The position numbers were made by a program, and so were the translations under genes. Under the pieces are notes generated by a model. That model saw only the letters and a list, made by a program, of their open reading frames with translations. It did no database searches and was not told where the DNA came from. Positions 1 to 64,000 of a DNA stretch of 64,000 bases are shown here, one piece after another (positions within the stretch are counted from its first letter, which is position 1; each line of letters opens with the position of its first letter). This DNA comes from Clostridia bacterium (GTDB lineage: Bacteria; Bacillota; Clostridia; Oscillospirales; Acutalibacteraceae), in assembly GCA_017399065.1 (NCBI GenBank), contig JAFQEL010000034.1, positions 280 through 64,279 on the forward strand, in the 5' to 3' direction.

Positions 1-2469
1 TAAGGAAAGAGCACCGAAAGCCTCTTCAAGAGGAAGGTCAAGTGCCTTATAATCGTGAGTTACGCCTGCCCGGAAAAGGTCATAATCGGGAACAAAATAC
101 ATTATAGGTCTGCCGAGATAAACGAAATCGAAAACAATAGACGAATAGTCGGTTATCATAAGAGCATAATTCTGCATCTCGTCAATTTCCTGTGTTACAC
201 GGATTCTGGGATTTTCGACCTTGAAATATTTATCGTAATCTCTGAAAATAGGATGATTTTTGAAATCAAGTGTGTAATCGTATTTTTCGAGCAGCTCTGC
301 AAGCTCTTTTGAATTGAGAAAAGCATTGGTTTCACGGTAGAAAGCTGATGCAAGAAACTTATCAACAAAAAGCTGGCGGGTATTATTCTCATAGTTTCCT
401 ATAAGATTTTTACGCCATGACGGTGAGAAAAGAAGCTTTTTGCTTGCTTTGGTATCAGTTGCCATACCGTCGAAACGAGGCATACCGCTTGCAAGCAGGT
501 CGGCATCCTTAAAATTATAAATTCGTTTGAAATTCTCACGTTCAAACTCGGAAGAAATAACAACCTTATCAACATTCGCCTTTTCTTTTGAATAAAGCAT
601 AGGTAGACGTGCGTGAAGAATACCGTGCTGAAGATAAACAAACTCGCACTTTATAATGTCGGAATACCAGCGAAGCGGCAAGCCGTCAAACGGGCTCATA
701 ATTGAAAGAGAATTGAACGAAGTGAGCACCTTTTCACAGTTGAAGAAAAGCATTTTATGCTTAAAGCTTTTGAATTTTACGACACGCTTTTTCTGTGCGG
801 AAGTAAAATGCTTATCATCAGCACTGAGATTATCGGCAATATAGTATCTTTCTACACCGTCTTTAATCGGGAAATCGTGTATAAACTGATAATATGCATT
901 ATCAAATATACCCTCACGGTCGATATATAGCCAGATTCGCTTATCGGTTGCTGTTTTTTCGGCAATCTTCCTGTAAATATAAGCAGCTTTACTTTCGGAC
1001 TTGACAGCATCATCTGCGGCAGCCTTAGCTGCTACGAGTGTACTTTCAGAAGGTTTACGAATAAGAAAGCCCTGCGATTTCTGATCAAAAAGCACGGTAT
1101 AGTTACCGTTCTTAACATAGAACTTTGCCTTATTGACAACAGTCTTGAAGCCGAAGAACACATTAGGTACACAGTCGTGACCGCCAACAACAGCGTGGAA
1201 AACAAGACCAATTTCATCAGGCAGATCAATAACGGTATCAAAACCTGCAAAATCGTTTGTGAGTGACTTACCCTTATAGTAGCTGTATGCATTTTTCTGT
1301 ACGGGCAGGTCAATAATACTGCCGTTTGAAAGCGAGCAGTAAAGACGTATATCCTCACGGCTTCCTACACCGTTTTTGAAATATCCCGATGTATGAAGCT
1401 TACCGTCGATAATACGGAATGTATTGAAAGTAATTATGTGTGGCTGAGAAAAAAGCAGACAATCGTCAGCATAAGCAGTCTGTGAAGAAGAGTTAGACAT
1501 AACCGTATAACTCTGACCCTTAAGCTTCATAAATGCGTCAACGTGATAAGGGTCAATATAAATTGAATCTGCAATAATTGAATTATCAACTTCGCTGAGC
1601 ACTCTTTGAATACGGGCAAGCTGATTATTTTTTGTTTCTTCGTCAACATCGCACACAAGCATATCGGAAGTAATACGCCAGCTGAGATTATAAACTACCA
1701 GAGCCTGAGCTACGGGATGAGGCTTACCGTTTTCATCACGAGAAGAATCGATAAGCTTATTGAGAAAGCTCATATACTGATCAAAGCAGTAATAGGGAGA
1801 GTTGAAGCTCTGACTTGCGGACTCACCGTGGCGGTAATAGGTATAAAGAGCATCACGGCAGAAACCGAGCTTACCTTTTTTCTTGAGCCAAGAGAAAATA
1901 AACCACTGATCCTCACCGAGTGAAAGGCTTTCATCAAAATAAATACGCTCGTCGGCAGACACGTTTTTTACACAGATATTCATCGTAGTCTGCAGGATAT
2001 TGGGATTAGCCATAACATCGTAAATACCGCTGCAGGTCATTATATCAAAACGCTTGTGCGTTGTAACCTTACCGTTTTCGCTGAGATAGTCGATAGAATA
2101 TGTAACAAGGTCAGTCTCATCATAATGATTCTCAAAAAAATTATATACAGACTCAAGGCTCTTTCGGCTGAGTGTATCGTCAGCATCAAGGAACATCAAA
2201 TACTTGCCCTGAGCAAGATCAATACCCTTGTTACGTGCACTCGAAACGCCGCCGTTTTCTTTCTCAAAATATACGATGGTATTGTCGGCTTCGGCATAAT
2301 TGCGACAGATTTCTCCGCAGTTGTCAGGAGAACCGTCATTAACAAAAACTATCTGGAAGTCTTCATAAGCCATAGTCTGCTCTCTGAGGCTTTCGACACA
2401 CTTTCTGATATGCTTTTCACAGTTGTATACGGGAATAATTACGGAAACCTTGTATTTATATTCTGACAT
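1..2469 (-). CDS. Fusion of glycosyltransferase family 2 and CDP-glycerol glycerophosphotransferase (TagB/TagF-like); C-terminus cut by the window edge
   Basis: Absent from the ORF track because there is no stop inside the window. The minus-strand frame from ATG 2469..2467 (AAAGGA upstream) stays open for 823 codons to position 1. The N-terminus MSEYKYKVSVIIPVYNCEKHI..FVNDGSPDNC..FLDADD is a GT2 (GT-A, DxD) signature. The C-terminal half (..LQHGILHARL..SSEFERENF..ITDYSSIVFDFVYLGRPI..) resembles TagF-type glycerophosphotransferases. Confidence 0.75.
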   Translation of the reverse strand, partial: MSEYKYKVSVIIPVYNCEKHIRKCVESLREQTMAYEDFQIVFVNDGSPDNCGEICRNYAEADNTIVYFEKENGGVSSARNKGIDLAQGKYLMFLDADDTLSRKSLESVYNFFENHYDETDLVTYSIDYLSENGKVTTHKRFDIMTCSGIYDVMANPNILQTTMNICVKNVSADERIYFDESLSLGEDQWFIFSWLKKKGKLGFCRDALYTYYRHGESASQSFNSPYYCFDQYMSFLNKLIDSSRDENGKPHPVAQALVVYNLSWRITSDMLVCDVDEETKNNQLARIQRVLSEVDNSIIADSIYIDPYHVDAFMKLKGQSYTVMSNSSSQTAYADDCLLFSQPHIITFNTFRIIDGKLHTSGYFKNGVGSREDIRLYCSLSNGSIIDLPVQKNAYSYYKGKSLTNDFAGFDTVIDLPDEIGLVFHAVVGGHDCVPNVFFGFKTVVNKAKFYVKNGNYTVLFDQKSQGFLIRKPSESTLVAAKAAADDAVKSESKAAYIYRKIAEKTATDKRIWLYIDREGIFDNAYYQFIHDFPIKDGVERYYIADNLSADDKHFTSAQKKRVVKFKSFKHKMLFFNCEKVLTSFNSLSIMSPFDGLPLRWYSDIIKCEFVYLQHGILHARLPMLYSKEKANVDKVVISSEFERENFKRIYNFKDADLLASGMPRFDGMATDTKASKKLLFSPSWRKNLIGNYENNTRQLFVDKFLASAFYRETNAFLNSKELAELLEKYDYTLDFKNHPIFRDYDKYFKVENPRIRVTQEIDEMQNYALMITDYSSIVFDFVYLGRPIMYFVPDYDLFRAGVTHDYKALDLPLEEAFGALSL

Positions 2470-2577
2470 ACCGCACAATCCTTTACAGTCATAATTAAAT
2501 TTATAATACTATATTTTGGCAAAAAAAGCAATAGAAATATAAAGCGTCCGGACAATTCATATCCGAACGCTTTACGA

Positions 2578-4911
2578 TTAAAGATACTTGATTATCGACG
2601 CTACAACTGCACCGAACATCGGGTGTGAATGAGAGTCTGCTCCGTCCCAGTTTTCCCATAGAGTTGTGGCACCGAGGTCACGGATATGGCGGAATGTACC
2701 GACGCCCTTATCGCTGACAAGCAGAGCCTTTGCAAGCTCCTTATCCCCTCTTTCACAGAGGATGCGTACAAGGATATCTGTACCGAAGATACCTGTATCA
2801 AACTTGCCGAGAGCAGTATACTTCTCAACAACATTTTTATATGTTCTTTCATCACCGAGGCCGAGGTCAGCCGCAAACGCATCTGCACCCTGCACTGCAT
2901 TACAGAATGAGCCTGTTGATTCATCAAAGTATTTATCAAGCATAGCTTTTTCAGCCTTTGCCGAGCGTTTGTCCATATCAGCGGCATTATCAATGCCGAG
3001 AATTTCACCAATCTCTTTTACAATTCTTACAGCCTTGATATAAAAATATGTATTTACAAAAGGCTCCGGGATAACGATTTTTTCGGGAGCACACCAATCA
3101 CCAAGGCACCAGCCGCCCTCTTCCCCTCTTACAACAAGGTTACCCTCACTGTGAGTTTCCATATACTGAAGATATTTGAGCATATTGGGATAATACTTTT
3201 TAAGCACATCCTTATCACCGTAGTGCTTATAGAATGTATAAGGCACAAAAACGATTGCACCGCCCCAACCGCCGGGGCCGCCGCCACCACCGTAAAACGG
3301 TGCTGTATGCTGAACGTGGCCGCCGTAGATATCCTGACAGTCGGCAACGTCTTGCATCCACTTGCGGTACATATCCTCGGCATCAAAGCAGGTCATAGCC
3401 GCATCGCAGGCAAGCTGACCGTCGCCTGTATAGCCAAGACGCTCTCTGTGAGGACAGTCTGACGGTACACAGCAGTGAACATTATTGAGCTGAGTACGGA
3501 TATAAGTGTCGACAATCCACTGAAGCATATCATCGTCACTCTTATAATCGGTTATAACCTTAAGATCGGTATGTACAACTGCAAACTCGGTCGGGTAAGC
3601 CCTGCCCTCAACCTCAAAATATCGACAGCCGTGCCAGGTAAACAGCGGATAAAACTGATGATCTTCGTGGTCTTCGGAGAACACAAACTCGTCTCTCTGC
3701 ATACGGAAATGCATACCGAGAGTATCAAAGTGCAATGAACCGTCCTCATTAAGCTCTTCAGAAAAACGCACAAAGGCTCTTTCGTCGGTTATCGCCTTTT
3801 CGTCGAAAACAATTTTCGGATAACCTGAAACGTTTTCACCAAGGTCATATATAGCAGTATCACCGAAAGAATAAATCTTCTTCGGGATTATTGTGCGTAT
3901 TTCTCTGTCAGGAGTACAGGTCTGCTTTGTAAGCAGAGCAAGAGGTCTTTCGAGCTTGACTGCTTTTTTCCACTCACCCTTGCCGATAAGGCGTGCATCG
4001 TGAGTTTCGCCGAAATAAATATTTGTACGTGTAACATAAGAATCACGCCACTCAATATCGGTATCAGACTTTGAAATCAGCTTATCACCTTCAAGAATTT
4101 TGAAAGCAAGCTTAAGCTGACCGTATTCTACCATACCTTCATTACGGCTCTGATTCTGACCGTACCAGCCTGCACCGATATGGAACTCGATAACGTTTTC
4201 GCCCTGCTTTACAAGGCTTGAAATATCGTTTTCAACATAATGAATACGGTGGATAATAGTATCGTATATCGGCATATGAATCTTCGTAAGGTCGCGCTTT
4301 TCGTAATTAGTCCACGCTGGAGTAAGCAGAGCATCCGTTACGGGCCGGCCGTTTACCGTGATATGAGAAAAGCCGAGACCACTTGAAATCAACCTGACGT
4401 CGGAGGTATCGGTTACGTTAAAGGTCTTGCGTGCATAAACGGCAACGCTGTCCTTTTCGAAGCCTACCCACTCGCAATCGTCAAACACAAGATCCATCTG
4501 CATATCAACGTGAGGAAGATTTTCTTCCATAAACTCGACACCTGCAATCGCAAAGCCGAATTTTTCATAAAAAGGCACAGCGTGAGTCTGACCGCTGATT
4601 TTAATCGTTTTTGAGCCAAGCTCCTTAGCTTTGGCAATAAGTGCATTAGTAACCTTTGAGCCAAGACCGGTACCTCTTGCCGATTTCTTTACAGCTATTC
4701 TGCCAAGCTTCCAGACGGCTTCTTCAAGCTGAATCAGTCTGCCCGTAGCAACGGTTTCACCGTTATCTTCTACAATATAATGCCACGCAACACCCTCGTG
4801 CTCATCATCTTCAAGATGTGCGGGAAAGCCCTGTTCATCAACAAAAACTTCGTCACGAAGCGGTTTTGCAAGTTTGTGGCCCTCAAAACCGTAATACCAT
4901 TTTTCTGTCAT
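2578..4911 (-). CDS. GNAT N-acetyltransferase domain fused to a GH78-family alpha-L-rhamnosidase-like six-hairpin glycosidase
   Basis: The first ~140 aa are a GNAT fold (..GRLIQLEEAVWKLGRIAVKKSARGTGLGSKV..AVPFYEKFGF). The remainder carries the GH78 hallmark SDCPHRERLGYTGDG and the C-terminal WENW/HPMFG region. The RBS AGAGGTG lies inside the end of the upstream gene. Confidence 0.75.
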   Translation of the reverse strand: MTEKWYYGFEGHKLAKPLRDEVFVDEQGFPAHLEDDEHEGVAWHYIVEDNGETVATGRLIQLEEAVWKLGRIAVKKSARGTGLGSKVTNALIAKAKELGSKTIKISGQTHAVPFYEKFGFAIAGVEFMEENLPHVDMQMDLVFDDCEWVGFEKDSVAVYARKTFNVTDTSDVRLISSGLGFSHITVNGRPVTDALLTPAWTNYEKRDLTKIHMPIYDTIIHRIHYVENDISSLVKQGENVIEFHIGAGWYGQNQSRNEGMVEYGQLKLAFKILEGDKLISKSDTDIEWRDSYVTRTNIYFGETHDARLIGKGEWKKAVKLERPLALLTKQTCTPDREIRTIIPKKIYSFGDTAIYDLGENVSGYPKIVFDEKAITDERAFVRFSEELNEDGSLHFDTLGMHFRMQRDEFVFSEDHEDHQFYPLFTWHGCRYFEVEGRAYPTEFAVVHTDLKVITDYKSDDDMLQWIVDTYIRTQLNNVHCCVPSDCPHRERLGYTGDGQLACDAAMTCFDAEDMYRKWMQDVADCQDIYGGHVQHTAPFYGGGGGPGGWGGAIVFVPYTFYKHYGDKDVLKKYYPNMLKYLQYMETHSEGNLVVRGEEGGWCLGDWCAPEKIVIPEPFVNTYFYIKAVRIVKEIGEILGIDNAADMDKRSAKAEKAMLDKYFDESTGSFCNAVQGADAFAADLGLGDERTYKNVVEKYTALGKFDTGIFGTDILVRILCERGDKELAKALLVSDKGVGTFRHIRDLGATTLWENWDGADSHSHPMFGAVVASIIKYL

Positions 4912-4914
4912 TTT

Positions 4915-6072
4915 TCACACCTCTTCTGCTGATAAAAACTTAAGTATTTCTTCTTTGGAAGCTTTCACGCTTCCCTGAATCATTTCAGGTTTACCGCCAC
5001 CTCTGCCGCAAAGAGCAGAATTAAACTGTTTTGCAAAGGCGCTTAAATTTAACATATTACTGCCCAAGCAGTATTTATAGCCGTCTTCCGCATGAACAAA
5101 TACACCTACTATACCGTTGCAAAGCAGCTTACCTGCATTTACTGTCTCACGCAAGCCGTCTGCATCAAGATCATCTGTAAATACGCAAACGTTTGAATCA
5201 GTTCCTTTAAACCTTTTGATATATTTAAGTGTTTTCTCTTTATTCATTTGCTCAATCTGATAATCGAGCTTGGCTTTTTCCGCTTTAAGGTGCTCGACAG
5301 CTTCGGCAACTTCGTTTTCTTTAGCGCAAAGCGAAGCCGAAATCGCACTGATACTCGCGCATCTGCCGCAATAATCCTCAAGTGCTTCAAAACCACATTT
5401 GAGAAGCAATCTTGTGCCGCCTCTATGACTTTGATGAGAAAGGATTTTGATGATACCTACTTCACCCGTACGCCTTACGTGAGGTGCACAGCAGGCACAA
5501 AGGTCGTAGCTGTCAATACGAACAAGACGCACATCCTCTGTCAAGTCAAGCTTACTGCGGTATTCAATAGTTTCAAGCTCGTTTTCATCAGGATAAAAAC
5601 AGGTAACTTCAACATTATCAAACACAGCTTTATTGGCAAGGTATTCGATTTTACGCACCTGCTCTTCTGTTAAAGGGCCGCTTAAATCTGCTGTAATACC
5701 AAATGTACCCATGTGAAAGCCTGTGTTTTCGTAGCCAAAAAGACTGTGGGCAACACCGCAGACAATATGCTCACCCGTATGATTCTGCATTCTGCCAAAG
5801 CGTAAATCCCAATCAATAACACCGTGTACGGATTCGCCTGCTACAAAAGAAGAATCAACAAGATGCAGTATTCTGCCCTGTTCTTCATTGACATTCTTGA
5901 CAGCAACACCGTCAATTGTACCCTCATCAGCGAGCTGACCACCGCCGTTAGGGAAAAACGCGGTTTGGTCAAGCTCAAGCAAAAATCCTTTTTCACAAGG
6001 AACACAAGCAACTACAGTTGCATCAAACTCTTTTATATGACCGTCATCGTAAAGTCTTTTGGTAACTATCAT
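4915..6072 (-). CDS. AlaX-L type alanyl-tRNA editing protein (AlaRS editing domain plus DHHA1-like C-terminal domain)
   Basis: HTGEHIV (HxxxH) and CACCAPH (CxxxH) zinc motifs of the Thr/Ala-tRNA synthetase second additional domain. The C-terminal GRGGGKPEMIQG resembles DHHA1. Confidence 0.8.
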   Translation of the reverse strand: MIVTKRLYDDGHIKEFDATVVACVPCEKGFLLELDQTAFFPNGGGQLADEGTIDGVAVKNVNEEQGRILHLVDSSFVAGESVHGVIDWDLRFGRMQNHTGEHIVCGVAHSLFGYENTGFHMGTFGITADLSGPLTEEQVRKIEYLANKAVFDNVEVTCFYPDENELETIEYRSKLDLTEDVRLVRIDSYDLCACCAPHVRRTGEVGIIKILSHQSHRGGTRLLLKCGFEALEDYCGRCASISAISASLCAKENEVAEAVEHLKAEKAKLDYQIEQMNKEKTLKYIKRFKGTDSNVCVFTDDLDADGLRETVNAGKLLCNGIVGVFVHAEDGYKYCLGSNMLNLSAFAKQFNSALCGRGGGKPEMIQGSVKASKEEILKFLSAEEV

Positions 6073-6100
6073 TCGAATTTTCTCCGTTTAGTCCGATTGT

Positions 6101-6136
6101 AAAAAAGCCACTTCACCGTATAACACGGGAAGTGGC
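6101..6136 (-). terminator. Rho-independent terminator after the 52-aa ORF
   Basis: On the minus strand, GCCACUUC..GAAGUGGC forms a hairpin (6107-6114 / 6129-6136) followed by a U-run (A-run 6101-6106 on the plus strand). Confidence 0.6.
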
Positions 6137-6160
6137 ACGATAAACAATGGTACAACAATA

Positions 6161-6319
6161 TTACTCAATATCGGGTGTCATAACGTAACCGTCGCCTTCG
6201 ACATATACCTGTTCATCGACAGCATTCTGAGCAAACGGATTGAATACACCGCTGTCTGTAATAACATCCGCAATATCAAATTTTATAATCTCTGCATCCG
6301 GCTTGATATACTTCTTCAT
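6161..6319 (-). CDS. Small acidic hypothetical protein (52 aa), below the ORF-track size cut-off
   Basis: ATG at 6319 is preceded by GAGAGGGA at the correct spacing. Translation: MKKYIKPDAEIIKFDIADVITDSGVFNPFAQNAVDEQVYVEGDGYVMTPDIE. Stop TAA at 6163..6161. It has its own terminator downstream. Confidence 0.45.
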   Translation of the reverse strand: MKKYIKPDAEIIKFDIADVITDSGVFNPFAQNAVDEQVYVEGDGYVMTPDIE

Positions 6320-6482
6320 CGCCGCATCCCTCTCTCAAAACAAATTAACTATACATATAGACATACTAATAATACTAATTACATTCGGATTATACAACAT
6401 ATAGAATCACTTGTCAAGAATATATACATAAATTATTTATAAATTTTAAAATATCTGTGACATTTCAAAAATGCAAGCTGTA

Positions 6483-6511
6483 TTGACATCCTCTTTTTTA
6501 TACTATATAAT
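6483..6511 (+). promoter_or_regulatory. Sigma-A type promoter for the CPBP gene
   Basis: TTGACA (6483-6488), 17-nt spacer, TATAAT (6506-6511). Confidence 0.5.
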
Positions 6512-6541
6512 CATTATTATGCTATTAAAGGAGGATTATAC

Positions 6542-7756
6542 GTGGCTAACCGCGATGAACTTATAAAGCAATTTGGCGAAGCAGAAGAAAAGCAGCCCAA
6601 AACCCAATCCCAAGAAACTCTTGCCGTACCTGATTCACTTGCAATAAAGGAAAAACAACCGCAAGATAAAGTAAATCACCACGGCGGCAAAGTAAAACGC
6701 AAGAGAGAAAAATTTAAAAAGAAAACATTCTTTGCAATCAAAAACATTTTCACTGACAAAACATTAAGTAAAATGCTCAACGTATTTCTTTTCTGTATGA
6801 TCGTAAATGTAGTTGAGTACTTTGTACTGATAAATTACCTGGGCATACCGACAAAAGGAGCTATAGGTAAGCTTCTCGGTGCACTTATTATACTCGGCTA
6901 TATGTATACGGCAAGGCTTAAGCCGCACAATGTGGGATTGAGTACAAATCCGAGAGCTATTTCAAGCGGTATACGTAACGCTTTGATTTTCAATCTGTCA
7001 ATAATACCTGCCTATATTATTGAATATATTATTCTTACAATTGTAAAGGGTAAGAATATAATTGTAAGGCTGTACGCATACGATTCTTCGTTTTCCGAGG
7101 TCGGACCGGTTTACTTTATTGCCAATATTCTGTTACTGCTCGTTATATCCGTGCTTTCCGTTGTGATGCTCGAGGTACTTTTCCGCGGTATACTGATGAA
7201 AATGGGTAAAGGCAAATTCGGTTTCTGGCAGACAGCCGTTATCATTTCAGTTTTTTATTCCATATGGTATCTGGTGGTTCCGCTTTCAAAGCTTACAGCA
7301 GGCTACAAACCCCATCAGATAGCTTCACTTTGTATATTCTACCTCGTTTTTGAGTTTATACTTTCTCTCAAATGGTGTATGTGTGCAAGAGCTACCGGTT
7401 CTATATGGTTAGGTTTATTTGACCATCTTATTTTCAATGTATCAGTAAATCTGCTGCACATAATCAATATGACTGACACAACCATATCTACAGACAGCTA
7501 CAGAAATTACAGACTTATACTTATACAGATAGTTTCATTCACAATTTGTTTCTCATACTATAAAATGAAAATGCGTAAAAAAGAAAAAATCCTGCGCGCA
7601 GCAGGTGTACACAGCATTTATTCATTTGACAGTCTTGCTGAAATGAGCGAAGAAGACGTAACCCGTCAAGCAGAGCGAATCAAGACTGCAGAGGGTGAAA
7701 TAGACGCCGAATACCTCAAGCTGCTTGAACGCAACAAACTGAATAGCAACAAATAA
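6542..7756 (+). CDS. CPBP (CAAX/Abi) family intramembrane glutamic endopeptidase with a lysine-rich N-terminal tail
   Basis: Multi-pass membrane protein with MLEVLFRGIL (EExxxR-type motif 1) and FDHLIFNV (HxxxN/D motif). GTG start 7 nt after AAGGAGG. Confidence 0.65.
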   Translation: MANRDELIKQFGEAEEKQPKTQSQETLAVPDSLAIKEKQPQDKVNHHGGKVKRKREKFKKKTFFAIKNIFTDKTLSKMLNVFLFCMIVNVVEYFVLINYLGIPTKGAIGKLLGALIILGYMYTARLKPHNVGLSTNPRAISSGIRNALIFNLSIIPAYIIEYIILTIVKGKNIIVRLYAYDSSFSEVGPVYFIANILLLLVISVLSVVMLEVLFRGILMKMGKGKFGFWQTAVIISVFYSIWYLVVPLSKLTAGYKPHQIASLCIFYLVFEFILSLKWCMCARATGSIWLGLFDHLIFNVSVNLLHIINMTDTTISTDSYRNYRLILIQIVSFTICFSYYKMKMRKKEKILRAAGVHSIYSFDSLAEMSEEDVTRQAERIKTAEGEIDAEYLKLLERNKLNSNK

Positions 7757-7762
7757 ATCCGT

Positions 7763-7808
7763 AGGGGATGTAAAAAACTTTTTTGTTTTTTACATCCCCT
7801 AATTTTTA
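7763..7808 (+). terminator. Rho-independent terminator
   Basis: AGGGGATGTAAAAAA / TTTTTTACATCCCCT perfect hairpin followed by AATTTTT. Confidence 0.75.
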
Positions 7809-7818
7809 ATATAATAAG

Positions 7819-7847
7819 TTGACGGTAAAGATGGCATAATGTATAAT
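7819..7847 (+). promoter_or_regulatory. Sigma-A promoter (extended -10) for pyk
   Basis: TTGACG (7819-7824), 17-nt spacer ending in TG, TATAAT (7842-7847). Confidence 0.5.
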
Positions 7848-7877
7848 ATAGTATAATTTTTATTTGGTGGTAAATCA

Positions 7878-9317
7878 ATGCGCAAAACAAAAATAGTATG
7901 CACACTCGGACCTGCGTGCAGCTCGAAAGATAAAATCAAACAAATGGCTTTAAGAGGTATGAATGTTGCCAGGCTGAATTTTTCCCACGGCTCACACGAA
8001 TACCATAAAGATATGATAGACACCGTCAAAATAATCAGAAAAGAGCTTGGTTTACCTCTCGCGATTCTTCTTGATACCAAAGGCCCCGAAATAAGGACAG
8101 GTTGTTTTGACGGCGGCGAAGCCGTGATCCGTACCGGAGATGAAATTACGCTCACCACTGCAGCAGCCATAAGCAACCAAAAAACTATATCTGTCACCTA
8201 TCGAGAACTTCCGTCTCAGCTGAAACCGGGCGATACGGTACTAATTGATGACGGCAAAATCCGCCTTGAAGTTATAACAACTACCAATACGGATATCCGA
8301 TGCAAAATACTGTGCGGCGGAATAATCTCTGACCGCAAGAGTATAAACATCCCAGGCATTTCTCTCGATATGCCATATATGAGTGAGACTGATAAAAACG
8401 ATATTTTATTCGGCATTGAAAATAATATCGACTTTATAGCCGCTTCATTTGTACGCAAAGAAGAAGACGTTATTGAACTGCGGAAATTCATCGACTATCA
8501 CGGCGGACACAGCATAAAAATCATATCAAAAATTGAAAATATTGAAGGTATTAAAAATTTTGACAGTATCCTCCGACAATCAGACGGAATAATGGTTGCC
8601 AGAGGTGATATGGGAGTAGAAGTTGACTACGAAAAGCTTCCCGGATTGCAGAAAAAATTCATACGCAAGTGCTACCAATCGGGAAAAATGGTAATCACCG
8701 CAACACAGATGCTTGACTCAATGATATACTCCCCCACACCCACAAGAGCAGAAATAACCGACGTAGCAAACGCAGTATTTGACGGTACAAGTGCAGTTAT
8801 GCTCTCAGGAGAAACAGCCGCAGGAAAGTATCCGCTTGAAGCGGTCTGTGCGATGGCAAAAATTGCAGAGCAAGCCGAACGTGACCAATTCGAGATATTC
8901 GGTAAAGAAAAGCTTGGTATCAAATATGAAATGGATGCATCCGACACAACGAATGCTTTATGCGATGCCGCATGCACAACAGCACGAGATCTTAACGCTG
9001 CTGCAATAATATCTGTAACCAAATCAGGGCAGACTGCAAGACGAATGTCAAAATTCCGGCCGGAGTTTCCGATCGTAGCCGCAACACCGAGCGAAAAAAC
9101 ATTTCATCAGCTTTCACTTTCCTGGGGTGTATATCCCGTACTTGCGTTATATCAGAATTCATACGACAACCTTATAATACACGCTGTAGACTGCGCAAAG
9201 CAGATTGATATTGTTAAAAGCGACGACGTCGTCGTTATAGCGGCAGGTCTCCCGCTTGATACGACCGGCAGTACAAATATGCTCAGAATCGAAACAGTAA
9301 AAGGTAACTGTGAATGA
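7878..9317 (+). CDS. pyk: Pyruvate kinase
   Basis: MRKTKIVCTLGPA.., ..NFSHG.., ..MVARGDMGVE.., ..MLSGETAAGKYP.. are canonical pyruvate kinase motifs. Length 479 aa. Confidence 0.95.
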   Translation: MRKTKIVCTLGPACSSKDKIKQMALRGMNVARLNFSHGSHEYHKDMIDTVKIIRKELGLPLAILLDTKGPEIRTGCFDGGEAVIRTGDEITLTTAAAISNQKTISVTYRELPSQLKPGDTVLIDDGKIRLEVITTTNTDIRCKILCGGIISDRKSINIPGISLDMPYMSETDKNDILFGIENNIDFIAASFVRKEEDVIELRKFIDYHGGHSIKIISKIENIEGIKNFDSILRQSDGIMVARGDMGVEVDYEKLPGLQKKFIRKCYQSGKMVITATQMLDSMIYSPTPTRAEITDVANAVFDGTSAVMLSGETAAGKYPLEAVCAMAKIAEQAERDQFEIFGKEKLGIKYEMDASDTTNALCDAACTTARDLNAAAIISVTKSGQTARRMSKFRPEFPIVAATPSEKTFHQLSLSWGVYPVLALYQNSYDNLIIHAVDCAKQIDIVKSDDVVVIAAGLPLDTTGSTNMLRIETVKGNCE

Positions 9318-9991
9318 CACATAATTACATTTTGAACAGAAGCCGACGGAAAACGATTTCACTTACCGTCAAACCGGACTGCACCGTAGAAGTAAATGCT
9401 CCTTTGAAAGCAAGCACAAAACAGATTGACGAATTTGTCTCAAAAAAGAGCAGCTGGATCGAAAAACAGCTTGTCTATATAAAAAATACAAACGAGAAAA
9501 GGCAGAAATTCGTTATCGAATACGGCACTCAGGTTTATTTCTTCGGTAAAAGGGTGCCGATTGTTGCCGACAATATTCGCAAAGCAATGCTGACAGAAAA
9601 CTCCGTACTGATGCCGCAAGGTCTTGACAGTGAAGAAATAAAGCAAAAGCTGATTATGTTTTATAAAGATACCGCAAGAGAATATATAAGCAATCAGCTC
9701 CCCTACTACTGTGCATTAACCGGATTAAATTACAGCAAGTTTACTATATCAAGCGCTAAAACCAATTGGGGAAGCTGTACGTCTGACAGGCTTCACTTTT
9801 CCTGGCATCTGATAATGTCAGAAAAGGAAGTTATTGATTACGTTATAATCCACGAGCTGACTCATACAAAGCATCATAATCACAGCTCTGCTTTCTGGAA
9901 TGAAGTAAGCAAATACTGCCCTGAGTGGAAGAAACTTCGTACAAGATTAAGATTTTACTCCGAAGTATTATCACAAGAAGGTTGGTGTTAA
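9314..9991 (+). CDS. YgjP-like (DUF45/M48-type) zinc metallopeptidase
   Basis: RSRRKTISLTVKPDCTVEVNAP N-terminus and HELTHTKHHNHSSAFW (HExxH plus NHS..FW). ATGA overlap with the pyk stop. Confidence 0.75.
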   Translation: MTHNYILNRSRRKTISLTVKPDCTVEVNAPLKASTKQIDEFVSKKSSWIEKQLVYIKNTNEKRQKFVIEYGTQVYFFGKRVPIVADNIRKAMLTENSVLMPQGLDSEEIKQKLIMFYKDTAREYISNQLPYYCALTGLNYSKFTISSAKTNWGSCTSDRLHFSWHLIMSEKEVIDYVIIHELTHTKHHNHSSAFWNEVSKYCPEWKKLRTRLRFYSEVLSQEGWC

Positions 9992-10022
9992 GCCAGCATC
10001 AAGCCGAAAGGATGAAAATAAA

Positions 10023-11573
10023 ATGAGCAAATCAAACTCAAGTGTAAAAATAATAATCGGATTGATATGCGTAATAATCGCAATATGCATAGCGTCAACA
10101 ACAATATTTGTTATACGCCCTTACTATTACGAAAACAATTACATAGCCCCTGTACCGACTAACCTCAGCACAGGCTGGAGTAATGAGCCCGAAACGATAT
10201 TCAGTGATTTTTACGTATCACCTTACGGCAGTGCAAACGGCAACGGTAGTTTGGAGCATCCTTTTGCAACTATTGAACAAGCAAAATCCGCTGTAAGAAA
10301 GATGAAAAAAGAACAGGTAAGTCACGCCGTAATAGCAATTATGGCAGGTACTTACAGTATAGACAGCGTAGAATTCACCGAAAAGGATTCGGGCACCGAA
10401 ATCTGCCGCGTAATTTACAGTGCATACGGTGACGGCGAAGTAATTTTCGACGGTGGAATTCAGGCAGGCACAGCGTTTGAACCTACTGATAAAGCACTTA
10501 TAGAAATCGACAACGCAAAATATATTACTTTCAGCGGAATCACATTCCGCAACTGTCCCGGAGTTGCCGTAAGAGCCAAAGGCAGTAATATTGATATTTC
10601 ATCCTGCACCGTAACCAATACCGGCAGTAACGGAATAGAAATAAACGGCACATCAATTACCGTAAACGGATGCAACATATCAAACACAGGTGCAAGTGCG
10701 ATTACCGTAAACGGAGGTAACCGTAACACGCTCAAATCAGGAAACTCGTCAGCCGACAACAACCTTATCAGTTCAACATCACGATTTGATAAAACTGCTC
10801 CGAGCATTATAATAAACGGCACTGGAAACTCCGTTACGCACAACGAAATTGTCAACTCCCCTTCTACCGCTGTTTACTACAGCGGTAACGCAAACAAAAT
10901 AGAATACAACTATATTCATAACACCTGCCTTGTCGGCATAAACATATTTGCGGTTGATTCACCCAAAAGATGGGATTACTACGGCAACTTCGTACGATAC
11001 AACCTCATAAGCACAATCGGCAACGGCACTGACGAGGTCGGCGGAATCTGTGCCTGCTCAGGCACTCAGGTAAGAGGCAATATGTTTATAAACATCAAGG
11101 GTACGGGTATTTCTTTTGCTGGAGGACGTGATATTAACTTTACTAACAATATCCTTGTCAACTGTACCGTACCACTCAACTATAATACATCCGCCGCAGG
11201 TGCTGACAACAAAGCATGGGAAGAACTGAAAAAATCGCCCTATCAGAGCGATATATGGAAAAAAGCTTATCCCGAATGTGCTGCACTCAAAACAGATTAT
11301 GCAGATATGACGGATGCTATGTTTGCCGCTAACCCTGCAAACAGCATAATTAAGGACAATATCGTACTCCATAAAGATGCTGAAATCGGAACAATCAGCC
11401 CCGAAGTCAACAACTACAGTAACATTGGCGACAATATGCTGTTAAAACTCTCACAAACACACATCTTTATCGATGCTAAAAGTGGTAACTATCGCATAAA
11501 CGAAAACAGCGACACATCGGAAATATTGCCCGATTATAAAGATATCCCCTTTGATTCAATAGGAAGATATTAA
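10023..11573 (+). CDS. Membrane-anchored right-handed parallel beta-helix repeat protein (pectate-lyase fold)
   Basis: N-terminal TM helix, then repeated ..NTGSNGIEINGTSITVNGCNISNTGASAITVNGG.. beta-helix turns. Confidence 0.65.
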   Translation: MSKSNSSVKIIIGLICVIIAICIASTTIFVIRPYYYENNYIAPVPTNLSTGWSNEPETIFSDFYVSPYGSANGNGSLEHPFATIEQAKSAVRKMKKEQVSHAVIAIMAGTYSIDSVEFTEKDSGTEICRVIYSAYGDGEVIFDGGIQAGTAFEPTDKALIEIDNAKYITFSGITFRNCPGVAVRAKGSNIDISSCTVTNTGSNGIEINGTSITVNGCNISNTGASAITVNGGNRNTLKSGNSSADNNLISSTSRFDKTAPSIIINGTGNSVTHNEIVNSPSTAVYYSGNANKIEYNYIHNTCLVGINIFAVDSPKRWDYYGNFVRYNLISTIGNGTDEVGGICACSGTQVRGNMFINIKGTGISFAGGRDINFTNNILVNCTVPLNYNTSAAGADNKAWEELKKSPYQSDIWKKAYPECAALKTDYADMTDAMFAANPANSIIKDNIVLHKDAEIGTISPEVNNYSNIGDNMLLKLSQTHIFIDAKSGNYRINENSDTSEILPDYKDIPFDSIGRY

Positions 11574-11576
11574 CAG

Positions 11577-11616
11577 AAAAACGGTGAAGGATTCACAGAC
11601 GAATCTTTCACCGTTA
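11577..11616. terminator. Bidirectional terminator hairpin between convergent genes
   Basis: AAAACGGTGAAGGATTC..GAATCTTTCACCGTT stem, flanked by an A-run on one side and a T-run on the other. Confidence 0.65.
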
Positions 11617-11619
11617 ATT

Positions 11620-12354
11620 TTACGCAAATATCTTACGGAGCCATTTGATGCTCATTTCGCCCCATTTTGAAGCATCAGGGTCAAATTTGCCGTTGCATAC
11701 AACAGGTGTTGCAAGCGAAAAGCCGTGACCGCCGTTACGGAAAACGTGCATTTCAAACTCGACACCGTTTGCCGCCAAAGCAGAGGCAAACTCGAGTGAA
11801 TGTTTAATCGGTACAAGACCGTCATCATTTGCGTGGAAGATAAACGAGGGTGGTGTATCGGCAGTAACATACTCGTTAGTTGAGGGGACTTCGCACTGGA
11901 GCACGTCACCTATTTCGGCAAGGATACAGGGATATGCAAGAATCAGTGCATTGGGCTTATTCTTGCTGATAGTGCCAAGTGCACTGCAAAGGTGACCGCC
12001 TGCAGAAAAGCCGATTGCTGCAATTTTATTGGGGTCAACACCAAACTCTTCAGCATTGTCACGGATATATTTCATTGCCTTTTCAGCATCGTTAAAAGGC
12101 TGTTCAAACTTGTAATTACACTCTTCCCTTCTGCCGACAGTATAACGGAGCACAAAGGTATGGTAGCCCTCAAGCGCATAGAGCATCGCAATAGGCTCAG
12201 CCTCACGGTCGGAGCACATACCGTATCCACCGCCGGGTATAACCAACACTGCGGGTCGGGAGTTCATATTAGGCATCTCACAAGAAGAATCGAGCAGATA
12301 AGCGGTAATGCTTACACTCTTATCTTCGTTAAAATATTCGGTAAAAATCCTCAT
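11620..12354 (-). CDS. Alpha/beta hydrolase (esterase, BD-FAE/acetyl-esterase-like)
   Basis: VLVIPGGGY oxyanion region, GFSAGGH nucleophile elbow, ..HANDDGLV.., ..GGHGF... ATG 12354 lies 8 nt after GGAGG. The track's 12363 start is a GTG inside the RBS. Confidence 0.7.
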   Translation of the reverse strand: MRIFTEYFNEDKSVSITAYLLDSSCEMPNMNSRPAVLVIPGGGYGMCSDREAEPIAMLYALEGYHTFVLRYTVGRREECNYKFEQPFNDAEKAMKYIRDNAEEFGVDPNKIAAIGFSAGGHLCSALGTISKNKPNALILAYPCILAEIGDVLQCEVPSTNEYVTADTPPSFIFHANDDGLVPIKHSLEFASALAANGVEFEMHVFRNGGHGFSLATPVVCNGKFDPDASKWGEMSIKWLRKIFA

Positions 12355-12546
12355 AAAAAACACCTCCGCAAATTAATTGAAGTTATTTTTATTCTATCAA
12401 AAACTCAAAAAAAGTAAATACGTTTTCAAACTTTTAACTTAAATATTTATAACAATATAATCACACGATATTAACGGTGATTTTATTTGAACAGAGAACA
12501 GTATTTACGAACGCGGATTGCAGAAATTGCAGAAGAGCTTGCAACA

Positions 12547-12588
12547 GAAAAAATGCCGCCCGTTCAGAAACGAAATCTTGAACGGGCG
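12547..12588 (-). terminator. Rho-independent terminator of the GH2 gene
   Basis: On the minus strand, CGCCCGTTCA..TGAACGGGCG hairpin followed by a U-run. Confidence 0.7.
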
Positions 12589-12620
12589 TTGAAATTTTAT
12601 ATTGATGATTTAAGAAACAA

Positions 12621-14363
12621 TCAATAGGTAAGCTTTGAGTTGATTTCCCTGAGCATATTCTCATCAAGCTTTACAAGCTTGCGGTCATATGTGAGAATAC
12701 CGTTTACCTCATTCTCAACGTCGCTGACCTGAGTATAGACCAGTGCACAAAGACCGTGCTTGATAAGCGGAATAACCTGAGATGTGTGCAGGCGTCTGTA
12801 TGCGTTTGAAAGAGTATCCTTATTGCGGAACATCAGATAACCGAAGCACTTTTTGATATTCCACACGTGGTCCTTGATTACGCTGCTGTAGCCGCCGTAT
12901 TCGCTGACAACAAACGCACGGTCATCAAGAAAATAAGGATGAAGCGGTACGATATAGCGGTGAATACTTTTGAAGTCGCCGCCCTTCTGGTCGTGCCAGC
13001 CGCTTGCGTGGTCAACAAAACGTGAGGGATCAACCTTCTTGACGTAAGCAGCAACATTCTTGGCATCAAACTGACCCCAGCTCTCATTAAACGGTACCCA
13101 CGTACAGATTGAAACGCAGTTGTAGAGTGCGGCCATCATTTCGTCAAGCTCGTTAAGGAAATACTTCTTGCCCTGCTCATCCTTACGGTCATAAAGGCTG
13201 CTGAATTTATCAGTCATATTCTTTATACCAATATTCGGGAGTACACCTGCAACAAGCTGATGAACATCACAACCGTTGGGCATATCCTGCCAGACAAGCA
13301 TACCGAGTCTGTCGCAGTGATAGTACCAGCGTGCAGGCTCAACCTTGATATGCTTTCTGAGCATATTGTAACCAAGGTCACGCATCTTCTCAATATCATA
13401 AATAAGAGCTTCATCAGTAGGTGCTGTCATGCCGCCGTCAGGCCAATAGCCCTGGTCAAGCAGACCTTTCTGGAAATAAGGCTCATTATTAAGGCAAAGT
13501 CTGACCTTGCCTTTTGAATCACGCTTCATACTGTATTTACGCATACCGAAATACGACTTGACTTCGTCAATTACAGTATCCCCTGCCACAAGCTCAACTT
13601 TGAGGTCATAGAGGAAGGGTGATTCGGGAGACCAAAGCTTCATATCGGGGATTTCAAGCTTGCCCTTTTTGTCAAAGGTTGCAGTTGAAACAGCTGTATC
13701 ACCGTCAAAAGCAGTAACACGCACACTTGCTTCACCGTTGAAATCAACATCGATATCAAGCACAGCATTATCGATATCGGGAGTAAGTCTGAGTGACTCA
13801 ATATGGATTTCAGGTACGACCTCAATCCACACAGTCTGCCAGATACCGGATGTAGATGTATACCAGAAGCCGACAGGCTTTGAAATCTGCTTACCTCTGG
13901 GCTGTGTACCCTTTTCTGTAGGGTCAATTACCTTTATAACAAGCTCATTTTCATCCGAAAGGTAGTCAGTAATATCAAAGCTGAAAGGACAGTAGCCGCC
14001 GATATGTCCGCCTACTGTTTTACCGTTAACATAAACCTCACTTTTCCAATCAACAGCACCGAAGTGAAGAATTACGCGCTTACCTTCGTAGTTCTCATCA
14101 ACGGTAAACTTGCGTCTGTACCAGAGTGCTTCGTTCTCGTTGAGTACACCTTCTACACCTGAAAGCTCACATTCAAGTGCAAAAGGAACAATTATCTCCC
14201 CTTCGGCATTGCCCATAACGCCGACACCTGCTTTGGTTATTGCGTATTCGTACCTGCCGTTGAGACACTGATAGCTTTCGCGTACCATCTGCGGACGCGG
14301 ATACTCGCTTAGGGGACAATCTTTATTTACTTTTTCTGCCCAGAGTGTTCTGATAGTATTCAT
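12621..14363 (-). CDS. Glycoside hydrolase family 2 (beta-galactosidase/beta-glucuronidase-like), cytoplasmic
   Basis: GH2 sugar-binding N-domain (WYRRKFTV..GKRVILHFGAVDWKSEVYVNG), Ig-like domain, and TIM barrel with ..NMLRKHIKVE.. and ..WVPFNESWGQ.. (acid/base NE). Confidence 0.8.
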   Translation of the reverse strand: MNTIRTLWAEKVNKDCPLSEYPRPQMVRESYQCLNGRYEYAITKAGVGVMGNAEGEIIVPFALECELSGVEGVLNENEALWYRRKFTVDENYEGKRVILHFGAVDWKSEVYVNGKTVGGHIGGYCPFSFDITDYLSDENELVIKVIDPTEKGTQPRGKQISKPVGFWYTSTSGIWQTVWIEVVPEIHIESLRLTPDIDNAVLDIDVDFNGEASVRVTAFDGDTAVSTATFDKKGKLEIPDMKLWSPESPFLYDLKVELVAGDTVIDEVKSYFGMRKYSMKRDSKGKVRLCLNNEPYFQKGLLDQGYWPDGGMTAPTDEALIYDIEKMRDLGYNMLRKHIKVEPARWYYHCDRLGMLVWQDMPNGCDVHQLVAGVLPNIGIKNMTDKFSSLYDRKDEQGKKYFLNELDEMMAALYNCVSICTWVPFNESWGQFDAKNVAAYVKKVDPSRFVDHASGWHDQKGGDFKSIHRYIVPLHPYFLDDRAFVVSEYGGYSSVIKDHVWNIKKCFGYLMFRNKDTLSNAYRRLHTSQVIPLIKHGLCALVYTQVSDVENEVNGILTYDRKLVKLDENMLREINSKLTY

Positions 14364-14374
14364 TAGTTACTCCT

Positions 14375-17300
14375 TTACTGAGGTGATTGAGTGATAAATG
14401 TATTTTTCATAATATACTCCTGCAGGAATATTGAATCCGACTGATCTACAGCACCGTCGTGGTTAACATCCGCAGCAAGATACTGTGCAAAAGTAAAATC
14501 ATACTCTTCGAGCATACCGCCTGCGAGCATATTGAGCAAGAAGGCATCGCTGTGATCGACATATCCATCGCTGTTAATGTCGCCGTATATTACGACATTT
14601 GCTATATGAAGCCAAGCACCCATTTCATCATAAAGTATGACTGTTACACCAGTATAGAGCCTGTCGTTCGGTTCCAGCTCATATATAATATCCTGATCAT
14701 AAATACCTATACGTACATTTGATATCTGACTGCGAAGCTGAGAAACAGTCATATTAAGGTTGGGATAAACTCCGTAAATAAACGCACCGTCTTCATGGTC
14801 ATTAATTTTAAGAAAAGCTGTAGGCAGGAAGGAAATAAGACCGGGCTCATCAAGTACGGCTCTGACATTTACATCCGCCACAACATAGTCAAACTTAGCA
14901 TCCCACTTGATAAACGCATAACCGGGAACTACGGGATCAGGCGGAGCTATTGCCTTGCCGCCTCGCTTTGTGGCTGCCATCCAATAATGCTCACCGTTTA
15001 CGGTAAAGTTAACTGCGTAAATTACAGCATCCGAACTGTCATCCGCAGAGAAAACCGGATGAAGCTCACCTTGTGCCCAGGTAAGCTCAGTACCGTTTGC
15101 ATTGAGCCTGTATGCAGTTGCTCCGTTGACAATCTCGTATGAATTCTGCGCTTGACCTAAAACACAGTCAGAAGAAACTGCCGTATTTTCAAGATAATAG
15201 CAAAGCTCAGCACTGTAAGAATCGTCATACTCACCGGATATTGCGCCGAATTTTGTATTGCCCGTTATCTTACCTGCATTATAAGATGAATAAATATCAC
15301 CGTATGATGAGCCGACGATACCGCCGACATAGGTTTCACCTGAAACATCACCGATATTTGCAACATTTGTTAATGAGCCGAAGTTTCTGCCGACAACACC
15401 GCCTACTTCGGAAGAAGCTCTTTCTCCGACAGAGCCGCTGTTATAACACACATCGATCGTTCCACCGTCATTATTGCCTATAATGCCGCCTACCGCTGTC
15501 GCACCGTAAACATCAGCAGAATTGTCGCAGTAATAAACATCCGTATTTATAAATCCCGCTATACCGCCGACTGACTCGTTACCGCTTATTTTTCCGCTCA
15601 GTACATTACATTCATAAACAGAGCTTTGGTAACTGCATCCGACGATGCCGCCGACATAGTTGTTACCGTTGACAGTCACATTATCAAGAATCAGTCTCTC
15701 CACCAATGCTCCTGAAGTATAACCGAAGAAGCCGACATAGTTATCGCCTTCGATATTCAGTCCGTCAATCTTATTATATCCGCCTGTAAAACAACCGCTG
15801 AAAGGTCGGATTTGCGTACCCATCGGCATATAATTATCAGCCATATCGGGCATATGCATGGCTATATCGGAAGTAAGAACATAATTGTAGCAATTATATT
15901 CGCCTTCGTTATTGACAAAAGCTGAAACCATATGAAGATCGCGCTCATTTTCAATCAGATATGTACCGTCAGTTTCACCGTCTTTAAGTTCAAACTTGAA
16001 AACAGGATATTCACTGTTTCCGAACACAGGACAGTAACCGTTGTGTCCCCAGAAATCACTTCCGTTTTCACGATTCATCACACCCGAAAGATAGCCTGAA
16101 TAAAACCATCCGTAATGTGCCGGTGTGCCGTAAGATGAATTGCCGAATTGCTCACAATAATATACACTTGTCAGATTATAGACATCTGCTGAAGTACATA
16201 TCACATCAGCCAAAGCTCCCGTAACCCTGCCGAATGAATGGGCCTGCTTGGCAATAAGAGACGGAGAAGCCGCAACAATACCGCCTGCAGCGGAAGTACC
16301 GTTAACATCAGCATAATTATAAAAATAAGTCATATTAAGACTGCCGCTTCCAAGTATGCCGCCTGCGGTTTCGCCGCTGACATTTCCGCTGTTGCTGACT
16401 TGTGTACCGCTGATATTACCGCTGCCGAGTATACCACCTGAAAAACCGCTCGAATTAACGTCACCGCTGTTTGAAGAGCGGATAACATTAACAGACTCTG
16501 CTGATGAACAGCCGACAATACCGCCGGCACAGTCAAAAGCAGTTACACGGGCACTGTTTTTAACATTTGCTAATGTAATTCGACCGGATACAAGACCGAC
16601 AATACCACCGGCATTGAATCCGCCTATCGCATCGGAAGACGCTGAAGAACGGTATTGTTTTACATTCACTCTGCCATCAAAAGAGCAAGACGTAATATTA
16701 GCAGAGCTCTCACCTGCTATACCGCCTACATTTTCAACACCGACAAGCACAGCTGAAGATGAGCAGCCGCTGACAACACCGTCAGCCTTACCTGCTATGC
16801 CTCCGATTTTTTTGTAGCCCTCAAAATAAGAGCGTGTAACGTTCAGGTCGGTAATTGATGCGGTATCGGTGATAACACCGAAAATACCGAGTTCGGATGC
16901 ATTGGCAGCCATGGCATCGTATTTAATATAGAAGCCTGAGAGAGTATGACCGTCACCGTCGAAATCACCTTCATAAAACTTTACGTAATCATCGGAATTA
17001 TTGTAATCATAACCGCCTATCGGCACCCATATTTCAGCATCATCGTAGAATGAAGCTTCTCCGCCCTCAATAGCGTACTTACCGTCATTCATCTCTATAT
17101 CGGCAGTAAGTCTGCCGTTGATTGCGGTATTGCCGAAAAGAACCTCATCCCTGAACCATATAAGCTGCTCAAGGTTTGAAATAAGATAATATCCGTCTGT
17201 ATCTCGCACCGTCTCGTAGTGTGCATAAACGCTTGTGTTCTCAACAATAGCTGATGAAAAATCAAACGGGTTGCCGTTTTTATCGGTCCAACCGACAAAC

Positions 17301-19024
17301 GTCATACCATCAGGAGCCGGCGGATCAGCCGGAACGGAAGCGTTGAATCCGTGGTCAATAGTCTGGGTTGAAATTACAGAGCCGTCAATATTAAGGAACG
17401 TAACCTCATAATTATCTCTTATCAGGCCGGTTATTTCTACGGTCTGATCTTCTGTAATATTGCTGATTGTATAAATTATACCGTATTTAGCCTTCAGCTC
17501 TTCACCGTTTGATGTAACAACAAGATCTGACTGCATATATATATCCGCAAGCTCAATCGAAAAAGCAAAATTCTCACCGTATTCTACCTCAGTTGAATAC
17601 TCAGGCAAAGGATATATAGTATACGCTTCACTTTCAGGCAAATTTACTGTATAGGTGTTAACCGACATATCGCCAACAGTAATTATAATATTTTCAGTAA
17701 CATTATCTACTGTATATTTTCCGCCTCTGAGAACAACACGTGCTTTGTTTGCCCACACAAGAATCTCAGATTGGGTATATGCGGGGTCAACTTCAATATT
17801 GAAAGAATAATCCTCACCGTAATAAACAAAATTGCGTCCGTTCTCGGGGATTATTTTAAAATAATCGGATTCGGGCAAGGTGATATAAAATCTGCTGACT
17901 ACTTCACCCGTAAACATATAGAACTCTGACGATTTTCCGGATTCGGCACCTGAAAGGAATTTCTCACCGTCACCCAAAGGCTGTACGGTGAAATAATACT
18001 TACCGTAGCTTGTAAAATGTCCGCCGAAATTGCAACTCAGAGCATCGGTTACGTTAAACGTTTTTTTCAGTTCATAACCAACATCGTTGAAAAAATAAAG
18101 ATTAACTGCATAACCCGTTGCATTTGCAACCGGACTCCATCTTGCTACAGGGTTTGTTGTACCGGCATCATCGATAACCGTATCATCCCAATAAATCTCA
18201 CGGGGAGGATTCAGCACGGGAGCACCCGTAAAGGTTGCACGGAAATACTTCTGGTCGGTATACTCCGTAATCGGAGAACCGGGTGACGATTTTCCGCCAC
18301 CTACAGAACCGTTTGCGCTCCACTCAACATAAGCATCCTCTCCGTAAAGAGCAAAAGCCTTTGACTGAGCTCTCACTTCAACGTCGGTATCACCGCCGCT
18401 GATATATACGTTACCCTCCGAAGAATACAATCCGTCACTGCCGTTAAGGCGTACTCTGCCTGAAGTAATACTAAGGTCACCGAATGTGTACATACATCTG
18501 GTTGACGTATGAATATTAACATTACCCGTAGTATCAATACTGATACCTTTGATAGCCATAATACCGGCAAGTCCGTCGATATTAAGCGATGCAGACTCGG
18601 TAATTGAAACAGTATAGTCGGTATTGAGGGCATATGTATTATCACAAATAAGTGTGAGCGAACCGTTACCGGTAAATTTAACATTACCGATAATTATCAT
18701 CGCACTCTTTGAAGATGCATAAATATAGCTGTTACCCTTCAGCTCAACTGTAAGATTACCGCTGTAAGGATAAACAAACAGCTCAGATTTAGGTTCATAG
18801 CTTGTGCCGAAATTTTCAAGTGTAAGCTTATCTTCAGAAGCGTCATAATGCCAATGGGTAAGTGCAAGAGCACCAAGATCGGTATATTCTTTGTTATATG
18901 TAATGCCGTCGATAACCATACGCATTACACCTGCCGCCTTAACTTCGGGAACAGTTGTGACCATACACGCAACGGCAAGAAAAGCACAAATAAAAATAAA
19001 CAATACTCTTTTTAAATTTTTCAC
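14375..19024 (-). CDS. Giant secreted cellulosome-type protein with Listeria-Bacteroides B-repeats, two blocks of GLUG-motif repeats and a C-terminal type I dockerin
   Basis: Signal peptide MKNLKRVLFIFICAFLAVA..VKA. B-repeats YEVTFLNIDGSV..FVGWTDKNGNPF and YAVNFTVNGEHYW..FIKWD. Many (V/I)GGI(A/V)G units. The terminal DINSDGYVDHSD / DVNHDGAVDQSD pair of Ca-binding loops is a dockerin. The likely start is GTG 19024, 9 nt after AGGAGG. The track's 19033 GTG abuts the RBS. Confidence 0.8.
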   Translation of the reverse strand: MKNLKRVLFIFICAFLAVACMVTTVPEVKAAGVMRMVIDGITYNKEYTDLGALALTHWHYDASEDKLTLENFGTSYEPKSELFVYPYSGNLTVELKGNSYIYASSKSAMIIIGNVKFTGNGSLTLICDNTYALNTDYTVSITESASLNIDGLAGIMAIKGISIDTTGNVNIHTSTRCMYTFGDLSITSGRVRLNGSDGLYSSEGNVYISGGDTDVEVRAQSKAFALYGEDAYVEWSANGSVGGGKSSPGSPITEYTDQKYFRATFTGAPVLNPPREIYWDDTVIDDAGTTNPVARWSPVANATGYAVNLYFFNDVGYELKKTFNVTDALSCNFGGHFTSYGKYYFTVQPLGDGEKFLSGAESGKSSEFYMFTGEVVSRFYITLPESDYFKIIPENGRNFVYYGEDYSFNIEVDPAYTQSEILVWANKARVVLRGGKYTVDNVTENIIITVGDMSVNTYTVNLPESEAYTIYPLPEYSTEVEYGENFAFSIELADIYMQSDLVVTSNGEELKAKYGIIYTISNITEDQTVEITGLIRDNYEVTFLNIDGSVISTQTIDHGFNASVPADPPAPDGMTFVGWTDKNGNPFDFSSAIVENTSVYAHYETVRDTDGYYLISNLEQLIWFRDEVLFGNTAINGRLTADIEMNDGKYAIEGGEASFYDDAEIWVPIGGYDYNNSDDYVKFYEGDFDGDGHTLSGFYIKYDAMAANASELGIFGVITDTASITDLNVTRSYFEGYKKIGGIAGKADGVVSGCSSSAVLVGVENVGGIAGESSANITSCSFDGRVNVKQYRSSASSDAIGGFNAGGIVGLVSGRITLANVKNSARVTAFDCAGGIVGCSSAESVNVIRSSNSGDVNSSGFSGGILGSGNISGTQVSNSGNVSGETAGGILGSGSLNMTYFYNYADVNGTSAAGGIVAASPSLIAKQAHSFGRVTGALADVICTSADVYNLTSVYYCEQFGNSSYGTPAHYGWFYSGYLSGVMNRENGSDFWGHNGYCPVFGNSEYPVFKFELKDGETDGTYLIENERDLHMVSAFVNNEGEYNCYNYVLTSDIAMHMPDMADNYMPMGTQIRPFSGCFTGGYNKIDGLNIEGDNYVGFFGYTSGALVERLILDNVTVNGNNYVGGIVGCSYQSSVYECNVLSGKISGNESVGGIAGFINTDVYYCDNSADVYGATAVGGIIGNNDGGTIDVCYNSGSVGERASSEVGGVVGRNFGSLTNVANIGDVSGETYVGGIVGSSYGDIYSSYNAGKITGNTKFGAISGEYDDSYSAELCYYLENTAVSSDCVLGQAQNSYEIVNGATAYRLNANGTELTWAQGELHPVFSADDSSDAVIYAVNFTVNGEHYWMAATKRGGKAIAPPDPVVPGYAFIKWDAKFDYVVADVNVRAVLDEPGLISFLPTAFLKINDHEDGAFIYGVYPNLNMTVSQLRSQISNVRIGIYDQDIIYELEPNDRLYTGVTVILYDEMGAWLHIANVVIYGDINSDGYVDHSDAFLLNMLAGGMLEEYDFTFAQYLAADVNHDGAVDQSDSIFLQEYIMKNTFITQSPQ

Positions 19025-19215
19025 GCACTGCACCTCCTTTTAAAGCAGTAAATCAAAAATGAAAGCAGTTTAAACACTTATACAAACACGTATCTTTTAT
19101 TATAATACTACAGATATATAAAAATAGCAATAACAAAGATAAGACACAATCTTTGTGCAAAATGAGCAAAAACCCCGTCTGCTCTCTTTCAATAAGTCAG
19201 ACGGAGTTTTCATTT

Positions 19216-20556
19216 TCACACATTAAAGTTCAAGGATACGGGCTCCGAATCAAAATGATATGCACTTTCGGCAGTTACTGTAAGAATATACGCTTTACCG
19301 GATTCAAGCAAGTCTTTTGCAACCGTAAATCCCTGTATATCAATATCATCAATTATATAATAATCCGAAATTATATTGTCTTTATAAATCTCTTTTCCGT
19401 TTTCATCCGTGATCGAAACCTTGTATTCGTGCACTATATATCCTTCGGGAACTTCTGCGTGAGTAAAGGATATTCTGTAGTCACCGTTGTCATCAACAGC
19501 AGCACAAGCGACTGCATCATCACCGAAAGCAGGAGCCTTGTCGTGTGCTTTCATATTTTTATATGTATAAGCATATGAATCCTCGTCGTTTATATCGTCA
19601 ATATAATACTCACAGAAGAACGTATCGGATAAAAGATCATAGCCTCTGATCCTTACACTGCCGTCAATGTCGGCTTCGACCACGCAGAACTGTGCCGCAT
19701 CCTCATATCTTTCGGGGTGCTGACCCACAATATAATCTTTATCAAGCTCAAATCTTGCCATTGCACCGACACCGACTGACGTATACGTTGTCTGGTTGAT
19801 GCTTCTGGGGTCATTCATCGGAAAATGCGAGTGACCCGAGAAATTGATAACTTTGTTATGACCTGCAAAAACGGGATTAAGCTGAGGTGTGCACCATATT
19901 GAACTGCCATAAACCGTGCCGAACGGATGAGGATGAACAAAAACAAACACGGGTTTATCCCCTGCCTCAGCTTCAGCCTTATGAACTTCATCGCTTAGCC
20001 ATTTAAGACTTCCGGGAGTGAAAGTCCACTCAGTAAGCGAACGCTCACCCGAAAAAGAAATAAAAGTAAAGCCTTTTATCTGAGTAACCGTATTTGGATC
20101 ATAGCCAAAATGCTTTTTGAAAAGCTCATCACATATATCACTTTTCATCTCGTGATTACCGTTAATATTGATACATACGGTTTCTTTTCGGATATGTGAT
20201 TTGAGTGTATCAACAAACGCAATATAATCCTCTTCACTACCGATATCGGAAAAATCACCAAGACCGAAAAAGGCATCTACACCTTTATATTCTGAATCAT
20301 TATCGAAAAGAGAATAAGCTGTATCAATAGCATCGGCTACATTTTCGTTTTCATTATGTGTATCGGTAAAAACAACAAATCTTACCTCCGGCTTGAAATC
20401 ATCCGGAGTACTTGGCAAAGCTTCGGTTATATCTCCTCTTGAAGTCTGCACTGCGCCCCAACCGAGTGTTACAATACAGCATACCAACAGAAAAGAAGCA
20501 ACAGAGCCGATAATGATACCTAATGTTTTTAAAAATCCTTTTAAAAGCTTTTTCAA
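19216..20556 (-). CDS. Membrane-anchored calcineurin-like metallophosphoesterase with a C-terminal Ig-like domain
   Basis: N-terminal TM helix. Motifs FTDTHNE, GDFSDIG, GNHE and GHSHFP. Confidence 0.75.
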   Translation of the reverse strand: MKKLLKGFLKTLGIIIGSVASFLLVCCIVTLGWGAVQTSRGDITEALPSTPDDFKPEVRFVVFTDTHNENENVADAIDTAYSLFDNDSEYKGVDAFFGLGDFSDIGSEEDYIAFVDTLKSHIRKETVCININGNHEMKSDICDELFKKHFGYDPNTVTQIKGFTFISFSGERSLTEWTFTPGSLKWLSDEVHKAEAEAGDKPVFVFVHPHPFGTVYGSSIWCTPQLNPVFAGHNKVINFSGHSHFPMNDPRSINQTTYTSVGVGAMARFELDKDYIVGQHPERYEDAAQFCVVEADIDGSVRIRGYDLLSDTFFCEYYIDDINDEDSYAYTYKNMKAHDKAPAFGDDAVACAAVDDNGDYRISFTHAEVPEGYIVHEYKVSITDENGKEIYKDNIISDYYIIDDIDIQGFTVAKDLLESGKAYILTVTAESAYHFDSEPVSLNFNV

Positions 20557-20687
20557 ATACCGTCACACCTTTCTCAATATAAACAAATCATATACCCTAA
20601 ATAAACTTGTGTCAATGATATATTGTCATAGCAAATTTAATTTGATATACTTACAACATAATGATTCACCGCAGGAGTTTACCTTCA

Positions 20688-22622
20688 ATGAAGCAAATCA
20701 GAAATATCGGTATTTTTGCCCACGTAGATGCAGGAAAAACAACTCTTTCAGAGCATATATTATCACACGCAGGCGCAATACGCTCGGTAGGCAGTGTTGA
20801 CTCGGGTACAGCCCATACAGACAACCTGCCGGTTGAGCGAAGACGCGGCATATCCGTAAAAGCCACCTGCGTCGCCTTCGACTATAAAAACACACGCATA
20901 AATCTCATAGATACACCCGGTCACGCGGATTTTTCGGCAGAGGTGGAACGTTCTATGTGGGCACTTGACGGTGCTGTTCTTGTTGTATGTGCTGTAGAGG
21001 GCGTACAGCCACAGACGGAAGTACTGTTTGAAGCTATGCACAGACAGAATATACCCGTAATTTTCTTCATCAACAAAACAGACCGAGAAAACGCCGACGC
21101 ACCTCAGGTCGCAAAGCAGATAAAGCAGCTGCTTTCTCCGAATGCGGTTATCCTTTCAGACAAAGATACATTAAGTGAGCTTATCTGCGATAATTACGAT
21201 GAACTGCTTGAAAAATATCTTAACGGCGAAGAAATTGCCGCAGCTGTCATTGATGAAAAATTGAAGGAGTTAATTTATAACAACCGTGCTTATCCGATAC
21301 TGTGCGGCTCCGCCTTGAAGAATGACGGCGTTGAAGAATTGCTTGACAGCATAATTAAATATCTCCCTTGCCCTACAGAGAATGACGAGCTTTGCGGAGT
21401 TGTTTTTGCCGCACAGCACGATAAAAATATGGGCAGAGGAGTATGGGTACGCTTGTACGGCGGCTCTCTCGAAAACCGTGAAGCAGTTACATTCACAACC
21501 GGAATTGACCCCATTACCGGTGAACCCAAACAGGTACAGCATAAAATCACACAGATTTACGACGCAAACCTCAATCCGTCCGGCAAGGTATCATCGGGCG
21601 AAATAGGCATAATATACGGACTCGGAAACATAAAAATCGGTCAAATTATAGGTAACCCCGACTGTACGGGCAGACATATTGAGCCGGGGCAGTTAAGGTC
21701 ACCGCTTATTACAGTGCAGGTAATTCCGTCAAAGCCCGAGCAAACGCAGGAGCTTCGGCGTGCTTGCGATATACTGTCGGGCGAAGACCCGCTTTTGCAG
21801 GTACAGTATATTAAAACGTTCAACGAATTACACTTGCGTGTAATGGGTACAATGCAGCTTGAAATAATAGAAGAGCTGTTGCAGACACGGTTTGACCTGA
21901 GCGTTACATTCGGCTCACCTGCAATTATTTACAAAGAAACAGTATCATCACACTGTGAAGGCTTTGTTGCATACACTATGCCGAAGCCTTGCTGGGCAGT
22001 GCTGAAGTTTGAAATTGAGCCTGCAGAAAGAGGCAGCGGTGTCACGTTCACATCCGAAGTGCCTTACCGAGATATTATGGAGCGGTATCAGCACCAGGTG
22101 GAACAAGCAATTCCGTTGGCACTCAACCAGGGCCGTCTCGGCTGGCAGGTAACCGATGTAAACATTAAACTTATAGGCGGAGAACACCACCTGATACACA
22201 CCCATCCGCTCGACTTTATTGTAGCAACACCTATGGCAATTCAGGACGGATTACAAAGAGGAGGAAGCACGCTTTTAGAGCCGATACTTTCTGCCAGATT
22301 TATTCTACCGACAGAGCACGTAGGCAGAGTTATGAGCGATGTAATCGCTATGAGGGGCAGTGTAATTGACAGCACAAACGACGGCAACCGCGCGGTTATA
22401 AACGCACTTATACCCGTACAGACAAGCCTCGACTACTCCACTACCCTTGCAACCTTCACAAGCGGAAGAGGCACAATGAGTGTTCAGTTTCACAGCTACA
22501 AAGAATGCCCGTTGGAGCTTGGCGCAACCGCCAAAAGAAGAAGCGTCGATCCGCTTGACACCTCGAAGTATATACTTGCCGCCAGAAGTGCTCTGGATGG
22601 AGATATTTTCAATATGGATTAA
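20688..22622 (+). CDS. Tet(M)/Tet(O)-like translational GTPase of the EF-G superfamily (ribosomal-protection-protein architecture)
   Basis: G1 AHVDAGKTT, GSVDSGTAHTDNLPVERRRGISV (TetM-type rather than EF-G-type switch region), DTPGH, NKTD. Length ~644 aa, lacking the EF-G G' insertion. ATG 20688 lies 10 nt after GCAGGAG and is preferred over the track's 20661. Confidence 0.7.
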   Translation: MKQIRNIGIFAHVDAGKTTLSEHILSHAGAIRSVGSVDSGTAHTDNLPVERRRGISVKATCVAFDYKNTRINLIDTPGHADFSAEVERSMWALDGAVLVVCAVEGVQPQTEVLFEAMHRQNIPVIFFINKTDRENADAPQVAKQIKQLLSPNAVILSDKDTLSELICDNYDELLEKYLNGEEIAAAVIDEKLKELIYNNRAYPILCGSALKNDGVEELLDSIIKYLPCPTENDELCGVVFAAQHDKNMGRGVWVRLYGGSLENREAVTFTTGIDPITGEPKQVQHKITQIYDANLNPSGKVSSGEIGIIYGLGNIKIGQIIGNPDCTGRHIEPGQLRSPLITVQVIPSKPEQTQELRRACDILSGEDPLLQVQYIKTFNELHLRVMGTMQLEIIEELLQTRFDLSVTFGSPAIIYKETVSSHCEGFVAYTMPKPCWAVLKFEIEPAERGSGVTFTSEVPYRDIMERYQHQVEQAIPLALNQGRLGWQVTDVNIKLIGGEHHLIHTHPLDFIVATPMAIQDGLQRGGSTLLEPILSARFILPTEHVGRVMSDVIAMRGSVIDSTNDGNRAVINALIPVQTSLDYSTTLATFTSGRGTMSVQFHSYKECPLELGATAKRRSVDPLDTSKYILAARSALDGDIFNMD

Positions 22623-22651
22623 AAAACAGAGCAACCTGTTTTGGTTTAGTA

Positions 22652-23992
22652 TTATGCTTTTTTCTTTCTTTCGGGAATTACGAAGATAAATAGAAGTGAA
22701 CTTAAAAGAAGGAACATCGGGTAGAAAAGATTTGAAATAATATTGAATGCTGTCAACTCAAAGCCCAGTGTAGTTACAACGGAAAGAGCCACAAGAATCT
22801 GGGCACCGTAAGGCAGAATTCCCTGGAAGATACAAGAGAAGGTATCGAGAATTGATGCGGTTTTTCGCGGCGATATATCGAAATCCTTAGCCATTTCACT
22901 TGCAATGGGGTTTGCCATAACGATAGCAACAGTATTATTTGCTGTAGCGATATCCATAAGTCCGACAAGAAGGCCGATACCGAGCTGACCGCTTTTTCTG
23001 CCCTTGAAAACCTTACGGATTCCGCTGAGAAGTGCTTCAAAGCCACCGTTAAACTTAATAAGTGCACAAAGAGCCGCAACAAGAACTGCAACCATTGATG
23101 TTTCAAACATACCTGCTGCACCTGCACCCATATTGGCAAGCAAATCAGGGAATGCAACCGTACCTGTTGCAAGTATGATAATACTGCCCGAAACAATACC
23201 AATAAGCAAGGTAAGGAATACGTTTACACCTATAATTCCGCTTATAAGCACAAGCATGTAAGGAATAATCTGAAGCATATTGTATTCTTTATTTACCAAT
23301 TCAGCAACATCTGACTTTGCAGACAACGCAAGAATAAGAGCAAGTGTAAGTATCGCGGCAGGTACAACAATTGCAAAGTTTGTGAGGAATTTGTCTTTCA
23401 TTCTGCAGCCCTGACCGTTACAGGCAGCAATCGTTGTGTCGGAGATAAATGAAAGATTGTCGCCAAACATAGCACCTCCGACAACAGTACCGACACAAAG
23501 GGCAAGCGGAAAGCCTGAACCCTCAGAAATTGCAACCGCAATAGGTGTAATCAAGGTAATTGTACCGACGGAAGTACCCATAGCGGTAGAAACAAAACAG
23601 CTTATTAGAAAAAGCACTACAACTGCGAGACGCGGCGGAGCAACCGAAAGCATAAAATATGCAACGCTCTCTGCAGAATCTCTGCCGACAACACCGACAA
23701 AAACACCTGCAAGCAGGAATATTATGAGCATAGTTATAATGTTTTTGTCACCTATACCCTGCCCCATAATCTCGAATTTTTTATCGAGAGAAGCACCCTT
23801 TGTCTGAAGCACCGCAACAAACAGCGCTACAAGAAAAGCCACAATAACGGGCACATTGTAAAAACCCATAGGAATTTTCATTATATATTCAAATACAATT
23901 CCCAAGGATAAATAAAAAGCCACGAATACTCCGATAGGAATAAGCGCTAACATATTAGATTTTTTCATACTGAACTCACTTTCTGTAAACAT
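22652..23992 (-). CDS. NhaC-family Na+/H+ antiporter-like transporter
   Basis: About 12 TM segments with an NhaC-like glycine-rich helical pattern. A better start may be ATG 23968 (MKKSNML..). Confidence 0.55.
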   Translation of the reverse strand: MFTESEFSMKKSNMLALIPIGVFVAFYLSLGIVFEYIMKIPMGFYNVPVIVAFLVALFVAVLQTKGASLDKKFEIMGQGIGDKNIITMLIIFLLAGVFVGVVGRDSAESVAYFMLSVAPPRLAVVVLFLISCFVSTAMGTSVGTITLITPIAVAISEGSGFPLALCVGTVVGGAMFGDNLSFISDTTIAACNGQGCRMKDKFLTNFAIVVPAAILTLALILALSAKSDVAELVNKEYNMLQIIPYMLVLISGIIGVNVFLTLLIGIVSGSIIILATGTVAFPDLLANMGAGAAGMFETSMVAVLVAALCALIKFNGGFEALLSGIRKVFKGRKSGQLGIGLLVGLMDIATANNTVAIVMANPIASEMAKDFDISPRKTASILDTFSCIFQGILPYGAQILVALSVVTTLGFELTAFNIISNLFYPMFLLLSSLLFIFVIPERKKKA

Positions 23993-24351
23993 CTAAATTA
24001 AACTTTATGAATTATACCACTCATTGACGGAAAGCACAATAAGCAATGGAATTAATTTTGTAATATGTATCAAGTAAATATTGGACTGCAGAAGCAGTAC
24101 AAAGAATGGCTACCGAAAAAAATACAGTCGTAAGCTCTCGTCAGGGGCGTGGAAATTTGAAAAGTTGGCGGTGAAACAGGGTAAGAGGGTTATAAATATA
24201 TACTAAAATTTATACAAAAAAGTCAAGTTGTTTTTTACTGATATCAAAAGTACCATAAGTTAAATTAAAAGAGACTTTATGTCATATTGACAACATTTTA
24301 TAGAAAATATATAATGATACAAAAATTTGTATTAAAACATAGGAGAATTTC

Positions 24352-25389
24352 ATGAAAAAAATTATATATAACTTTAAAGTATTAAAGGATTTCATTATTG
24401 CTTTGGCAACTTTTGCATCTATGGTTAAAAAAATAGGCGGTAATGTTTTTTCTTACTTTCCTCATTTATTCCGCTATTTAAAAGACAGAAAGACATATAA
24501 TATCAAAATGATAGATTATTTTGAGTTAACGTATTATAAAAAAACGAAGGCTGAAAAAGAAGAATATTTAAACTCAAATGAGCAACGTGATTTTGCGTAT
24601 GCTATTGATGATGTAAAATGTGGTATTGATTTTACTTTTAAGAGCACTTTATATTCCTTGTTTAAAAAACAAATGGGACGTAGTCAGCTGTTTACAGGAA
24701 GCATGACAAAAGATGATTTCTTGAATTTTGTTAAAGAGAATAATATTTTTATGTTCAAACCCGATTACAGCTGGTGCGGAGAAGGAATAAGAAAGATAGA
24801 TGTAAACAATTATGCTGATTTGCACACTTTATATGACGAGTTGAAATGTGAAGTGGGAGTTTTAGATGAAATTATTGTTCAGCATAGTGAAATGTGCAAA
24901 TTGAATCCGGATACTTTAAATTCTATTCGTATTTTCTCTATCAGAATAAATAATGAAATAAGAATATTGGCAGCAGCTTTAAGAATAGGACGAAAAAATG
25001 TTGTCATTGATAATTATTCAGCAGGCGGTATTGTTTGTTCAATAGACATAAATACCGGTAAAACTATTGATTTGGGAGAGGATATGTTTGGAAAACGCTA
25101 CGAAAAGCATCCTGACTCAAATGTTGAATTAGTTGGTTTTAAAATTCCAAATTGGGATAAAGCGATTGAATTAGTTACAGAAGCAGCTATGATTTCACCT
25201 ATAAATTATGTCGGCTGGGATATTGCAATTTTAGAAAACGGCTGCTTATTAATTGAAGGAAATTTTAATCCTATGTTAAATGTCGTACAGATTGCGGGCG
25301 GCGGTGGCAAAAAGAAAGCTTTTGAAAAAATATTGCAAGAATATAAAGAAACACAGAAAATTCAAGAAATTAAACAGAGTACGGTCTGA
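24352..25389 (+). CDS. ATP-grasp enzyme of the sugar-transfer-associated (ATPgrasp_ST-like) type
   Basis: ..FMFKPDYSWCGEGIRKID.., ..LDEIIVQHSEM.., ..LNSIRIF.., ..NYSAGGIVCSID.., ..GWDIAILENGCLLIEGN.. ATP-grasp core. AGGAG RBS. Sits in a visibly AT-rich segment. Confidence 0.6.
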   Translation: MKKIIYNFKVLKDFIIALATFASMVKKIGGNVFSYFPHLFRYLKDRKTYNIKMIDYFELTYYKKTKAEKEEYLNSNEQRDFAYAIDDVKCGIDFTFKSTLYSLFKKQMGRSQLFTGSMTKDDFLNFVKENNIFMFKPDYSWCGEGIRKIDVNNYADLHTLYDELKCEVGVLDEIIVQHSEMCKLNPDTLNSIRIFSIRINNEIRILAAALRIGRKNVVIDNYSAGGIVCSIDINTGKTIDLGEDMFGKRYEKHPDSNVELVGFKIPNWDKAIELVTEAAMISPINYVGWDIAILENGCLLIEGNFNPMLNVVQIAGGGGKKKAFEKILQEYKETQKIQEIKQSTV

Positions 25390-25687
25390 AATCACTGAAA
25401 AAGTGATGCTTTTAGCGGTTCATATTGTTGAAAACTGTCCTCTGAGTTGGATCCTCTTCAAATTTTGTGTAAACGCACATCAATAGCATAAAAACAAATT
25501 AGTAACAGAGCGTGTTAAGCCGTAAGTCGGCTTGCACGCTCTGATTGTATTCGAAAACCCTATATTTCATGGGATTTCAGCTGTATTACCTAAATTACAC
25601 TTAGGTGGTCGGATGTTCATAAGGGATTATATTTACTTATATTTTCGGATGTGCTATAATTAAACAAGGTGAGGTGTTTTTAACATT

Positions 25688-26095
25688 ATGACATTAGATG
25701 AAATTTATGAATCATTTATCTGGGATGCATCATACACTGACGAAGAATATGAATCAAAGATATCAGTTGGTATAAACGAAGCAAAAAAATACAAATATCT
25801 TTATCCGTTCATACAACCGGTAATTCCTGAGAAATCAAAATGTATATGGGAACCGTGTGCAAGGGTTGTTGCATTAAAATCAGATGAAGAACTCAAGCCA
25901 TATTTGTATTTATTATTTGAGTGGTTACAAGATTTGAATTGGCCCGGTGCATATGTGATTTTTGACAGATTGTTAAAAATGCCTTATATATCATTAGAAA
26001 GTGAATTATCCTATTGCAAAAGAAGAGCCGAAAAAGAAATTAATGAATTGTGGTTGATAGCTCTTGAAGATTTTAATAAACAGATAAATTTATAA
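25688..26095 (+). CDS. Hypothetical 135-aa protein (possibly DUF5071-like; contains an ..LQDLNWPGA.. motif)
   Basis: Strong RBS AAGGTGAGGTG and a -10-like TATAAT upstream. The family assignment is from memory only. Confidence 0.4.
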   Translation: MTLDEIYESFIWDASYTDEEYESKISVGINEAKKYKYLYPFIQPVIPEKSKCIWEPCARVVALKSDEELKPYLYLLFEWLQDLNWPGAYVIFDRLLKMPYISLESELSYCKRRAEKEINELWLIALEDFNKQINL

Positions 26096-26177
26096 AATGA
26101 AACAATATAACCCACTTGACATCTTTACAGACTAAACTGAAAGTGTCATAGTGGGTTACATACTTTAATATAGAAAT

Positions 26178-26247
26178 AAAAAAATTGAGTATTCACAGGT
26201 CAAATCCCTTATGAATACTCAATATGGTCGGAGTGACGGGACTTGAA
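26178..26247 (-). repeat. Perfect 70-bp direct-repeat copy of the tRNA-Pro 3' end (23 nt) plus its downstream terminator (att-like site, distal copy)
   Basis: Identical base for base to 33729-33798. Identity breaks at 26177/33728 (t vs c) and at 26248/33799 (a vs c). Confidence 0.9.
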
Positions 26248-26402
26248 AGCTGAAGAAGCCTTCGCGTATCGTTGCGCATCACGTTGTCAAGCGCTATGTT
26301 TCAACGATTATAAAATTCACATTTGTTGTTCCGTTTCACATTTTTGCATATCTTTTCATAAAAATAAGGACCAAACAAGGACCATTCATAGTTTTTAAGA
26401 AT

Positions 26403-26438
26403 AAAAAAACCGCTGAAACCAAGAAGTTTCAACGGTTT
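26403..26438 (-). terminator. Rho-independent terminator downstream of atpC
   Basis: On the minus strand, AAACCGTTGAAAC..GTTTCAGCGGTTT hairpin followed by U7. Confidence 0.7.
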
Positions 26439-26584
26439 TGAGTGGTACGGATGTTCATAACACAAGTAGTTCTCCGGCAATACATATTCTATCTTTTTTA
26501 ATGTAACACATTTCCTATTCAATAATGAACCACCGCAGAAATTATAACTAATACAACCTTGACAGAAAAATCAATGCGGTATTT

Positions 26585-28281
<1,697 letters not shown>

Positions 28282-29124
28282 CTATTTCTCTCCCTTCATT
28301 GAGTATTCAGCCGAAATTTCAATAACATCGGCTGTAACTTGACTTTGACGTATGCGGTTTATCTGCGTTTCAAGCTGTGTGCTGTATTCACATGCAGTAT
28401 CATAAGCAGAGCGCATAGTTGTAAGAGTTGCAGCCTGTGCGCCTAAAGCAGTTTCAAGTATTTTTTTATACATAATTGAAGTAAATGTTTTTTCTGCGGT
28501 ATTATTTATAACTGTATCTTTGTCGGGAACAAATATGAAATTATCACCTTCATCTTTCCCTTCATCAATCGTAAACAGATCGCATAAAACCGGCTCTTGC
28601 TTAATCATATTTATATATTCAGGATATACCATTCTGACTGATGAAACGCTACCTTCCTTCATAAGAGAGCGTATTTCCTTAAACAACTCGCTCACTTCTG
28701 AATAAGAGGGGACATCATTGAATATATAAGCCTTTTTATAGGGGATTCCGTTAGACTGAAAGTGTTCTCTGACTTTCTTGCCGCAAGTAAAGATAACAGG
28801 TGTTTTTTTCTCTTTTTCAAGTATTCCATCAAAAAAACTGAGAAGTTCTGCATTAAAAGCACCGCACATACCCTTGTTTGCTGCCATAACTATATAGCAT
28901 ATAGGGGCATCTGCATTATTAAGACAAAATACGCTATTGAACTCTTTTCGATAAGTCTCATACAGACGACTGCACTGTTTTTCGTATTTTTCATAACTGC
29001 TGTAAAGACCGCTTAAACGGGAATATTTGACAGTAGAGGCAGTTTTCATCGCCAGAGTAGTTTTACGGGTTGAACGGATAACCTGAAGTTTCTTTTTTAA
29101 GTTTTGTACTGTTGCCATAATCAA
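28282..29124 (-). CDS. atpG: F1 ATP synthase gamma subunit
   Basis: N-terminal ..LKKKLQVIRSTRKTTLAMKTAS.. and C-terminal ..NRIRQSQVTADVIEI.. coiled-coil signatures. Operon position. Confidence 0.85.
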   Translation of the reverse strand: MIMATVQNLKKKLQVIRSTRKTTLAMKTASTVKYSRLSGLYSSYEKYEKQCSRLYETYRKEFNSVFCLNNADAPICYIVMAANKGMCGAFNAELLSFFDGILEKEKKTPVIFTCGKKVREHFQSNGIPYKKAYIFNDVPSYSEVSELFKEIRSLMKEGSVSSVRMVYPEYINMIKQEPVLCDLFTIDEGKDEGDNFIFVPDKDTVINNTAEKTFTSIMYKKILETALGAQAATLTTMRSAYDTACEYSTQLETQINRIRQSQVTADVIEISAEYSMKGEK

Positions 29125-31331
29125 AACCTCTCAGCAAATTCACCGATAGCTTCACTGAGTTCATTTTTAAGCTCATTGTCAAATTTTTCTGCAGTTTTCA
29201 CCTTATCGGTAAGTTCTGCTTTTTCTTCGGTAAAATATTTATAGAGTTTCTTTTCAAAATCTTCCATATTTTCCGGAATGATTTTGTCAGCATATCCGGT
29301 ACTTACGGCAAAGATAAGAATTGCCTGCAAATAATCGGGAACGGTGTTGTATCTGTTCTGTTTTAGAGCCTCTGTGAGAAGTCTGCCGGAAGCCAGAGTA
29401 GCTTTGGTAGCATCATCGATATCAGAACCGAACTGCATAAATTCAGCAAGTTCTCTGTACTGGGCAAGACGGGTGCGCAGAGAAGATGATATCTTTTTCA
29501 TAACGGGATTCTGTGCCGCACCGCCTACACGAGAAACAGAAAGTCCTACGTTGACAGCAGGTCTCTGACCTTCATTGAACAGTTCAGAGTCAAGAAAAAT
29601 CTGTCCGTCAGTAATTGAAATAACATTTGTGGGAATATATGCTGATATATCACCTGCAAGTGTTTCGATAATCGGAAGTGCGGTTATTGAACCGCCTCCG
29701 AGATCTTCAGAAAGATGAGCTGCTCTTTCAAGAAGTCTTGAATGGAGATAAAAAATATCACCGGGATAAGCTTCACGCCCTGACGGACGGTGAAGGAGAA
29801 GCGACAGTTCACGGTAAGCTACGGCATGTTTTGAAAGGTCATCATAAATAATCAGAACGTCCTTGCCGCTGTACATAAAATGTTCAGCTATAGCAGTAGC
29901 TGAGAAAGGCGCAATATACTGAAGAGCTGCTGAAGAAGACGCAGGCTCAGCAACGATGATTGTATAATCAAGCGCTCCGTGAGATTTAAGCTTTTCTTTG
30001 ATCTCTGAAACAAGTGTTTCTTTCTGACCTATTGCAACATATATACAAATTGTATCCTTACCCTTCTGATTGATGATTGTATCAACAGCAATAGCTGTTT
30101 TGCCTGTTTGCCGGTCACCGATAATAAGTTCTCTCTGTCCTTTACCAATCGGAACAAGAGCATCAATAGCCTTGATACCAGTATGTAGAGGTTTATTAAC
30201 CGGAGCACGGTCAAGAATACTCGGTGCCTTGAATTCTATAGGTCTTACTTCATCATAAGGGAGATAACCTTCCGCATCAATAGGATTACCGAGAGCATCC
30301 ACCACTCTGCCAAGAAGGGCATTACCTACGGGAACAGATGCGATTCTGCCGACTCTTCTTACCGGAGTACCGCTTTCAATATGAGCAAAATCGCCGAAGA
30401 TAACACAACCGATGCGATTCTGTTGAATATCGAGCACCATACCTCTTTCACCGCATTCAAATTCAACGACCTCGCCGTACATAATATCGGCAAGACCATC
30501 CATCCAGCATATACCGTCTGAAACAGTAATAACTCTGCCAAGCTGAAATACGTGAATATGAGGTCTGTAGGACTCAGCCTTTTCTGAAAACTCCTGAATA
30601 AGATGACCTACGGTATCTGTTGTCAGGATAGGCTCGTGGTTAAGATTCTGTGAGAATTGATAAAGCTCCTCGGCAACTGTTCCGTCATATACCGTATCGC
30701 CGATTCTCAGTTTGAGTCCGCCAATAAGAGACGGGTCCTCAAGTACCCATAATGAGGTTTTACCGCCTACCTCGTCAAGCATCGCGGTTGTAACCTCATC
30801 AACCTTTTTAACAATAGCCTTATCAAGCGGATAAGCCGACATAAGGGTAACATAGAGAACATCGTGATGCTTTAAGTATGCCATATCACCGGGAGTCAGT
30901 TTAATCTGCGGAAGAATTGCATCTATTATATTGGTATCAAGATCTCTTATTTCTTTTTGATATTTTTCATAAGAGAAAAGTTTTACAACATTTTCTCTCA
31001 TAATTGAGAAAAGTTCTTTGCGTGCATCCTCAATCATTTCACGGTGAATTTCGCGATGAATATGACCGCTAAATTCTTCTATCTGAGCAATTTTTTCATC
31101 AAAAACAGCTCTTGCAATTATAGTTTCTTCTGCACTGTTTTCGTCGTATTCTTCATGCTGATACTCCTCGAAAACAGGCATGGCTATTTTTTCTGTAGCT
31201 TCCGCTTCGTCAAGTTCACGATTGATTCTTTCAAAGCGGGAGTTAAAAATAGACCTGATCTTTTTCCTTCCGAACAAAAACAGTATAATTGCAAGAATTA
31301 TAAAGTTTATAATCACATATTGTATTTCCAT
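29121..31331 (-). CDS. atpA: Triple fusion: b'-like TM/coiled-coil stalk segment, delta (OSCP) C-terminal domain and F1 alpha subunit, in one 736-aa ORF
   Basis: aa 1-22 form a TM helix and a charged helix follows (b-type). ..VLEDPSLIGGLKLRIGDTVYDGTVAEEL.. is the delta/OSCP C-terminal signature. From ~aa 240 the alpha subunit runs with GDRQTGKT Walker A and ..ITDGQIFL... There is no stop or Met at the delta/alpha junction (..QFSQNLNHEPILTTDTVGHLIQEF..). Confidence 0.85.
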   Translation of the reverse strand: MEIQYVIINFIILAIILFLFGRKKIRSIFNSRFERINRELDEAEATEKIAMPVFEEYQHEEYDENSAEETIIARAVFDEKIAQIEEFSGHIHREIHREMIEDARKELFSIMRENVVKLFSYEKYQKEIRDLDTNIIDAILPQIKLTPGDMAYLKHHDVLYVTLMSAYPLDKAIVKKVDEVTTAMLDEVGGKTSLWVLEDPSLIGGLKLRIGDTVYDGTVAEELYQFSQNLNHEPILTTDTVGHLIQEFSEKAESYRPHIHVFQLGRVITVSDGICWMDGLADIMYGEVVEFECGERGMVLDIQQNRIGCVIFGDFAHIESGTPVRRVGRIASVPVGNALLGRVVDALGNPIDAEGYLPYDEVRPIEFKAPSILDRAPVNKPLHTGIKAIDALVPIGKGQRELIIGDRQTGKTAIAVDTIINQKGKDTICIYVAIGQKETLVSEIKEKLKSHGALDYTIIVAEPASSSAALQYIAPFSATAIAEHFMYSGKDVLIIYDDLSKHAVAYRELSLLLHRPSGREAYPGDIFYLHSRLLERAAHLSEDLGGGSITALPIIETLAGDISAYIPTNVISITDGQIFLDSELFNEGQRPAVNVGLSVSRVGGAAQNPVMKKISSSLRTRLAQYRELAEFMQFGSDIDDATKATLASGRLLTEALKQNRYNTVPDYLQAILIFAVSTGYADKIIPENMEDFEKKLYKYFTEEKAELTDKVKTAEKFDNELKNELSEAIGEFAERF

Positions 31332-31335
31332 AACG

Positions 31336-31761
31336 TCATACCCTGTGCATAATTATATTTTTGACAAATATTGCTGCTGCAGTTTCCATTTCAGGTGCTA
31401 CAGATTTGACAATATCTTCATATTCATCAATAATGCTCTCTCTGTATGCCTTTATTTCATCAAGACTTTTTCTTTGAGCAGCTTCAATTTCTTTTTTTCC
31501 TTCAGACTGTATTTTTTGTGCTTGTTCTTTGGCTTCTTTTTCATGGACCTCAATATCAAACTCTCTCTGCTTCTGAATGTATTCTTCATTTTCGGCAGTA
31601 ATCCTTTCGATTTCAGCCTTCTTTTCCCTTGCACCTTCAATTTTTTCTTTTCTGTTGTCAAGCATTCTTAGCACAGGTTTAAAAAGAAGATTTTTCAATA
31701 TCAGCATAAGAAGCAAAAAACAGATCACAGTCCAGACTACAACGGAAATCTGTATATTCAT
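31336..31761 (-). CDS. atpF: Fo ATP synthase b subunit
   Basis: Single N-terminal TM helix followed by a long, highly charged helix. Operon position between c and alpha. Confidence 0.8.
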   Translation of the reverse strand: MNIQISVVVWTVICFLLLMLILKNLLFKPVLRMLDNRKEKIEGAREKKAEIERITAENEEYIQKQREFDIEVHEKEAKEQAQKIQSEGKKEIEAAQRKSLDEIKAYRESIIDEYEDIVKSVAPEMETAAAIFVKNIIMHRV

Positions 31762-31794
31762 AAGATTACTCCTTAGATAACATTATAAAATGTC

Positions 31795-32028
31795 TTAGGC
31801 AATTTTCGAAACGAGCATAAATGCAATAAGAAGTCCGTAAATTGTAAGAGCTTCCATGAGTGCAAGAGAAATGATAAGTGTTGAACGGATATCTTTTGCG
31901 GAATCAGGCTGACGGGCAATACTTTCCATAGCCGCTTTGGCTGTCATACCCTGACCGATAGCAGGTCCGAGTGTACTGATTGCGATTGCGATTGCTGCTG
32001 CGATTGCGATAATAGCTGAATTTGTCAT
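31795..32028 (-). CDS. atpE: Fo ATP synthase c subunit (H+-type motif)
   Basis: [23 protein letters not shown] hairpin. Ala follows the carboxylate, which is not the Na+-type ES/T motif. Confidence 0.9.
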
Positions 32029-32071
32029 TTTTAAATACTCCTTTAGTTGAAAATTTATTATGTTTTAAATA

Positions 32072-32740
32072 TTATTCTGTAACTTCATCCAAATAGATTG
32101 ATACAAGCATTGTGAATACGATTGCCTGTAAGGCGCAAAACAGAAGTGAAAGCACCATCATTACAACAGGCGCGCCTATGGGGAGAATGTGATAAAGCTC
32201 CTCGGTCACCGTTTCTTCGCCGAAAATGTTACCATAAAGCCTTAATGCCAGAGATGCAGGCTTGATTATTTCATCAAGGAGCATCAGAGGAAGCATAAAG
32301 AACATCGGTGATACAAAACGTTTAAAATAATGCTTGGTATTGTGTTTTATACCCGAAATCTGGAGGAACACAAATGTAACGATACCAAGACCCAAAGTTA
32401 CGGAAAGACTCGCCGTAGGTGCTTTGACATATTCTGTAAGACCTACTCCCGGAATAAGTCCTGAATAGTTCGAGAAAATGATAAAGATAAAAAGCGATGA
32501 TAAAAATGTAAAGTATTTTCTTGCTTTTTTCTTGCCGAGAGTATCTGAAAAGAAATTATCAAGATACTCAACACCGGTTTCAATAATGTTCTGAAATTTA
32601 CCCGGGCGTTCCTTGAGATTTTTCTTTACGACAAGAGAAAGAACTGTAATAACCGCAAGAATAATCCACATAGTTACGACCTCTCCTGTAACGTCGAGAA
32701 AACCAAAAATTTTGAAAAGCACTTCGGATTTTTCACCCAT
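32072..32740 (-). CDS. atpB: Fo ATP synthase a subunit
   Basis: Conserved ..LALRLYGNIFGEE.. arginine helix. Polytopic membrane protein. Confidence 0.9.
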   Translation of the reverse strand: MGEKSEVLFKIFGFLDVTGEVVTMWIILAVITVLSLVVKKNLKERPGKFQNIIETGVEYLDNFFSDTLGKKKARKYFTFLSSLFIFIIFSNYSGLIPGVGLTEYVKAPTASLSVTLGLGIVTFVFLQISGIKHNTKHYFKRFVSPMFFMLPLMLLDEIIKPASLALRLYGNIFGEETVTEELYHILPIGAPVVMMVLSLLFCALQAIVFTMLVSIYLDEVTE

Positions 32741-33059
32741 CTACTTCTTCCTCCTTTCTCTTTTCTTTACTGCGAAGAGTTTCATTAAGGGTGAGAAGCT
32801 TCTTAGTAAAAATAAACATCGGTACTGTTATACCCAAAACAGCGCCAACTAAAAGATACATCGGGTCGTAGTTCGTTTTTTTACTGATAAAATATACAAT
32901 AACAAGAAATGCTATCTGTACTATCTGCCGCAACACCGTTGTAGCAGAATATTTATCAGGGATTTTTGCGAGAACAGTTTTCGATATGAGGTAATTTACG
33001 AATGCCACACCTACACCGACTACCGCCACAACAACCGCACCGATAATATTCGAAATCAT
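32733..33059 (-). CDS. AtpI-like small membrane protein (first gene of the atp operon)
   Basis: 108 aa, about 4 TM helices, 8-bp overlap with atpB, RBS GAAGGTGA. Confidence 0.55.
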   Translation of the reverse strand: MISNIIGAVVVAVVGVGVAFVNYLISKTVLAKIPDKYSATTVLRQIVQIAFLVIVYFISKKTNYDPMYLLVGAVLGITVPMFIFTKKLLTLNETLRSKEKRKEEEVDG

Positions 33060-33340
33060 AAGTTCACCTTCTTGATCCTACTTCGTTTTTTTATTATATT
33101 ATTTTATTATCGTTTTTTCAAGTAAAACACAAATTTTTTAGAGAGGTTTTGATTATGGATGAAAACAAAAATTAATAAATATTATAAAAAGTTGTTTTAA
33201 TTCTAAATTATAAAAATAAATTCCACTTTTGTAAAAATACTATACTTTTTGTCCCCCCAAAAAAAGTTACCCCGAAAAAAATTTATAATAATGTCATCAA
33301 AGATTCAAGCAGGCTTTTTACCTGCATAGGAGGTGCACAA

Positions 33341-33701
33341 ATGGGGCACAGAATACGTGACGGTGACCTTTATAAAATCGCTGTGATTGCGGATAAGAGC
33401 TTAACCACACGCTACGGATATTCTACTGAATCTGAGCGTGAAAAGTGGGAGCCGACTCCGATATATCCCGATTTTATTTCCGAGCCTGTTTACACGGCAA
33501 AGGGAATTCCCTTTGCAACGGCTTATCAGGATGTGTGTGAGCATTATGTCGCCAAACCGAACATTAACAGTGAAAAATGGTGCGATAAAGGCTGTAAGAG
33601 CACTTCACAAAAAAATGTATCCCGATTGGGCTGAAATGATAAACAAGTCAGTCGTGTCAAATCTTTCCGAAAGGAATGCGACGATACATAGAATCTATTA
33701 A
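33341..33701 (+). pseudogene. Unknown-function gene split over two overlapping frames (frameshift at an A5 or A7 tract)
   Basis: Strong RBS AGGAGGTG precedes ATG 33341. Frame 1 ends at 33634. Frame 2 (33438..33701) continues with a natural-looking helix ..NGAIKAVRALHKKMYPDWAEMINKSVV... Homopolymers gaaaaatgg and cacaaaaaaatg lie in the overlap. Confidence 0.45.
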
Positions 33702-33728
33702 ATTTATATATAAAACTCTATTTTAAGC

Positions 33729-33798
33729 AAAAAAATTGAGTATTCACAGGTCAAATCCCTTATGAATACTCAATATGGTCGGAGTGACGGGACTTGAA
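33729..33798 (-). repeat. Proximal copy of the 70-bp direct repeat (tRNA-Pro 3' end plus terminator)
   Basis: Identical to 26178-26247. Includes the tRNA terminator ATTGAGTATTCA..TGAATACTCAAT plus U7 on the minus strand. Confidence 0.9.
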
Positions 33799-33852
33799 CC
33801 CATGGCCTCTTGGTCCCGAACCAAGCGCGATACCAAACTTCGCCACACCCCG
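33776..33852 (-). tRNA. tRNA-Pro (anticodon CGG), CCA encoded
   Basis: Hand-folded. Acceptor CGGGGTG/CACTCCG, D arm GCGA-AGTTTGGTA-TCGC, anticodon arm CTTGG-TTCGGGA-CCAAG (CGG, G37), variable loop AGGCC, T arm ATGGG-TTCAAGT-CCCGT, discriminator A, CCA. 77 nt. Confidence 0.9.
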
Positions 33853-33881
33853 GAATATGTTGCCTTTCAGACAGCTTGATT

Positions 33882-33910
33882 ATTATATATTAAACGGTTT
33901 AAAAAATCAA
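33882..33910 (-). promoter_or_regulatory. Candidate promoter for tRNA-Pro
   Basis: Minus strand TTGATT, 17-nt spacer, TATAAT, about 25 nt upstream of the tRNA 5' end. The AT-rich context gives modest specificity. Confidence 0.35.
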
Positions 33911-33948
33911 GTGTTTTCGATAAATTTATTGCAACATATTATATGAAC

Positions 33949-34953
33949 TTAATCAAATATCGGGTAATCACGGTAAAAGTTAAGTTTGGTTATATACGTA
34001 CATCTCGGTTTTGCGAAAAAGTCAGCATTATCGGTTGCGTGGTAAACCATATAGATATCACCGTTGTCACGGTATAGGAAACTGCAATGACCGGGGTGGT
34101 AAAGATCTTTATCGGACTGAGCCGAAAAAACACTAACCGGACTTTTGTACCAGCTTCGATTATCAGCAGGGTTATCACCGACAAGCGACAACAAACCAAG
34201 GCAATAATCGCCCGATGAATAACCGCTCGCAGAATAGACTATATAGACATCTTCATTCCTATAAAGCACGGCTGGGCCTTCGTTAACCCACCAACCTTTT
34301 TTCTCCCATTTATACTGAGGTTTTGAAATGATTTCTGTTTTGGCATCCGCTTTGAGAGTATATGGATTTTCCATTTTGGTAACGGTAATACACTGATGCG
34401 CAGGTGCAAGGTAAGAAGAGCTGACATAATACAGCTTGCCGCCGTATTTAAGATATGTGCCGTCAATATTATTCATTCCGTCAGGGGCAAGTCTGCCTTT
34501 ATATTCATAATCGCCGAATATATCATCTGTTTTACTCTCGAGCACAAAACCGTAGCGGTAATAATCGGTATGCTCTTCATTTACTTCAGCATAAGGCATT
34601 GTACCCGCAGGCACGGCTGAGGAATCAAACTGAGCACACGAAACTATATACCACCTGTCCCCTATTTTATGAATTTCAGGTGCCCAGATACTGTGTAATA
34701 TACCATTGCTGCCTTCGGAGTACACTGTTTTTTCTTCAAGCACTGTAAGATTGTTAATACTGTTGACTTTTCTTATCACAATACCCGAGCCTGTTGTATA
34801 GGTATAATACGTGCTGCCGTTATCCTCTACAATAAACGGATCGCCTCCGTTTTGAGCATCGGCAGGTTTATATTCCTTTGTTGTACCGAACACACCTAAA
34901 AGCTGACAGATAAAAACGATAACAGCTACAAAAAACTTTGAAACAGCAGACAT
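33949..34953 (-). CDS. Secreted glycoside hydrolase family 43 (five-bladed beta-propeller)
   Basis: Signal peptide. GGDPFIVEDNG (catalytic Asp), WAPEIHKIGDRWY, VNEGPAVLY (catalytic Glu). Confidence 0.8.
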   Translation of the reverse strand: MSAVSKFFVAVIVFICQLLGVFGTTKEYKPADAQNGGDPFIVEDNGSTYYTYTTGSGIVIRKVNSINNLTVLEEKTVYSEGSNGILHSIWAPEIHKIGDRWYIVSCAQFDSSAVPAGTMPYAEVNEEHTDYYRYGFVLESKTDDIFGDYEYKGRLAPDGMNNIDGTYLKYGGKLYYVSSSYLAPAHQCITVTKMENPYTLKADAKTEIISKPQYKWEKKGWWVNEGPAVLYRNEDVYIVYSASGYSSGDYCLGLLSLVGDNPADNRSWYKSPVSVFSAQSDKDLYHPGHCSFLYRDNGDIYMVYHATDNADFFAKPRCTYITKLNFYRDYPIFD

Positions 34954-35093
34954 AATACACCTCCAAAATACAGTTATATTTCTATTTTAGCTCAATAAAT
35001 CAAAAATCGCAAGACCTTAATATTATTGTTGATAAATTATTATGTTTTGTGGTATTATTTAATAAAAACAGACAACTCTACGAGGAGAAGGCT

Positions 35094-36443
35094 ATGAAAA
35101 TTCTTGTATTAAACGGCAGCCCTAAGGGCAAATACAGCGTAACGCTTCAGACAACAAACTACCTGCAAAAGCTTTATCCCGATCACAGCTTTGAGGTGCT
35201 TGACGTAGGTCACAAAATCAAGGCACTTGAGAGAGATTTCTCCCCTGCTCTTGAGGCTATAGAAAAAGCAGAGGTACTGCTTTTTTCATACCCGGTATAT
35301 ACGTTTATCGCACCGTACCAGCTTCACAGATTCATAGAACTTTTAAAGCAGAGCAAGATTTCACTTACAGGAAAATATGCAACTCAGATTACAACATCAA
35401 AGCATTTTTACGATGTAACCGCACTCAGATACATACAGGACAACTGTGCAGATCTCGGTCTTAAATATATAAAAGGTCTGTCCGCCGATATGGATGACCT
35501 GCTGACAGAAAAGGGTCAGAAAGAGGCTTGCGGTTTTCTTGAGTTTGTTGCATACAGCGTAAAAAACGAAATATACGAAAAGCCGTCTGTAATTAACACG
35601 CCGGCAATACACAGATCTGTTTCAATACCTGCAGATAGCGAAGATAACAAAGACGGCGATATTGCAATCATCACCAACTGTGAAAAAGATGATGAACAGT
35701 TAAAAAGTATGATTGCTCGTTTTCAAGCTAAGTGTGCACGTAAAACAAGAGTTATAAACATTGCCGAATATAATTTCAAGGGTGGCTGTCTCGGCTGCCT
35801 TAACTGCGCCGTTTCCGGCAAATGCGTATACAAAGACGGTTTTGACGAATTTTTACGCGGCACGATTCAGACCGCAGAGGCTATAGTAATAGCTTTCTCA
35901 ATAAAAGACCACTCAATGGGTGCTTCCTTCAAGCTGTATGACGACAGACAGTTTTGTAACGGTCACCGCGCCGTTACTATGGGTATGCCGTTTGGTTACC
36001 TTATCAGCGGCAATTACAGCGAAGAATACAACCTGCAAATGATTGTTGAGGGACGCGCACAGGTAGGCGGCAACTTCCTTGCAGGCGTTGCAACCGACGA
36101 AACTGACCCTGACAGCGAAATTGATAAGCTTGCACAAACACTAGAGTATTCACTGTCATCAAAATATGTACCGCCGCAGAATTTTTACGGTGTAGGCGGA
36201 ACAAAGATCTTTCGTGACCTTATATGGCAGATGCAGGGTATTATGAAGGCTGACCACAAATTTTACAAATCACACGGTCAGTATGATTTCCCTCAAAAGA
36301 AACGAGGAAGAATGCTGCTTATGTATCTCGCAGGTATAGCAATGTCGTCTGATGCGATAAAAGCAAAAATGGGCAATATGATGAACGAAGGTATGCTGAT
36401 GCCTTACAAGAAACTGCTTGATAAAACGGAGACAAAGAAATGA
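35094..36443 (+). CDS. Tandem flavodoxin-like NAD(P)H-dependent oxidoreductase with a Cys cluster
   Basis: MKILVLNGSPKGKYS.. is an FMN-reductase type N-terminus. A second flavodoxin-like half carries GGCLGCLNCAVSGKC. ATG 35094 after GAGGAG is preferred over the track's GTG 35049. Confidence 0.65.
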   Translation: MKILVLNGSPKGKYSVTLQTTNYLQKLYPDHSFEVLDVGHKIKALERDFSPALEAIEKAEVLLFSYPVYTFIAPYQLHRFIELLKQSKISLTGKYATQITTSKHFYDVTALRYIQDNCADLGLKYIKGLSADMDDLLTEKGQKEACGFLEFVAYSVKNEIYEKPSVINTPAIHRSVSIPADSEDNKDGDIAIITNCEKDDEQLKSMIARFQAKCARKTRVINIAEYNFKGGCLGCLNCAVSGKCVYKDGFDEFLRGTIQTAEAIVIAFSIKDHSMGASFKLYDDRQFCNGHRAVTMGMPFGYLISGNYSEEYNLQMIVEGRAQVGGNFLAGVATDETDPDSEIDKLAQTLEYSLSSKYVPPQNFYGVGGTKIFRDLIWQMQGIMKADHKFYKSHGQYDFPQKKRGRMLLMYLAGIAMSSDAIKAKMGNMMNEGMLMPYKKLLDKTETKK

Positions 36444-37162
36444 AAAAATCTGTAAAATCTCTGATTTGCGTAATCGTCGCAGTTGCTGTGATTTCGGGTG
36501 CTTTTGCTATTTATGTATCTGACTACTACCGTGCAGATTATGCAGCTGTATCAGATTTTAAAATTGAAGAAAATATAACCGTAACAACAGCTGATAACAA
36601 GATAATTTATGCACCGCAGGAATCGGATTCACTGTTGATATTTTATCCCGGTGGAAAAGTAGATCACACAGCTTATGATCCGCTTATGGAAGCCTGTGCT
36701 TCAAAAGGTATAACCTGCGTTCTTTTTGATATGCCTTTTAATCTTGCCGTGTTTGACATTAATGCCGCAGATTCAATAAAAACAATGTTTCCCGATATTG
36801 AAAAATGCTACATAGGCGGCCATTCGCTCGGCGGCTCAATGGCAGCAGCATATCTTGCAGACAACACAGCAGATTTTGACGGACTTGTTTTGCTTGGCTC
36901 ATATTCTACAGAAGATTTCAGCGATAGCGGAATTGAAGTGCTTTCTGTTTACGGCAGCGAAGACAAAGTGCTCAACAAAGAAAAATACGAAGAAAACAAG
37001 TCTAATCTGCCTGAAGGCTTTGAAGAATTTATTATAGAGGGTGGATGTCACGCATATTTCGGTATGTACGGTGCGCAGGACGGCGACGGTACACCTTCAA
37101 TCAGCAACAAAGAACAGATTATGATTACTGCCAAAGAAATAGCGGAATTTATATATGAATGA
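36440..37162 (+). CDS. Membrane-anchored alpha/beta hydrolase
   Basis: N-terminal TM helix, GGHSLGG nucleophile elbow, ..GGCHAYF... Confidence 0.65.
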   Translation: MKKSVKSLICVIVAVAVISGAFAIYVSDYYRADYAAVSDFKIEENITVTTADNKIIYAPQESDSLLIFYPGGKVDHTAYDPLMEACASKGITCVLFDMPFNLAVFDINAADSIKTMFPDIEKCYIGGHSLGGSMAAAYLADNTADFDGLVLLGSYSTEDFSDSGIEVLSVYGSEDKVLNKEKYEENKSNLPEGFEEFIIEGGCHAYFGMYGAQDGDGTPSISNKEQIMITAKEIAEFIYE

Positions 37163-37227
37163 GGTGATCTGAAATAAAAAGGGTTATTTCACTTATACTT
37201 GCAATTATACAGTTTTGTTTCTTACCC

Positions 37228-38586
37228 TTGAACTCAGCATTGGGGAGGCATGAAATTTTGATTGACACAGCTACAAAATATCAAACCTTTGAAGAATTCG
37301 GTACCAGCTCGTGCTGGTGGGCTCAGACTGTAAACACAGCCGAGGAAGCAGATGAAATTGCTAAAAGGCTGTACAGCGAAGAAGAAGGACTCGGGCTCAA
37401 AATATTCCGATACAACATCGGAGGTGGTGAGGCTGATAACCCTGAGTGCAGAATATGGGATGTAACACGCCGCACAGAGAGCTTCTATGTGCTTAACAAA
37501 GAAACCGGTGAATACGAATACGATTTCACACGCGATGCAAACGCCAGACGTGTGATGGATTATGCCGTAAAATACGGTGCGGAAAAGATTATACTTTTCT
37601 GCAACAGCCCTCATTTTTCAATGACAAAGAGCGGTCACGCTTCGGGCGGACTTGAACAGTATTCATCAAACCTGCCGAGAGAAAACTATATGGCATTTGT
37701 TGACTATGTGCTGACTATAGCCGATTGGTTCGTTGAGCAGGGATACCCGATTTATGCTGTCTCCCCTATCAATGAGCCGATGTGGAGCTGGGGCGGCGAA
37801 TGGGTAGGTCAGGAAGGCTGCCATTACACAGCAGATGAAACGGTTGAGCTGCTTGAAATGTTTGCTGTAGAAATGCAAAAGCGCAACTCACCGTACAAAC
37901 TCAACGGACCCGAAAGCGGAGAAATGAGCTGGGCATATTATGAATATGTCGAGAAGTTTTTCGCAAGCGAAATACTCACCGATTTCTGCGGCACATACAG
38001 TGGTCACTCCTACTGGATGGATACAAAGAGTGAAGAAAAAGAAGAAATCGGTAAAGATTTCAAGAAGAAATACCGCGACAAAAAATACGAAATGAGCGAA
38101 TGGTGCGAATTACCTCTGACCCTTGACAGCACAACTATTGACAGCGGTATTTATATGGCACAGGTTATTGTTGATGACCTGACAAAAATGAATGCTGTTT
38201 CGTGGCAGAGTTGGACAGCCGTAAACGGTGACGGTCTGCTGGACAGAAACGCCGAAGGTGAGCTTATTACATACAACCGCTACTATGCTTTCAAGCATTT
38301 CACTTCGTTCATAAAACCCGGTATGGTGAGAATTCGTACAATCGACAATTTCAAAGAGGAATCTTCACTCAAAACCGTTGCTTTCAAGGACAAAGATACG
38401 ATAGTTGTTGTAATAGTAAACTCTGCAGAAGCTGATGAAAACATCAAGCTCGGCGGCATGCTCGGCAATGCTGAAATATACCTGACAGACAGTACTCACA
38501 ACTGTAAAAAGGTATATGAAGGCGAATTCGAGCCGAATATAACAGTACCTGCAAAGAGTATTATGACGGTTTGTATAACCCTATAA
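37228..38586 (+). CDS. GH30-family (Glyco_hydr_30_2-like) glycoside hydrolase; 5' end uncertain
   Basis: EEFGTSSCWW, YNIGGGE, SPINEP (acid/base) and MSEWCE (nucleophile) are spaced as in clan GH-A/GH30. The frame is open from 37168 and encodes a signal-peptide-like stretch with no ATG, GTG or TTG codon (see findings). In-frame TTG codons lie at 37228, 37240 and 37258. Confidence 0.55.
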   Translation: MNSALGRHEILIDTATKYQTFEEFGTSSCWWAQTVNTAEEADEIAKRLYSEEEGLGLKIFRYNIGGGEADNPECRIWDVTRRTESFYVLNKETGEYEYDFTRDANARRVMDYAVKYGAEKIILFCNSPHFSMTKSGHASGGLEQYSSNLPRENYMAFVDYVLTIADWFVEQGYPIYAVSPINEPMWSWGGEWVGQEGCHYTADETVELLEMFAVEMQKRNSPYKLNGPESGEMSWAYYEYVEKFFASEILTDFCGTYSGHSYWMDTKSEEKEEIGKDFKKKYRDKKYEMSEWCELPLTLDSTTIDSGIYMAQVIVDDLTKMNAVSWQSWTAVNGDGLLDRNAEGELITYNRYYAFKHFTSFIKPGMVRIRTIDNFKEESSLKTVAFKDKDTIVVVIVNSAEADENIKLGGMLGNAEIYLTDSTHNCKKVYEGEFEPNITVPAKSIMTVCITL

Positions 38587-38600
38587 AGGAGATTCACTTT

Positions 38601-39008
38601 ATGAGACAAATAGAATTACTTCATTCAGTAGCAAGCCTTTTTGATTTCAAGGTTATTAATGATAAAGACGGTAACGAATATGTTCTTTTAAGTAAAAACC
38701 ATATAAATCACATCGATGAAACTATCGAAGACAAAACTGCATTTGAAGCATTTGAAAACCACGAACATATTTCTGCTAATATTAAAAAGTCTGATTTTGA
38801 AAACGCTTGTTATATTGGAGAAATGCTTGGCAAAACACTGCTTTTATCACTTAAGCAAACATTTCCAAATAAGAGTTTTATTGTTTTTTCCGATGTTCAT
38901 TACGATGAAATAATCATCAAATTTCATCAAAAATGGAATAACGAACCTTTTTACTATGATGTATATACAGATTACGGAAACGAAAGCAAACTTTTTGCAT
39001 TTGAATAA
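38601..39008 (+). CDS. Hypothetical cytoplasmic protein (135 aa)
   Basis: ATG 38601 lies 9 nt after AAGGAG. The track's 38571 start overlaps the upstream gene. Confidence 0.5.
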   Translation: MRQIELLHSVASLFDFKVINDKDGNEYVLLSKNHINHIDETIEDKTAFEAFENHEHISANIKKSDFENACYIGEMLGKTLLLSLKQTFPNKSFIVFSDVHYDEIIIKFHQKWNNEPFYYDVYTDYGNESKLFAFE

Positions 39009-39031
39009 TATTCTAAAAGGAGTTTAATTAT

Positions 39032-39217
39032 ATGTTAAAAAAAGATAACCGATTTGAAAAAGTATACAGCCAGGGCTCATTAAGCGGTGTAGAGATACTC
39101 GTTGACAAAGAAACAGGCGTAAATTACATATTCGGATACAACGGATATGCAGGCGGTATGACCGTGCTGCTTGACAAATACGGCAAGCCTGTTATAACAC
39201 CGATTGAAAATGATTAA
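39032..39217 (+). CDS. Small DUF6440-like protein (61 aa)
   Basis: ..ILVDKETGVNYIFGYNGYAGGMTVLLDKYGKPV.. matches my recollection of the DUF6440 family. Good RBS AAAGGAG. Confidence 0.55.
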   Translation: MLKKDNRFEKVYSQGSLSGVEILVDKETGVNYIFGYNGYAGGMTVLLDKYGKPVITPIEND

Positions 39218-39221
39218 GCAT

Positions 39222-39260
39222 ATGGTCTGTCCTTCGTTCAAGGGCAGACCATTAAATTTT
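39222..39260 (+). terminator. Terminator hairpin
   Basis: ATGGTCTG..CAGACCAT stem followed by a T-rich tail. Confidence 0.45.
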
Positions 39261-39335
39261 ATTATTCTATTGTAAACCAGATTTATATTATGATAGAATA
39301 TTGCTGTAAAGAACAATAAGAAAGAAGTTGTAACT

Positions 39336-40640
39336 ATGAAGCCGTTCAGTTTTTATCTGCTTACCGATACGCATTATTTTGAGCAGACGCTTGGTGCAGA
39401 AGGCAAAGCATTTGACGAATATATGAAACGCGAACAGTATTTTATGAAGGAAAGCGATGCAATTATTGAATCCGTATTCAAAAAAATTGCCGAGGATAAA
39501 GAAACGGATATTGTTATAATTCCCGGTGACCTTACAAAGAACGGAGAAAAAGAGAGCCACACAAGCTTCATCAAGCACCTTTATAAGTTGAAGGAAAGCG
39601 GTAAAAAGATATATGTAATAACCGCAGGCCACGATTACAACGAATACTCATTCGGATATAAAAATGACGAGCGTATTGTAGTTGAAGGTACCTCTTTTGA
39701 TGAGCTTTACGATATGTATTATGATTTCGGATACAGTGATGCTCTTGAATTTGACAAAAGAACACATTCTTACATAACTGAAATTGTTGACGGTGTCAGA
39801 ATGCTTGCAATAAACTGTGACAGCTTCAACAACCCCAAGGGTGCTATGGATGACGAGCTTATTTCCTGGGCAAAGGTACAGCTTGACAAAGCAAAAGAAG
39901 ACGGCTGCTCCGTTTTTGCAATCTGCCACTACCCTGTTATCCCTTCTTTACCCGTATTCGACCTTGTAGGTGATGCTAAAATTAAGCAGTGGCGCAAGGT
40001 TGCTTCATTTCTTGCAGATAACGGCGTTGAGCTTATTCTGACAGGACATATGCATATACAAAGCATAAATGAGTATTACAGCGAAAAAGGCAACAGACTC
40101 ATAGATATCTGCACCTCCTGCCTTGTCGGCAGCCCTGCAAAATACCGTAAAATAACCGTTGATGAAAAATCGGTTATGAAGGTGGAGAGTATCGGCGTTG
40201 ACTGTTTTGATCAGGAATACTTTGACAAGCAGTTCGGTGACGCTATAGTCAACCGTATTTCAAACGCACTCAGCGGCGGAAAAGGCATTGTAAAGCTTCT
40301 TAAAAAGCTTGAAAAAAAGATATATAAAAAAGCTACTTTAGGAGCACTTTCACGTTTACTTTGGATAAAAATTGACAAATCACTCAGAAAGAAAAAGCTC
40401 ACCGAGCTTGTCGGTGAAATCGGACTTGCAATTTTTGCAGGCGACCAGCCTTATGTTGAAGGCACGCCCGAATATGATATGATTTTCAAAGCACTTAAAA
40501 GATTCTCGTTCATTATAAAGAAATTTGAGCCAAAGCTTGAAAAAGACGGCATAAAAGTTAATCTTACCGAAATGATTATAAACACGATCGGAAATAATAA
40601 AGGCTATTCAGACCTCAATACTGAATTCATACTCAAATAA
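39336..40640 (+). CDS. Calcineurin-like metallophosphoesterase (cytoplasmic)
   Basis: LTDTHY, PGDLTKNGE, AGHDYN, CHYP, TGHMH. Confidence 0.7.
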   Translation: MKPFSFYLLTDTHYFEQTLGAEGKAFDEYMKREQYFMKESDAIIESVFKKIAEDKETDIVIIPGDLTKNGEKESHTSFIKHLYKLKESGKKIYVITAGHDYNEYSFGYKNDERIVVEGTSFDELYDMYYDFGYSDALEFDKRTHSYITEIVDGVRMLAINCDSFNNPKGAMDDELISWAKVQLDKAKEDGCSVFAICHYPVIPSLPVFDLVGDAKIKQWRKVASFLADNGVELILTGHMHIQSINEYYSEKGNRLIDICTSCLVGSPAKYRKITVDEKSVMKVESIGVDCFDQEYFDKQFGDAIVNRISNALSGGKGIVKLLKKLEKKIYKKATLGALSRLLWIKIDKSLRKKKLTELVGEIGLAIFAGDQPYVEGTPEYDMIFKALKRFSFIIKKFEPKLEKDGIKVNLTEMIINTIGNNKGYSDLNTEFILK

Positions 40641-40646
40641 ATACAG

Positions 40647-42818
40647 GTGATAAATATGGGATACCAAAGAGAGCTGAAAACAGACTGGAAAGCCAAGTGG
40701 ATATGGCTTGATGAAGAAAAAGCAGGCAAAAACGTATGGATTTGCTTTAACAAAAAAGTAAATATCGACATAGTGCCTGACGAGCTTACCGCACGTATTG
40801 CAGCAGAAAACAAATATATGCTGTACATAAACGGTGAGTGTATTGAGCGCGAGGGCGGTCTCAAGCGAGGTCCCTCACCTACGGGCTGCTATTTTGATGA
40901 AATTGATATTGCAAAGCATCTCACCGTCGGTGATAATCTTATAAGCATACTTGTATGGTATTGGGGTAATGAAGCAAGCTACTCAAGCTCTGACGCAGGT
41001 CAGGGCGGTCTGCTTTTCGAAGCAGAAAACGGCGAACTTTCAATTATATCTGACAGCAGCTGGAGCGTTCTGAAGCACCCTGCTTTTAAAGAGGACAAAG
41101 GCAAGCTTCAGCCTAACTACAGAATACCTGAAAGCAATATTTATTTTGATGCACGCTGTGATATTGCCGACTGGAACAAAACCGATTACGATTTTTCAAG
41201 TTGGGCAAAGGCAACCGAATACGCTGAAGGCTGTGAAGGCTGCTGGGGCGAGCTTTACAGCAGAGATATCCCGATGTTCAAAGATTTCGGACTTAAGGAC
41301 TATCTCAACAGCAAAGAATACGAAGGCAAAAGCTTTGCTCTCAAGAAAAAAATTACGCTCCAAGTCCCTTATAACGCACAGCTTACACCTTACCTTAAGG
41401 TTGAAGCGAAAGGCGGCAAAAAAATTGTTATCACAACCGAAAACACTCACACGGGTGCAGTTCACAGCACATATGTGACAAAAGACGGAATTCAGGAATT
41501 TGAATCTCCCGCGTGGTTTAACGGCGAGATGATAACCTACGAAATCCCGTCGGGTGTTAAAATAATCAGCCTCAAATACAGAGAAAGCGGCTATAACACA
41601 GAATTCTGCGGTGATTTCAACTGCGAAAACGCCGCTATGAATACGCTGTGGCAGAAGTCGCTTCGCACTCTCTATGTTACGATGAGAGATAATTTTATGG
41701 ACTGCCCCGACAGAGAAAGAGCACAGTGGTGGGGCGACGTTACGAACGAAATGATGATGACGATGTATTCTCTTTCACTTTCGTCACACCTTCTTTACCG
41801 CAAGGGTGTCAGCACGATGCTGGCTTACATCGACCCTGCAACAAAAGTTTTACAGACAGTTGTGCCGATAAAGAACGACTATTTTGAGCTCCCCTGTCAA
41901 CAGCTTGCAGGTGTAGTCGGCTTCCGGACATATTATATGTACACGGGCGACAAAGAGTTTATCAAATCTGTTTACTCTGCGGCTAAAGATTACGTAAACC
42001 TCTGGAATATCGGTGAAAACGGCCTTGTCGAACACAGAAGCGGCTCCTGGGACTGGCAGGACTGGGGCGACAAAATTGACGTTATCCCCCTTGAAAATGC
42101 TTGGTATTACTATGCTCTGTCAAGTGTTAAAAATATGGCTGAGCTGCTCGGAGATAAAGATACTGCTTCAGAATTTGACAGCAGAATAAAATCGCTTTAT
42201 ACAGCATATCAGACATTGTGGGACGGCAACGGATACCGCAGTAATGATAATGAGGGATATGACGACAGAGGCAACGCCGTTGCAGTGCTTTCAGGATTAT
42301 GTCCCGAAGAAAATTACAGCAAAATTAAAGATATACTTTTCGGCACAAGAAACTCAAGCCCTTATATGGAATATTATGCACTCGAATCACTTTGCCGTAT
42401 CGGTGAATTCGTACTTGCAGAAAAAAGAATGTGCGAAAGATACGGTGAGATGATTGAAGAAGATTACTCAACACTCTGGGAAAACTGGATCAAAAATGAC
42501 GGCACGTCAAACCACGCGTGGTCAGGCGGTCCGCTTGTAATAATGAGCAAGCATATCGCAGGTATCAGGCCGCTCAGTGCAGGATACGAAAAAGCAGAAA
42601 TCAGACCGCAGTATTATTTACATAATAAAATCAACTGTACTGTACCGACAATAAAAGGCTTTATAAAATTCAGCTACGAAAAGCAGAATAATAACTCAAC
42701 AATAAATCTTGAATATCCCGAAGGCTGTAGAATAACGCTTTACGTACCCGAAAATGCAATGGTTACCGTAAACGGGAAGACATTTGCAGCAGACAAAACA
42801 GTATATGAATTAAAATAA
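40647..42818 (+). CDS. GH78-family alpha-L-rhamnosidase-like glycoside hydrolase (cytoplasmic)
   Basis: N-terminal rhamnosidase beta-sandwich (AKWIW.., ..YINGE..), MDCPDRERAQWWGD hallmark, and a six-hairpin C-terminal region. Confidence 0.75.
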   Translation: MINMGYQRELKTDWKAKWIWLDEEKAGKNVWICFNKKVNIDIVPDELTARIAAENKYMLYINGECIEREGGLKRGPSPTGCYFDEIDIAKHLTVGDNLISILVWYWGNEASYSSSDAGQGGLLFEAENGELSIISDSSWSVLKHPAFKEDKGKLQPNYRIPESNIYFDARCDIADWNKTDYDFSSWAKATEYAEGCEGCWGELYSRDIPMFKDFGLKDYLNSKEYEGKSFALKKKITLQVPYNAQLTPYLKVEAKGGKKIVITTENTHTGAVHSTYVTKDGIQEFESPAWFNGEMITYEIPSGVKIISLKYRESGYNTEFCGDFNCENAAMNTLWQKSLRTLYVTMRDNFMDCPDRERAQWWGDVTNEMMMTMYSLSLSSHLLYRKGVSTMLAYIDPATKVLQTVVPIKNDYFELPCQQLAGVVGFRTYYMYTGDKEFIKSVYSAAKDYVNLWNIGENGLVEHRSGSWDWQDWGDKIDVIPLENAWYYYALSSVKNMAELLGDKDTASEFDSRIKSLYTAYQTLWDGNGYRSNDNEGYDDRGNAVAVLSGLCPEENYSKIKDILFGTRNSSPYMEYYALESLCRIGEFVLAEKRMCERYGEMIEEDYSTLWENWIKNDGTSNHAWSGGPLVIMSKHIAGIRPLSAGYEKAEIRPQYYLHNKINCTVPTIKGFIKFSYEKQNNNSTINLEYPEGCRITLYVPENAMVTVNGKTFAADKTVYELK

Positions 42819-42820
42819 AG

Positions 42821-42858
42821 AAAGCATCAATCTCTTACTCAGGGATTGATGCTTTTTC
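42821..42858. terminator. Bidirectional terminator overlapping the 3' end of the PnuC-like gene
   Basis: AAAGCATCAATC..GATTGATGCTTT hairpin plus a T-run. Confidence 0.6.
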
Positions 42859-43506
42859 CTGTTGCTGTTCTTTATAGAATTTCTGCACCGATATAAACGC
42901 ACCGATTACACAGTAGAGTGCATACACACCGTAAACGAGGTAAGTTGTTTCTTTGATATCAATGAAAACCATCTGAACATTGAGGAACAGACCGATTACC
43001 GCCTGCACAATCCAGAGATACGTATACTCGATATATGCGAGCATTGTAAGAATCTGCACGATAACTCCTAAAAGGAATAATATACTGTCAAGCAAAGCGT
43101 ACTCGTAATTCAGGTAGTAGCAAACACCTGCAATGACTGCCCATAAAGCAAGAACGCTTACCAAAAATATAACGCGTGTTTTGATTGACATTTTTTTGAA
43201 AACAGCAGTTTTTTTATATGCATTTTTCTTCCATCTGAAAAAAGTTATAAGCTGAAGAGGGAAGCTTAAAAGTAACGCCTGCACTGCCGAAAGATAAACG
43301 CCCATATAAATATAGCATCCCGCGTATAAAAGCGAATTCATTGCTCCCATCAGCGGACCGAGACGGTTAGCCTCGGACTGAAAAGCCATAACCAAAAGCG
43401 AAATGAACAGCGGTATCATAAGGAAAAACTCCTGCTTACAGAGAATACCCGTAATAAGTATCACTATGCCCGTTATGACAATAATTATTTTTTTATAAAG
43501 CTTCAT
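42835..43506 (-). CDS. PnuC-like nicotinamide riboside transporter (7-TM)
   Basis: Size, topology, and conserved QSEANR.. and ..FFRWKKN.. regions resemble PnuC. Not searched against a database. Confidence 0.45.
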   Translation of the reverse strand: MKLYKKIIIVITGIVILITGILCKQEFFLMIPLFISLLVMAFQSEANRLGPLMGAMNSLLYAGCYIYMGVYLSAVQALLLSFPLQLITFFRWKKNAYKKTAVFKKMSIKTRVIFLVSVLALWAVIAGVCYYLNYEYALLDSILFLLGVIVQILTMLAYIEYTYLWIVQAVIGLFLNVQMVFIDIKETTYLVYGVYALYCVIGAFISVQKFYKEQQQEKASIPE

Positions 43507-43563
43507 AAAAAAAGTCCTTCATTTGCAAAATCCGACTTATTTTATCACAAATATAACACGCAA

Positions 43564-45306
43564 TCAATAGCTGTAGCAAAGTCTGCCGTAAGGTGCGGCA
43601 TCACCAGAAGTATAGAACGAATACACGTCATTTTCGGTATAATTATCTGCCCATTTAAACGAGAGCGAATCGAAATCGCCGACAAGTGCTTTTGAGACAG
43701 AAAGCATAAGCTTATTGCCTTCAAAGCGGATATCGGCTTCACTGATTTTGGTAAACGTACCGTTTTGGTTAATCTCCACGGCTGTTTTACCGCCTGTTGG
43801 AGCTGTACGGTTGATGACGATATTTTCATTTATAAACAGCGTCATCCAGCTACCGCCGTCAGGTGAAGTCAGACTGTCTGCGGTTTCGACATAGAAATAG
43901 TAGTTATCCTTGTCATCCGCAACCTTCATTTTTACAATATCGTTTCTTCCTGAGTTATCCGTAACAGCGTTGCCTGCAAAGTCAACAGAGTTTCTGGGAA
44001 CGGTGTCATTCACGTAATCTTTATAGACAGATGTTATTCTATCAGAATCCCACTGAGAAAACGCACTGCTGATATCAACTGTTATATTTTCGTTTCTTGA
44101 TACCTTTGCTGTAGTGCCCTTGAATTTTGCGATATAATTAACCATCTGCATATAGTAGTTATCGCCGAGCACACCTGCGGAAGGCTCAACGTCACGCGAA
44201 TTGTTTTCATCTGCACAGTCGACAAATATTATCGGATATCCTGCCTGAGGCGGCTGACGCTGTGCAATCCACTCATTAAATCCGGTTATAAAGATAATAT
44301 CCGGATTCATTTTAAGAGCAAACTCCGACTGCTCTGCAAAATTATAGCCGTAGAGCATTGCGTTTTCAGATGTATCATTAGCTCCGTTATGCCATGAGCG
44401 AGAGCGGTCATTTGCACCGTACCACGCAGTTTTGCTGAATGTGCAGGTCTGCGAGTGCTGTGCAACAGAAACATTCATAACAGAAACTCCGTTGCTCTTG
44501 TAAAAAGACTTGTATGTAAGCGAGCGGTCAAACTCCATCCACGGGAATCCGTCATCACGTTTTTCTTCATTTGGCCACTGTGAAGTTTTAATTCTGAAGT
44601 ATTCCCTAACCTCGGGTCTGATCTCACCGTCATATTCGTTACCGACAATCATAGGCTTACCATTCATATAAAACCAGAGCTTGTCAAGCTCGGGATATTT
44701 TGCCCTGAGGTCGGCATTGTTATAAATCTCGTCATAGATTCTGTTTATTGTATGAGCAGAATATGAATTGGTATAATATGCAATTTTCGGCACATTGTAG
44801 CCCTGAAGCATAAATTCATACCATACAGATATAAGTTTCTTGGCAGGTTCAGAGTATGTGAATGCATTTGTTGTATCGATAACAATAAAATCAACAGCAG
44901 CATCCGTCAGCATCTGCACATGTTTTCTGTAAATCCATTCATCACTTGCAGAGTAATAGCCAAGTAAAGGCTCACCCCAATAATGGAACTCATTTACATC
45001 ACCGCCGCCTGCGGCATACCACGCTTCTTCTGAAGTGACAGCTTCAGGATGTTCTGAAACAAGCTTTGAGTTGTCAATAATCCGTGTGCTTCCGTGTTGA
45101 CCGTGCCATAGGAAATAAAACACACCTACCAATTTTTCGCTCTCGCCTGCCGTGACAACACTTCTGCCAAGAGCATCAGTGCACACAAGTGAGCCGTTAA
45201 CATCAATCGTATTCACTTCAGGTTTACCTGCACCGGTAAACAGATTTAACACAGTCATAAAAGCAAGCACAATTGAAGTTATTATTTTCACAAAAAAATT
45301 ACTCAT
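43564..45306 (-). CDS. Secreted putative glycoside hydrolase-like protein (TIM-barrel-like N-domain plus C-terminal beta-sandwich)
   Basis: Signal peptide. ..VGVFYFLWHGQHG.., ..DFIVIDTTN.., ..FITGFNEWIAQRQ.. are reminiscent of GH99/GH71-like folds. Family not established. Confidence 0.3.
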   Translation of the reverse strand: MSNFFVKIITSIVLAFMTVLNLFTGAGKPEVNTIDVNGSLVCTDALGRSVVTAGESEKLVGVFYFLWHGQHGSTRIIDNSKLVSEHPEAVTSEEAWYAAGGGDVNEFHYWGEPLLGYYSASDEWIYRKHVQMLTDAAVDFIVIDTTNAFTYSEPAKKLISVWYEFMLQGYNVPKIAYYTNSYSAHTINRIYDEIYNNADLRAKYPELDKLWFYMNGKPMIVGNEYDGEIRPEVREYFRIKTSQWPNEEKRDDGFPWMEFDRSLTYKSFYKSNGVSVMNVSVAQHSQTCTFSKTAWYGANDRSRSWHNGANDTSENAMLYGYNFAEQSEFALKMNPDIIFITGFNEWIAQRQPPQAGYPIIFVDCADENNSRDVEPSAGVLGDNYYMQMVNYIAKFKGTTAKVSRNENITVDISSAFSQWDSDRITSVYKDYVNDTVPRNSVDFAGNAVTDNSGRNDIVKMKVADDKDNYYFYVETADSLTSPDGGSWMTLFINENIVINRTAPTGGKTAVEINQNGTFTKISEADIRFEGNKLMLSVSKALVGDFDSLSFKWADNYTENDVYSFYTSGDAAPYGRLCYSY

Positions 45307-45311
45307 AGCTT

Positions 45312-46130
45312 TTATATCCTTTCTGCAAACAGATTACCGAGTTTTACCGTACAATCCGAATCGTAGTGAGCTGTATCAACGTCAGGCTGAGGCTCATTTT
45401 TGGTTGTAAGCCCCTCTGCGATAGTGTCGATATAAAATCTGCTATCGGCTTTTTCTGCGATAGCTTTTTTAACCTCATTAATCTCACGGTAAAGCGGCCA
45501 TATTTCGGATATACCGCCGTCAATAAAAACGCAGTTTTTACAATAACTACCAAATTTCTCGGTAAAATCAGAAAGCAACGCTTCATAACGTGCAGAATAG
45601 CCCGAAACGTGTTCCTGTGTATCAGCATCACTTTCTCCCTGCATCCAGCAAAAAGCAATAATTTCGGGCAAATACTGCCTGTTTTTCAGTTCTGCTATAC
45701 TTTCGCTCATTATTGCCACAAGCTCGTTATAACACCAGCCTGCTTTACGGTTATTTTCACCCTCTGCACGGGCATTTTCATCGTAGTCACCGCCACATGA
45801 AGGAGACAACCAATCGTGAAATAAATTAGTACCGCCGAACGCACATTTTACGATAAAAAACTCTTCGCCGGGATATTTACGGTCAAGAGTCTGTGCAATA
45901 CCGACCTCGGGACCAAAGGTATTTTTTGAGACCTCGGTACAGCCAAAGCTTACCGGCACAAAACCGCCGCTCTTTTTATCGTGAGAAAAATAATTTATAA
46001 GTATGTTTTTATATCCGCTCATAAATCCTGCAACTGTGTCAGAATCAAAATGCCTCGGCAGATAATCGACCCAGCCGACACCTACCGCATTTGACTGACC
46101 TGCAAGCACAATGATTTTTGATTTTTTCAT
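45312..46130 (-). CDS. SASA-family carbohydrate O-acetylesterase (sialate O-acetylesterase/CE6-like)
   Basis: MKKSKIIVLAGQSNAVG.. (GQSN block). ATG 46130 lies 6 nt after GAGGTG. The track's 46139 GTG is part of that RBS. Confidence 0.7.
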   Translation of the reverse strand: MKKSKIIVLAGQSNAVGVGWVDYLPRHFDSDTVAGFMSGYKNILINYFSHDKKSGGFVPVSFGCTEVSKNTFGPEVGIAQTLDRKYPGEEFFIVKCAFGGTNLFHDWLSPSCGGDYDENARAEGENNRKAGWCYNELVAIMSESIAELKNRQYLPEIIAFCWMQGESDADTQEHVSGYSARYEALLSDFTEKFGSYCKNCVFIDGGISEIWPLYREINEVKKAIAEKADSRFYIDTIAEGLTTKNEPQPDVDTAHYDSDCTVKLGNLFAERI

Positions 46131-46409
46131 ATGCCGCACCTCGCCGTATGGAGTTATAATAAGTATATCACATATATAAGAAAATTTCTAATATCCCACT
46201 TAAAAAAATAATCAAAATTTCACTATATGTAACAAACAAGTTAACAACAGTATTTATTATTCCAAACAAGCATTATAACTGCTTTTTACAGATTTTTATT
46301 ATTGACACCACACCAAGATTAATGATAAGATAACGCAAATGCTCCGAATTACGACTTTTTCAGCCATAATCCGGGGCTTTAATTATGAAATAAAGGAGTA
46401 AATTTTTTA

Positions 46410-46991
46410 ATGAGCAACACTAACGAAAATAAGGGCTTCAAGCTCTTACACAAACCGCCGAAGGGTAAGCTTCAGGCACTGGTACTTGTATTCTTATGGA
46501 TAGCACTATGGAATGTCGTTTACGAAACAGTCCATATTCTCGGCATTATGCCTCACGAAGGTCTGCGTATAGTTAACTGGCCTTTCTTTATCAGCGTAGC
46601 TATTTTCTTCCTTCAGGAAGAGCTTTCTTACAAAGACCGCTTCCTTCACACACTCTGCGGCGGTGCAGTAGGTCTGCTCCTCGCAGCGGCAGTAAGCCTA
46701 AGTGTAAAAGCGCTTACGGGTGCCGGTCTCTCTTACCTTGCAGCTGTATGTATTCCCCTTGTATTCATAATCGGTTTGCTTATCCTTACAAGACCATTTA
46801 TCCCCATGTTCTTTAACGACGTCGGTTTTGTTTATCTTATTTGCTCGTTTATTCAGAGCGATAAAATCATCCCGGACCTTCCCAGCCATATGCTTTCACT
46901 TGTACTCGGTTCAATAATACTCAACCTCGGTGCAAGCGGAATCATTACGCTTTACAAGAAGAGCAGAGCCAAGAAAGCCACAAAGAAATAA
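46410..46991 (+). CDS. Hypothetical polytopic membrane protein
   Basis: Five or six hydrophobic segments. RBS AAAGGAG. Confidence 0.5.
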   Translation: MSNTNENKGFKLLHKPPKGKLQALVLVFLWIALWNVVYETVHILGIMPHEGLRIVNWPFFISVAIFFLQEELSYKDRFLHTLCGGAVGLLLAAAVSLSVKALTGAGLSYLAAVCIPLVFIIGLLILTRPFIPMFFNDVGFVYLICSFIQSDKIIPDLPSHMLSLVLGSIILNLGASGIITLYKKSRAKKATKK

Positions 46992-46998
46992 GACAAGC

Positions 46999-47038
46999 AA
47001 AGAAGCTGTAAAAACTTTCGTTTTTACAGCTTCTTTTA
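46999..47038. terminator. Terminator hairpin between convergent genes
   Basis: AAGAAGCTGTAAAAAC..GTTTTTACAGCTTCTT perfect stem plus TTT. Confidence 0.75.
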
Positions 47039-47119
47039 ATCGCCAGGCTTTTACACCTGCAGACTCCCTTATTCTATATGGTTTTATGCGATCTTCGCTT
47101 TTTTACATCCCCTATTTTA

Positions 47120-48214
47120 TCACCATCTGTTTTCCACATACTCGCAGAATGTGAAAAGGTCTTTTATTTCGAGCTTTGTGCCGTCATCGAGAGTTACGTC
47201 ACCGTTCCATACACCGTAAACCTGGTGACAATTCATCCTGCCTATTTTCAAATCTACATCAGAATGGTTATCAAAAGTAGGCTGCATTGTCATATTGAAT
47301 CTGCCGTCCTCCGATATAAATTCCCACGGCTCAAGAAATCTGCCTTTGGGGAACTTCTTAACATCTACAGCACCGATCTTATGCACCTTTCCGTCATAGA
47401 AAAGGCAGGTTTCCGTAGCGTGGCTCTCATCACCTATCGCCCAGGTTATCTCAAAGCCGAAGAGATGCTTTTCGCCCTTGTCGTCTGTTATATACTGACT
47501 GCCGCAGCCCCAATACCACACCATTTTATGTATGGTATTGACTCTGCCCCAATCGAGCGCACAAAAAGCTTTATCCTTAGTAAATTCGTAAACATAGTCG
47601 CCGACTTTAAACTTACCTTCGCACGGCATACAAACCTGCTTGGTCGTCATAAAGTACTTTGTTTTGTGACCTTCAAAAGGAAAAACGGTTGTAATGCTTT
47701 CAAGCTCTTCGGGAATTTCCATAGTAGCGGTAACTTCAACGGGTTTTCCTTTGTACTCACCCTTATACCAGAGCGTACGCTCGTTCTCTTTTGTGTGAAA
47801 GTCAAGCTCTGTTTTGCCGATTTTATCTTTATAGCGTGAGGGTGAATCGGGCTTGGAATGACAAACGTGTTTATTTGCACCTGCAAAATATGCAACGGAG
47901 TCACAAATAACCTCACCTGTTCTGAGGTTAATAAGTCTTGCCGCAGCATAGCCGCCGATATTTATGTTTGCAAAGCTGACAAGAATCTGCATTTCATCAT
48001 CGGCGATAGTATAAAAATCCCACTCTTTTCTGCTGATTATACCCTTTCTGACATAGTCACGGTTATATTCAAACAGATTTTTTCTTGCCCATCCCTTTGC
48101 AAGCAAGGTGCCATCGGGGGAGAGCAAAGGTGTAGGCTCGGTATATTCGGTCTGTTTTGACTTTTCTTTCCAATCCGTAAAAGGAACGTAAGTTTTTTTC
48201 AACTCGCCGCTCAT
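47120..48214 (-). CDS. DUF2804-like protein
   Basis: Size (364 aa) and ..GWARKNLFEYNRD..RKEWDFYTI.. N-terminal pattern match my recollection of the family. Unverified. Confidence 0.5.
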   Translation of the reverse strand: MSGELKKTYVPFTDWKEKSKQTEYTEPTPLLSPDGTLLAKGWARKNLFEYNRDYVRKGIISRKEWDFYTIADDEMQILVSFANINIGGYAAARLINLRTGEVICDSVAYFAGANKHVCHSKPDSPSRYKDKIGKTELDFHTKENERTLWYKGEYKGKPVEVTATMEIPEELESITTVFPFEGHKTKYFMTTKQVCMPCEGKFKVGDYVYEFTKDKAFCALDWGRVNTIHKMVWYWGCGSQYITDDKGEKHLFGFEITWAIGDESHATETCLFYDGKVHKIGAVDVKKFPKGRFLEPWEFISEDGRFNMTMQPTFDNHSDVDLKIGRMNCHQVYGVWNGDVTLDDGTKLEIKDLFTFCEYVENRW

Positions 48215-48305
48215 TACTTTTCTCCTCTTTTAAGTATATCAGCATTCATCTTGCCGTTATGTTTTGATATACCGATTTCTGCACTATTAAATGCTATTAA
48301 TAATA

Positions 48306-48920
48306 TTACTTTGAAAACAAAGCTGATTTTTTCAACGCTGAAGCTAAATCGCGCTCTGAAACAGGTGAAAACTCAATCAGCTCATAATGTTTTTCAGGTA
48401 CACCTTCAAGCATTGAGCTTTCAATAAATATAACAGCTTTACTGCATCTGTTTTCGCCTAAGAATTCATTAACCGCTTCGATTTCTTTCTTAATTTCCGA
48501 CTCAAGCAAAACACAGTCTTTTGCATCATAAGCAAACCACTCTTCTCTTTCTTTATCGAAATAAACCGAATCTGAATCATAATCACAAATAAGCAGCGTA
48601 TCTTTATAAACAAAGTACCCGTATCCGGCTTCTTTAATCTGATTATTTCTGTAATACTCAACGGGAAGTTCAGCAGCTTTTACCGCATTATAAAACACTA
48701 CGTATTCCGAAGAAGCACACATCCACGTGTATTTTTCGTGAGTATCCCGATAATATCGTGACTTTTTATATTTAAAATAATCCGATACAGTTTTAATCAA
48801 AAACAAAATTAAAATAATCGGTGAAAATATAATAAATAATACAGCAATAAAAAAAGTGAACAAAGCTTCACCGAATTTTTTGAAGAATAGTTTCATAGAC
48901 ATCATCTCTTTCCAAAACAC
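48306..48920 (-). CDS. Hypothetical membrane-anchored protein
   Basis: N-terminal TM helix and a soluble acidic C-domain. No recognisable motif. Confidence 0.45.
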   Translation of the reverse strand: MFWKEMMSMKLFFKKFGEALFTFFIAVLFIIFSPIILILFLIKTVSDYFKYKKSRYYRDTHEKYTWMCASSEYVVFYNAVKAAELPVEYYRNNQIKEAGYGYFVYKDTLLICDYDSDSVYFDKEREEWFAYDAKDCVLLESEIKKEIEAVNEFLGENRCSKAVIFIESSMLEGVPEKHYELIEFSPVSERDLASALKKSALFSK

Positions 48921-48946
48921 TTCTTATTTTTCTTTATTTATTATTC

Positions 48947-49279
48947 TTAGAACACATCCGATAATAATTTGCAAAAACGAAATCCCAACTGAAGATAACA
49001 AAATATTTTTCCTAATAGGCTTTCTCCGGTTGTTTCGAGCAGCATTACACCACCAACAGCAAATAAAACAAGTAAAAAAATACATTCAACTGCAATAAAA
49101 ACTCGAATCTTATCCTTATTAATATTTTCGTTCTTGTTTGCAAAAAGCATCATTACTAATGCATAGCCTTGTACTATAGGTTGTATTATTATTTCAGTAA
49201 ATATTTCAAAAACAAAACTCATAAGCTCACCTAATAACACAATTATACTTATACATATAATAAAAATCAATAGTGTCAT
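48947..49279 (-). CDS. Hypothetical small membrane protein
   Basis: Three hydrophobic segments. AT-rich codon usage. Confidence 0.35.
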   Translation of the reverse strand: MTLLIFIICISIIVLLGELMSFVFEIFTEIIIQPIVQGYALVMMLFANKNENINKDKIRVFIAVECIFLLVLFAVGGVMLLETTGESLLGKIFCYLQLGFRFCKLLSDVF

Positions 49280-49335
49280 CGTTCAACACTAAAACAAAAG
49301 CACACCTGTTGGTGTACTTTTGTTTTGTCTGATTT

Positions 49336-50508
49336 TCACTTTCTGAACACAGATACAACTTTGCTTATCGCTTTGTATGCAGGTACTTCGAGCACTTTTT
49401 CGGCTTCTTTCAGCTGATTGCGTATCTCGATGCTCTGAGGACAATGGGTTTCGCATTTACCGCAACCGATACAGGCTGAAGCAGGTGCTGATTTGCCCTT
49501 GGTTGTACATTTGACATACTCTCTGAAGCCTGCAAAATTGCCGTCGGCAAAATGTCGGTTGTAAGCAGAAAAAGTACCGCTGATATTGATATTCTGAGGG
49601 CACGGCATACAGTATTCACAGCCCGTACAGCCGACCTTCATTTTAGAGTTGATAGCATTTACAACTCTTTTCAGCATCTCTTCATCGTTAGCGGTCAGTT
49701 CACCGATTTCCGTCTCTGATGCGGTCTTTATGTTATCTGCCACCATTTCATCGGAATTCATACCCGAAAGCACTACGCTGACTTCAGGCTGATTCCACAG
49801 CCAGCGAAAAGCCCACTGTGCAGGCGTATGCTGAACGGGATGTTTTAAAAATATATCCTTTGCCTCTGAAGGAAGATTATTGACAAGACGGCCGCCGCGG
49901 AGAGGCTCCATAATCATAACAGGAATTCCTTTTTCGTGCGCATGGTTGAGGCCCTTACGGCCTGCCTGAGTATGTTCATCCATATAATTGTACTGAATGA
50001 GGCACATATCCCAGTCGTAAGCATCTATAATCTTACAGAACATATCGGATTTACCGTGATATGAAAAGCCGACCTGACGGATTGCTCCGCTTTTTTTCTT
50101 ATCCTCTATCCATTTTTCAATACCGATACTTTTCAGACGTTCCCAGACCTTTATATCCGCCATCATATGCATAAGATAAAAATCTATATGGTCAGTACGT
50201 AATCTTTTCAGCTGCTCATTAAAAAGCTTATCAAGTATTTCTGTGCTGCGCATAAGCTGAGGAGGAAGCTTTGTTGCGATATACACCTTATCACGGATAT
50301 TATTCTTCTCAAAAATTTCGCCTATCGCAGATTCACTGCCAGGATATATGAAGGCTGTATCAAAGTAATTGACGCCGTTATTGAAAGCATTCATTACCTG
50401 ACGCTCGGCATCAGCCATATTGATTCTGCCCATTTTCTTTTTGAAACGCATACATCCGAAGCCTAAAACAGAAAGCTTATTGCCGTATTTATCCTCTCGG
50501 TATTTCAT
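49336..50508 (-). CDS. Aldo/keto reductase fused to a C-terminal 2x[4Fe-4S] ferredoxin-like domain
   Basis: AKR N-terminus (..LGFGCMRF..YFDTAFIYPGSE..) and C-terminal CTGCEYCMPC / CIGCGKCETHC clusters. ATG 50508 lies 6 nt after GGAGG. The track's 50526 is a TTG. Confidence 0.75.
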   Translation of the reverse strand: MKYREDKYGNKLSVLGFGCMRFKKKMGRINMADAERQVMNAFNNGVNYFDTAFIYPGSESAIGEIFEKNNIRDKVYIATKLPPQLMRSTEILDKLFNEQLKRLRTDHIDFYLMHMMADIKVWERLKSIGIEKWIEDKKKSGAIRQVGFSYHGKSDMFCKIIDAYDWDMCLIQYNYMDEHTQAGRKGLNHAHEKGIPVMIMEPLRGGRLVNNLPSEAKDIFLKHPVQHTPAQWAFRWLWNQPEVSVVLSGMNSDEMVADNIKTASETEIGELTANDEEMLKRVVNAINSKMKVGCTGCEYCMPCPQNINISGTFSAYNRHFADGNFAGFREYVKCTTKGKSAPASACIGCGKCETHCPQSIEIRNQLKEAEKVLEVPAYKAISKVVSVFRK

Positions 50509-50592
50509 GACCGACCTCCGAGCCAAACATTTTTCTATTTTATAATATAAATTATATCATATATTAATTTTATATTCAACAGAACATACATA

Positions 50593-50627
50593 TAAAAAGC
50601 TGACTCTGCTTTAAAAACAGAGTCAGC
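50593..50627 (-). terminator. Rho-independent terminator ending the ACS-VOR-ilvE operon
   Basis: On the minus strand, GCTGACTCTG..CAGAGTCAGC hairpin followed by a U-run. Confidence 0.75.
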
Positions 50628-50648
50628 ATAAAAACTAATATTTACAAA

Positions 50649-51725
50649 TCAGTTAACCTTAACAATCCAGTTAAGCTTGTCTTCCTTCTTACCCCACTGG
50701 ATACCTGTAAGCTCATCATAAAGGAACTGAGCAACAGGACCGATCTTGGAATCATTGATAACAAGGTGCTCGTCGCCGTCGATATACTCACCTACAGGTG
50801 AAATAACAGCTGCTGTGCCTGTGCCGAAGGACTCTGTAAGCTTGCCTGCCTTGTAAGCTTCTTTGACTTCGTCAACAGAAAGCTTTCTTTCCTCAACCTT
50901 ATAGCCGTTTGCCTTAAGAACCTCGATACAAGAAGCTCTTGTAACACCGGGAAGGATGTTGCCGTCTTCAAGGGTCGGAGTGATAACAACGTCGTCAATT
51001 ACAAAGAATACGTTCATTGCACCTACTTCGTCGATATACTTTCTTTCAACACCGTCAAGCCAGAGAACCTGAGCATAGCCCATCTTATCAGCCTTTTCCT
51101 GACCGATAAGAGATGCAGCGTAGTTACCGCCTGCCTTAGCCATACCTGTACCGCCCTTTACGCAGCGGACATACTCTCTCTCGATATAGATCTTAACGGG
51201 ATCCATACCGTTAGCGTAATATGAGCCAACGGGAGAAAGGATGATGCAGAAAATATAGCTGTGAGAAGCGTGAACACCAAGGAAAGCATCTGTTGCGATG
51301 ATGAAGGGACGGATGTAAAGAGATGTTCCGTCACTGTGGGGAACCCAATCCTTATCTACATCAACAACAGCCTTGATAGCCTCAAGAGCGAGGTCGGGGT
51401 CAATACGCGGAACGCAAAGGCGGTCGCAAGTATTGTTCATTCTCTCGATATTCTTCTGAGGACGGAAAAGCTGTATGCTGCCATCAGCAACTCTGTAAGC
51501 CTTAAGACCCTCAAAAAGCTCCTGTGCATAGTGGAAAACCATTGATGACGGATCGAGAGCGAGAGGGCCGTAGGGAACGATTCTGCCGTCGTGCCAGCCC
51601 TGACCCTCATCATAATTCATTACAAACATATGGTCTGTAAAGATTTTACCGAAGCCGAGCTTGCTTTCGTCTGCGGGCTTTGCCTTGGGAGCAGTAGTTT
51701 TTTCTATTTTAAAATTGTAGCTCAT
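50649..51725 (-). CDS. ilvE: Branched-chain amino acid aminotransferase
   Basis: 358 aa from ATG 51725 (AAGAGG RBS). ..FEGLKAYR.. and ..GGTGMAKAGGNYAASL.. are class IV aminotransferase motifs. The track's longer ORF overlaps the upstream gene. Confidence 0.9.
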   Translation of the reverse strand: MSYNFKIEKTTAPKAKPADESKLGFGKIFTDHMFVMNYDEGQGWHDGRIVPYGPLALDPSSMVFHYAQELFEGLKAYRVADGSIQLFRPQKNIERMNNTCDRLCVPRIDPDLALEAIKAVVDVDKDWVPHSDGTSLYIRPFIIATDAFLGVHASHSYIFCIILSPVGSYYANGMDPVKIYIEREYVRCVKGGTGMAKAGGNYAASLIGQEKADKMGYAQVLWLDGVERKYIDEVGAMNVFFVIDDVVITPTLEDGNILPGVTRASCIEVLKANGYKVEERKLSVDEVKEAYKAGKLTESFGTGTAAVISPVGEYIDGDEHLVINDSKIGPVAQFLYDELTGIQWGKKEDKLNWIVKVN

Positions 51726-51750
51726 TGAAAATACCTCTTTTAAATTAATC

Positions 51751-52281
51751 TCAATAATCATAACCGAGCTTGAGAGCTGTTTTGTTAACTTCAAGAAGGT
51801 TCTGATGACGTGCAGATACAACCTTTGACAAGGGAGCATCGATACCGTCGAAACCGAGCATCGGGACTTCTTTGAGAAGCTTACCTGTTATGATCATATT
51901 TGCAAGTGTGCTGATGCCTTTTTCGTTTGCAATCTCTGTTGCGGGAATATAGTAAACGTCAACGTCTGTTCTTTCAACCTTACGGGAAATAAGTGTTGAA
52001 TCGACAAAGATCTTACCGCCCGAAACAACCTCGTTTTCGTATCTGTCAAGTGAGGGAAGGTTCATTGCAACAAGAACATCAGGATTGCTGACGATCGGTG
52101 AACCGATAGGCTCATCGCTTACGATAACACTGCAGTTTGCTGTACCGCCGCGCATTTCGGGGCCGTAGGACGGGAGCCAGGAAACCTGCTTGTTTTCAAG
52201 AAGACCCTTGTAAGCAACAAACTTACCTGCAAAAAGGATACCCTGACCGCCGAATCCGGCAAAAAGAATATTACAGCTCAT
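51751..52281 (-). CDS. 2-oxoacid:ferredoxin oxidoreductase, gamma subunit
   Basis: [20 protein letters not shown].. is the canonical gamma N-terminus. ATG 52281 lies immediately after the beta stop. Confidence 0.85.
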
Positions 52282-52282
52282 A

Positions 52283-53041
52283 TTATTTTGCCTCCTCTTC
52301 TGCATAGATATCTTTATAAACACCGAGAGGATAGTAAGGAAGCATATTTTCCTCAAGCCACTCGAGTGCTTTTACAGGTGTCATACCCCAGTTTGTAGGA
52401 CAGGTTGAAACAACCTCAATAAGAGAGAAGCCTTTGCCTTCAATCTGGTTCTGGAAAGCCTTTTTGATAGCTTTCTTTGCCTTTTTTATGTTTGCGGGAC
52501 TGTTGACTGCAACTCTTTCAAGATAAGCTGCACCGTCAACTTTTGAGAGAAGCTCGCAAACCTTTACGGGATAGCCGACTGTCTCAACATCTCTGCCGTA
52601 AGGAGAGGTCTGAGTAACCTGACCGGGAAGAGTTGTCGGAGCCATCTGACCGCCTGTCATACCGTAAATAGCGTTGTTAACGAAAATTACAGTGATATTC
52701 TCTCTTCTTGCTGCTGCGTGAACTGTTTCTGCAGTACCGATAGCTGCAAGGTCACCGTCACCCTGATATGTAAATACAATATTGTTTTCAGGGTCTGCAC
52801 GCTTGACACCTGTTGCAACAGCCGGTGCTCTGCCGTGAGGAGCCTGAACAAAATCAACATCAAAATAATCGTAAGCCATAACGGAGCAACCAACGGGTGC
52901 TACACCGATTGTTCTGCCCTGAATACCAAGCTCGTCAATTGCTTCGGCAACAAGTCTGTGAATAATACCGTGTGTACAACCGGGGCAATAGTGGAGAGTT
53001 GCATCTGTCAATGACTTGGGTTTTTCAAATACTATAGCCAT
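52283..53041 (-). CDS. 2-oxoacid:ferredoxin oxidoreductase, beta (TPP-binding) subunit
   Basis: ..YCPGCTHG.. Cys motif and [12 protein letters not shown]-binding motif. Confidence 0.9.
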
Positions 53042-54105
53042 TATTTATTGCCTCCTTCATTGACTTTTTCTATCTTTGCAAGAACCTCTTCGGGAGAAGG
53101 AATCATACCGCCTACGCGGTTGCAAAGATATACGGGCTTCTTGCATTCGATAGCAAGCTGAATGTCTTCAATCATCTGACCCATATTCATTTCAACGGAA
53201 ATAAATGCCTTGCACTTATCTGCAGCTGCATTAAGAACCTTGTTGGGGAACGGCCAGAGAGTGATAGGACGAATCATGCCTACCTTGATGCCCTTTGCTC
53301 TTGCTTCTACGATTGCATTCTTAGCTACACGGGCTGTAATGCCGAAAGAAACAACGCAGATTTCTGCATCTTCCATTAAGTACTCTTCGTAAAGAACTTC
53401 GTTCTCTTCTATTTCTTTATAGCGCTCATAACGCTCAAAGTTTGTCTTTTCAAGTTCTTCCGGCTTAAGGTAAAGAGAGTTGACAATGTTATGCTTTCTC
53501 TCGCCTTTTGTGCCTGTAAGTGCCCAGGGCTTATCAAATGTTTTTGCGTTGGGCTCAGGAAGCTCAACGGGCTCCATCATCTGACCCATAGTACCGTCAG
53601 CAAGAATCATAGCAGGCATTCTGTACTTATCTGCAAGATCAAATGCAGTTGAAGTAAGAGAAGCCATTTCCTGAACTGATGACGGTGCAAGAACAATCTT
53701 CTTGAAGTCGCCGTGGCTTCCGCCCTTAACTGCCTGGAAATAGTCCGACTGTGAAGGCTGGATACCGCCGAGGCCGGGGCCGCCGCGCTGAACATTGACA
53801 ATAAGTGCAGGAAGATCAGAGCCTGCAAGATATGAAATACCTTCGCTCTTAAGAGATACACCCGGGCTTGATGATGATGTCATAACACGCTTACCTGTTG
53901 CGGCAACACCAAGCACCATATTTACGGCAGCAATTTCACTTTCTGCCTGAAGGAATACGCCGCCGATCTTAGGCATACGTTTTGCCATATAAGCAGCGAT
54001 TTCTGTCTGAGGAGTAATAGGATAACCGAAGTAGTGCATACAGCCTGCTCTGATAGCAGCTTCAGCAATAGCCTCGTTACCTTTCATTAAAACTTTCTCA
54101 CCCAT
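53041..54105 (-). CDS. 2-oxoacid:ferredoxin oxidoreductase, alpha subunit (VorB/KorA-like)
   Basis: ..[25 protein letters not shown].. canonical alpha N-terminus. Confidence 0.9.
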
Positions 54106-54116
54106 TTATTTTCACC

Positions 54117-54323
54117 TTACCTTTCAACCGTAATTGCACAGTCAGGACACATTGTTGCACAGAAAGCGCAACCGATGCACTGACTCTCATCAACACAATG
54201 TGCAGGATGATGTCCCTTTGCATTAAGCTTTGCAGAGTCAAGCTCTACTATCTTTTTAGGACAAACTGTGACGCATAAGCCACAGCCCTTGCATACATTT
54301 TCTGCGAATGTTACTTTTGCCAT
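54117..54323 (-). CDS. 2-oxoacid:ferredoxin oxidoreductase, delta subunit (2x[4Fe-4S] ferredoxin)
   Basis: CKGCGLCVTVCP and CIGCAFCATMCP. ATG 54323 lies 9 nt after GGAGG. Confidence 0.85.
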   Translation of the reverse strand: MAKVTFAENVCKGCGLCVTVCPKKIVELDSAKLNAKGHHPAHCVDESQCIGCAFCATMCPDCAITVER

Positions 54324-54352
54324 TTTTTCTGCCTCCATTCAAAGAAAAAATC

Positions 54353-55015
54353 TTAAACTATCTTTTTTTGTAAAGTCAGCGGAAACAGATTCGGGATCTT
54401 TCCGTTGAGATTATTAACTAAATCTGCTGTTACTGTTGTCATTTTTACGGGAAGCTGAGAAATCTCACTTAACCTCTCTGCCTCGGCAACAGAACTTAAA
54501 ACGTCTTCAGGAGTTGTAAGCCCACCGAGATTCGAATTGTTTACAATAGCGGTGAAGCTGATTTTGCCTGCCGCCTCTATCTCGCGCATAATTTCAATAG
54601 CATCCTCTGCTGTAGGAGTAAGGGGTCTGTACTTATTGAAAACAAAAAGCATTTCGTAATCGTTTTCGTCTTTTATGTAATCGGCGTAACGGCCTAAAGC
54701 ATAAGCACCGCGGTCATCGCCGCCGATATCCATTATAGCACTTTCTCCCTGTTTGTCAAAAATCGAATAGACCTCCTGAGGCAGTGCGGGTAAATCGACA
54801 TTGGATGAAGCAAACTCGGAGGATATAAGGCGTATTCCTGCCTGAGTCAGCTCATCAATACTGTCTCTTGTGCGGAAATAGGGATTGACAATATCAAGGT
54901 CTGCAACAACAACGTCTTTGCCGAGATTTTTAAGATAAAAAGCATAGTTGACTGCTATGTTTGTTTTACCCGAGCCGTAATGGCCTGCTAACAGCGTAAC
55001 ACGTTTGCTTTGCAT
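54353..55015 (-). CDS. P-loop NTPase of the MinD/ParA/CooC (SIMIBI) type, unknown role
   Basis: Deviant Walker A LLAGHYGSGKTN, ..VVADLDIVNPYF... Embedded between the acyl-CoA synthetase and the oxidoreductase genes. Confidence 0.6.
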   Translation of the reverse strand: MQSKRVTLLAGHYGSGKTNIAVNYAFYLKNLGKDVVVADLDIVNPYFRTRDSIDELTQAGIRLISSEFASSNVDLPALPQEVYSIFDKQGESAIMDIGGDDRGAYALGRYADYIKDENDYEMLFVFNKYRPLTPTAEDAIEIMREIEAAGKISFTAIVNNSNLGGLTTPEDVLSSVAEAERLSEISQLPVKMTTVTADLVNNLNGKIPNLFPLTLQKKIV

Positions 55016-55036
55016 CTTAAATCACCTCTTTATGAA

Positions 55037-57325
55037 TTATAATTTGTTTCTCATTATCTTGCCGCTTGTTGTTTTGGGAAGCTCATCTCTGAACACAACA
55101 ATTCGCGGATATTTGTAAGGAGCTGTTTTCGCCTTAACGTACTGCTGAATATCCTTCTTGAGCTCCTCTGTAGGCTCTGTGCCCTTGACAAGAACAATGC
55201 TTGCCTTTACAACCTGACCGCGCACCTCATCGGGAGCGGCTGAAACACCGCACTCAAGAACATAAGGAAGCTCCATAATAACACTTTCGATTTCAAACGG
55301 GCCTATACGGTAGCCTGATGACTTGATAACGTCATCAACACGGCCGACGTACCAATAGAAACCGTCTTCATCCTGCCATGCAACGTCGCCGGTGTGATAA
55401 TAGCCGTCGTGCCAGACTTCTTTGGTTTTGGCTTCGTCATTGTAGTAGCCTGTGAACAGACCGCAGGGAGCACCGTCCTTGACGTTGACAACGATTTCGC
55501 CGTTTTCACCGACGGGCACTTCGTTGCCGTCGTTATCAACGAGCTTAACGTCATAAATCGGAGCAGGTTTACCCATTGAGCCGATTTTATGGTCTGCACC
55601 GGTCATATTACCGATAATCATTGTGCTTTCGGTCTGACCGAAGCCCTCGAGAATCTGAAGACCCGTTGCCTTTTCAAACTGGCGGTAAACCTCGGGGTTA
55701 AGAGCCTCACCTGCTGTTGTCATATGCTTGACAGAAGAGAAATCGTAATTCGAAATATCCTGCTTGATCATCATTCTGAGCATTGTGGGCGGTGCACAGA
55801 AGGTTGTGATATGATGCTTTGCAAACATCGGTAAGATATCTGCTGCATCAAATCTGTCAAAGTCGTAAACAAAGGTTGCTGCCTCACAAAGCCACTGGCC
55901 ATATAGCTTACCCCACATTGACTTAGCCCAGCCTGTATCGGAAATTGTAAAATGAAGACCGTCAGGGTCAACATTGTGCCAATACTTTGCCGTATGGAAA
56001 TGGCCTAAAGCATATTTATAGTTGTGAGCTGCAATTTTTGGATAACCTGTTGTGCCTGATGTGAAGAACATAAGCATAAGGTCGTCTCCACCTGGAGCAT
56101 TCTCTCCTCTTTCGTAGTGAGTGCTGTAAAGAACTCTTTCCTCGTCGAAGTTTCTCCAGCCTTCTCTTTCACCGTTGACAATAATCTTGTGTTCAAGTGA
56201 AGGACAGGTTCTTGCAGCTAAATCTACCTGATGAGCTGTATCACCGTCTGCAGTGCAAAGAATAGCTTTGACGCCTGCAGCCTGGAAGCGGTACTCAAAG
56301 TCGTGCTCCTGAAGCTGATTCGGTGCGGGAATTGCAACAGCACCCAGCTTATTGAGACCAATCATAGCGTACCAGTACTGATAATGGCGCTTAAGAACGA
56401 GCATAACTCTGTCGCCTTTTTTGATGCCAAGGGATTTGAAATAGTTAGCTGCCTGAGCAGAGCCTTTCTTCATATCCTTGAAAGTAATACGTCTTTCGGT
56501 CTTGTCTCGTGAAATATGAAGCATTGCAAGCTTTTCCGGTTCTTTGTCTGCAAGCTCATCTACAAGGTCAAAAGCAAAATTGAAATTTTCTGTATTCTTG
56601 AACTTAATTGATGTCGGAGTACCCTTTTCATTCTCAACAACATCAACATACTTCTGGTAAATACGCTTTTTTGTATCCTTGACGGTTGACTTTGTATCCT
56701 TAACCTTCTTAGCAGGCTGAAGCTCAGGAATAGGCTCGCCCGAAGGATTAAGAACGATAGCATAGAAGGTACAGTCCTTACCGTCAACAGCAATCATGCC
56801 GTGAGGTGTAAGTGAATCGTAATAAATGCTGTCGCCGGGACCAAGGATTTCGGAATGTTCGCCGACCTGAACCTTAAGCTTACCTTCAATAACAATATCA
56901 AGCTCCTGACCGTCGTGAGATGTTAGCTCAATATCCTTATTCTGATTTTCTTCGCTGTATGTAGCTTCAACAAAAAGAGGCTCGGCAATTTTGTTCTTGA
57001 ATTTTGCAGCAAGGTTGAAATATGTCATACCGTGTGCTTTTTCAATTTTCTGACCCTTACCTGCCTTTGTGAAAACGTAGTTGGTGAGCTTGGGAGTACT
57101 ACCCTCGATGATACTTGTAACATCAACATTAAAAGCTAACGCACAGCGGTAGATAAAAGCAAAGTTAAGATCACTCTCGCCGTTTTCACAAGCAAGATAT
57201 TCACCCTCGGAAACACCTGTTTTCTCAGCCATCTGGGCTGCGGTATATCCTTCAATTTCACGAAGCTCTCTGATTCTGGCGGCCATTTCCTTGATTTTAA
57301 AATCAAGACCCGTCATTTTCTCCAT
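55037..57325 (-). CDS. XRE-type HTH plus cupin sensor domain fused to an AMP-forming (medium/short-chain) acyl-CoA synthetase; copy 1
   Basis: aa 1-70: ..RIRELREIEGYTAAQMAEKTGVSEGEYLACENG.. (HTH_3). aa ~120-200: cupin (..GDSIYYDSLTPHGM..). Then FFTSGTTGYPK, YHTGD, GRVDDVIKSSGYRIGPFEIE and PKTTSGKIMR. ATG 57325 lies 8 nt after AGGAGG. Confidence 0.85.
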   Translation of the reverse strand: MEKMTGLDFKIKEMAARIRELREIEGYTAAQMAEKTGVSEGEYLACENGESDLNFAFIYRCALAFNVDVTSIIEGSTPKLTNYVFTKAGKGQKIEKAHGMTYFNLAAKFKNKIAEPLFVEATYSEENQNKDIELTSHDGQELDIVIEGKLKVQVGEHSEILGPGDSIYYDSLTPHGMIAVDGKDCTFYAIVLNPSGEPIPELQPAKKVKDTKSTVKDTKKRIYQKYVDVVENEKGTPTSIKFKNTENFNFAFDLVDELADKEPEKLAMLHISRDKTERRITFKDMKKGSAQAANYFKSLGIKKGDRVMLVLKRHYQYWYAMIGLNKLGAVAIPAPNQLQEHDFEYRFQAAGVKAILCTADGDTAHQVDLAARTCPSLEHKIIVNGEREGWRNFDEERVLYSTHYERGENAPGGDDLMLMFFTSGTTGYPKIAAHNYKYALGHFHTAKYWHNVDPDGLHFTISDTGWAKSMWGKLYGQWLCEAATFVYDFDRFDAADILPMFAKHHITTFCAPPTMLRMMIKQDISNYDFSSVKHMTTAGEALNPEVYRQFEKATGLQILEGFGQTESTMIIGNMTGADHKIGSMGKPAPIYDVKLVDNDGNEVPVGENGEIVVNVKDGAPCGLFTGYYNDEAKTKEVWHDGYYHTGDVAWQDEDGFYWYVGRVDDVIKSSGYRIGPFEIESVIMELPYVLECGVSAAPDEVRGQVVKASIVLVKGTEPTEELKKDIQQYVKAKTAPYKYPRIVVFRDELPKTTSGKIMRNKL

Positions 57326-57350
57326 TGATTCAACCTCCTGGTTTATGGGA

Positions 57351-57630
57351 CAAAACATAAAAACCCGTCCCAAAGATATCTTTGAGACGAGTTATATATA
57401 ACCCGCGGTACCACTCAAATTGCAGTAATAACTGCCACTCTCAAGGTCTGTCAACCTCTATGCATTAACGCAGCAATCACGGAGAGGTTCTACTGAGCAC
57501 AAACGCCGTTCTTCCTCCCGGCTCAGAAACTACAAACAACAGAAACCTTGCTATGACTTGCACCGACCGTCATTTCTCTATAAAGCTTGGTATACTGTGC
57601 CCTTTTCTTCAACGCCTTTACTATTCAACT
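57351..57630 (-). promoter_or_regulatory. T-box riboswitch leader 1 (specifier read as GUA, Val)
   Basis: Minus strand. K-turn GGC-GUU-GA..GA-GCC, AGAGA bulge, GGUCGGUGCAA distal loop, UGCGUUA F-box. T-box AAUUUGAGUGGUACCGCGG (57421..57403). Terminator CGUCUCAAAGA..UCUUUGGGACG plus U-run. Confidence 0.8.
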
Positions 57631-57636
57631 TTCTCA

Positions 57637-57665
57637 AAGATACCACAACTGTTTTGAAAAGTCAA
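57637..57665 (-). promoter_or_regulatory. Promoter of T-box leader 1
   Basis: Minus strand TTGACT, 17-nt spacer ending in TG, TATCTT. Confidence 0.45.
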
Positions 57666-57690
57666 TACATTATTTAATATATATTATATA

Positions 57691-59976
57691 TTAAAGCTTG
57701 TTTCTCATAATTTTACCGCTGATTGTTTTCGGGAGCTCATCTCTGAAAACAACAATTCTCGGATATTTATAAGGAGCCGTATTTTTCTTGACGTATTCCT
57801 GAATCTCTTTCTTGAGTTCCTCTGTCGGCTCAGTACCCTTGGTAAGAACAATGCTTGCCTTGACAACCTGACCGCGGACCTCATCGGGAGCAGCTGAAAC
57901 ACCGCACTCAAGAACATACGGAAGCTCCATAATAACGTTTTCTATTTCGAACGGACCGATACGATAGCCCGATGACTTGATAACGTCATCAACACGGCCG
58001 ACATACCAGAGATATCCGTCTTCATCACGCCAAGCAGTATCACCTGTATGATAAAGGCCGTCGTGCATAGCCTCACCGGTTTTTTCTTCATCGACTTCAC
58101 AGCCTTTATAGTAGCCAAGGAACAGTCCACACGCATTTTTATCGCCCAACCTTACAACAATTTCGCCTGTTTCACCGTCTGCAACAGACCTGCCGTCAGG
58201 ATCGACAACATCGATATTATAAAGAGGTGTAGGTCTACCCATAGCACCGATTTTGATCTTTGAGCCATTAAGGTTTGCAATTGACAGAGTAGTTTCAGTC
58301 TGACCGAATCCCTCGTGAATTCTGAGACCCGTTACCTTTTCGAACTGCTTGAAAACCTCCGGATTAAGAGCTTCACCTGCCGTAGTTGCGTGCTTTATTG
58401 AGGACAAATCGTACTGTGAAATATCCTGCTTGATAAGCATTCTGTACATTGTGGGAGGTGCACAGAATGTTGTGATGTTGTATTTTGCAAACATAGGAAG
58501 AATCTTCGAAGCATCAAAACGCTCGAAGTCATAAACAAACACACAGCCCTCGCAAAGCCACTGTCCGTAGAGTTTACCCCACAGTGCTTTACCCCAGCCT
58601 GTTTCTGAAATCGTGAAATGGACACCGTCACGCTGTACACAGTGCCAATATTTTGCTGTAATAAAATGACCAAGAGGATACTTGTGGCTGTGAGCAGCAA
58701 TTTTCGGATAGCCTGTTGTACCTGAGGTGAAGAGCATAATCATCGGGTCATCACCGCAGGCAGCATCTGCTTCACGGACAAAACGTCTGCTGAAAAGGCC
58801 GAACTCCTCATCGAAATTATGCCAGCCCTCTTTTGAGCCGTTAGCAACAATTTTGGTTTTAAGAGTAGGACAATTTTTTTGAGCCTCGTCTATATAATCT
58901 GTTGCCTTACCGTCTGCAGTAACTACAACTGCACTTACACCTGCTGCATTGAAGCGGTATTCATAGTCGTGCACAACAAGCTGATTTGTTGCAGGAATCG
59001 CAATCGCACCGAGCTTATGGAGGCCGAGAATAGCAAACCAGAACTGATAGTTACGCTTAAGCACAAGAAGAACTCTGTCACCCTTCTTGATACCTAAAGA
59101 TTTAAAGTAGTTAGCTGCCTGAGAGGAATATTCTTTCATTTCCTTGAAAGTAAATTTGCGTTCTGTCATATCGTCTGAAATATGAATCATCGCGAGCTTC
59201 TCAGGATATGTTCTGCCGATTTTATCAATAACGTCAAATGCAAAGTTAAAGCTGTCTTCGTAATTGAACTCAATGCTGTTACAGACACCGTTTTCATCAA
59301 CAGTTGTTTTGATGAATTTGTCACAGATAAGCTTATCTTCTGCAGTAGATTTACCTGTATTGACAGTGCTCATATGGTTATCTGCAAGCTTCTCATCCTC
59401 CGCCATAACCATAGCAAGGAAAAGACAATCTTCACCGTCAACAGCTATCATACCGTGAGGAATAGAGCTGTTGTAGAATATACTGTCGCCCTCGTGAAGA
59501 ATTTCAACGTGCTCACCTACCTGAACCTTAAGAGCACCCTTTACAACAAGATCAAACTCCTGACCGGAGTGAGTTGTAACCTCAATAGGCTTTGACTGAA
59601 GCTCACTGGAATACTCGTATTTTACCCAGTAGGGATTGGCGAGCTTATTTTTAAACTTGGGAGCAAGGTTCTGAATAAGAATACCTTCTTCATTCGCTGT
59701 TACCTGACCCTGTCCGCGTCTTGTAACATTATAGGTTGTGAGCTTTGCACTCTGACCCTCAAGAATGTCTGTAAGCTCAACGCCAAAAGCCAATGCGCAC
59801 TTATGAACAAATGAGAAAGGCATATCCTCCATACCGTTTTCGTATGCAAGATATTCTTCGATACTTACGCCTGTTTTATCAGCCATTTCAATATCTGATA
59901 AATTATAAATGTCGCGGAGCTCTTTAATTCGCTCGGCCACCTCTACCAGTTTGTTTTCATAAGAATTGTTAAGCAT
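57691..59976 (-). CDS. XRE-type HTH plus cupin sensor domain fused to an AMP-forming acyl-CoA synthetase; copy 2 (paralogue)
   Basis: Same architecture as copy 1 (..RIKELRDIYNLSDIEMADKTGVSIEEYL.., ..GDSIFYNSSIPHGM.., LFTSGTTGYPK, GRVDDVIKSSGYRIGPFEIE, PKTISGKIMR). Confidence 0.85.
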   Translation of the reverse strand: MLNNSYENKLVEVAERIKELRDIYNLSDIEMADKTGVSIEEYLAYENGMEDMPFSFVHKCALAFGVELTDILEGQSAKLTTYNVTRRGQGQVTANEEGILIQNLAPKFKNKLANPYWVKYEYSSELQSKPIEVTTHSGQEFDLVVKGALKVQVGEHVEILHEGDSIFYNSSIPHGMIAVDGEDCLFLAMVMAEDEKLADNHMSTVNTGKSTAEDKLICDKFIKTTVDENGVCNSIEFNYEDSFNFAFDVIDKIGRTYPEKLAMIHISDDMTERKFTFKEMKEYSSQAANYFKSLGIKKGDRVLLVLKRNYQFWFAILGLHKLGAIAIPATNQLVVHDYEYRFNAAGVSAVVVTADGKATDYIDEAQKNCPTLKTKIVANGSKEGWHNFDEEFGLFSRRFVREADAACGDDPMIMLFTSGTTGYPKIAAHSHKYPLGHFITAKYWHCVQRDGVHFTISETGWGKALWGKLYGQWLCEGCVFVYDFERFDASKILPMFAKYNITTFCAPPTMYRMLIKQDISQYDLSSIKHATTAGEALNPEVFKQFEKVTGLRIHEGFGQTETTLSIANLNGSKIKIGAMGRPTPLYNIDVVDPDGRSVADGETGEIVVRLGDKNACGLFLGYYKGCEVDEEKTGEAMHDGLYHTGDTAWRDEDGYLWYVGRVDDVIKSSGYRIGPFEIENVIMELPYVLECGVSAAPDEVRGQVVKASIVLTKGTEPTEELKKEIQEYVKKNTAPYKYPRIVVFRDELPKTISGKIMRNKL

Positions 59977-60013
59977 AATCTCACCCTTTCAGGAAAAATA
60001 AATTTAAAAAATT

Positions 60014-60302
60014 CAAAAAAAAACGCCCCAAAAAGAAATTCAACATTTCTCTTTGAGACGAATTATAAAATCCGCGGTACCACTCAAATTGCAAGCAAAG
60101 CCTGCCGCTCAGGGGTCTATCAACCCTTTTGCACTAACGCAGCATTCTCGGAAGAAGCCTACTGGGAAACCGTTCGGTTCTTCAACTCGGAAGGGATAGG
60201 TTATTAAAACAAGGTACTGTTGGCTCGCAGCAACCGCCAACTCTCTGAAAGTCCATAGTTTCAACCGTCTTCGTCATAGTTTTTACTTGAGATATGAAAT
60301 TT
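60014..60302 (-). promoter_or_regulatory. T-box riboswitch leader 2 (specifier read as AUC, Ile; less certain)
   Basis: Minus strand. K-turn AAC-UAU-GA..GA-GUU, AGAGAG bulge, GGUUGCUGCGA distal loop, UGCGUUA F-box. T-box AAUUUGAGUGGUACCGCGG (60090..60072). 16-bp terminator plus U9. Confidence 0.8.
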
Positions 60303-60308
60303 GGATAA

Positions 60309-60337
60309 ATAATATCACAATGTAATTTTGGTGTCAA
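60309..60337 (-). promoter_or_regulatory. Promoter of T-box leader 2 (divergent from the leader 3 promoter)
   Basis: Minus strand TTGACA, 17-nt spacer, TATTAT. Confidence 0.5.
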
Positions 60338-60394
60338 TAGTTTTTTAAAAAATTTTTTCAAAGCGATTTTGTTATATTAATGTATAAAAAACAG

Positions 60395-60423
60395 TTGACA
60401 AAATATAATTTTAGTGATATTAT
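60395..60423 (+). promoter_or_regulatory. Promoter of T-box leader 3
   Basis: TTGACA (60395-60400), 17-nt spacer, TATTAT (60418-60423). Confidence 0.5.
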
Positions 60424-60429
60424 TTTTGC

Positions 60430-60720
60430 ATATTTTTTATATTTGTTAAATGCTACGAAGGAATTACGTCTTTTTGGTACGGCAGTTCAGAGAGTTGACG
60501 GCAGGTGCAAGTCAATCTGTTACAAAAATTCGGTCTCGTTCCGGAGCAGAGCTCCCCAACCGCTTACGGCATGTAAGGAGCTACGGACGCCCCGTTATCA
60601 TGGCTACAGGCTTTTTAGAGCCTTAATGAGTGACTGCTTTTGCAGTAACCGGGGTGGTACCGCGGATTTTGAAATTCGTCCCTGAGGTCATATTACAGTG
60701 ACCTCAGGGCTTTTATTTAT
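60430..60720 (+). promoter_or_regulatory. T-box riboswitch leader 3 (specifier CUC, Leu)
   Basis: K-turn UGC-UAC-GA (60451-60458) .. GA-GCA (60544-60548), AGAGAG bulge, GGCAGGUGCAA distal loop, CCGUUA F-box. T-box AACCGGGGUGGUACCGCGG (60647-60665). Terminator CCCTGAGGTCA..TGACCTCAGGG plus a T-run. Confidence 0.85.
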
Positions 60721-60752
60721 TAAAGAATATTAAACAATATTATTCCGAAAGG

Positions 60753-62165
60753 ATGAGCGAAATGAGAAAAATCATTATTGCAGACCGTACAGTGGTTCTT
60801 AAATCACAGTCAAAGGACACATCTCTAAGCTTTAAAGAAAAAGTTGAAATCGCAAGACTTCTCGAAAGTGCAAAGGTTCAGGTTGTAGAATTTCCTGCGA
60901 TTGAAAACGTTAAAATTGATACTCTGCTACTCAAAACAATCTGTGCATTTCTGAAAAACAGCACAATGAGTGTATGCACAGGAATGACCGAGGAGGGTGT
61001 AACAAACGCATGGAATGCTATTTCTTCTGCATCAAACCCCCGCCTTTCCGTTGCGCTCCCCCTCTCACCTGTTCAGATGGAATATGTCTGCCACAAAAAG
61101 GCACCGAAAATGCTTGAGCTTATCACTTCACTTATTGAGAAATCAGCTTCTCTTTGCAATGACGTCGAGTTTGTTGCACTTGATGCTACAAGAGCAGAAA
61201 AAGATTTCCTTTACGAAGCAATCAACACAGCAATCAATGCAGGCGCAAAAACCGTCACAATCTGCGATGACGAAGCAGCAATGCTCCCCGATACTTTTGT
61301 AAGCTTTATTAAAAAAATAAAAGAAGATGTTCCCGCAATAAACAGCGTTAAGCTCGGTGTTATGTGCGACAATAAGAACGGTTGCTCTGCAGCAGCTTCA
61401 ATGATGGCTCTTGCTGCAGGCGCAGACGAAATCAAGGCCGCCAGCGGCAAGGATCTTGGCATAGCATCACTGCTTACTGTTTCCAACATTGTAAGAAACA
61501 GCGGTGACAGACTGGGAATCAATGCTGATCTTAACTACACAGAGTTTGCAAGAATAATCTCTCAGGTTTCAAACCTAACAGACGGTAAGCCCAACGCAGA
61601 TGCCGTAGGCTCTGCAGTTCCATATTCTGAGTTCAACCTTACGGAGAACGATGATGCTCAGACCGTTGCAGATGCTGTCAAGAAGCTCGGCTATGACCTC
61701 TCAGAGGATGATAACGCAAAGGTTTACGAAGCATTCAAAGCCCTTGCAAAGAAAAAGCCTGTTTCAAACAAAGAGCTCGACGCTATAGTGGCCACAAGTG
61801 CACTTCAGGTTACACCTGCATACAAGCTCATTAACTACGTTATCAACTCGGGTAACATAATAAATTCATCCGCTCAGATTACTCTTGAAAAAGATGAGCA
61901 GGAGAAAAATGCCATTGCTATCGGTGACGGTCCTATTGATGCTGCTTTCAATGCCATTGAGCAGATTCTCGGTCATCACTACGAGCTTGACGATTTCCAG
62001 ATTCAGTCTGTTACCGAAGGCAGAGAAGCCGTTGGCTCAGCTATTGTAAGACTTCGTTCCAACGGCAAGCTCTATGCCGGTAAGGGTATTTCAACAGACA
62101 TTATCGGTGCAAGCATCAAAGCATATATCAATGCAATCAACAAGATTATTTTTGAGGAGAACTGA
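60753..62165 (+). CDS. LeuA/CimA-family (DRE-TIM) homologue with degenerate active site and an intact C-terminal LeuA-dimer/regulatory domain
   Basis: Aligns along its whole length with 2-isopropylmalate synthase, but DTTLRDGEQ is replaced by DRTVVLKSQ and HxH(D/N)D by MCDNKN. The C-terminal GDGPIDAAFNAIEQI..GKGISTDIIGASIKAYINAINK is conserved. Confidence 0.7.
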   Translation: MSEMRKIIIADRTVVLKSQSKDTSLSFKEKVEIARLLESAKVQVVEFPAIENVKIDTLLLKTICAFLKNSTMSVCTGMTEEGVTNAWNAISSASNPRLSVALPLSPVQMEYVCHKKAPKMLELITSLIEKSASLCNDVEFVALDATRAEKDFLYEAINTAINAGAKTVTICDDEAAMLPDTFVSFIKKIKEDVPAINSVKLGVMCDNKNGCSAAASMMALAAGADEIKAASGKDLGIASLLTVSNIVRNSGDRLGINADLNYTEFARIISQVSNLTDGKPNADAVGSAVPYSEFNLTENDDAQTVADAVKKLGYDLSEDDNAKVYEAFKALAKKKPVSNKELDAIVATSALQVTPAYKLINYVINSGNIINSSAQITLEKDEQEKNAIAIGDGPIDAAFNAIEQILGHHYELDDFQIQSVTEGREAVGSAIVRLRSNGKLYAGKGISTDIIGASIKAYINAINKIIFEEN

Positions 62166-62170
62166 TAACT

Positions 62171-64000
62171 ATGAAGCTTTCTTTTTCAACTAAGGGTTGG
62201 CACGGATATTCATGGGATGAACTCTGCAACATAGCAGAAAAACAAGGTTTCAACGGTATTGAGCTCCATAATATCAACAACTCTTCATTCAACGAAAAAA
62301 ACGGTGCATTTTATTCAACCTCCGCTCAGGCAACAGTCAGAAATATGTACGAGAAGAATCTCAGAATTCCTTGTATTGACACCCTCGCAAACTCTGCCTG
62401 TGTAGAGGACAGAGAAGCTTTTACAAAAGAGCTTGATAAATGCCTTGAGATTGCCTGCACTCTTCATATCCCCTACGTACGTATTAAGGCAACTGACACA
62501 GGTGCAGATTACGACACACAGAAAAATGAGGTTATAAGCGTACTTTCAGCAATCATTCCCAAGGCTGAAAAATTAGGTGTTACAATCATCATTGAAACAG
62601 CAGGTATTTTTGCTGACACATCAAAGCTTCTTGAGGTGCTCAACACCTTTGCCTGTGACAGCCTTGCTGCTCTGTGGGACGTTTATTCAACTTACTTTAT
62701 AGCAAAAGAAGAGCCTGAAATCACAATCAAAAACCTTGGTGCATACGTTAAGCACGTACACATAAAGGATGCTGTCAGTGAAGACGGTGCCCTCACCTAC
62801 TGTCTTATCGGCGAAGGTGAGCTTCCGATTAACGAGGTTGTACTGTCACTCACATCTGTTAACTACAACGGTTATGCATCAATAGAATGGGATCCCAAAT
62901 GGATGCCTGAGCTTGATGATATGGAGATCATCTTCTCTCACTACGTGAGCTTTATGGCTCGTTTCGGTAACACCTCAAGAGGTAAGAAAAACCTTTTCTG
63001 GAACAAAACACATACAGGTAACTACGTCTGGAAAAAGGAAACTCTTATCGAAAAGACCTTCTCACAGGTGCTTGATAAAATGGTTGAGGAATTCCCTGAC
63101 CAATACGCTTTCAAATACACAACTCTCGATTACACAAGAACATATTCTCAGTTCCGCGATGACGTTGACGAGTGCTGCCGTGCATTCCTTGCTCTCGGCG
63201 TAAAGCCCGGCAGTCACGTTGCCGTATGGGCAACTAATGTTCCTCAGTGGTATATTGCTTTCTGGGCAGCAACAAAAATCGGTGCTGTTCTTGTTACAAT
63301 GAACACAGCGTACAAAATTGCTGAAGCAGAGTATCTTCTCAAGCAGTCTGACACACATACACTTATTCTTATTGACGGCTGGAGAGATTCCAACTACAAC
63401 GAAATAATCGGTCAGCTTTGTCCTGAGCTTGAAAACACTGTACCCGGCGAACCTCTTCATTCAAAGAGACTTCCGTTCCTCAGAAACGTTATTACAGTCG
63501 GTTTCAAGAAAAAAGGCTGCCTTACCTGGGATGAGGCTATTGCAAGAGCATCCGAAGTTCCTGTTGAAGAGGTTTACAGAATTGCAGCTAACGTTGACGT
63601 AAACGACGTATGTAATATGCAGTACACCTCAGGTACAACAGGCTTCCCCAAGGGCGTTATGCTCACTCACTACAATATCGTTAATAACGGTAAGAATATC
63701 GGCGACAGAATGGATCTTTCAACCGCTGACAGAATGATGATTCAGGTACCTATGTTCCACTGCTTCGGTATGGTTCTCGCAATGACCGCAACAATGACAC
63801 ACGGCGGCACAATATTCCCTCTCCCCTACTTTTCACCCAAGCCGTCTCTTGCCTGCATCAACAACGAAAGAATCACCGCATTCCACGGTGTTCCTACAAT
63901 GTTTATTGCTCTGCTTGAGCATCCTGACTTCCCAAAGACTGATTTCTCATATATGAGAACAGGTATTATGGCAGGCAGCCCTTGTCCGATTTCTGTTATG
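62171..64000 (+). CDS. Fusion of a xylose-isomerase-like TIM barrel (sugar phosphate isomerase/epimerase, AP_endonuc_2 type) and an AMP-dependent acyl-CoA ligase; 3' end beyond the window
   Basis: Absent from the ORF track (no stop). I read 610 uninterrupted codons from ATG 62171. N-terminal ~285 aa: MKLSFSTKGWHG..GIELHN..VRIKA..IIIETAG..HIKD..SIEWD. From ~63050: ..FSQVLDKMVEEFPDQYAF.., YTSGTTGFPKGVMLTH, ..GVPTMF... Confidence 0.75.
   Translation, partial: MKLSFSTKGWHGYSWDELCNIAEKQGFNGIELHNINNSSFNEKNGAFYSTSAQATVRNMYEKNLRIPCIDTLANSACVEDREAFTKELDKCLEIACTLHIPYVRIKATDTGADYDTQKNEVISVLSAIIPKAEKLGVTIIIETAGIFADTSKLLEVLNTFACDSLAALWDVYSTYFIAKEEPEITIKNLGAYVKHVHIKDAVSEDGALTYCLIGEGELPINEVVLSLTSVNYNGYASIEWDPKWMPELDDMEIIFSHYVSFMARFGNTSRGKKNLFWNKTHTGNYVWKKETLIEKTFSQVLDKMVEEFPDQYAFKYTTLDYTRTYSQFRDDVDECCRAFLALGVKPGSHVAVWATNVPQWYIAFWAATKIGAVLVTMNTAYKIAEAEYLLKQSDTHTLILIDGWRDSNYNEIIGQLCPELENTVPGEPLHSKRLPFLRNVITVGFKKKGCLTWDEAIARASEVPVEEVYRIAANVDVNDVCNMQYTSGTTGFPKGVMLTHYNIVNNGKNIGDRMDLSTADRMMIQVPMFHCFGMVLAMTATMTHGGTIFPLPYFSPKPSLACINNERITAFHGVPTMFIALLEHPDFPKTDFSYMRTGIMAGSPCPISVM

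Follow-up and report, generated by a model that had tools for sequence, protein, structure and literature searches.

Introduction

The T-box operons of Firmicutes that supply amino acids, such as the Bacillus subtilis ilv-leu operon with its Leu T-box, are preceded by a leader built of Stem I with a specifier loop, an AG bulge and Stem III, in which a UGGU-bearing antiterminator competes with a terminator, and uncharged cognate tRNA induces the genes that restore that amino acid. VOR-type oxidoreductases are reversible enzymes that are usually annotated as catabolic. The carboxylation of branched acids was established by tracer work cited in PMC7356843, and its use by methanogens has also been described (PMC10658910). 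Among the ligases able to activate such acids, MacsMa of Methanosarcina acetivorans prefers 2-methylbutyrate and adenylates C3-C8 acids (PMC10455477), and MbcS of Staphylococcus aureus activates 2-methylbutyrate and isobutyrate, isovalerate poorly and acetate not at all (PMC10026030; PMC13584741).

Here, the gene content, operon structure, T-box identity, specifier codons and cross-species conservation are described for a locus from an uncultured member of the Acutalibacteraceae of the ruminant gut, located in a window (the whole stretch of DNA analysed) of 64,000 nucleotides. The locus is probably a salvage regulon that makes Val, Ile and Leu from environmental isobutyrate, 2-methylbutyrate and isovalerate. 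The earlier note knew of no account of its operon-plus-T-box logic, and no prior description of the cluster was found in the searchable literature. The third, plus-strand module, the specifier codons with their conservation and the MacsMa/MbcS kinship of the Val and Ile synthetases are new here.

Organisation and regulation of the locus

The Val unit occupies the minus strand in the order promoter, T-box leader, syn1, P-loop NTPase, oxidoreductase subunits delta, alpha, beta and gamma, and ilvE, and upstream of it lies the Ile module with its own promoter, T-box and syn2. The earlier note had claimed a single minus-strand unit with gaps of 0-25 bp, a sole terminator at 50593-50627 and a second T-box plus synthetase module upstream, and this observation was confirmed. 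The gaps from syn1 to ilvE measure 21, 14, 11, -1, 1 and 25 nt, and the only strong terminator stands at the end of the unit, the other terminator-like matches inside it being weak and at chance level (17 found vs 14.3 expected). The note's two T-box modules are both present; it left out a third on the plus strand (60446-64000), just beyond the interval it covered (50649-60302), which comprises a T-box, a LeuA-like protein without catalytic residues and a third synthetase. The regulatory elements are as follows:

60309..60337 (-) sigma-70-type promoter of the Ile module, TTGACA-17-TATTAT with TG
60051..60286 (-) T-box leader with specifier AUC (Ile) at 60197-60195; 100.3 bits, E 3.5e-22; terminator 60060-60024
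57637..57665 (-) promoter of the Val module, TTGACT-17-TATCTT with TG, inside the 69-nt gap that follows syn2
57380..57621 (-) T-box leader with specifier GUA (Val) at 57533-57531, followed by G; 87.2 bits, E 8e-19; terminator 57393-57362
50599..50627 (-) intrinsic terminator closing the Val unit, 13-pair stem followed by TTTTTAT
60395..60423 (+) promoter of the Leu module, TTGACA-17-TATTAT with TG
60446..60686 (+) T-box leader with specifier CUC (Leu) at 60535-60537; 98.1 bits; terminator 60680-60709

The three leaders were matched by Rfam RF00230 with E of about 1e-19 to 1e-22, and each has its own conserved promoter on the 5' side and a terminator hairpin at its end that overlaps the T-box sequence. 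The Val leader scores below the gathering score of 93 bits, and the orthologous leaders in loci L041 and L059 reach 100-102 bits. The -35 and extended -10 elements of the Ile-module promoter are kept in 69 distinct orthologous leaders, and the Val- and Leu-module promoters in 73 and 39, respectively; a conserved operator was not observed in the promoters. A T-box motif stands 5' of syn2 in 72/72 loci, of syn1 in 78/78 and of the pseudo-LeuA gene in 45/45, and was found before syn3 in 0/43 loci and before delta in 0/73.

The Ile specifier ATC is invariant in 72 leaders, although its flanking bases vary, and the Val specifier GTAG is invariant in 78, with a flanking stem that covaries (GAAA/UUUC, GAAG/CUUC, GGAG/CUCC). 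Most of the 45 Leu leaders carry CTC, and two the synonymous CTG. Read directly from these codons, tRNA-Val would gate syn1-NTPase-VOR-ilvE, tRNA-Ile syn2 and tRNA-Leu the third ligase. The sensing of branched-chain amino acid (BCAA) tRNAs proposed earlier is thus borne out by specifiers (GUA, AUC, CUC/CUG) kept across dozens of species.

Proteins encoded by the locus

57691..59976 (-) syn2, acyl-CoA synthetase, 761 aa; HTH_XRE, Cupin_2 and AMP-binding domains (Pfam)
55037..57325 (-) syn1, acyl-CoA synthetase, about 762 aa; HTH_XRE, Cupin_2 and AMP-binding domains (Pfam, NCBIfam)
54353..55015 (-) SIMIBI-class P-loop NTPase, 220 aa, without cysteine; weak CbiA/ParA Pfam matches
54117..54338 (-) oxidoreductase delta, 2x[4Fe-4S] ferredoxin-like; Fer4_7 and related Pfam, NCBIfam OGOR_delta/PorD_KorD
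53041..54105 (-) oxidoreductase alpha, VorB type; NF005507 558 bits (cutoff 399), POR_N and PFOR_II domains
52283..53041 (-) oxidoreductase beta, thiamine diphosphate-binding; TPP_enzyme_C; ATG overlaps the alpha stop codon
51751..52281 (-) oxidoreductase gamma; PF01558 POR; start codon read from sequence
50649..51725 (-) ilvE, BCAA aminotransferase, class IV type II; NF009897 498 bits (cutoff 307), TIGR01123 416 (cutoff 250)
60753..62165 (+) pseudo-LeuA, LeuA-like TIM barrel; LeuA_dimer (6e-34) and HMGL-like domains
62171..64000 (+) syn3, AMP-binding ligase in fusion with a xylose-isomerase-like TIM barrel; continues past the window end (842 aa in L001)

The two synthetases of the minus strand are AMP-binding ligases, as had been claimed, but not plain enzymes, since both are HTH_XRE/Cupin_2/AMP-binding fusions in which the HTH domain is intact. 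For syn1, a TTG start at 57373 was rejected in favour of the ATG at 57325, as 98%-identical proteins begin at MEK. Residues 239-759 of syn1 match PDB 3ETC (MacsMa) with E 4.8e-187, and the best NCBIfam family for both proteins is MbcS, at 431-440 bits (431 for syn2), below the cutoff of 850. The catalytic domains of the two proteins have five conserved positions that are paralogue-specific; four of these fall in the two segments lining the acyl pocket, and at two such pocket positions, Gly462 and Ala567, syn2 agrees with MacsMa. By sequence, syn1 and syn2 are kin to 2-methylbutyrate/isobutyrate ligases, and it is proposed that syn2 is a 2-methylbutyrate-CoA ligase and syn1 an isobutyrate-CoA ligase. 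As the MbcS-like ligases, along with beta, gamma and delta, score below NCBIfam equivalog cutoffs, substrate specificity is not settled by homology.

The AF2 model of the NTPase has a pLDDT of 80, and Foldseek matched it to SRP GTPases, ATPase-type HypB and FleN at TM 0.5-0.6. In nearly all loci that extend this far its gene separates syn1 from delta; in L059 and L072, ilvE stands between syn1 and the NTPase. The protein may be an accessory or assembly factor of the oxidoreductase. The nearest PDB entries of the alpha subunit are 1YD7 and 8YS5.

In the Leu module, pseudo-LeuA has lost catalytic and metal residues (DTTLRDGEQ became DRTVVLKSQ, and HCH became MCD) with the LeuA_dimer regulatory domain intact, and it scores under every cutoff of the IPMS NCBIfam models. 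The residue loss is present in 42/42 orthologues, and conservation is 73% in the regulatory domain vs 53% in the barrel. The gene is always immediately followed by syn3, whose ligase part belongs to the PRK12583 subfamily, different from that of the Val and Ile synthetases. Syn3 is proposed as the isovalerate-CoA ligase; the poor use of isovalerate by MbcS is consistent with a ligase from a separate subfamily being needed under the Leu T-box.

Conservation in relatives

The eight-gene order syn2-syn1-NTPase-delta-alpha-beta-gamma-ilvE is complete in 49/80 loci and is kept in uncultured Acutalibacteraceae/Oscillospiraceae of ruminant guts. The remaining loci are nearly all truncated at contig ends, with departures in L059/L072, L048/L056 and L073. 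Wherever found, the pseudo-LeuA-syn3 pair adjoins the cluster, 31 times divergently upstream and 11 times downstream. In some relatives a nitrilase-superfamily amidase, which matches families including YafV below cutoff, is inserted after syn1; if it is an omega-amidase, transamination would be pulled toward amino-acid synthesis. The attribution to rumen ruminococci in the earlier note was loose: the bearers are Acutalibacteraceae/Oscillospiraceae MAGs, and the organism of the present locus is not a Ruminococcus sensu stricto.

Discussion

The combination expected earlier is present in full: sensors of uncharged BCAA tRNAs stand in front of genes for a ligase, a ferredoxin-dependent 2-oxoacid oxidoreductase and a transaminase for BCAAs. 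In the proposed salvage pathway, transcription would start at three independent promoters and pass in each case through a T-box leader that attenuates it; syn2 would be released by uncharged tRNA-Ile (AUC), syn1 together with the NTPase, the four-subunit VOR-type oxidoreductase and IlvE by uncharged tRNA-Val (GUA), and pseudo-LeuA and syn3 by uncharged tRNA-Leu (CUC). Each AMP-forming ligase would convert its own acid to the acyl-CoA, which the 2-oxoacid:ferredoxin oxidoreductase, working in reverse, would join with CO2 at the expense of reduced ferredoxin to give the 2-oxoacid, and IlvE would transaminate the latter to the amino acid. What we infer is the pairing of ligases with acids, the operation of the oxidoreductase in the reductive sense, and the functions of the NTPase and the additional domains. 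VOR and IlvE stand behind the Val T-box alone, and their supply during Ile-only or Leu-only shortage would call for leaky read-through, the internal promoter-like site at 54732-54759 within the Val unit, or paralogues at other loci.

The preference of the earlier note for an anabolic over a catabolic role is supported, because T-box induction occurs on amino-acid starvation and AMP-forming ligases are unsuited to ATP-conserving fermentation. VOR-type enzymes and IlvE do form the standard oxidative route of BCAA-fermenting Clostridia (e.g. the porA work), and the NCBI name of alpha is that of a '3-methyl-2-oxobutanoate dehydrogenase' subunit. However, fermentation of BCAAs to branched short-chain acids by these enzymes is highly improbable as the function of an operon turned on when the cognate tRNA is uncharged, i.e. 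when the amino acid is scarce. Moreover, activation by an AMP-forming ligase spends two ATP equivalents and can hardly be reversed, whereas ATP is gained in fermenters by phosphotransacylase/kinase or ADP-forming enzymes, and the cluster contains no such genes.

The ligases could instead scavenge branched short-chain acids as acyl-CoA primers for membrane fatty acids, with VOR and IlvE incidental or bidirectional. In S. aureus this is the role of MbcS, the curated family that syn1 and syn2 match best, and BCAA shortage would also deplete BCAA-derived primers, so that T-box control would still make some sense. This is nevertheless unlikely, since the Val ligase is co-transcribed with the oxidoreductase and the BCAA transaminase in almost every locus reaching them, although primers need neither, and since the one-to-one match of ligase to cognate amino-acid tRNA is a signature of amino-acid supply operons; the acyl-CoAs could serve both purposes. 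There is also little likelihood that the same regulatory logic serves other substrates (phenylacetate, propionate, 2-oxobutyrate precursors) or that the ligases are chiefly DNA-binding regulators. The scores of both MbcS-like ligases, well under the equivalog cutoff, and the C3-C8 range of MacsMa (PMC10455477) leave room for other acids, and the intact HTH domain for regulation, but the specifier codons admit only Val, Ile and Leu, the Trp and Gly found in the pocket of branched-acid enzymes are retained, and the promoters have no visible conserved operator.

Comparison with known systems

The leaders share the architecture of the Firmicutes T-box operons outlined above, and the logic of induction would be the same. 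Those operons encode the acetolactate/isopropylmalate pathway, aminoacyl-tRNA synthetases or transporters, whereas acyl-CoA ligases and a ferredoxin-dependent 2-oxoacid oxidoreductase stand here, genes not mentioned in the main text of a published T-box survey (PMC2494555). A further difference is that three leaders with three specifiers occur in a single cluster, each gating one precursor-specific ligase.

In their catalytic domains syn1 and syn2 can be aligned with MacsMa over the full length, and they keep the alternative pocket Trp (KYW) and a Gly in place of the Acs pocket Trp. Unlike MacsMa and MbcS, they bear at the N-terminus an HTH_XRE plus cupin module some 215 residues long, are T-box regulated and are linked to VOR and ilvE instead of lipid synthesis, and their scores (431-440 bits vs 850) make them non-orthologues of MbcS. 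The delta-alpha-beta-gamma set resembles four-subunit VOR and reversible relatives such as 2-oxoglutarate synthase, alpha being above the VorB cutoff and nearest in structure to the alpha subunits of Pyrococcus 2-keto acid:ferredoxin oxidoreductase and 2-oxoglutarate synthase. It differs from known VOR in the conserved SIMIBI NTPase gene wedged between ligase and delta, and in a genomic and regulatory context that points to the carboxylating direction.

HisZ, a dead paralogue of histidyl-tRNA synthetase, renders HisG sensitive to histidine, and in BirA an HTH is fused to an adenylate-forming enzyme. By analogy only, pseudo-LeuA beside syn3 recalls the former, a pathway-derived pseudoenzyme next to the enzyme it might regulate, and the HTH-cupin module of syn1 and syn2 recalls the latter; on this analogy pseudo-LeuA might bind leucine or contact syn3, and the HTH-cupin module might bind DNA or amino acids.

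Summarizing, the three precursor-product pairs and the inferred chemistry are identical to those of the rumen tracer work referenced in PMC7356843, and no gene cluster or regulatory logic tied to that pathway was found in the searchable literature. That work was physiological and concerned other organisms, whereas the cluster described here offers a genetic basis, open to testing, for a rumen pathway that had been documented by tracer work of the 1960s alone.

Gene content and conservation of the cluster

All the minus-strand genes that the earlier note had placed between 50.6 and 60.3 kb were recovered by gene calls, Pfam and NCBIfam. The two synthetases among them were confirmed, but the helix-turn-helix (HTH) and cupin fusion present in each had been missed. 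The starts of gamma, ilvE and syn1 were set from the sequence and from near-identical database proteins.

Genes of the cluster
57691-59976, minus strand: syn2, XRE-type HTH, cupin and complete AMP-forming acyl-CoA synthetase, ~760 residues
55037-57325, minus strand: syn1, paralogue of syn2 with the same HTH, cupin and AMP-forming synthetase fusion, ~760 residues
54353-55015, minus strand: P-loop NTPase, 220 residues
54117-54338, minus strand: delta subunit, two-cluster ferredoxin-like
53041-54105, minus strand: alpha subunit of 2-oxoacid:ferredoxin oxidoreductase (VOR)
52283-53041, minus strand: beta subunit of 2-oxoacid:ferredoxin oxidoreductase
51751-52281, minus strand: gamma subunit of 2-oxoacid:ferredoxin oxidoreductase
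50649-51725, minus strand: ilvE, product passing two BCAT equivalog models
60753-62165, plus strand: pseudo-LeuA, 470-residue LeuA-like protein behind the plus-strand leader
From six bases after pseudo-LeuA, running off the window, plus strand: syn3

The genes from syn1 to ilvE (the Val unit) are separated by 21, 14, 11, -1, 1 and 25 nt, and a single strong terminator (50627-50599, minus strand) lies 3' of them, in agreement with the one terminator described before. In the VOR subunits, the POR_N/PFOR_II, TPP-binding, POR-gamma and 2x[4Fe-4S] domains were all found by Pfam. The alpha subunit scored 558 bits with VorB (NF005507, cutoff 399), and beta, gamma and delta remained below every NCBIfam equivalog cutoff. 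Among the closest solved structures to the oxidoreductase is 2-oxoglutarate synthase, a reversible relative of VOR. The models passed by IlvE are NF009897 (498 bits, cutoff 307) and TIGR01123 (416 bits, cutoff 250).

Relatives of syn1 were present in at least 574 stretches in a scan of one genome per GTDB species, and the gene-order and leader counts given here rest on the best 80 of them (80-97% identity). These 80 carriers are all uncultured Acutalibacteraceae, Oscillospiraceae or 'Clostridia' MAGs, most of which were sampled from the gut (rumen, caecum, colon or rectum) of goats, sheep, cattle, deer and buffalo. All eight genes stand in the order syn2-syn1-NTPase-delta-alpha-beta-gamma-ilvE in 49 of the 80 loci, and almost all others have the same order interrupted by a contig end; in two of the 80, ilvE has moved directly after syn1. 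The pair pseudo-LeuA-syn3 adjoins the cluster wherever it is found; in 31 loci it is divergent and upstream, the arrangement of the window, and in 11 it follows ilvE in the same direction. A 22-kb locus (L073) is the only one of the 80 with a lone syn1 orthologue (80% identity), no syn2, NTPase, VOR or ilvE being nearby.

In four orthologous loci (L048, L056, L059 and L072), a nitrilase-superfamily amidase (PF00795) is inserted right after syn1.

Inserted gene
L059, 12311-13096: carbon-nitrogen hydrolase
L048, 12168-12977: carbon-nitrogen hydrolase

Its best NCBIfam match was an archaeal nitrilase model (135 bits against a cutoff of 500); the YafV family, which was not the top match, gave 114 bits against 249, and no curated cutoff was reached. 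The inserted protein may be an omega-amidase, an activity that would draw transamination toward amino-acid synthesis.

T-box leaders and their specifiers

Three leaders of the Rfam family RF00230, whose gathering score is 93 bits, were identified, with the specifiers GTA, ATC and CTC/CTG, which bears out the proposal that the genes stand under sensors of uncharged BCAA tRNAs. Both minus-strand leaders had been recognized before, including that of the second T-box and synthetase module upstream (60051-60286 with syn2), but the plus-strand leader and its module had been left out.

T-box leaders
60051-60286, minus strand: Ile T-box leader, 5' of syn2, RF00230 100.3 bits
57380-57621, minus strand: Val T-box leader, 5' of syn1, RF00230 87.2 bits, E 8e-19
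60446-60686, plus strand: Leu T-box leader, 5' of pseudo-LeuA, RF00230 98.1 bits

The Ile and Leu leaders exceed the gathering score and the Val leader of the window lies below it; orthologues of the Val leader reach 101.6 bits (locus L041) and 100 bits (locus L059). All three leaders contain the T-box sequence GGUGGUACCGCG or AGUGGUACCGCG. The variable base of the antiterminator bulge UGGN is U in each, and the resulting UGGU fits an A73 discriminator. The leader terminators (57393-57362, 60060-60024 and 60680-60709) overlap the 3' half of the T-box sequence, and the two structures are mutually exclusive. Each leader is preceded by its own promoter, composed of a TTGACA -35 element and an extended -10, which is kept in 69 (Ile), 73 (Val) and 39 (Leu) distinct orthologous sequences. 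Therefore, with a promoter and a terminator-ending leader for each, the locus consists of three attenuation-controlled units. Transcripts of the Ile unit enter the Val leader, with no terminator between the two.

The T-box motif was present 5' of syn2 in 72 of 72 loci, of syn1 in 78 of 78 and of pseudo-LeuA in 45 of 45, and a motif search of the orthologous loci gave none 5' of syn3 or delta. Additional T-boxes 5' of the NTPase gene or ilvE, suggested by a regular-expression search in nine and six loci, respectively, were rejected. These two-mismatch matches, ~360 nt upstream, sit inside the coding sequence of syn1 or other coding sequence, and no T-box was detected by Rfam before NTPase or ilvE in the three loci L031, L048 and L059.

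The specifier, which lies in the internal loop of Stem I, was taken from the Rfam alignment and then checked by the comparison of orthologous leaders. In the syn1 leaders, GTA and the next G are invariant (78/78), the three preceding bases vary (TTT, TCG, CTT, TCT, ATT), and the loop-closing helix covaries (GAAA/UUUC, GAAG/CUUC, GGAG/CUCC). ATC is invariant in all 72 syn2 leaders, with T, C or G before it and C, A or G after it, and the 45 Leu leaders all carry CTC or, in two species, the synonymous CTG. The three triplets occupy the same columns in a joint alignment of 42 leaders, for which RNAalifold indicated compensatory changes in 13 of 17 predicted pairs. Because the triplets are invariant or synonymous while the flanking bases vary, the sensors can be assigned, by comparative sequence analysis, to tRNA-Val (syn1-NTPase-VOR-ilvE), tRNA-Ile (syn2) and tRNA-Leu (pseudo-LeuA-syn3).

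A second, clearly distinct Leu leader type, in which CUC is followed by C, occurs in loci L009, L011, L014, L019, L022, L044 and L047, which carry a divergent pseudo-LeuA clade (~42% identity, VQVSD for VMCDN). The same clade is found with the window-type leader in, e.g., L010, L012 and L020, and the Leu specifier is kept in both types.

VOR and IlvE are located behind the Val leader only; hence, if Ile or Leu alone is limiting, they would have to be supplied by read-through, from another promoter or by paralogues. Inside the NTPase gene (54732-54759, minus strand), ~400 nt upstream of delta, there is a 12/12 match to the sigma-70 consensus (TTGACA-16-TATAAT with TG). This promoter-like site is kept in ~35 closer relatives, where its Ile codon is always ATA, is lost in distant ones, and overlaps the constrained codons F-D-K and A-I-M. 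The site might allow VOR and ilvE to be expressed independently of the T-box.

Likely substrates of the ligases

The AMP-binding Pfam domain was found in the pair syn1 and syn2 (1.6e-65 and 3.7e-65), together with AMP-binding_C. The catalytic domain of syn1 aligned over 521 residues (239-759; E 4.8e-187) with PDB 3ETC, which is MacsMa of Methanosarcina acetivorans, an enzyme with 2-methylbutyrate as its preferred substrate (PMC10455477). In the MacsMa pocket, Gly replaces Trp416 of acetyl-CoA synthetase and an alternative Trp259 is critical (PMC10455477), and in the alignment both features are retained by syn1 and syn2, as GFGQTE (Gly) and KYW (Trp). The best curated family of the two proteins is MbcS of Staphylococcus aureus (431 and 440 bits), the cutoff of which (850 bits) is missed; by this comparison they are judged to be related to MbcS, yet not MbcS orthologues. 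MbcS activates 2-methylbutyrate and isobutyrate with micromolar Km, uses isovalerate poorly and does not take acetate (PMC10026030; PMC13584741). This pattern matches the layout of the locus, where the MbcS/Macs-like ligases stand under the Val and Ile sensors (alpha-branched acids), and the poor use of isovalerate fits the presence of a ligase from another subfamily under the Leu sensor (beta-branched acid).

The comparison of 78 syn1 and 70 syn2 sequences revealed 14 positions that are fixed within each paralogue and differ between them, nine in the HTH-cupin module and five in the catalytic domain. Four of these five fall in the GW[A/G]K..W and QTE[ST]... segments flanking the Trp and Gly of the pocket. 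In three of these four cases the syn1 residue (Ala, Met, Met) is the bulkier one, and in the remaining case syn1 carries Gly and syn2 Ala; syn2 is identical to MacsMa at two of the pocket positions (Gly462 and Ala567). These differences lend weak but consistent support to the assignment of 2-methylbutyrate to syn2 and of the smaller isobutyrate to syn1.

The third ligase, syn3, is complete in an identical metagenome contig (locus L001), where it has 842 residues. In it, a xylose-isomerase-like TIM barrel is joined to an AMP-binding enzyme that belongs to the PRK12583 subfamily and has no relationship to the MbcS group; the protein is proposed to be a candidate isovalerate-CoA ligase.

Pseudo-LeuA and other accessory proteins

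If pseudo-LeuA were a true isopropylmalate synthase (IPMS), it would mean de novo leucine synthesis; this identity is ruled out by the loss of catalytic residues in all orthologues. Compared with Neisseria LeuA, DTTLRDGEQ has become DRTVVLKSQ, and HCH, which holds the two metal-binding His, has become MCD; the His pair is absent in 42 of 42 orthologues, where other non-His variants occur. Moreover, all IPMS cutoffs are missed (best model 278 bits against 532). Pseudo-LeuA is therefore not classed as LeuA. Its C-terminal LeuA_dimer regulatory domain is intact (PF08502, 6.2e-34, model positions 2-130 of 131). This domain is the best-conserved part, with a mean pairwise identity of 73% compared with 53% in the barrel, and the protein may be a product-sensing subunit.

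The NTPase model (pLDDT 80) gave only generic SIMIBI matches, namely SRP GTPases, ATPase-type HypB and FleN, with TM 0.5-0.6. The protein is devoid of cysteine and so unable to bind a cluster, and a NifH-like ATP-driven electron donor is ruled out by this absence together with the generic fold matches. From its gene position alone, our guess is an assembly or accessory factor of the oxidoreductase.

Free-standing regulators of ~185 residues are homologous to the entire HTH-cupin module. In alignments of the 69, 73 and 39 distinct promoter regions, conservation is confined to the -35 element, the extended -10 and an upstream tract rich in A, with no conserved operator for the HTH, and no convincing candidate came from a search of the window for repeats.

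Other features of the window

The remaining window contains glycoside hydrolases, F-type ATPase genes, pyruvate kinase and similar genes. An aldo/keto reductase fused to a C-terminal 2x[4Fe-4S] domain (49336-50526, minus strand) is preceded by a promoter-like site of its own (50579-50551) just past the operon terminator; in two loci (L006 and L007) a homologue is found 1-2 kb from ilvE on its far side, so the gene is only loosely linked to the cluster. A 736-residue ORF (29121-31331, minus strand) of the F-type ATPase operon (26878-32740) contains both an OSCP/delta domain (residues 152-230) and a complete F1 alpha subunit, an apparent delta-alpha fusion. Plant-glycan hydrolases are numerous in the window (GH2, GH30, GH43, a second rhamnosidase and a SASA esterase), and an alpha-L-rhamnosidase (2578-4911, minus strand) bears a GNAT acetyltransferase domain at its N-terminus. 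A 1552-residue protein (14375-19033, minus strand), with the Listeria-Bacteroides repeat as sole Pfam match, is probably located at the cell surface. A free-standing tRNA_SAD (AlaX/ThrRS editing-type) domain protein (4915-6072, minus strand) and a lone tRNA-Pro(CGG) (33776-33852, minus strand) are also present.

Discussion

Branched-chain volatile fatty acids are classic growth factors of anaerobes that degrade fibre in the rumen and gut, and dairy cattle receive them in their feed. Tracer work established in the 1960s that these acids are converted to Val, Ile and Leu, but to our knowledge no genetic basis for the conversion in bacteria has been agreed upon so far. The cluster offers candidate genes for every step: a branched acid would be converted to its acyl-CoA by an AMP-forming ligase, the acyl-CoA would be reductively carboxylated to the 2-oxoacid by the ferredoxin-dependent oxidoreductase, and IlvE would form the amino acid.

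The same set of enzymes might be read as catabolic, and the direction is indicated by the regulation and by the type of ligase. T-box control raises expression when the cognate tRNA is uncharged, and the controlled genes replenish the amino acid. For each thioester, AMP-forming ligases consume two ATP equivalents, and they are not used in ATP-yielding fermentation; no phosphotransacylase, kinase or ADP-forming enzyme was found in the cluster. Together with the matching of one sensor to one ligase, these features favour the anabolic role, as the earlier note had argued. The anabolic reading is much the best one, and under it we infer the ligase substrates and the enzyme direction. The other 50 kb of the window contain no ilv/leu genes, which says little about the genome. 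The carboxylation route from acid to amino acid has been followed with tracers in rumen bacteria, according to references in PMC7356843, and is also used by methanogens (PMC10658910).

None of the component families is new, and the pathway itself belongs to textbook rumen physiology. The part that seems new is a T-box regulon wired to a proposed CO2-fixing salvage route, with one precursor-specific ligase per sensor. The author of the earlier note was not aware of such an operon-plus-T-box arrangement, and no report combining a T-box with a ferredoxin oxidoreductase or an acyl-CoA synthetase was found in the full-text literature, outside which most subscription papers lie; the other literature found within this scope was physiological or catabolic work only. 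The main text of an open-access T-box survey names no such genes (PMC2494555). The T-box repertoire would be extended to a ferredoxin-dependent CO2-fixing salvage route. As the cluster predicts one ligase per acid, and the three T-boxes with known specifiers serve as a readout, the pathway is directly testable. The genes also form a marker set by which gut organisms able to salvage branched acids, or dependent on them, may be recognized from genomes, and they expose unstudied accessory proteins: the HTH-cupin-ligase fusions, the conserved pseudo-LeuA and the SIMIBI NTPase.

A further reading, which we put forward as unlikely on present evidence, is that the ligases are under double end-product control, by the cognate T-box and by post-translational sensor modules taken from unrelated proteins. 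Under such control, the dead LeuA, with its leucine-sensing domain under strong constraint, would be a leucine-responsive regulatory subunit of the isovalerate ligase; the HTH-cupin modules on the ligases of the Val and Ile units would be sensors of valine or isoleucine, or DNA-binding modules; and the SIMIBI NTPase, free of cysteine, would serve the carboxylating oxidoreductase as its dedicated factor for assembly or coupling. Pseudo-LeuA acting on the isovalerate ligase would then be comparable to HisZ, which regulates HisG, and the HTH-cupin ligase fusion, if it binds DNA, to BirA, which does so.

Follow-up and report, generated by a model that had tools for sequence, protein, structure and literature searches.

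Trigger enzymes such as BirA, PutA and NadR join a DNA-binding-type fold to a pathway enzyme. Operator binding has been demonstrated for all three, and BirA is also an adenylate-forming enzyme. A second group of described systems comprises the XRE-cupin transcription factors PuuR, PauR, PsdR and ErfA, in which an XRE-type helix-turn-helix (HTH) is followed by a cupin_2 barrel within about 185 amino acids (aa), and whose genes tend to adjoin the metabolic genes they relate to. All XRE-cupin proteins that have been characterized by experiment bind DNA and repress neighboring genes locally (PMC7901475). The same domain order is found in HppE, Psf4, HEPD and MPnS, which are non-heme-iron enzymes with an HTH-like domain and a cupin. 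On the enzyme side, the medium-chain acyl-CoA synthetase of Methanosarcina acetivorans (MacsMa, PDB 3ETC), for which S. aureus MbcS and human ACSM2A are named as relatives, has 2-methylbutyrate as its preferred substrate (PMC10455477). A regulatory role has also been proposed for an acyl-CoA ligase, P. aeruginosa FadD1, which is reported to be a receptor of cis-2-decenoic acid and to regulate transcription in a noncanonical way (PMC12754631).

Here we analyzed a window of 64,000 nucleotides (the whole stretch of DNA under study) from a gut Clostridia genome, which carries two neighboring paralogous genes, A and B, on its minus strand; all features described below lie on this strand. Gene A (57691..59976) starts with ATG and encodes 761 aa; it belongs to the A-type clade and is linked to Ile by its T-box specifier. 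Gene B (55037..57325) is B-type and Val-linked, and its product is 64% identical to that of gene A over the full length, N-terminal module included. The longest ORF of gene B (55037..57373) would begin with TTG. Since this codon at 57373 lies within the terminator of the upstream T-box, it was rejected as start. The ATG at 57325 has an AGGAGG just before it and is the likely start, giving a protein of 762 aa.

Both genes are uninterrupted ORFs, and the same four Pfam domain types, an XRE-type HTH, Cupin_2, AMP-binding and AMP-binding_C, were found in each of them, with every score above the curated cut-offs. This confirms the initial annotation, which had read both ORFs of about 760 aa as an HTH and a cupin continuing into a complete adenylate-forming enzyme and had seen this fusion in both paralogues. 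In gene A, the HTH region (aa 15-74) gave HTH_19 (1.2e-9) and HTH_3 (5.3e-5), the cupin gave Cupin_2 (5.8e-11, aa 134-189), and the enzyme gave AMP-binding (1.6e-65, aa 255-623) and AMP-binding_C (3e-21, aa 677-755). The corresponding values for gene B were 1.1e-8 for HTH_19, 1.5e-7 for HTH_3, 1.3e-6 for HTH_31, 2.5e-11 for Cupin_2, 3.6e-65 for AMP-binding and 5.3e-21 for AMP-binding_C. AMP-binding reached 221.9 and 220.7 bits in A and B (cut-off 29.9), and AMP-binding_C 76.5 and 75.8 bits (cut-off 24.5).

These matches, combined with structure prediction and alignment, divide gene A into four parts. The XRE-type HTH spans aa 10-75 (59752..59949) and has a net charge of -10 over aa 1-75. The cupin beta-barrel (aa 91-191, 59404..59706) contains the invariant residues H136, E140 and H174, and Foldseek matches it to HppE and to 1Y9Q. 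Next comes a poorly conserved linker (aa 192-216, 59329..59403), in which pLDDT drops below 50 between aa 195 and 213; alignments with stand-alone ligases begin at about aa 217. The ligase half covers 57691..59328. In gene B the HTH lies at about 57098-57295, the cupin at about 56750-57052 and the ligase at 55037-56662. An AlphaFold2 model of gene A residues 1-210 reached a mean pLDDT of 85.2 and revealed five helices followed by a beta-barrel, so that the N-terminal fold calls also hold at the level of predicted structure. The full-length model (pLDDT 65.7, pTM 0.52) fell below 50 in the C-terminal half, for which the input alignment was shallow, and was set aside.

The architecture is not restricted to this window. 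At least 80 species-level genomes of gut Oscillospirales carry it as well. The 80 loci, each from a different species-level genome, match residues 1-761 co-linearly and yielded 132 full-length uninterrupted fused ORFs. Among the matches listed, 120 of 120 relatives showed the HTH, cupin and ligase architecture in Pfam. An identical protein has been deposited independently as P0121 under the name "AMP-binding protein". Near-identical fused proteins are known from several sources, and more divergent fused pairs exist too. The 487 relatives counted in species genomes may include ligase-only matches and were therefore not used as a fusion count. In a tree of the fusions, A-type and B-type proteins formed two cleanly separated clades. 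The A/B duplication is old, and both paralogues have retained the module. A full-text literature search for the HTH-cupin-ligase fusion or this operon found no describing paper and returned context papers only, on XRE-cupin regulators, MacsMa and rumen amino-acid synthesis. We conclude that the fusion, which the initial annotation had called unusual in a CoA ligase, is real, widespread and unstudied.

Over its entire length, the ligase half can be aligned to 3ETC, its closest solved relative (E 1.2e-183). The 580-aa chain deposited there matches this half only and, unlike the fusions, has no HTH-cupin part. The motifs TSGTTGYPK, YHTGD, GRVDDVIKSSGYRIGPFEIE and SGKIMR, which the initial annotation had listed, were found in both translations. 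Likewise, the ANL core motifs TSGTTGxPK, GxGQTE, YHTGD, GRxDDxIKxxGxxIxPxEIE and PKTxSGKIxR (with the catalytic Lys) are intact in both proteins. Trp259, a critical residue of the MacsMa pocket, has its counterpart in W466 of gene A, and at two discriminating positions, 462 and 567, the MacsMa residue is present in A-type but not in B-type proteins. These data show genes A and B to be paralogous medium-chain acyl-CoA synthetases of the MacsMa type. The MbcS equivalog model NF047394 (NCBIfam) scored them at 430.9 and 440.0 bits against a cut-off of 850, and hence the window proteins are not MbcS orthologues.

We then asked what the N-terminal module is related to. Its sequence matched only a 65-aa XRE protein among PDB sequences, and a profile search added 1Y9Q, SinR, the 434 repressor and HppE at weak E-values. 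An earlier reading as "PuuR type" holds for the architecture, an XRE HTH plus a cupin, and for the His-x3-Glu...His pattern of the cupin, which PuuR has in common with the module. It does not hold for the family, since E. coli PuuR and the module share about 20% identity (E 0.003) and the PuuR equivalog model NF007408 (NCBIfam) gave the two modules 16.5 and 17.6 bits against a cut-off of 211, compared with 385.5 bits for E. coli PuuR itself. In an exhaustive module search, which yielded roughly 2,000 relatives, fused ones ranked first, followed by many proteins of about 185 aa that aligned over residues 7-191. All of the stand-alone relatives checked (7/7; 31-44% identity, from Bacillota and Bacteroidota) have a gene for a ligase of the same family 12-20 nt downstream, in neighborhoods that are otherwise unrelated. 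One such pair (L093) lies mid-operon, 5 nt after the preceding gene, which speaks against operator reading. Where the partner ligase is full-length, its identity to the ligase half of the fusion amounts to 46-53%; two truncated partners still match the N-terminus of this half. These data show that the HTH-cupin module is a distinct subfamily, which in other phyla is encoded as a separate gene directly upstream of a ligase of the same type. Because this arrangement was found in seven of seven cases, we conclude that the module is a dedicated ligase partner. This differs from the XRE-cupin factors: the module is fused or translationally adjacent to one specific enzyme family. The partnership is abundant in gut microbiomes, since the protein search returned at least 8,000 related sequences and separate-gene pairs occur in other phyla.

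Across the 132 fusions, invariant columns make up 15% of the HTH, 28% of the cupin and 0% of the linker, and the module is thus under purifying selection. Residues H136, G138, E140, D164, H174 and G175 are invariant in all fusions and are kept in the four aligned stand-alone relatives. Thirteen positions discriminate the Ile-linked from the Val-linked paralogue. They cluster at aa 58-59 and 77-116, a distribution that is compatible with a paralogue-specific interface, and none of them falls into the cupin core (aa 126-192). This absence weakens the idea that the cupin senses the fatty acid or amino acid specific to each pathway.

The reading that we consider best, at slightly below an even chance, is that of a protein-level regulatory module. 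Module and ligase would be present 1:1 and work in physical association, with the module serving regulation, oligomerization or both. Through its conserved His-x3-Glu...His site, the cupin may bind a metal or a small molecule that is the same for both paralogues, and the activity of the ligase would be adjusted in this way. The HTH would have been kept as a structural or interface element and not as a classical operator reader, while amino-acid-specific transcription control would be provided by the T-boxes. A co-opted allosteric domain had been named as the alternative in the initial annotation. This alternative fits better than an enzyme-repressor, and the seven stand-alone modules encoded upstream of a ligase lend it further weight. 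If the module does control ligase activity, a large superfamily of enzymes would turn out to have a further, new principle of regulation. A more far-reaching version of the protein-level reading may well be wrong, and we put it forward as a possibility: the module would be a new class of regulatory subunit for medium-chain acyl-CoA synthetases, encoded separately in Bacteroidota and many Bacillota and fused in Oscillospirales. Its DNA-binding fold would have been repurposed for protein-protein or interface contacts, and the His/Glu/His cupin site would sense a metal or metabolite and gate adenylation. Lysine acetylation is a known control switch of ANL enzymes, and such a subunit, if it exists, would control them separately from that switch.

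A rather unlikely, yet serious alternative is a bifunctional enzyme-repressor, in which the fused protein would dimerize through its cupin and use its HTH to bind an operator in the promoter of its own gene, until a fatty acid, acyl-CoA or amino acid in the cupin releases it. The module is homologous to XRE-cupin proteins, which as dimers locally repress the metabolic genes next to them and respond to a pathway precursor (PMC7901475), and the split layout, a module gene followed by a ligase gene, resembles a repressor-target unit. HTH_3, HTH_19 and HTH_31 were all above the Pfam cut-offs, and the HTH profile reached the true DNA binders SinR, 434 repressor, DdrOC and C.AhdI. Furthermore, each ligase gene has its own sigma-70-type promoter upstream of the T-box. 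For gene A we read TTGACA, a 17-nt spacer and TGaTATTAT (60309..60337), a layout that is the same in orthologous loci, and for gene B TTGACT, a 17-nt spacer and TGgTATCTT (57637..57665), which is conserved in orthologous loci. FadD1, an acyl-CoA ligase reported to act as a transcriptional regulator, offers a partial precedent (PMC12754631). It comes from an unrelated organism and pathway.

In some clades, significant inverted repeats overlap the promoter elements. Examples are ATTTGTGATAAT..ATTATCACAAAT in L006 and CATCTGCTCT..AGAGCAGATG in L017, which overlap the -10 or -35 element and were each matched in 0 of 30 shuffles. A repeat of one clade that had been spotted by eye, TGTGATA..TATCACA, was discarded, its left arm being the extended -10 element. 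Comparing the best repeat of each promoter with shuffled sequences did not reveal a family-wide inverted repeat: on average the promoters scored 6.5 and the shuffles 5.8, with just 14% of the promoters standing out; the top matches were A/T runs, which a mononucleotide shuffle over-calls rather than under-calls. An enrichment test across the non-redundant promoters found no shared combination of half-site and spacer, the commonest pair occurring in at most 5 of 38 A-type and at most 3 of 15 B-type promoters. The clade-specific repeats also did not covary with helix 3 among the B-type proteins, where this helix is identical in proteins with and without the CATCTGC repeat.

The HTH itself argues in the same direction. 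At the helix 3 positions with which the 434 repressor or SinR reads DNA, A has Ile/Glu/Glu/Ala and B has Glu/Gly/Glu/Ala. Across the fusions, Glu and hydrophobic or small residues predominate at positions 39-41 and 44, whereas PuuR has THSAIST. The net charge of the HTH averages -6.2 over the 132 fusions compared with -2 for PuuR, an indirect argument, as the ligase half is acidic as well. The PuuR model also fails on the modules, and a repressor held at 1:1 with an abundant enzyme would be an awkward design. The acidic helix 3 and the lack of a palindromic operator at the promoters searched set the module apart from the XRE-cupin factors, and it is doubtful on these grounds that it still binds DNA. 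The view of the initial annotation that these are enzyme-regulators like BirA or PutA, with the HTH adding a transcriptional layer, gained no positive support from helix 3, net charge, operator search or covariation. In BirA, PutA and NadR operator binding is established; for the fusions studied here none of the operator tests was supportive, while the enzyme half looks competent and an HTH fold is present. Should the module bind DNA, the fusion would be a new trigger enzyme, in which the sensing of substrate is joined to control by tRNA charging.

It is improbable that the module persists mainly as a structural relic, left over from a repressor that became fused to its target and now used only for dimerization or solubility, with no ligand sensing. 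The fused HTH domains tended to score below stand-alone relatives, with HTH_3 at 23.6 bits (A) and 31.8 bits (B) versus 49.5 and 30.1 bits in two stand-alone modules, and the PuuR model gave 16-18 bits for fused but 29-46 bits for stand-alone modules. The missing paralogue-specific positions in the cupin core would also agree with a relic. On the contrary, the strong conservation of this core (28% invariant columns) argues for a maintained binding site, and the fact that module and ligase keep strictly together across phyla, whether as two genes or as one, points to a specific function.

Still less probable is that the cupin is a metal-dependent enzyme like HppE or HEPD, which would catalyze a further reaction of the acid or the acyl-adenylate beside the ligase. 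The top whole-length structural matches in Foldseek were HppE (E 2.5e-14, TM about 0.45-0.5), Psf4, HEPD, MPnS and PhpD, all of them non-heme-iron enzymes with an HTH-like domain and a cupin. These matches to enzymes also weigh against operator reading. A profile aligned module residues 135-182 to HppE 137-188 and placed H136, E140 and H174 on His138, Glu142 and His180, the iron ligands of HppE, so that the metal-ligand spacing is compatible. However, identity to these enzymes is about 18%, the relative orientation of the domains differs (RMSD about 12 A), and the module has no phosphonate context. The uncharacterized structure 1Y9Q, annotated as a regulator, matches equally well, and the proposed pathway requires no further chemistry. 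PuuR, a regulator, keeps the same His/Glu/His pattern, and this site therefore does not separate a sensor from an enzyme. The HTH-like domain of HppE is not known to have a DNA-binding role, and HppE would then exemplify how the two folds can be combined for a purpose that does not involve DNA. Finally, the chance that two genes were merged by an assembly or annotation error is negligible: nothing was found in its support, a stop or frameshift between cupin and ligase is ruled out by the 132 uninterrupted ORFs from 80 other assemblies, the window holds two independent copies, and identical, near-identical and more divergent fused proteins come from several sources, so that an architecture present in at least 80 genomes is no assembly artefact.

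The protein-level reading leaves transcription to the T-boxes, and this layer, which had been part of the earlier description, is real. The leader of gene A (60051..60286) matched Rfam RF00230 with 100.3 bits, and alignment assigned it the specifier AUC (Ile). The leader of gene B (57380..57621; 87.2 bits, E 8.5e-19, under the gathering score of 93) carries GUA (Val). In total, three T-boxes were found, with the specifiers AUC, GUA and CUC. Orthologous leaders agree: 76 ATC specifiers were counted on first genes and 39 GTA/GTC specifiers on second genes, and a sample of them was validated by Rfam. The specifiers of the two leaders, together with the other genes of the operon and the residues of the ligase pocket, lead us to propose that gene A encodes a 2-methylbutyrate-CoA ligase and gene B an isobutyrate-CoA ligase.

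Genes A and B head an operon with a four-subunit 2-oxoacid:ferredoxin oxidoreductase and a branched-chain aminotransferase. A P-loop ATPase of the CbiA/MinD-like type (54353..55015; Pfam CbiA 2.5e-7, synteny in 80 loci) lies between the ligase and oxidoreductase genes. The delta subunit of the oxidoreductase is a 73-aa 2x[4Fe-4S] ferredoxin (54117..54338; Fer4_7 5.4e-12), followed at 51751..54105 by the alpha (53041-54105), beta (52283-53041) and gamma (51751-~52281) subunits, which were assigned by POR_N/PFOR_II, TPP_enzyme_C and POR together with synteny. A class IV aminotransferase of the branched-chain type (50649..51839; Aminotran_4 2.5e-29) was called from the longest ORF, and its true start is probably further downstream.

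It has long been known that Clostridia of the rumen and gut use branched-chain fatty acids as growth factors. The operon could turn such acids into branched-chain amino acids. A branched-chain fatty acid from the gut would be converted to its acyl-CoA by the ligase, the oxidoreductase would form the 2-oxoacid by reductive carboxylation, and the aminotransferase would yield the amino acid. Gene A, under the Ile T-box, would handle 2-methylbutyrate, and gene B, under the Val T-box, isobutyrate. Carboxylation of branched-chain acids followed by amination is already known from rumen microbes (PMC7356843). Judged from gene content, the operon would represent a complete genetic route from branched-chain fatty acids to isoleucine and valine, in which each activating enzyme has its own amino-acid-specific T-box. 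In the enzyme-repressor model, transcription would require two signals at once, the substrate through the HTH-cupin part and uncharged tRNA through the T-box.

The two long fused ORFs described in the initial annotation were both recovered on the minus strand. Gene A (57691-59976) starts with ATG and encodes 761 aa, and gene B (55037-57325) encodes 762 aa. AGGAGG precedes the ATG at 57325, which was therefore taken as the start of gene B. A start at TTG 57373, giving the longest ORF, was rejected, as this codon lies within the terminator hairpin of the upstream T-box leader. Pfam supported every proposed domain with scores above the curated cut-offs. Both proteins carry an XRE-type HTH at approximately aa 15-74 (HTH_19 and HTH_3, additionally HTH_31 in B), Cupin_2 (~aa 132-190), AMP-binding (~aa 255-625) and AMP-binding_C (~aa 677-756), and each ligase motif quoted beforehand was found. 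A and B share 64% identity end to end, N-terminal module included. An assembly error merging separate genes had been named as the alternative; this is contradicted by 132 uninterrupted fused ORFs recovered from at least 80 other loci, which belong to different species-level genomes with co-linear matches to residues 1-761. These loci come mainly from gut and rumen MAGs (Acutalibacteraceae, Oscillospiraceae, Faecousia, Ruminococcus, Limivicinus), and the nearest among the matches listed, labelled Acutalibacteraceae, is 95% identical. In a public protein collection, one identical protein and 119 close relatives among the matches listed all show the same Pfam architecture. Hence, the fusion is genuine and abundant across gut microbiomes. 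The databases label the fused protein only as "AMP-binding protein", and we found no description of an HTH-cupin-ligase fusion in the literature searched.

The top solved sequence relative of the ligase half is MacsMa (PDB 3ETC, E 1.2e-183), the medium-chain acyl-CoA synthetase of Methanosarcina acetivorans, which prefers 2-methylbutyrate and whose acyl pocket depends critically on Trp259 (PMC10455477). With the numbering offset anchored on the published Gly459-Tyr460-Lys461 (PMC10455477), alignment to 3ETC places Trp259 at W466 of gene A, and the same Trp is kept in gene B. The top NCBIfam match is the methylbutyryl-CoA synthetase MbcS; however, scores of 431-440 bits fall well under the family cut-off of 850, and the window ligases are therefore not MbcS orthologues. 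Across the 132 fusions, 13 positions separate A-type from B-type proteins, three of them Gly/Ala swaps in the ligase. Positions 462 and 567 carry the MacsMa residue in A-type but not in B-type proteins, position 462 lying one helical turn ahead of the pocket Trp. A distance tree set every first or single gene apart from every second gene, and A and B therefore derive from one old duplication.

Downstream of the ligase genes, Pfam further identified, all on the minus strand, a P-loop CbiA/MinD-like ATPase (220 aa, 54353-55015), a 2x[4Fe-4S] ferredoxin ORF (73 aa, 54117-54338), a 2-oxoacid:ferredoxin oxidoreductase with alpha, beta and gamma subunits (51751-54105) and a class IV aminotransferase (50649-51839). 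Wherever the contig is long enough, the 80 loci repeat the same gene order: one or two fused ligases, then ATPase, then oxidoreductase. T-box leaders were found ahead of gene A (60051-60286, minus strand; Rfam 100.3 bits, specifier AUC for Ile) and between A and B (57380-57621, minus strand; 87.2 bits, E 8.5e-19, slightly below the gathering score of 93; GUA for Val). When specifiers of all 132 genes were read by a K-turn/helix rule, first or single genes had ATC (76 cases), while second genes had GTA (33) or GTC (6) or otherwise lacked a leader of their own; Rfam agreed with these calls in a diverse sample. Isoleucine would thus be made from 2-methylbutyrate activated by gene A, and valine from isobutyrate activated by gene B. 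The oxidoreductase would then carboxylate the acyl-CoA reductively, and the aminotransferase would perform the last step to the amino acid. Judged from sequence, this enzyme and pathway assignment is very probably correct. Rumen bacteria have classically been observed to carboxylate and aminate branched-chain volatile acids. The proposed pathway fits this use, in which carboxylation precedes amination (PMC7356843).

The ATPase gene lies between the ligase and oxidoreductase genes in essentially all loci, and one possible role is to insert a cofactor into the oxidoreductase or to help it mature. A divergent leuA-like gene has its own T-box leader (60446-60686, plus strand; 98.1 bits, CUC for Leu). 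It shares this leader with a gene starting 5 nt downstream of its stop (62171-64000, plus strand, continuing past the window end), which fuses an N-terminal AP_endonuc_2 domain (xylose-isomerase-like TIM barrel, 2.4e-22) to AMP-binding (6.9e-63). In most of the 80 loci this pair lies beside the ligase operon (the fused protein has 827 aa in locus L097), and the fusion might activate isovalerate for leucine. On the 3' side of the aminotransferase, the same strand encodes a fusion of an aldo/keto reductase with a 4Fe-4S dicluster domain (49336-50526) and a DUF2804 protein (47120-48214). In a 2-kb profile, window positions 24001-26000 have a GC content of 0.31 (about 0.42 elsewhere) and a GC skew of +0.21. 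Outside the window, Rfam detected a Gut-1 sRNA beside two tRNAs (L046, 3285-3359) and, in L031 (17114-17197), a ZMP/ZTP riboswitch that lies downstream of its operon.

AlphaFold2 modelling, proposed in the initial annotation, gave a confident model of aa 1-210 (121 aligned sequences, mean pLDDT 85.2), in which five helices (aa 3-73) precede a beta-barrel (aa 91-191). The joining stretch (aa 192-216) has no invariant column, with predicted disorder over aa 195-213. An exhaustive search with residues 1-205 against 1.84 billion representative proteins (E <= 0.001) returned 2,017 matches. The nearest were fused proteins or fragments thereof; more divergent fusions (module identity 40-50%) again occurred as tandem pairs, and below about 42% identity there were many proteins of 183-190 aa aligned over module residues 7-191. 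Genomic context was obtained for seven such stand-alone relatives, which share 31-44% identity with the module and come from Bacillota and Bacteroidota (in the latter, Prolixibacteraceae and one other). All seven have an AMP-binding ligase gene (~550-560 aa) next on the same strand, 12-20 nt downstream; the flanking genes differ completely from locus to locus. Complete partner ligases share 46-53% identity with the fused ligase half, aligned from about residue 217, and two truncated ones still matched at the ligase N-terminus. Since split pairs and fused forms coexist, the module is very likely a dedicated partner of this ligase family, the window holding the fused form, and this "Rosetta stone" pattern argues that module and ligase act together. 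In a Bacteroidota contig (L093, 4001-6232; also L094), the pair lies within an arginine-biosynthesis cluster. The order in L093 is ArgR, semialdehyde dehydrogenase, P5CR-like gene, module-ligase pair, DUF2007 and OTCase-like gene, the module gene beginning 5 nt past the preceding gene. This placement suggests that the unit was recruited to other amino-acid pathways.

We tentatively favor a protein-level regulatory or oligomerisation role of the module. A true enzyme-repressor, in which the fused protein reads DNA through its HTH, is possible but rather unlikely. Characterized XRE-cupin proteins act as dimeric local repressors: they bind palindromes and dissociate once the cupin senses a pathway precursor (PMC7901475). 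In favor of DNA reading, the module belongs to this broad class, its profile reaches SinR, 434 repressor, DdrOC and C.AhdI, and each ligase gene has its own promoter ahead of the T-box. The PuuR type assigned in the initial annotation holds for the broad class only: the PuuR model scored 16-18 bits on the fused modules (cut-off 211), and E. coli PuuR, a proven repressor with helix 3 THSAISTIE and net charge -2, shares only about 20% identity with the module. Helix 3 of the fusions has the consensus G-V-S-[E/V/L/I]-E-E-Y-x-x-[Y/C]-E-x-G. Aligning its E-x-G to 434 repressor and SinR, we take the base-contacting positions to be Ile/Glu/Glu/Ala in A and Glu/Gly/Glu/Ala in B, which speaks against DNA reading. 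So does the mean net charge of the HTH region (aa 10-75), -6.2 in the 132 fusions (range -12 to -2). Stand-alone relatives average -5.1 (n = 53), and the acidic HTH is therefore a trait of the subfamily, not one gained after fusion.

The promoters likewise argue against an enzyme-repressor. In the 100 nt ahead of each T-box the top inverted repeat averaged 6.5 (5.8 in shuffles), and only 14% of promoters stood out. Among non-redundant promoters, and A/T runs aside, any one pair of half-site and spacer was common to at most 5 of 38 (A-type) or 3 of 15 (B-type). Clade-specific inverted repeats do occur, some overlapping -10 or -35 elements, but these palindromes showed no covariation with the fused HTH, and helix 3 of B-type proteins is the same whether or not the CATCTGC..GCAGATG repeat is present. 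This repeat (N15 spacer) surrounds the -35 element in the B-type promoters L017 and L022, and four A-type promoters (L061, L062, L075, L040) carry ACAGAC-N4-6-GTCTGT between -35 and -10 with a variable centre. In one A-type clade (window 60291-60320, L004-L030), the left arm of an inverted repeat is the extended -10 element TTGTGATAAT, and the right arm ATTATCACAAAT, just ahead of the T-box start, is constant while the spacer varies; the window copy is degenerate (TTGTGATAT..ATATCTCAA). This repeat may act as the operator of some regulator or belong to the leader RNA.

The HTH-like domain of HppE is not known to bind DNA. Also against DNA reading, the top whole-length structural matches of the module model are enzymes, not regulators: HppE (E 2.5e-14), Psf4, HEPD, MPnS and PhpD likewise combine an HTH-like alpha-domain with a cupin. 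The uncharacterized "HTH_3 regulator" 1Y9Q matches about as well. None of the 132 fusions deviates at H136, G138, E140, D164, H174 or G175, and the His/Glu/His pattern is kept in the four aligned stand-alone relatives; that the module is mainly a structural relic appears improbable. The H-x3-E...H spacing matches a 2-His-1-carboxylate site, and HppE residues 137-188 align by profile to module residues 135-182, yet PuuR keeps the same pattern, so that it does not tell sensor from enzyme, and we regard a catalytic cupin as very improbable.

With regard to the favored protein-level role, none of the 13 A/B-separating positions falls within the cupin core (aa 126-192), and the cupin ligand is therefore probably common to both paralogues. 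Eight of the 13 map to helix 4, the linker and the first three strands (aa 58-59 and 77-116). From residue patterns, this paralogue-specific surface looks more like an interface, which, we speculate, might keep A and B homodimers apart.

Follow-up and report, generated by a model that had tools for sequence, protein, structure and literature searches.

Three predicted T-box riboswitches with valine, isoleucine and leucine specifiers and the genes behind them in a Clostridia bacterium

Why would a bacterium place three T-box leaders side by side, one for each branched-chain amino acid, and which genes would they control? The question is raised by a 64,000-nucleotide stretch of DNA from a Clostridia bacterium (contig JAFQEL010000034.1), referred to here as the window.

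Anatomy of the three leaders

An original prediction made from the DNA alone had located three T-box sequences and their specifier strings, and all strings were found at the coordinates given. The T-box sequence CCGCGGTACCACTCAAATT is present at 57403-57421 (leader 1) and again at 60072-60090 (leader 2), both on the minus strand, and AACCGGGGTGGTACCGCGG lies at 60647-60665 on the plus strand (leader 3); each provides a UGGU bulge, supported by sequence, fold and motif count. The T-box motif GTGGTACCGCGG occurs in 3 copies vs. 0.06 expected, and 0 of 100 shuffles gave three. Rfam model RF00230 matched all three leaders over model positions 1-219, with E-values of 1e-19 to 7e-21, in support of their identity as T-boxes. 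Leader 2 (60015..60286, minus strand; match 60286..60051, 100.3 bits) and the divergent leader 3 (60446..60719, plus strand; match 60446..60686, 98.1 bits) score above the gathering score of 93 bits, while leader 1 (57352..57621, minus strand; match 57621..57380, 87.2 bits, E 1.2e-19) lies under it.

Stem I with its K-turn, AG bulge and distal loop is found in every leader, and the elements named in the prediction (AGAGA bulge, GGNNNNUGCRA distal loop, CGUUA F-box, UGGU bulge, and a terminator hairpin with a U-run) are present in all three. Leader 1 can be followed through Stem I, Stem II/IIA-B, Stem III, antiterminator, terminator and U-run. The antiterminator of each leader consists of 5 bp, a UGGUACC bulge and 7 bp, and its 3′ strand doubles as the 5′ arm of a far stabler terminator that ends in a U-run (minimum free energies of -21 to -32 vs. 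-7 to -11 kcal/mol across the three leaders). The terminators are a 14-bp stem followed by UUUAUGUUUU in leader 1 (57362..57393, minus strand; -24.5 kcal/mol with the terminator vs. -11.0 for a truncated, terminator-free 3′ region), a 16-bp stem followed by U9 in leader 2 (60024..60060, minus strand; -21.1 vs. -7.1 to -8.9 kcal/mol for the antiterminator) and a 12-bp stem followed by CUUUUAUUUA in leader 3 (60680..60709, plus strand; -32.2 vs. -9.6 to -10.8 kcal/mol).

Promoter-like sites that match the consensus at 11/12 positions (TTGACA-17-TATTAT) precede leader 2 (60309..60337, minus strand, TG-extended) and, divergently, leader 3 (60395..60423, plus strand). The site just 5′ of leader 1 (TTGACT-17-TATCTT with a TG; 57637..57665, minus strand) is weak, a consensus match only (9/12). 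No terminator was seen after the gene upstream of leader 1, and read-through into this leader is therefore also possible.

The window leaders share with class I transcriptional T-boxes (RF00230; B. subtilis ilv-leu and tyrS) the K-turn, the Stem I features, the specifier, the Stem IIA/B F-box, Stem III and the 14-nt T-box sequence, as well as the 7-nt UGGNACC antiterminator bulge and the competing terminator with its U-run. In contrast to class I T-boxes, they have no recognizable S-turn (the consensus AGUA...GAA was not seen in the specifier loop of any of the three), the specifier loop of the Ile class is reduced to 2 x 5 nt, and a pyrimidine follows the codon in leader 2. The UGGU bulge is kept in 169/169 related leaders. 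Judged by sequence and fold, all three leaders are T-box riboswitches of the transcriptional kind, and as RNAs they are ordinary.

The score of leader 1 could be read as a sign that the leaders, this one especially, are decaying or non-functional relics, with the genes expressed constitutively or controlled through the XRE-type HTH domains at the N-termini of the ligases described below. We consider this very unlikely. All functional elements are intact, the terminators are strong, and the leaders are kept with compensatory base changes between genomes whose proteins share only 65-70% identity. Moreover, only about 2 of about 10 Val-class leaders reach the gathering score (16 loci scanned), so that the low score is a property of the class rather than a mark of decay.

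Specifier codons across related loci

The original prediction had used the K-turn to set the register of the specifier loop, and the covariance-model alignment arrived at the same one. Its columns for the codon and the next base read GUA+G in leader 1 (codon 57531..57533, minus strand; string GTAGTTTCTGAGCC, the reverse complement of 57520-57533), AUC+C in leader 2 (60195..60197, minus strand; string ATCCCTTCCGAGTT, the reverse complement of 60184-60197) and CUC+G in leader 3 (60535..60537, plus strand; string CTCGTTCCGGAGCA, 60535-60548). CUC is also the Leu specifier of the B. subtilis ilv-leu leader. The posterior probability of the model's register is low at the specifier loops because the consensus S-turn is absent. 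Alignments independent of the covariance model came from 80 related loci in the genomes of gut Oscillospirales.

In this set, the triplet is AUC in 74/74 leaders 5′ of one ligase paralog (the ACS2 type), GUA or GUC in 52/52 leaders 5′ of the other (the ACS1 type; GTA 46, GTC 6), and CUC, CUG or CUU in 41/41 leaders 5′ of a LeuA-like gene (CTC 26, CTG 14, CTT 1). Positions 1 and 2 of the triplet are invariant and the wobble position alone varies, for Val and Leu with their four-fold codon families, while the bases that flank the triplet vary across relatives. In Val and Leu leaders, the helix beneath the codon covaries (GAAG/CTTC, GAAA/TTTC, GGAG/CTCC; GGAA/TTCC, GATA/TATC, GCGG/CCGC). These loci and the model columns agree with the predicted codons, and support GUA (Val), AUC (Ile) and CUC (Leu) as the specifiers.

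A misreading of at least one specifier would make the Val/Ile/Leu triad partly an artefact of register. Leader 2 is an example: it has a C after AUC where a purine is usual, the S-turn and posterior probabilities offer little anchorage for the register, and the original prediction had itself raised a bulged helix that would expose CUA (Leu) instead. The related leaders speak strongly against such an error. The base before AUC, which is the U of the alternative codon, is U or C across Ile leaders, and the base that follows AUC differs among 73 orthologous leaders (A 43, C 28, G 2), whereas AUC itself does not change. RNAalifold found compensatory changes in 31/42 pairs among the 74 Ile leaders, including a helix above the codon (columns 42-45/114-117, with UA, CG and AU pair types); a second helix lies below it (columns 36-39/123-126). 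With only 'AC' on the 5′ side of the loop, these covarying helices leave just the 5-nt strand N-AUC-N unpaired. The C of CUA (columns 42/117) is engaged in a G-C pair in 70/74 leaders, and CUA was rejected as the specifier of leader 2. Since the Val and Leu positions vary synonymously only, and specifier class and downstream gene type are perfectly associated, we regard misassignment as extremely improbable. By comparison of the leaders, the C that follows the codon in leader 2 is a lineage variant of a position that is A in most relatives.

Genes behind the leaders

The genes under the leaders, to which the original prediction did not turn, are of greater interest than the form of the RNA. 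Surveys of T-boxes list aminoacyl-tRNA synthetases, ilv/leu enzymes and transporters as controlled genes (PMC2494555, PMC3766115); the window leaders, in contrast, precede acyl-CoA ligases, a VOR-type oxidoreductase and IlvE.

The Ile leader precedes ACS2 (57691..59976, minus strand), an HTH-cupin-AMP-binding acyl-CoA synthetase, and an ATC leader is always found 5′ of ACS2 in relatives. The Val leader, directly downstream of ACS2 on the same strand, precedes its paralog ACS1 (55037..57325, minus strand; 64% identical; Pfam, NCBIfam), whose leader in relatives is always GTA or GTC wherever one is present. Among solved structures, the ACS domain is matched best by 3ETC, an acyl-CoA synthetase of Methanosarcina acetivorans (E 3.5e-183 for ACS2), and among NCBIfam models by MbcS (NF047394); both have the AMP-binding + AMP-binding_C core in common with ACS1 and ACS2. 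Unlike them, the two paralogs carry about 230 additional aa at the N-terminus (an XRE-type HTH + cupin module), the matches covering residues 237-761, and at 431-440 bits they score far under the MbcS equivalog cut-off of 850. Purified MbcS is selective in the acids that it activates, preferring 2-methylbutyrate and isobutyrate, with isovalerate a poor substrate (PMC10026030). The two preferred substrates match the Ile and Val specifiers 5′ of the paralogs, and we predict that ACS2 is a 2-methylbutyrate-CoA ligase and ACS1 an isobutyrate-CoA ligase.

ACS1 is followed on the minus strand by a CbiA/ParA-type P-loop protein (54353..55015; Pfam), which is conserved between ACS1 and VOR in relatives and gave no match in an NCBIfam search, and by the four subunits of a VOR-type 2-oxoacid:ferredoxin oxidoreductase (51751..54338; Pfam): delta (54117-54338), alpha (53041-54105), beta (52283-53041) and gamma (51751-52281). 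The alpha subunit exceeds the cut-off of NF005507, '3-methyl-2-oxobutanoate dehydrogenase subunit VorB' (558 vs. 399 bits). The branched-chain amino acid aminotransferase IlvE (50649..51725, minus strand; NF009897, 498 bits, cut-off 307) comes last, as in the operons of most relatives, and a terminator follows at 50599-50627.

On the plus strand, the Leu leader precedes a LeuA-like protein (60753..62165) that shares with 2-isopropylmalate synthase LeuA (e.g. PDB 3RMJ) an HMGL-like TIM barrel and a C-terminal LeuA allosteric/dimerisation domain. Unlike LeuA, it reads VLKSQ for RDGEQ (Arg to Val, Asp to Leu) and MCDNK for HCHND (both His lost), so that neither the catalytic Arg/Asp nor the HxH metal ligands remain. 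These replacements hold in the window and about 46 homologs, and the protein falls below every NCBIfam LeuA cut-off. From its residues, it is a catalytically dead protein and not an active IPMS. Next comes a gene that joins a xylose-isomerase-like TIM barrel to an AMP-binding acyl-CoA ligase (62171..64000, plus strand, running off the window); in relatives it always stands 3′ of the LeuA-like gene. The fusion showed no specific resemblance to a characterised isovalerate ligase, and its prediction as an isovalerate-CoA ligase is the most tentative of the three. Ligase type and specifier class correspond one-to-one across related genomes. The selectivity of MbcS fits this arrangement, with two MbcS-like paralogs behind the Ile and Val leaders but, behind the Leu leader, a ligase of a different lineage.

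A predicted route from branched short-chain fatty acids to amino acids

T-boxes respond to uncharged tRNA by forming the antiterminator, which allows read-through, and to charged tRNA by termination. Here, the anticodon of uncharged tRNA-Val, tRNA-Ile or tRNA-Leu would pair with the codon of its leader and the free NCCA end with UGGU, stabilizing the antiterminator and letting RNA polymerase enter the genes; charged tRNA, unable to pair with UGGU, would leave transcription to stop. Once expressed, an AMP-forming ligase would activate 2-methylbutyrate (for Ile), isobutyrate (for Val) or isovalerate (for Leu) as the acyl-CoA, VOR would reductively carboxylate the acyl-CoA to the 2-oxoacid, and IlvE would transaminate the latter to the amino acid. 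Each leader would, by its specifier codon, name the substrate class of the ligase that it controls. Induction by uncharged tRNA argues, by established T-box logic, for the biosynthetic direction. We infer the tRNA dependence, the ligase substrates and the direction of VOR, and consider it probable that the three T-boxes gate a route, induced by starvation, that turns branched short-chain fatty acids into branched-chain amino acids.

The T-boxes could be real and the operons nevertheless serve the membrane, by supplying the branched acyl-CoA primers from which its branched-chain fatty acids are made, with the ACS enzymes scavenging acids and IlvE and VOR running oxidatively from amino acids. 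The closest named family, MbcS, serves this primer supply in S. aureus (PMC10026030, PMC11167679), and the reactions of VOR and IlvE can in principle run either way. Degrading an amino acid while its tRNA is uncharged would, however, be counter-productive, and three amino-acid-specific switches on three ligases suit amino acid supply. IlvE ends the operon in most relatives, and no fatty acid synthesis genes adjoin the locus. Whereas MbcS feeds fatty acid synthesis, the context in the window points to amino acid synthesis, and we consider primer supply unlikely.

The predicted chemistry of the amino acid route, acid to acyl-CoA to 2-oxoacid to amino acid, is that of the rumen bacteria which, according to Allison, Bryant and co-workers in the 1960s-70s, reportedly carboxylate branched-chain volatile fatty acids reductively to branched-chain amino acids. 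Habitat and lineage agree as well, the relatives being fibre-degrading Oscillospirales from the ruminant and human gut. That work was physiological and enzymological; in a literature search, we did not find these genes or their T-box control assigned to it, nor a description of this T-box regulon. The locus points to candidate genes by which gut Clostridia may turn branched short-chain fatty acids into Val, Ile and Leu. VOR and IlvE lie behind the Val leader only, so that starvation for Ile or Leu alone would call for leaky or basal expression of both.

T-box leaders and their expression platforms

The original prediction had placed three T-box elements in the window, and all three regions give a match to the Rfam covariance model RF00230 that spans model positions 1-219. 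Leader 1 (Val class; 57621..57380 on the minus strand) gave a full-length match of 87.2 bits (E 1.2e-19), just short of the 93-bit gathering score that leader 2 (Ile class; 60286..60051 on the minus strand) and leader 3 (Leu class; 60446..60686 on the plus strand) exceeded, at 100.3 and 98.1 bits, respectively. Every quoted string was found at its coordinates: the 19-nt T-box sequence occupies minus-strand positions 57403-57421 in leader 1 and 60072-60090 in leader 2, and plus-strand positions 60647-60665 in leader 3, and the codon/K-turn string is at 57533..57520 (minus), 60197..60184 (minus) and 60535-60548 (plus) in leaders 1, 2 and 3, respectively. The register proposed from the K-turn, with one base between the codon and a 4-bp helix and another between this helix and GA plus the C-stem, is also that of the covariance model, whose specifier columns read GUA followed by G in leader 1, AUC followed by C in leader 2 and CUC followed by G in leader 3.

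The other hallmarks of the family that had been claimed are likewise present. All three leaders contain the conserved T-box sequence GAGUGGUACCGCGG or GGGUGGUACCGCGG, and a Stem I with the UGA...GA K-turn, the AGAGA(G) bulge and the GGNNNNUGCRA loop; the helices of Stem I covary among relatives. The F-box, a putative element of the Stem IIA/B pseudoknot, reads UGCGUUA in both minus-strand leaders and CCGUUA in leader 3, and aligns to CGUUA of the model. The window holds three copies of the 12-mer GTGGTACCGCGG, compared to an expectation of 0.06, and none of 100 shuffles contained as many. The three RNAs are ordinary T-boxes, further members of a well-known family. A mir-513 match at 57355-57401 was rejected, this region being the terminator hairpin of leader 1.

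Each leader can be folded into an antiterminator made up of 5 bp, a 7-nt UGGUACC bulge and 7 bp, the 3′ strand of which doubles as the 5′ arm of a terminator with a stem of 12-16 bp followed by a U-run. When the complete 3′ region is folded, the minimum free energy structure includes the terminator (−24.5, −21.1 and −32.2 kcal/mol in leaders 1, 2 and 3, respectively), whereas truncated 3′ sequences form the antiterminator (−7 to −11 kcal/mol). The UGGU bulge noted in the original prediction is found in all three leaders and in 169 of 169 related leaders; by the T-box rule, it fits a tRNA with an A at the discriminator position. No gene for tRNA-Val, -Ile or -Leu was found in the window, where the only tRNA gene is for tRNA-Pro, or in 60 related loci.

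Strong, divergent promoter-like sites (TTGACA-17-TATTAT, 11 of 12 positions) lie upstream of leader 2 (60337..60309 on the minus strand) and leader 3 (60395..60423 on the plus strand). Leader 1 is preceded by a weaker promoter-like site (9 of 12 positions) and, since no terminator was found 3′ of the gene upstream of it, can also be reached by read-through.

The window leaders differ from the textbook T-box in their specifier loops. The consensus S-turn of the specifier loop (AGUA ... GAA) is absent from all three in the model alignment: the AGUA columns hold AGGG in leader 1, are deleted in leader 2 and hold ACGU in leader 3, while the GAA columns hold GUU, UAA and GU-, respectively. As the S-turn is a variable accessory motif, we consider its absence a difference rather than grounds for exclusion from the T-box family; the missing consensus is probably also the reason for the modest bit scores. 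In an Rfam scan of 16 related loci, the gathering score was attained by only about 2 of the roughly 10 leaders of the Val class. Low scorers of this class include the window's own (57380-57621, minus strand) and those of loci L004, L006, L019, L044 and L063, among others. Scores in this class are systematically below the Rfam gathering score, and routine annotation therefore misses it. This has a practical consequence for annotation, in that Val-class T-boxes escape standard Rfam-based pipelines.

Specifier codons in related genomes

To place the codons in a comparative frame, one genome per GTDB species was scanned with an alignment of both AMP-binding ligase paralogs that follow leaders 1 and 2, yielding 80 loci in MAGs of Acutalibacteraceae, Oscillospiraceae, Ruminococcus and Faecousia from the ruminant and human gut. 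A relative of the ligases is encoded in at least 569 of 600 candidate stretches from GTDB species-representative genomes. T-box motifs were located, genes were mapped by tblastn and each leader class was aligned with MAFFT without the use of codon information. The orthologous classes were aligned separately because a joint MAFFT alignment of the three window leaders, which we set aside, misaligned the specifier region. A script using the K-turn as a ruler gave tied candidates in 41 of 169 leaders, with a tie-break that leaned towards the expected codon, and for this reason the codon counts are drawn from the alignment columns, which are independent of the script. Regular-expression matches to TGGCACCGCG or TGGAACCGCG in the related loci that fell inside genes or had no candidate for Stem I were dismissed as chance occurrences.

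In the columns aligned to the window codon, all 74 Ile-class leaders read ATC. The 52 Val-class leaders read GTA (46) or GTC (6), and the 41 Leu-class leaders CTC (26), CTG (14) or CTT (1). Positions 1 and 2 of the specifier are thus invariant within each class, variation at position 3 is confined to the four-fold Val and Leu families, and the flanking bases are free to vary.

Covarying helices frame the Ile codon. RNAalifold predicted 42 pairs for the 74 Ile-class leaders, 31 of them with compensatory changes. The helix directly above the Ile codon (columns 42-45/114-117) contains UA, CG and AU pairs and the one directly below is GAAG/CUUC (columns 36-39/123-126), so that only N-AUC-N remains unpaired on the 3′ strand. 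Facing it is AC on the 5′ side, making the Ile-class specifier loop (60184-60255 on the minus strand in the window; alignment columns 36-45 and 114-126) minimal by covariation and free of an S-turn. The helix below the Val and Leu codons covaries too. In the Leu class, whose alignment was too divergent, the base of Stem I was missing from the RNAalifold prediction; this class was accordingly judged by the covariance-model alignment, the codon column and counts of helix types.

The GUA, AUC and CUC specifiers of the original prediction are therefore upheld, both by the covariance-model alignment and by the aligned relatives. The alternative CUA reading it had allowed for leader 2 fails on two counts: the C of this triplet is paired (G-C in 70 of 74 leaders) and its U alternates with C. 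The base after the leader 2 codon, which had been flagged as a caveat, is indeed a C, compared to a G in leaders 1 and 3. Of 73 Ile orthologs, 43 have an A after AUC, 28 a C and 2 a G; on sequence comparison, the C in the window is a clade variant. Mis-assignment of the specifiers is contradicted by these comparative leader data, as is the idea that the leaders have decayed and no longer function.

Genes behind the three leaders

On the minus strand, the gene order is the Ile leader, ACS2, the Val leader, ACS1, a P-loop protein, the delta, alpha, beta and gamma subunits of a 2-oxoacid:ferredoxin oxidoreductase (VOR), a class IV aminotransferase and a terminator (50627..50599). ACS2 (59976..57691, minus strand; 761 aa) combines an AMP-binding acyl-CoA synthetase with an XRE-type HTH and a cupin domain, and ACS1 (57325..55037, minus strand) is a paralog with 64% identity to it. 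Their catalytic region is closest to PDB structure 3ETC (E 3.5e-183) and their top NCBIfam model is MbcS (NF047394), at 431 and 440 bits, below the equivalog cut-off of 850 bits, so they should not be classed as MbcS. Purified MbcS of S. aureus is selective in activating 2-methylbutyrate and isobutyrate, and acts poorly on isovalerate (PMC10026030). Given the Ile and Val specifiers, together with the similarity to 3ETC and MbcS, we infer an MbcS-like substrate activity; ACS1 and ACS2 probably work like MbcS. Their database relatives are named merely 'AMP-binding protein'.

The HTH and cupin domains form an N-terminal module of ~230 aa in both paralogs. The cupin-ligase fusion is present in all 120 database relatives listed and the HTH in most, a few having no recorded HTH match. 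Among solved structures, the only match to the module was a 65-aa XRE HTH protein (E 1.6e-4), which was uninformative. The module may bind DNA or serve as an allosteric sensor.

The VOR subunits have the Pfam make-up Fer4 (delta), POR_N and PFOR_II (alpha), TPP_enzyme_C (beta) and POR (gamma). The alpha subunit passes the NCBIfam VorB model NF005507 (558 bits vs. a cut-off of 399), while the beta, gamma and delta subunits are below their specific cut-offs. The aminotransferase passes the model for the branched-chain enzyme IlvE (498 bits vs. a cut-off of 307). The protein encoded between the ligase and VOR delta (54353-55015, minus strand) is a P-loop protein of the CbiA/ParA type that is kept in nearly all related loci. 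It matches no NCBIfam model, gives a weak match to the NUBPL family of iron-transfer NTPases and might serve VOR as an Fe-S maturation factor.

The first gene after the Leu leader (60753-62165, plus strand) encodes a LeuA-like protein that retains the HMGL-like barrel together with the leucine-binding allosteric domain of LeuA. 2-isopropylmalate synthase requires a catalytic Arg/Asp pair and an HxH motif, but the LeuA-like protein has neither: RDGEQ is changed to VLKSQ, removing the catalytic Arg and Asp, and HCHND to MCDNK, removing both metal-binding His residues. Its score is below all NCBIfam LeuA cut-offs. Because the same catalytic residues are lost in about 46 homologs, we consider it a conserved pseudoenzyme, which may sense leucine for the neighbouring ligase. 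The gene for that ligase begins 5 nt beyond the stop codon of the LeuA-like gene and runs past the window end (62171-64000, plus strand); it encodes a fusion of a xylose-isomerase-like TIM barrel (AP_endonuc_2) to a FadD13-like AMP-binding ligase (TIM-AMP fusion) of a different lineage from ACS1/ACS2.

The Ile, Val and Leu units retain their specifier class in all related genomes, arranged either divergently, as in the window, or as a single collinear array with three T-boxes (for example in L016, L022 and L040). The leader between the two ligases is missing from L021, L025, L038, L046, L050 and L059, and ACS1 from L024, L028, L039, L052 and L060. With the internal Val leader or ACS1 gone, VOR (and IlvE) come under the Ile leader in some relatives; in the window they sit behind the Val leader only.

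A candidate route from branched short-chain fatty acids to amino acids

The gene content, together with the logic of induction by starvation, suggests a route by which the cell would make branched-chain amino acids out of branched short-chain fatty acids. By the established T-box mechanism, uncharged tRNA-Ile, tRNA-Val and tRNA-Leu would each stabilize their own antiterminator and allow read-through. An AMP-forming ligase would then convert a branched short-chain fatty acid to its acyl-CoA, VOR would reductively carboxylate the acyl-CoA to the 2-oxoacid, and IlvE would transaminate the latter to the amino acid. The same chemistry has been known physiologically from rumen bacteria for decades; assignments of the genes and of the substrate-specific activating enzymes are poor.

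We would give about an even chance to the proposal that the T-box triad marks a widespread, previously unassigned module of gut and rumen Oscillospirales that makes Ile, Val and Leu from these acids, the CoA ligase for each acid being gated by the cognate uncharged tRNA. The codons would then serve as substrate labels, predicting 2-methylbutyrate for ACS2, isobutyrate for ACS1 and, in the weakest step of the argument, isovalerate for the TIM-AMP fusion of the Leu arm. A possible alternative is that the operons supply primers for fatty-acid synthesis, as MbcS does; induction by amino acid starvation and an operon that ends in IlvE are both a poor fit to such a role. In the amino acid route, the HTH-cupin module of ACS1/ACS2 and the dead isopropylmalate synthase could be amino-acid-sensing allosteric modules, in which case there would be two layers of feedback, one at the level of RNA and the other at the level of protein.

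Two T-box surveys name aminoacyl-tRNA synthetases, biosynthetic genes and transporters as the regulated genes, with no oxidoreductase or acyl-CoA ligase among them (PMC2494555, PMC3766115). In these surveys and in the literature searched on T-box control and branched-chain-acid pathway genes, no VOR or acyl-CoA ligase gene was described as being under a T-box, and a full-text literature search found no paper assigning genes to the assimilation of branched-chain volatile fatty acids in Clostridia. The regulon is unusual, even though the RNAs belong to a well-known family. Its specifier codons act as functional labels on otherwise anonymous genes, and the locus provides a testable set of three ligases with predicted substrates, one VOR, one transaminase and three riboswitches with predicted logic. 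The genomic context thereby opens a long-standing physiological question to direct testing.

A few other features were seen in the window and its relatives. One related locus, L019, has an Rfam Gut-1 sRNA match upstream of the module (1359-1433, plus strand; 59.8 bits, gathering score 50). Within the F-type ATP synthase operon of the window, a 736-aa ORF (29121-31331, minus strand) joins the ATP synthase b, delta (OSCP) and alpha domains, either as a real fusion or through stop codons missing in the assembly. Lastly, a 1552-aa protein (14375-19033, minus strand) carries a type I dockerin, Listeria-Bacteroides repeats and GLUG motifs, and is surrounded by esterases and many glycoside hydrolases (GH2, GH30, GH43 and rhamnosidases); together, these fit a fibre degrader of the cellulosome type.
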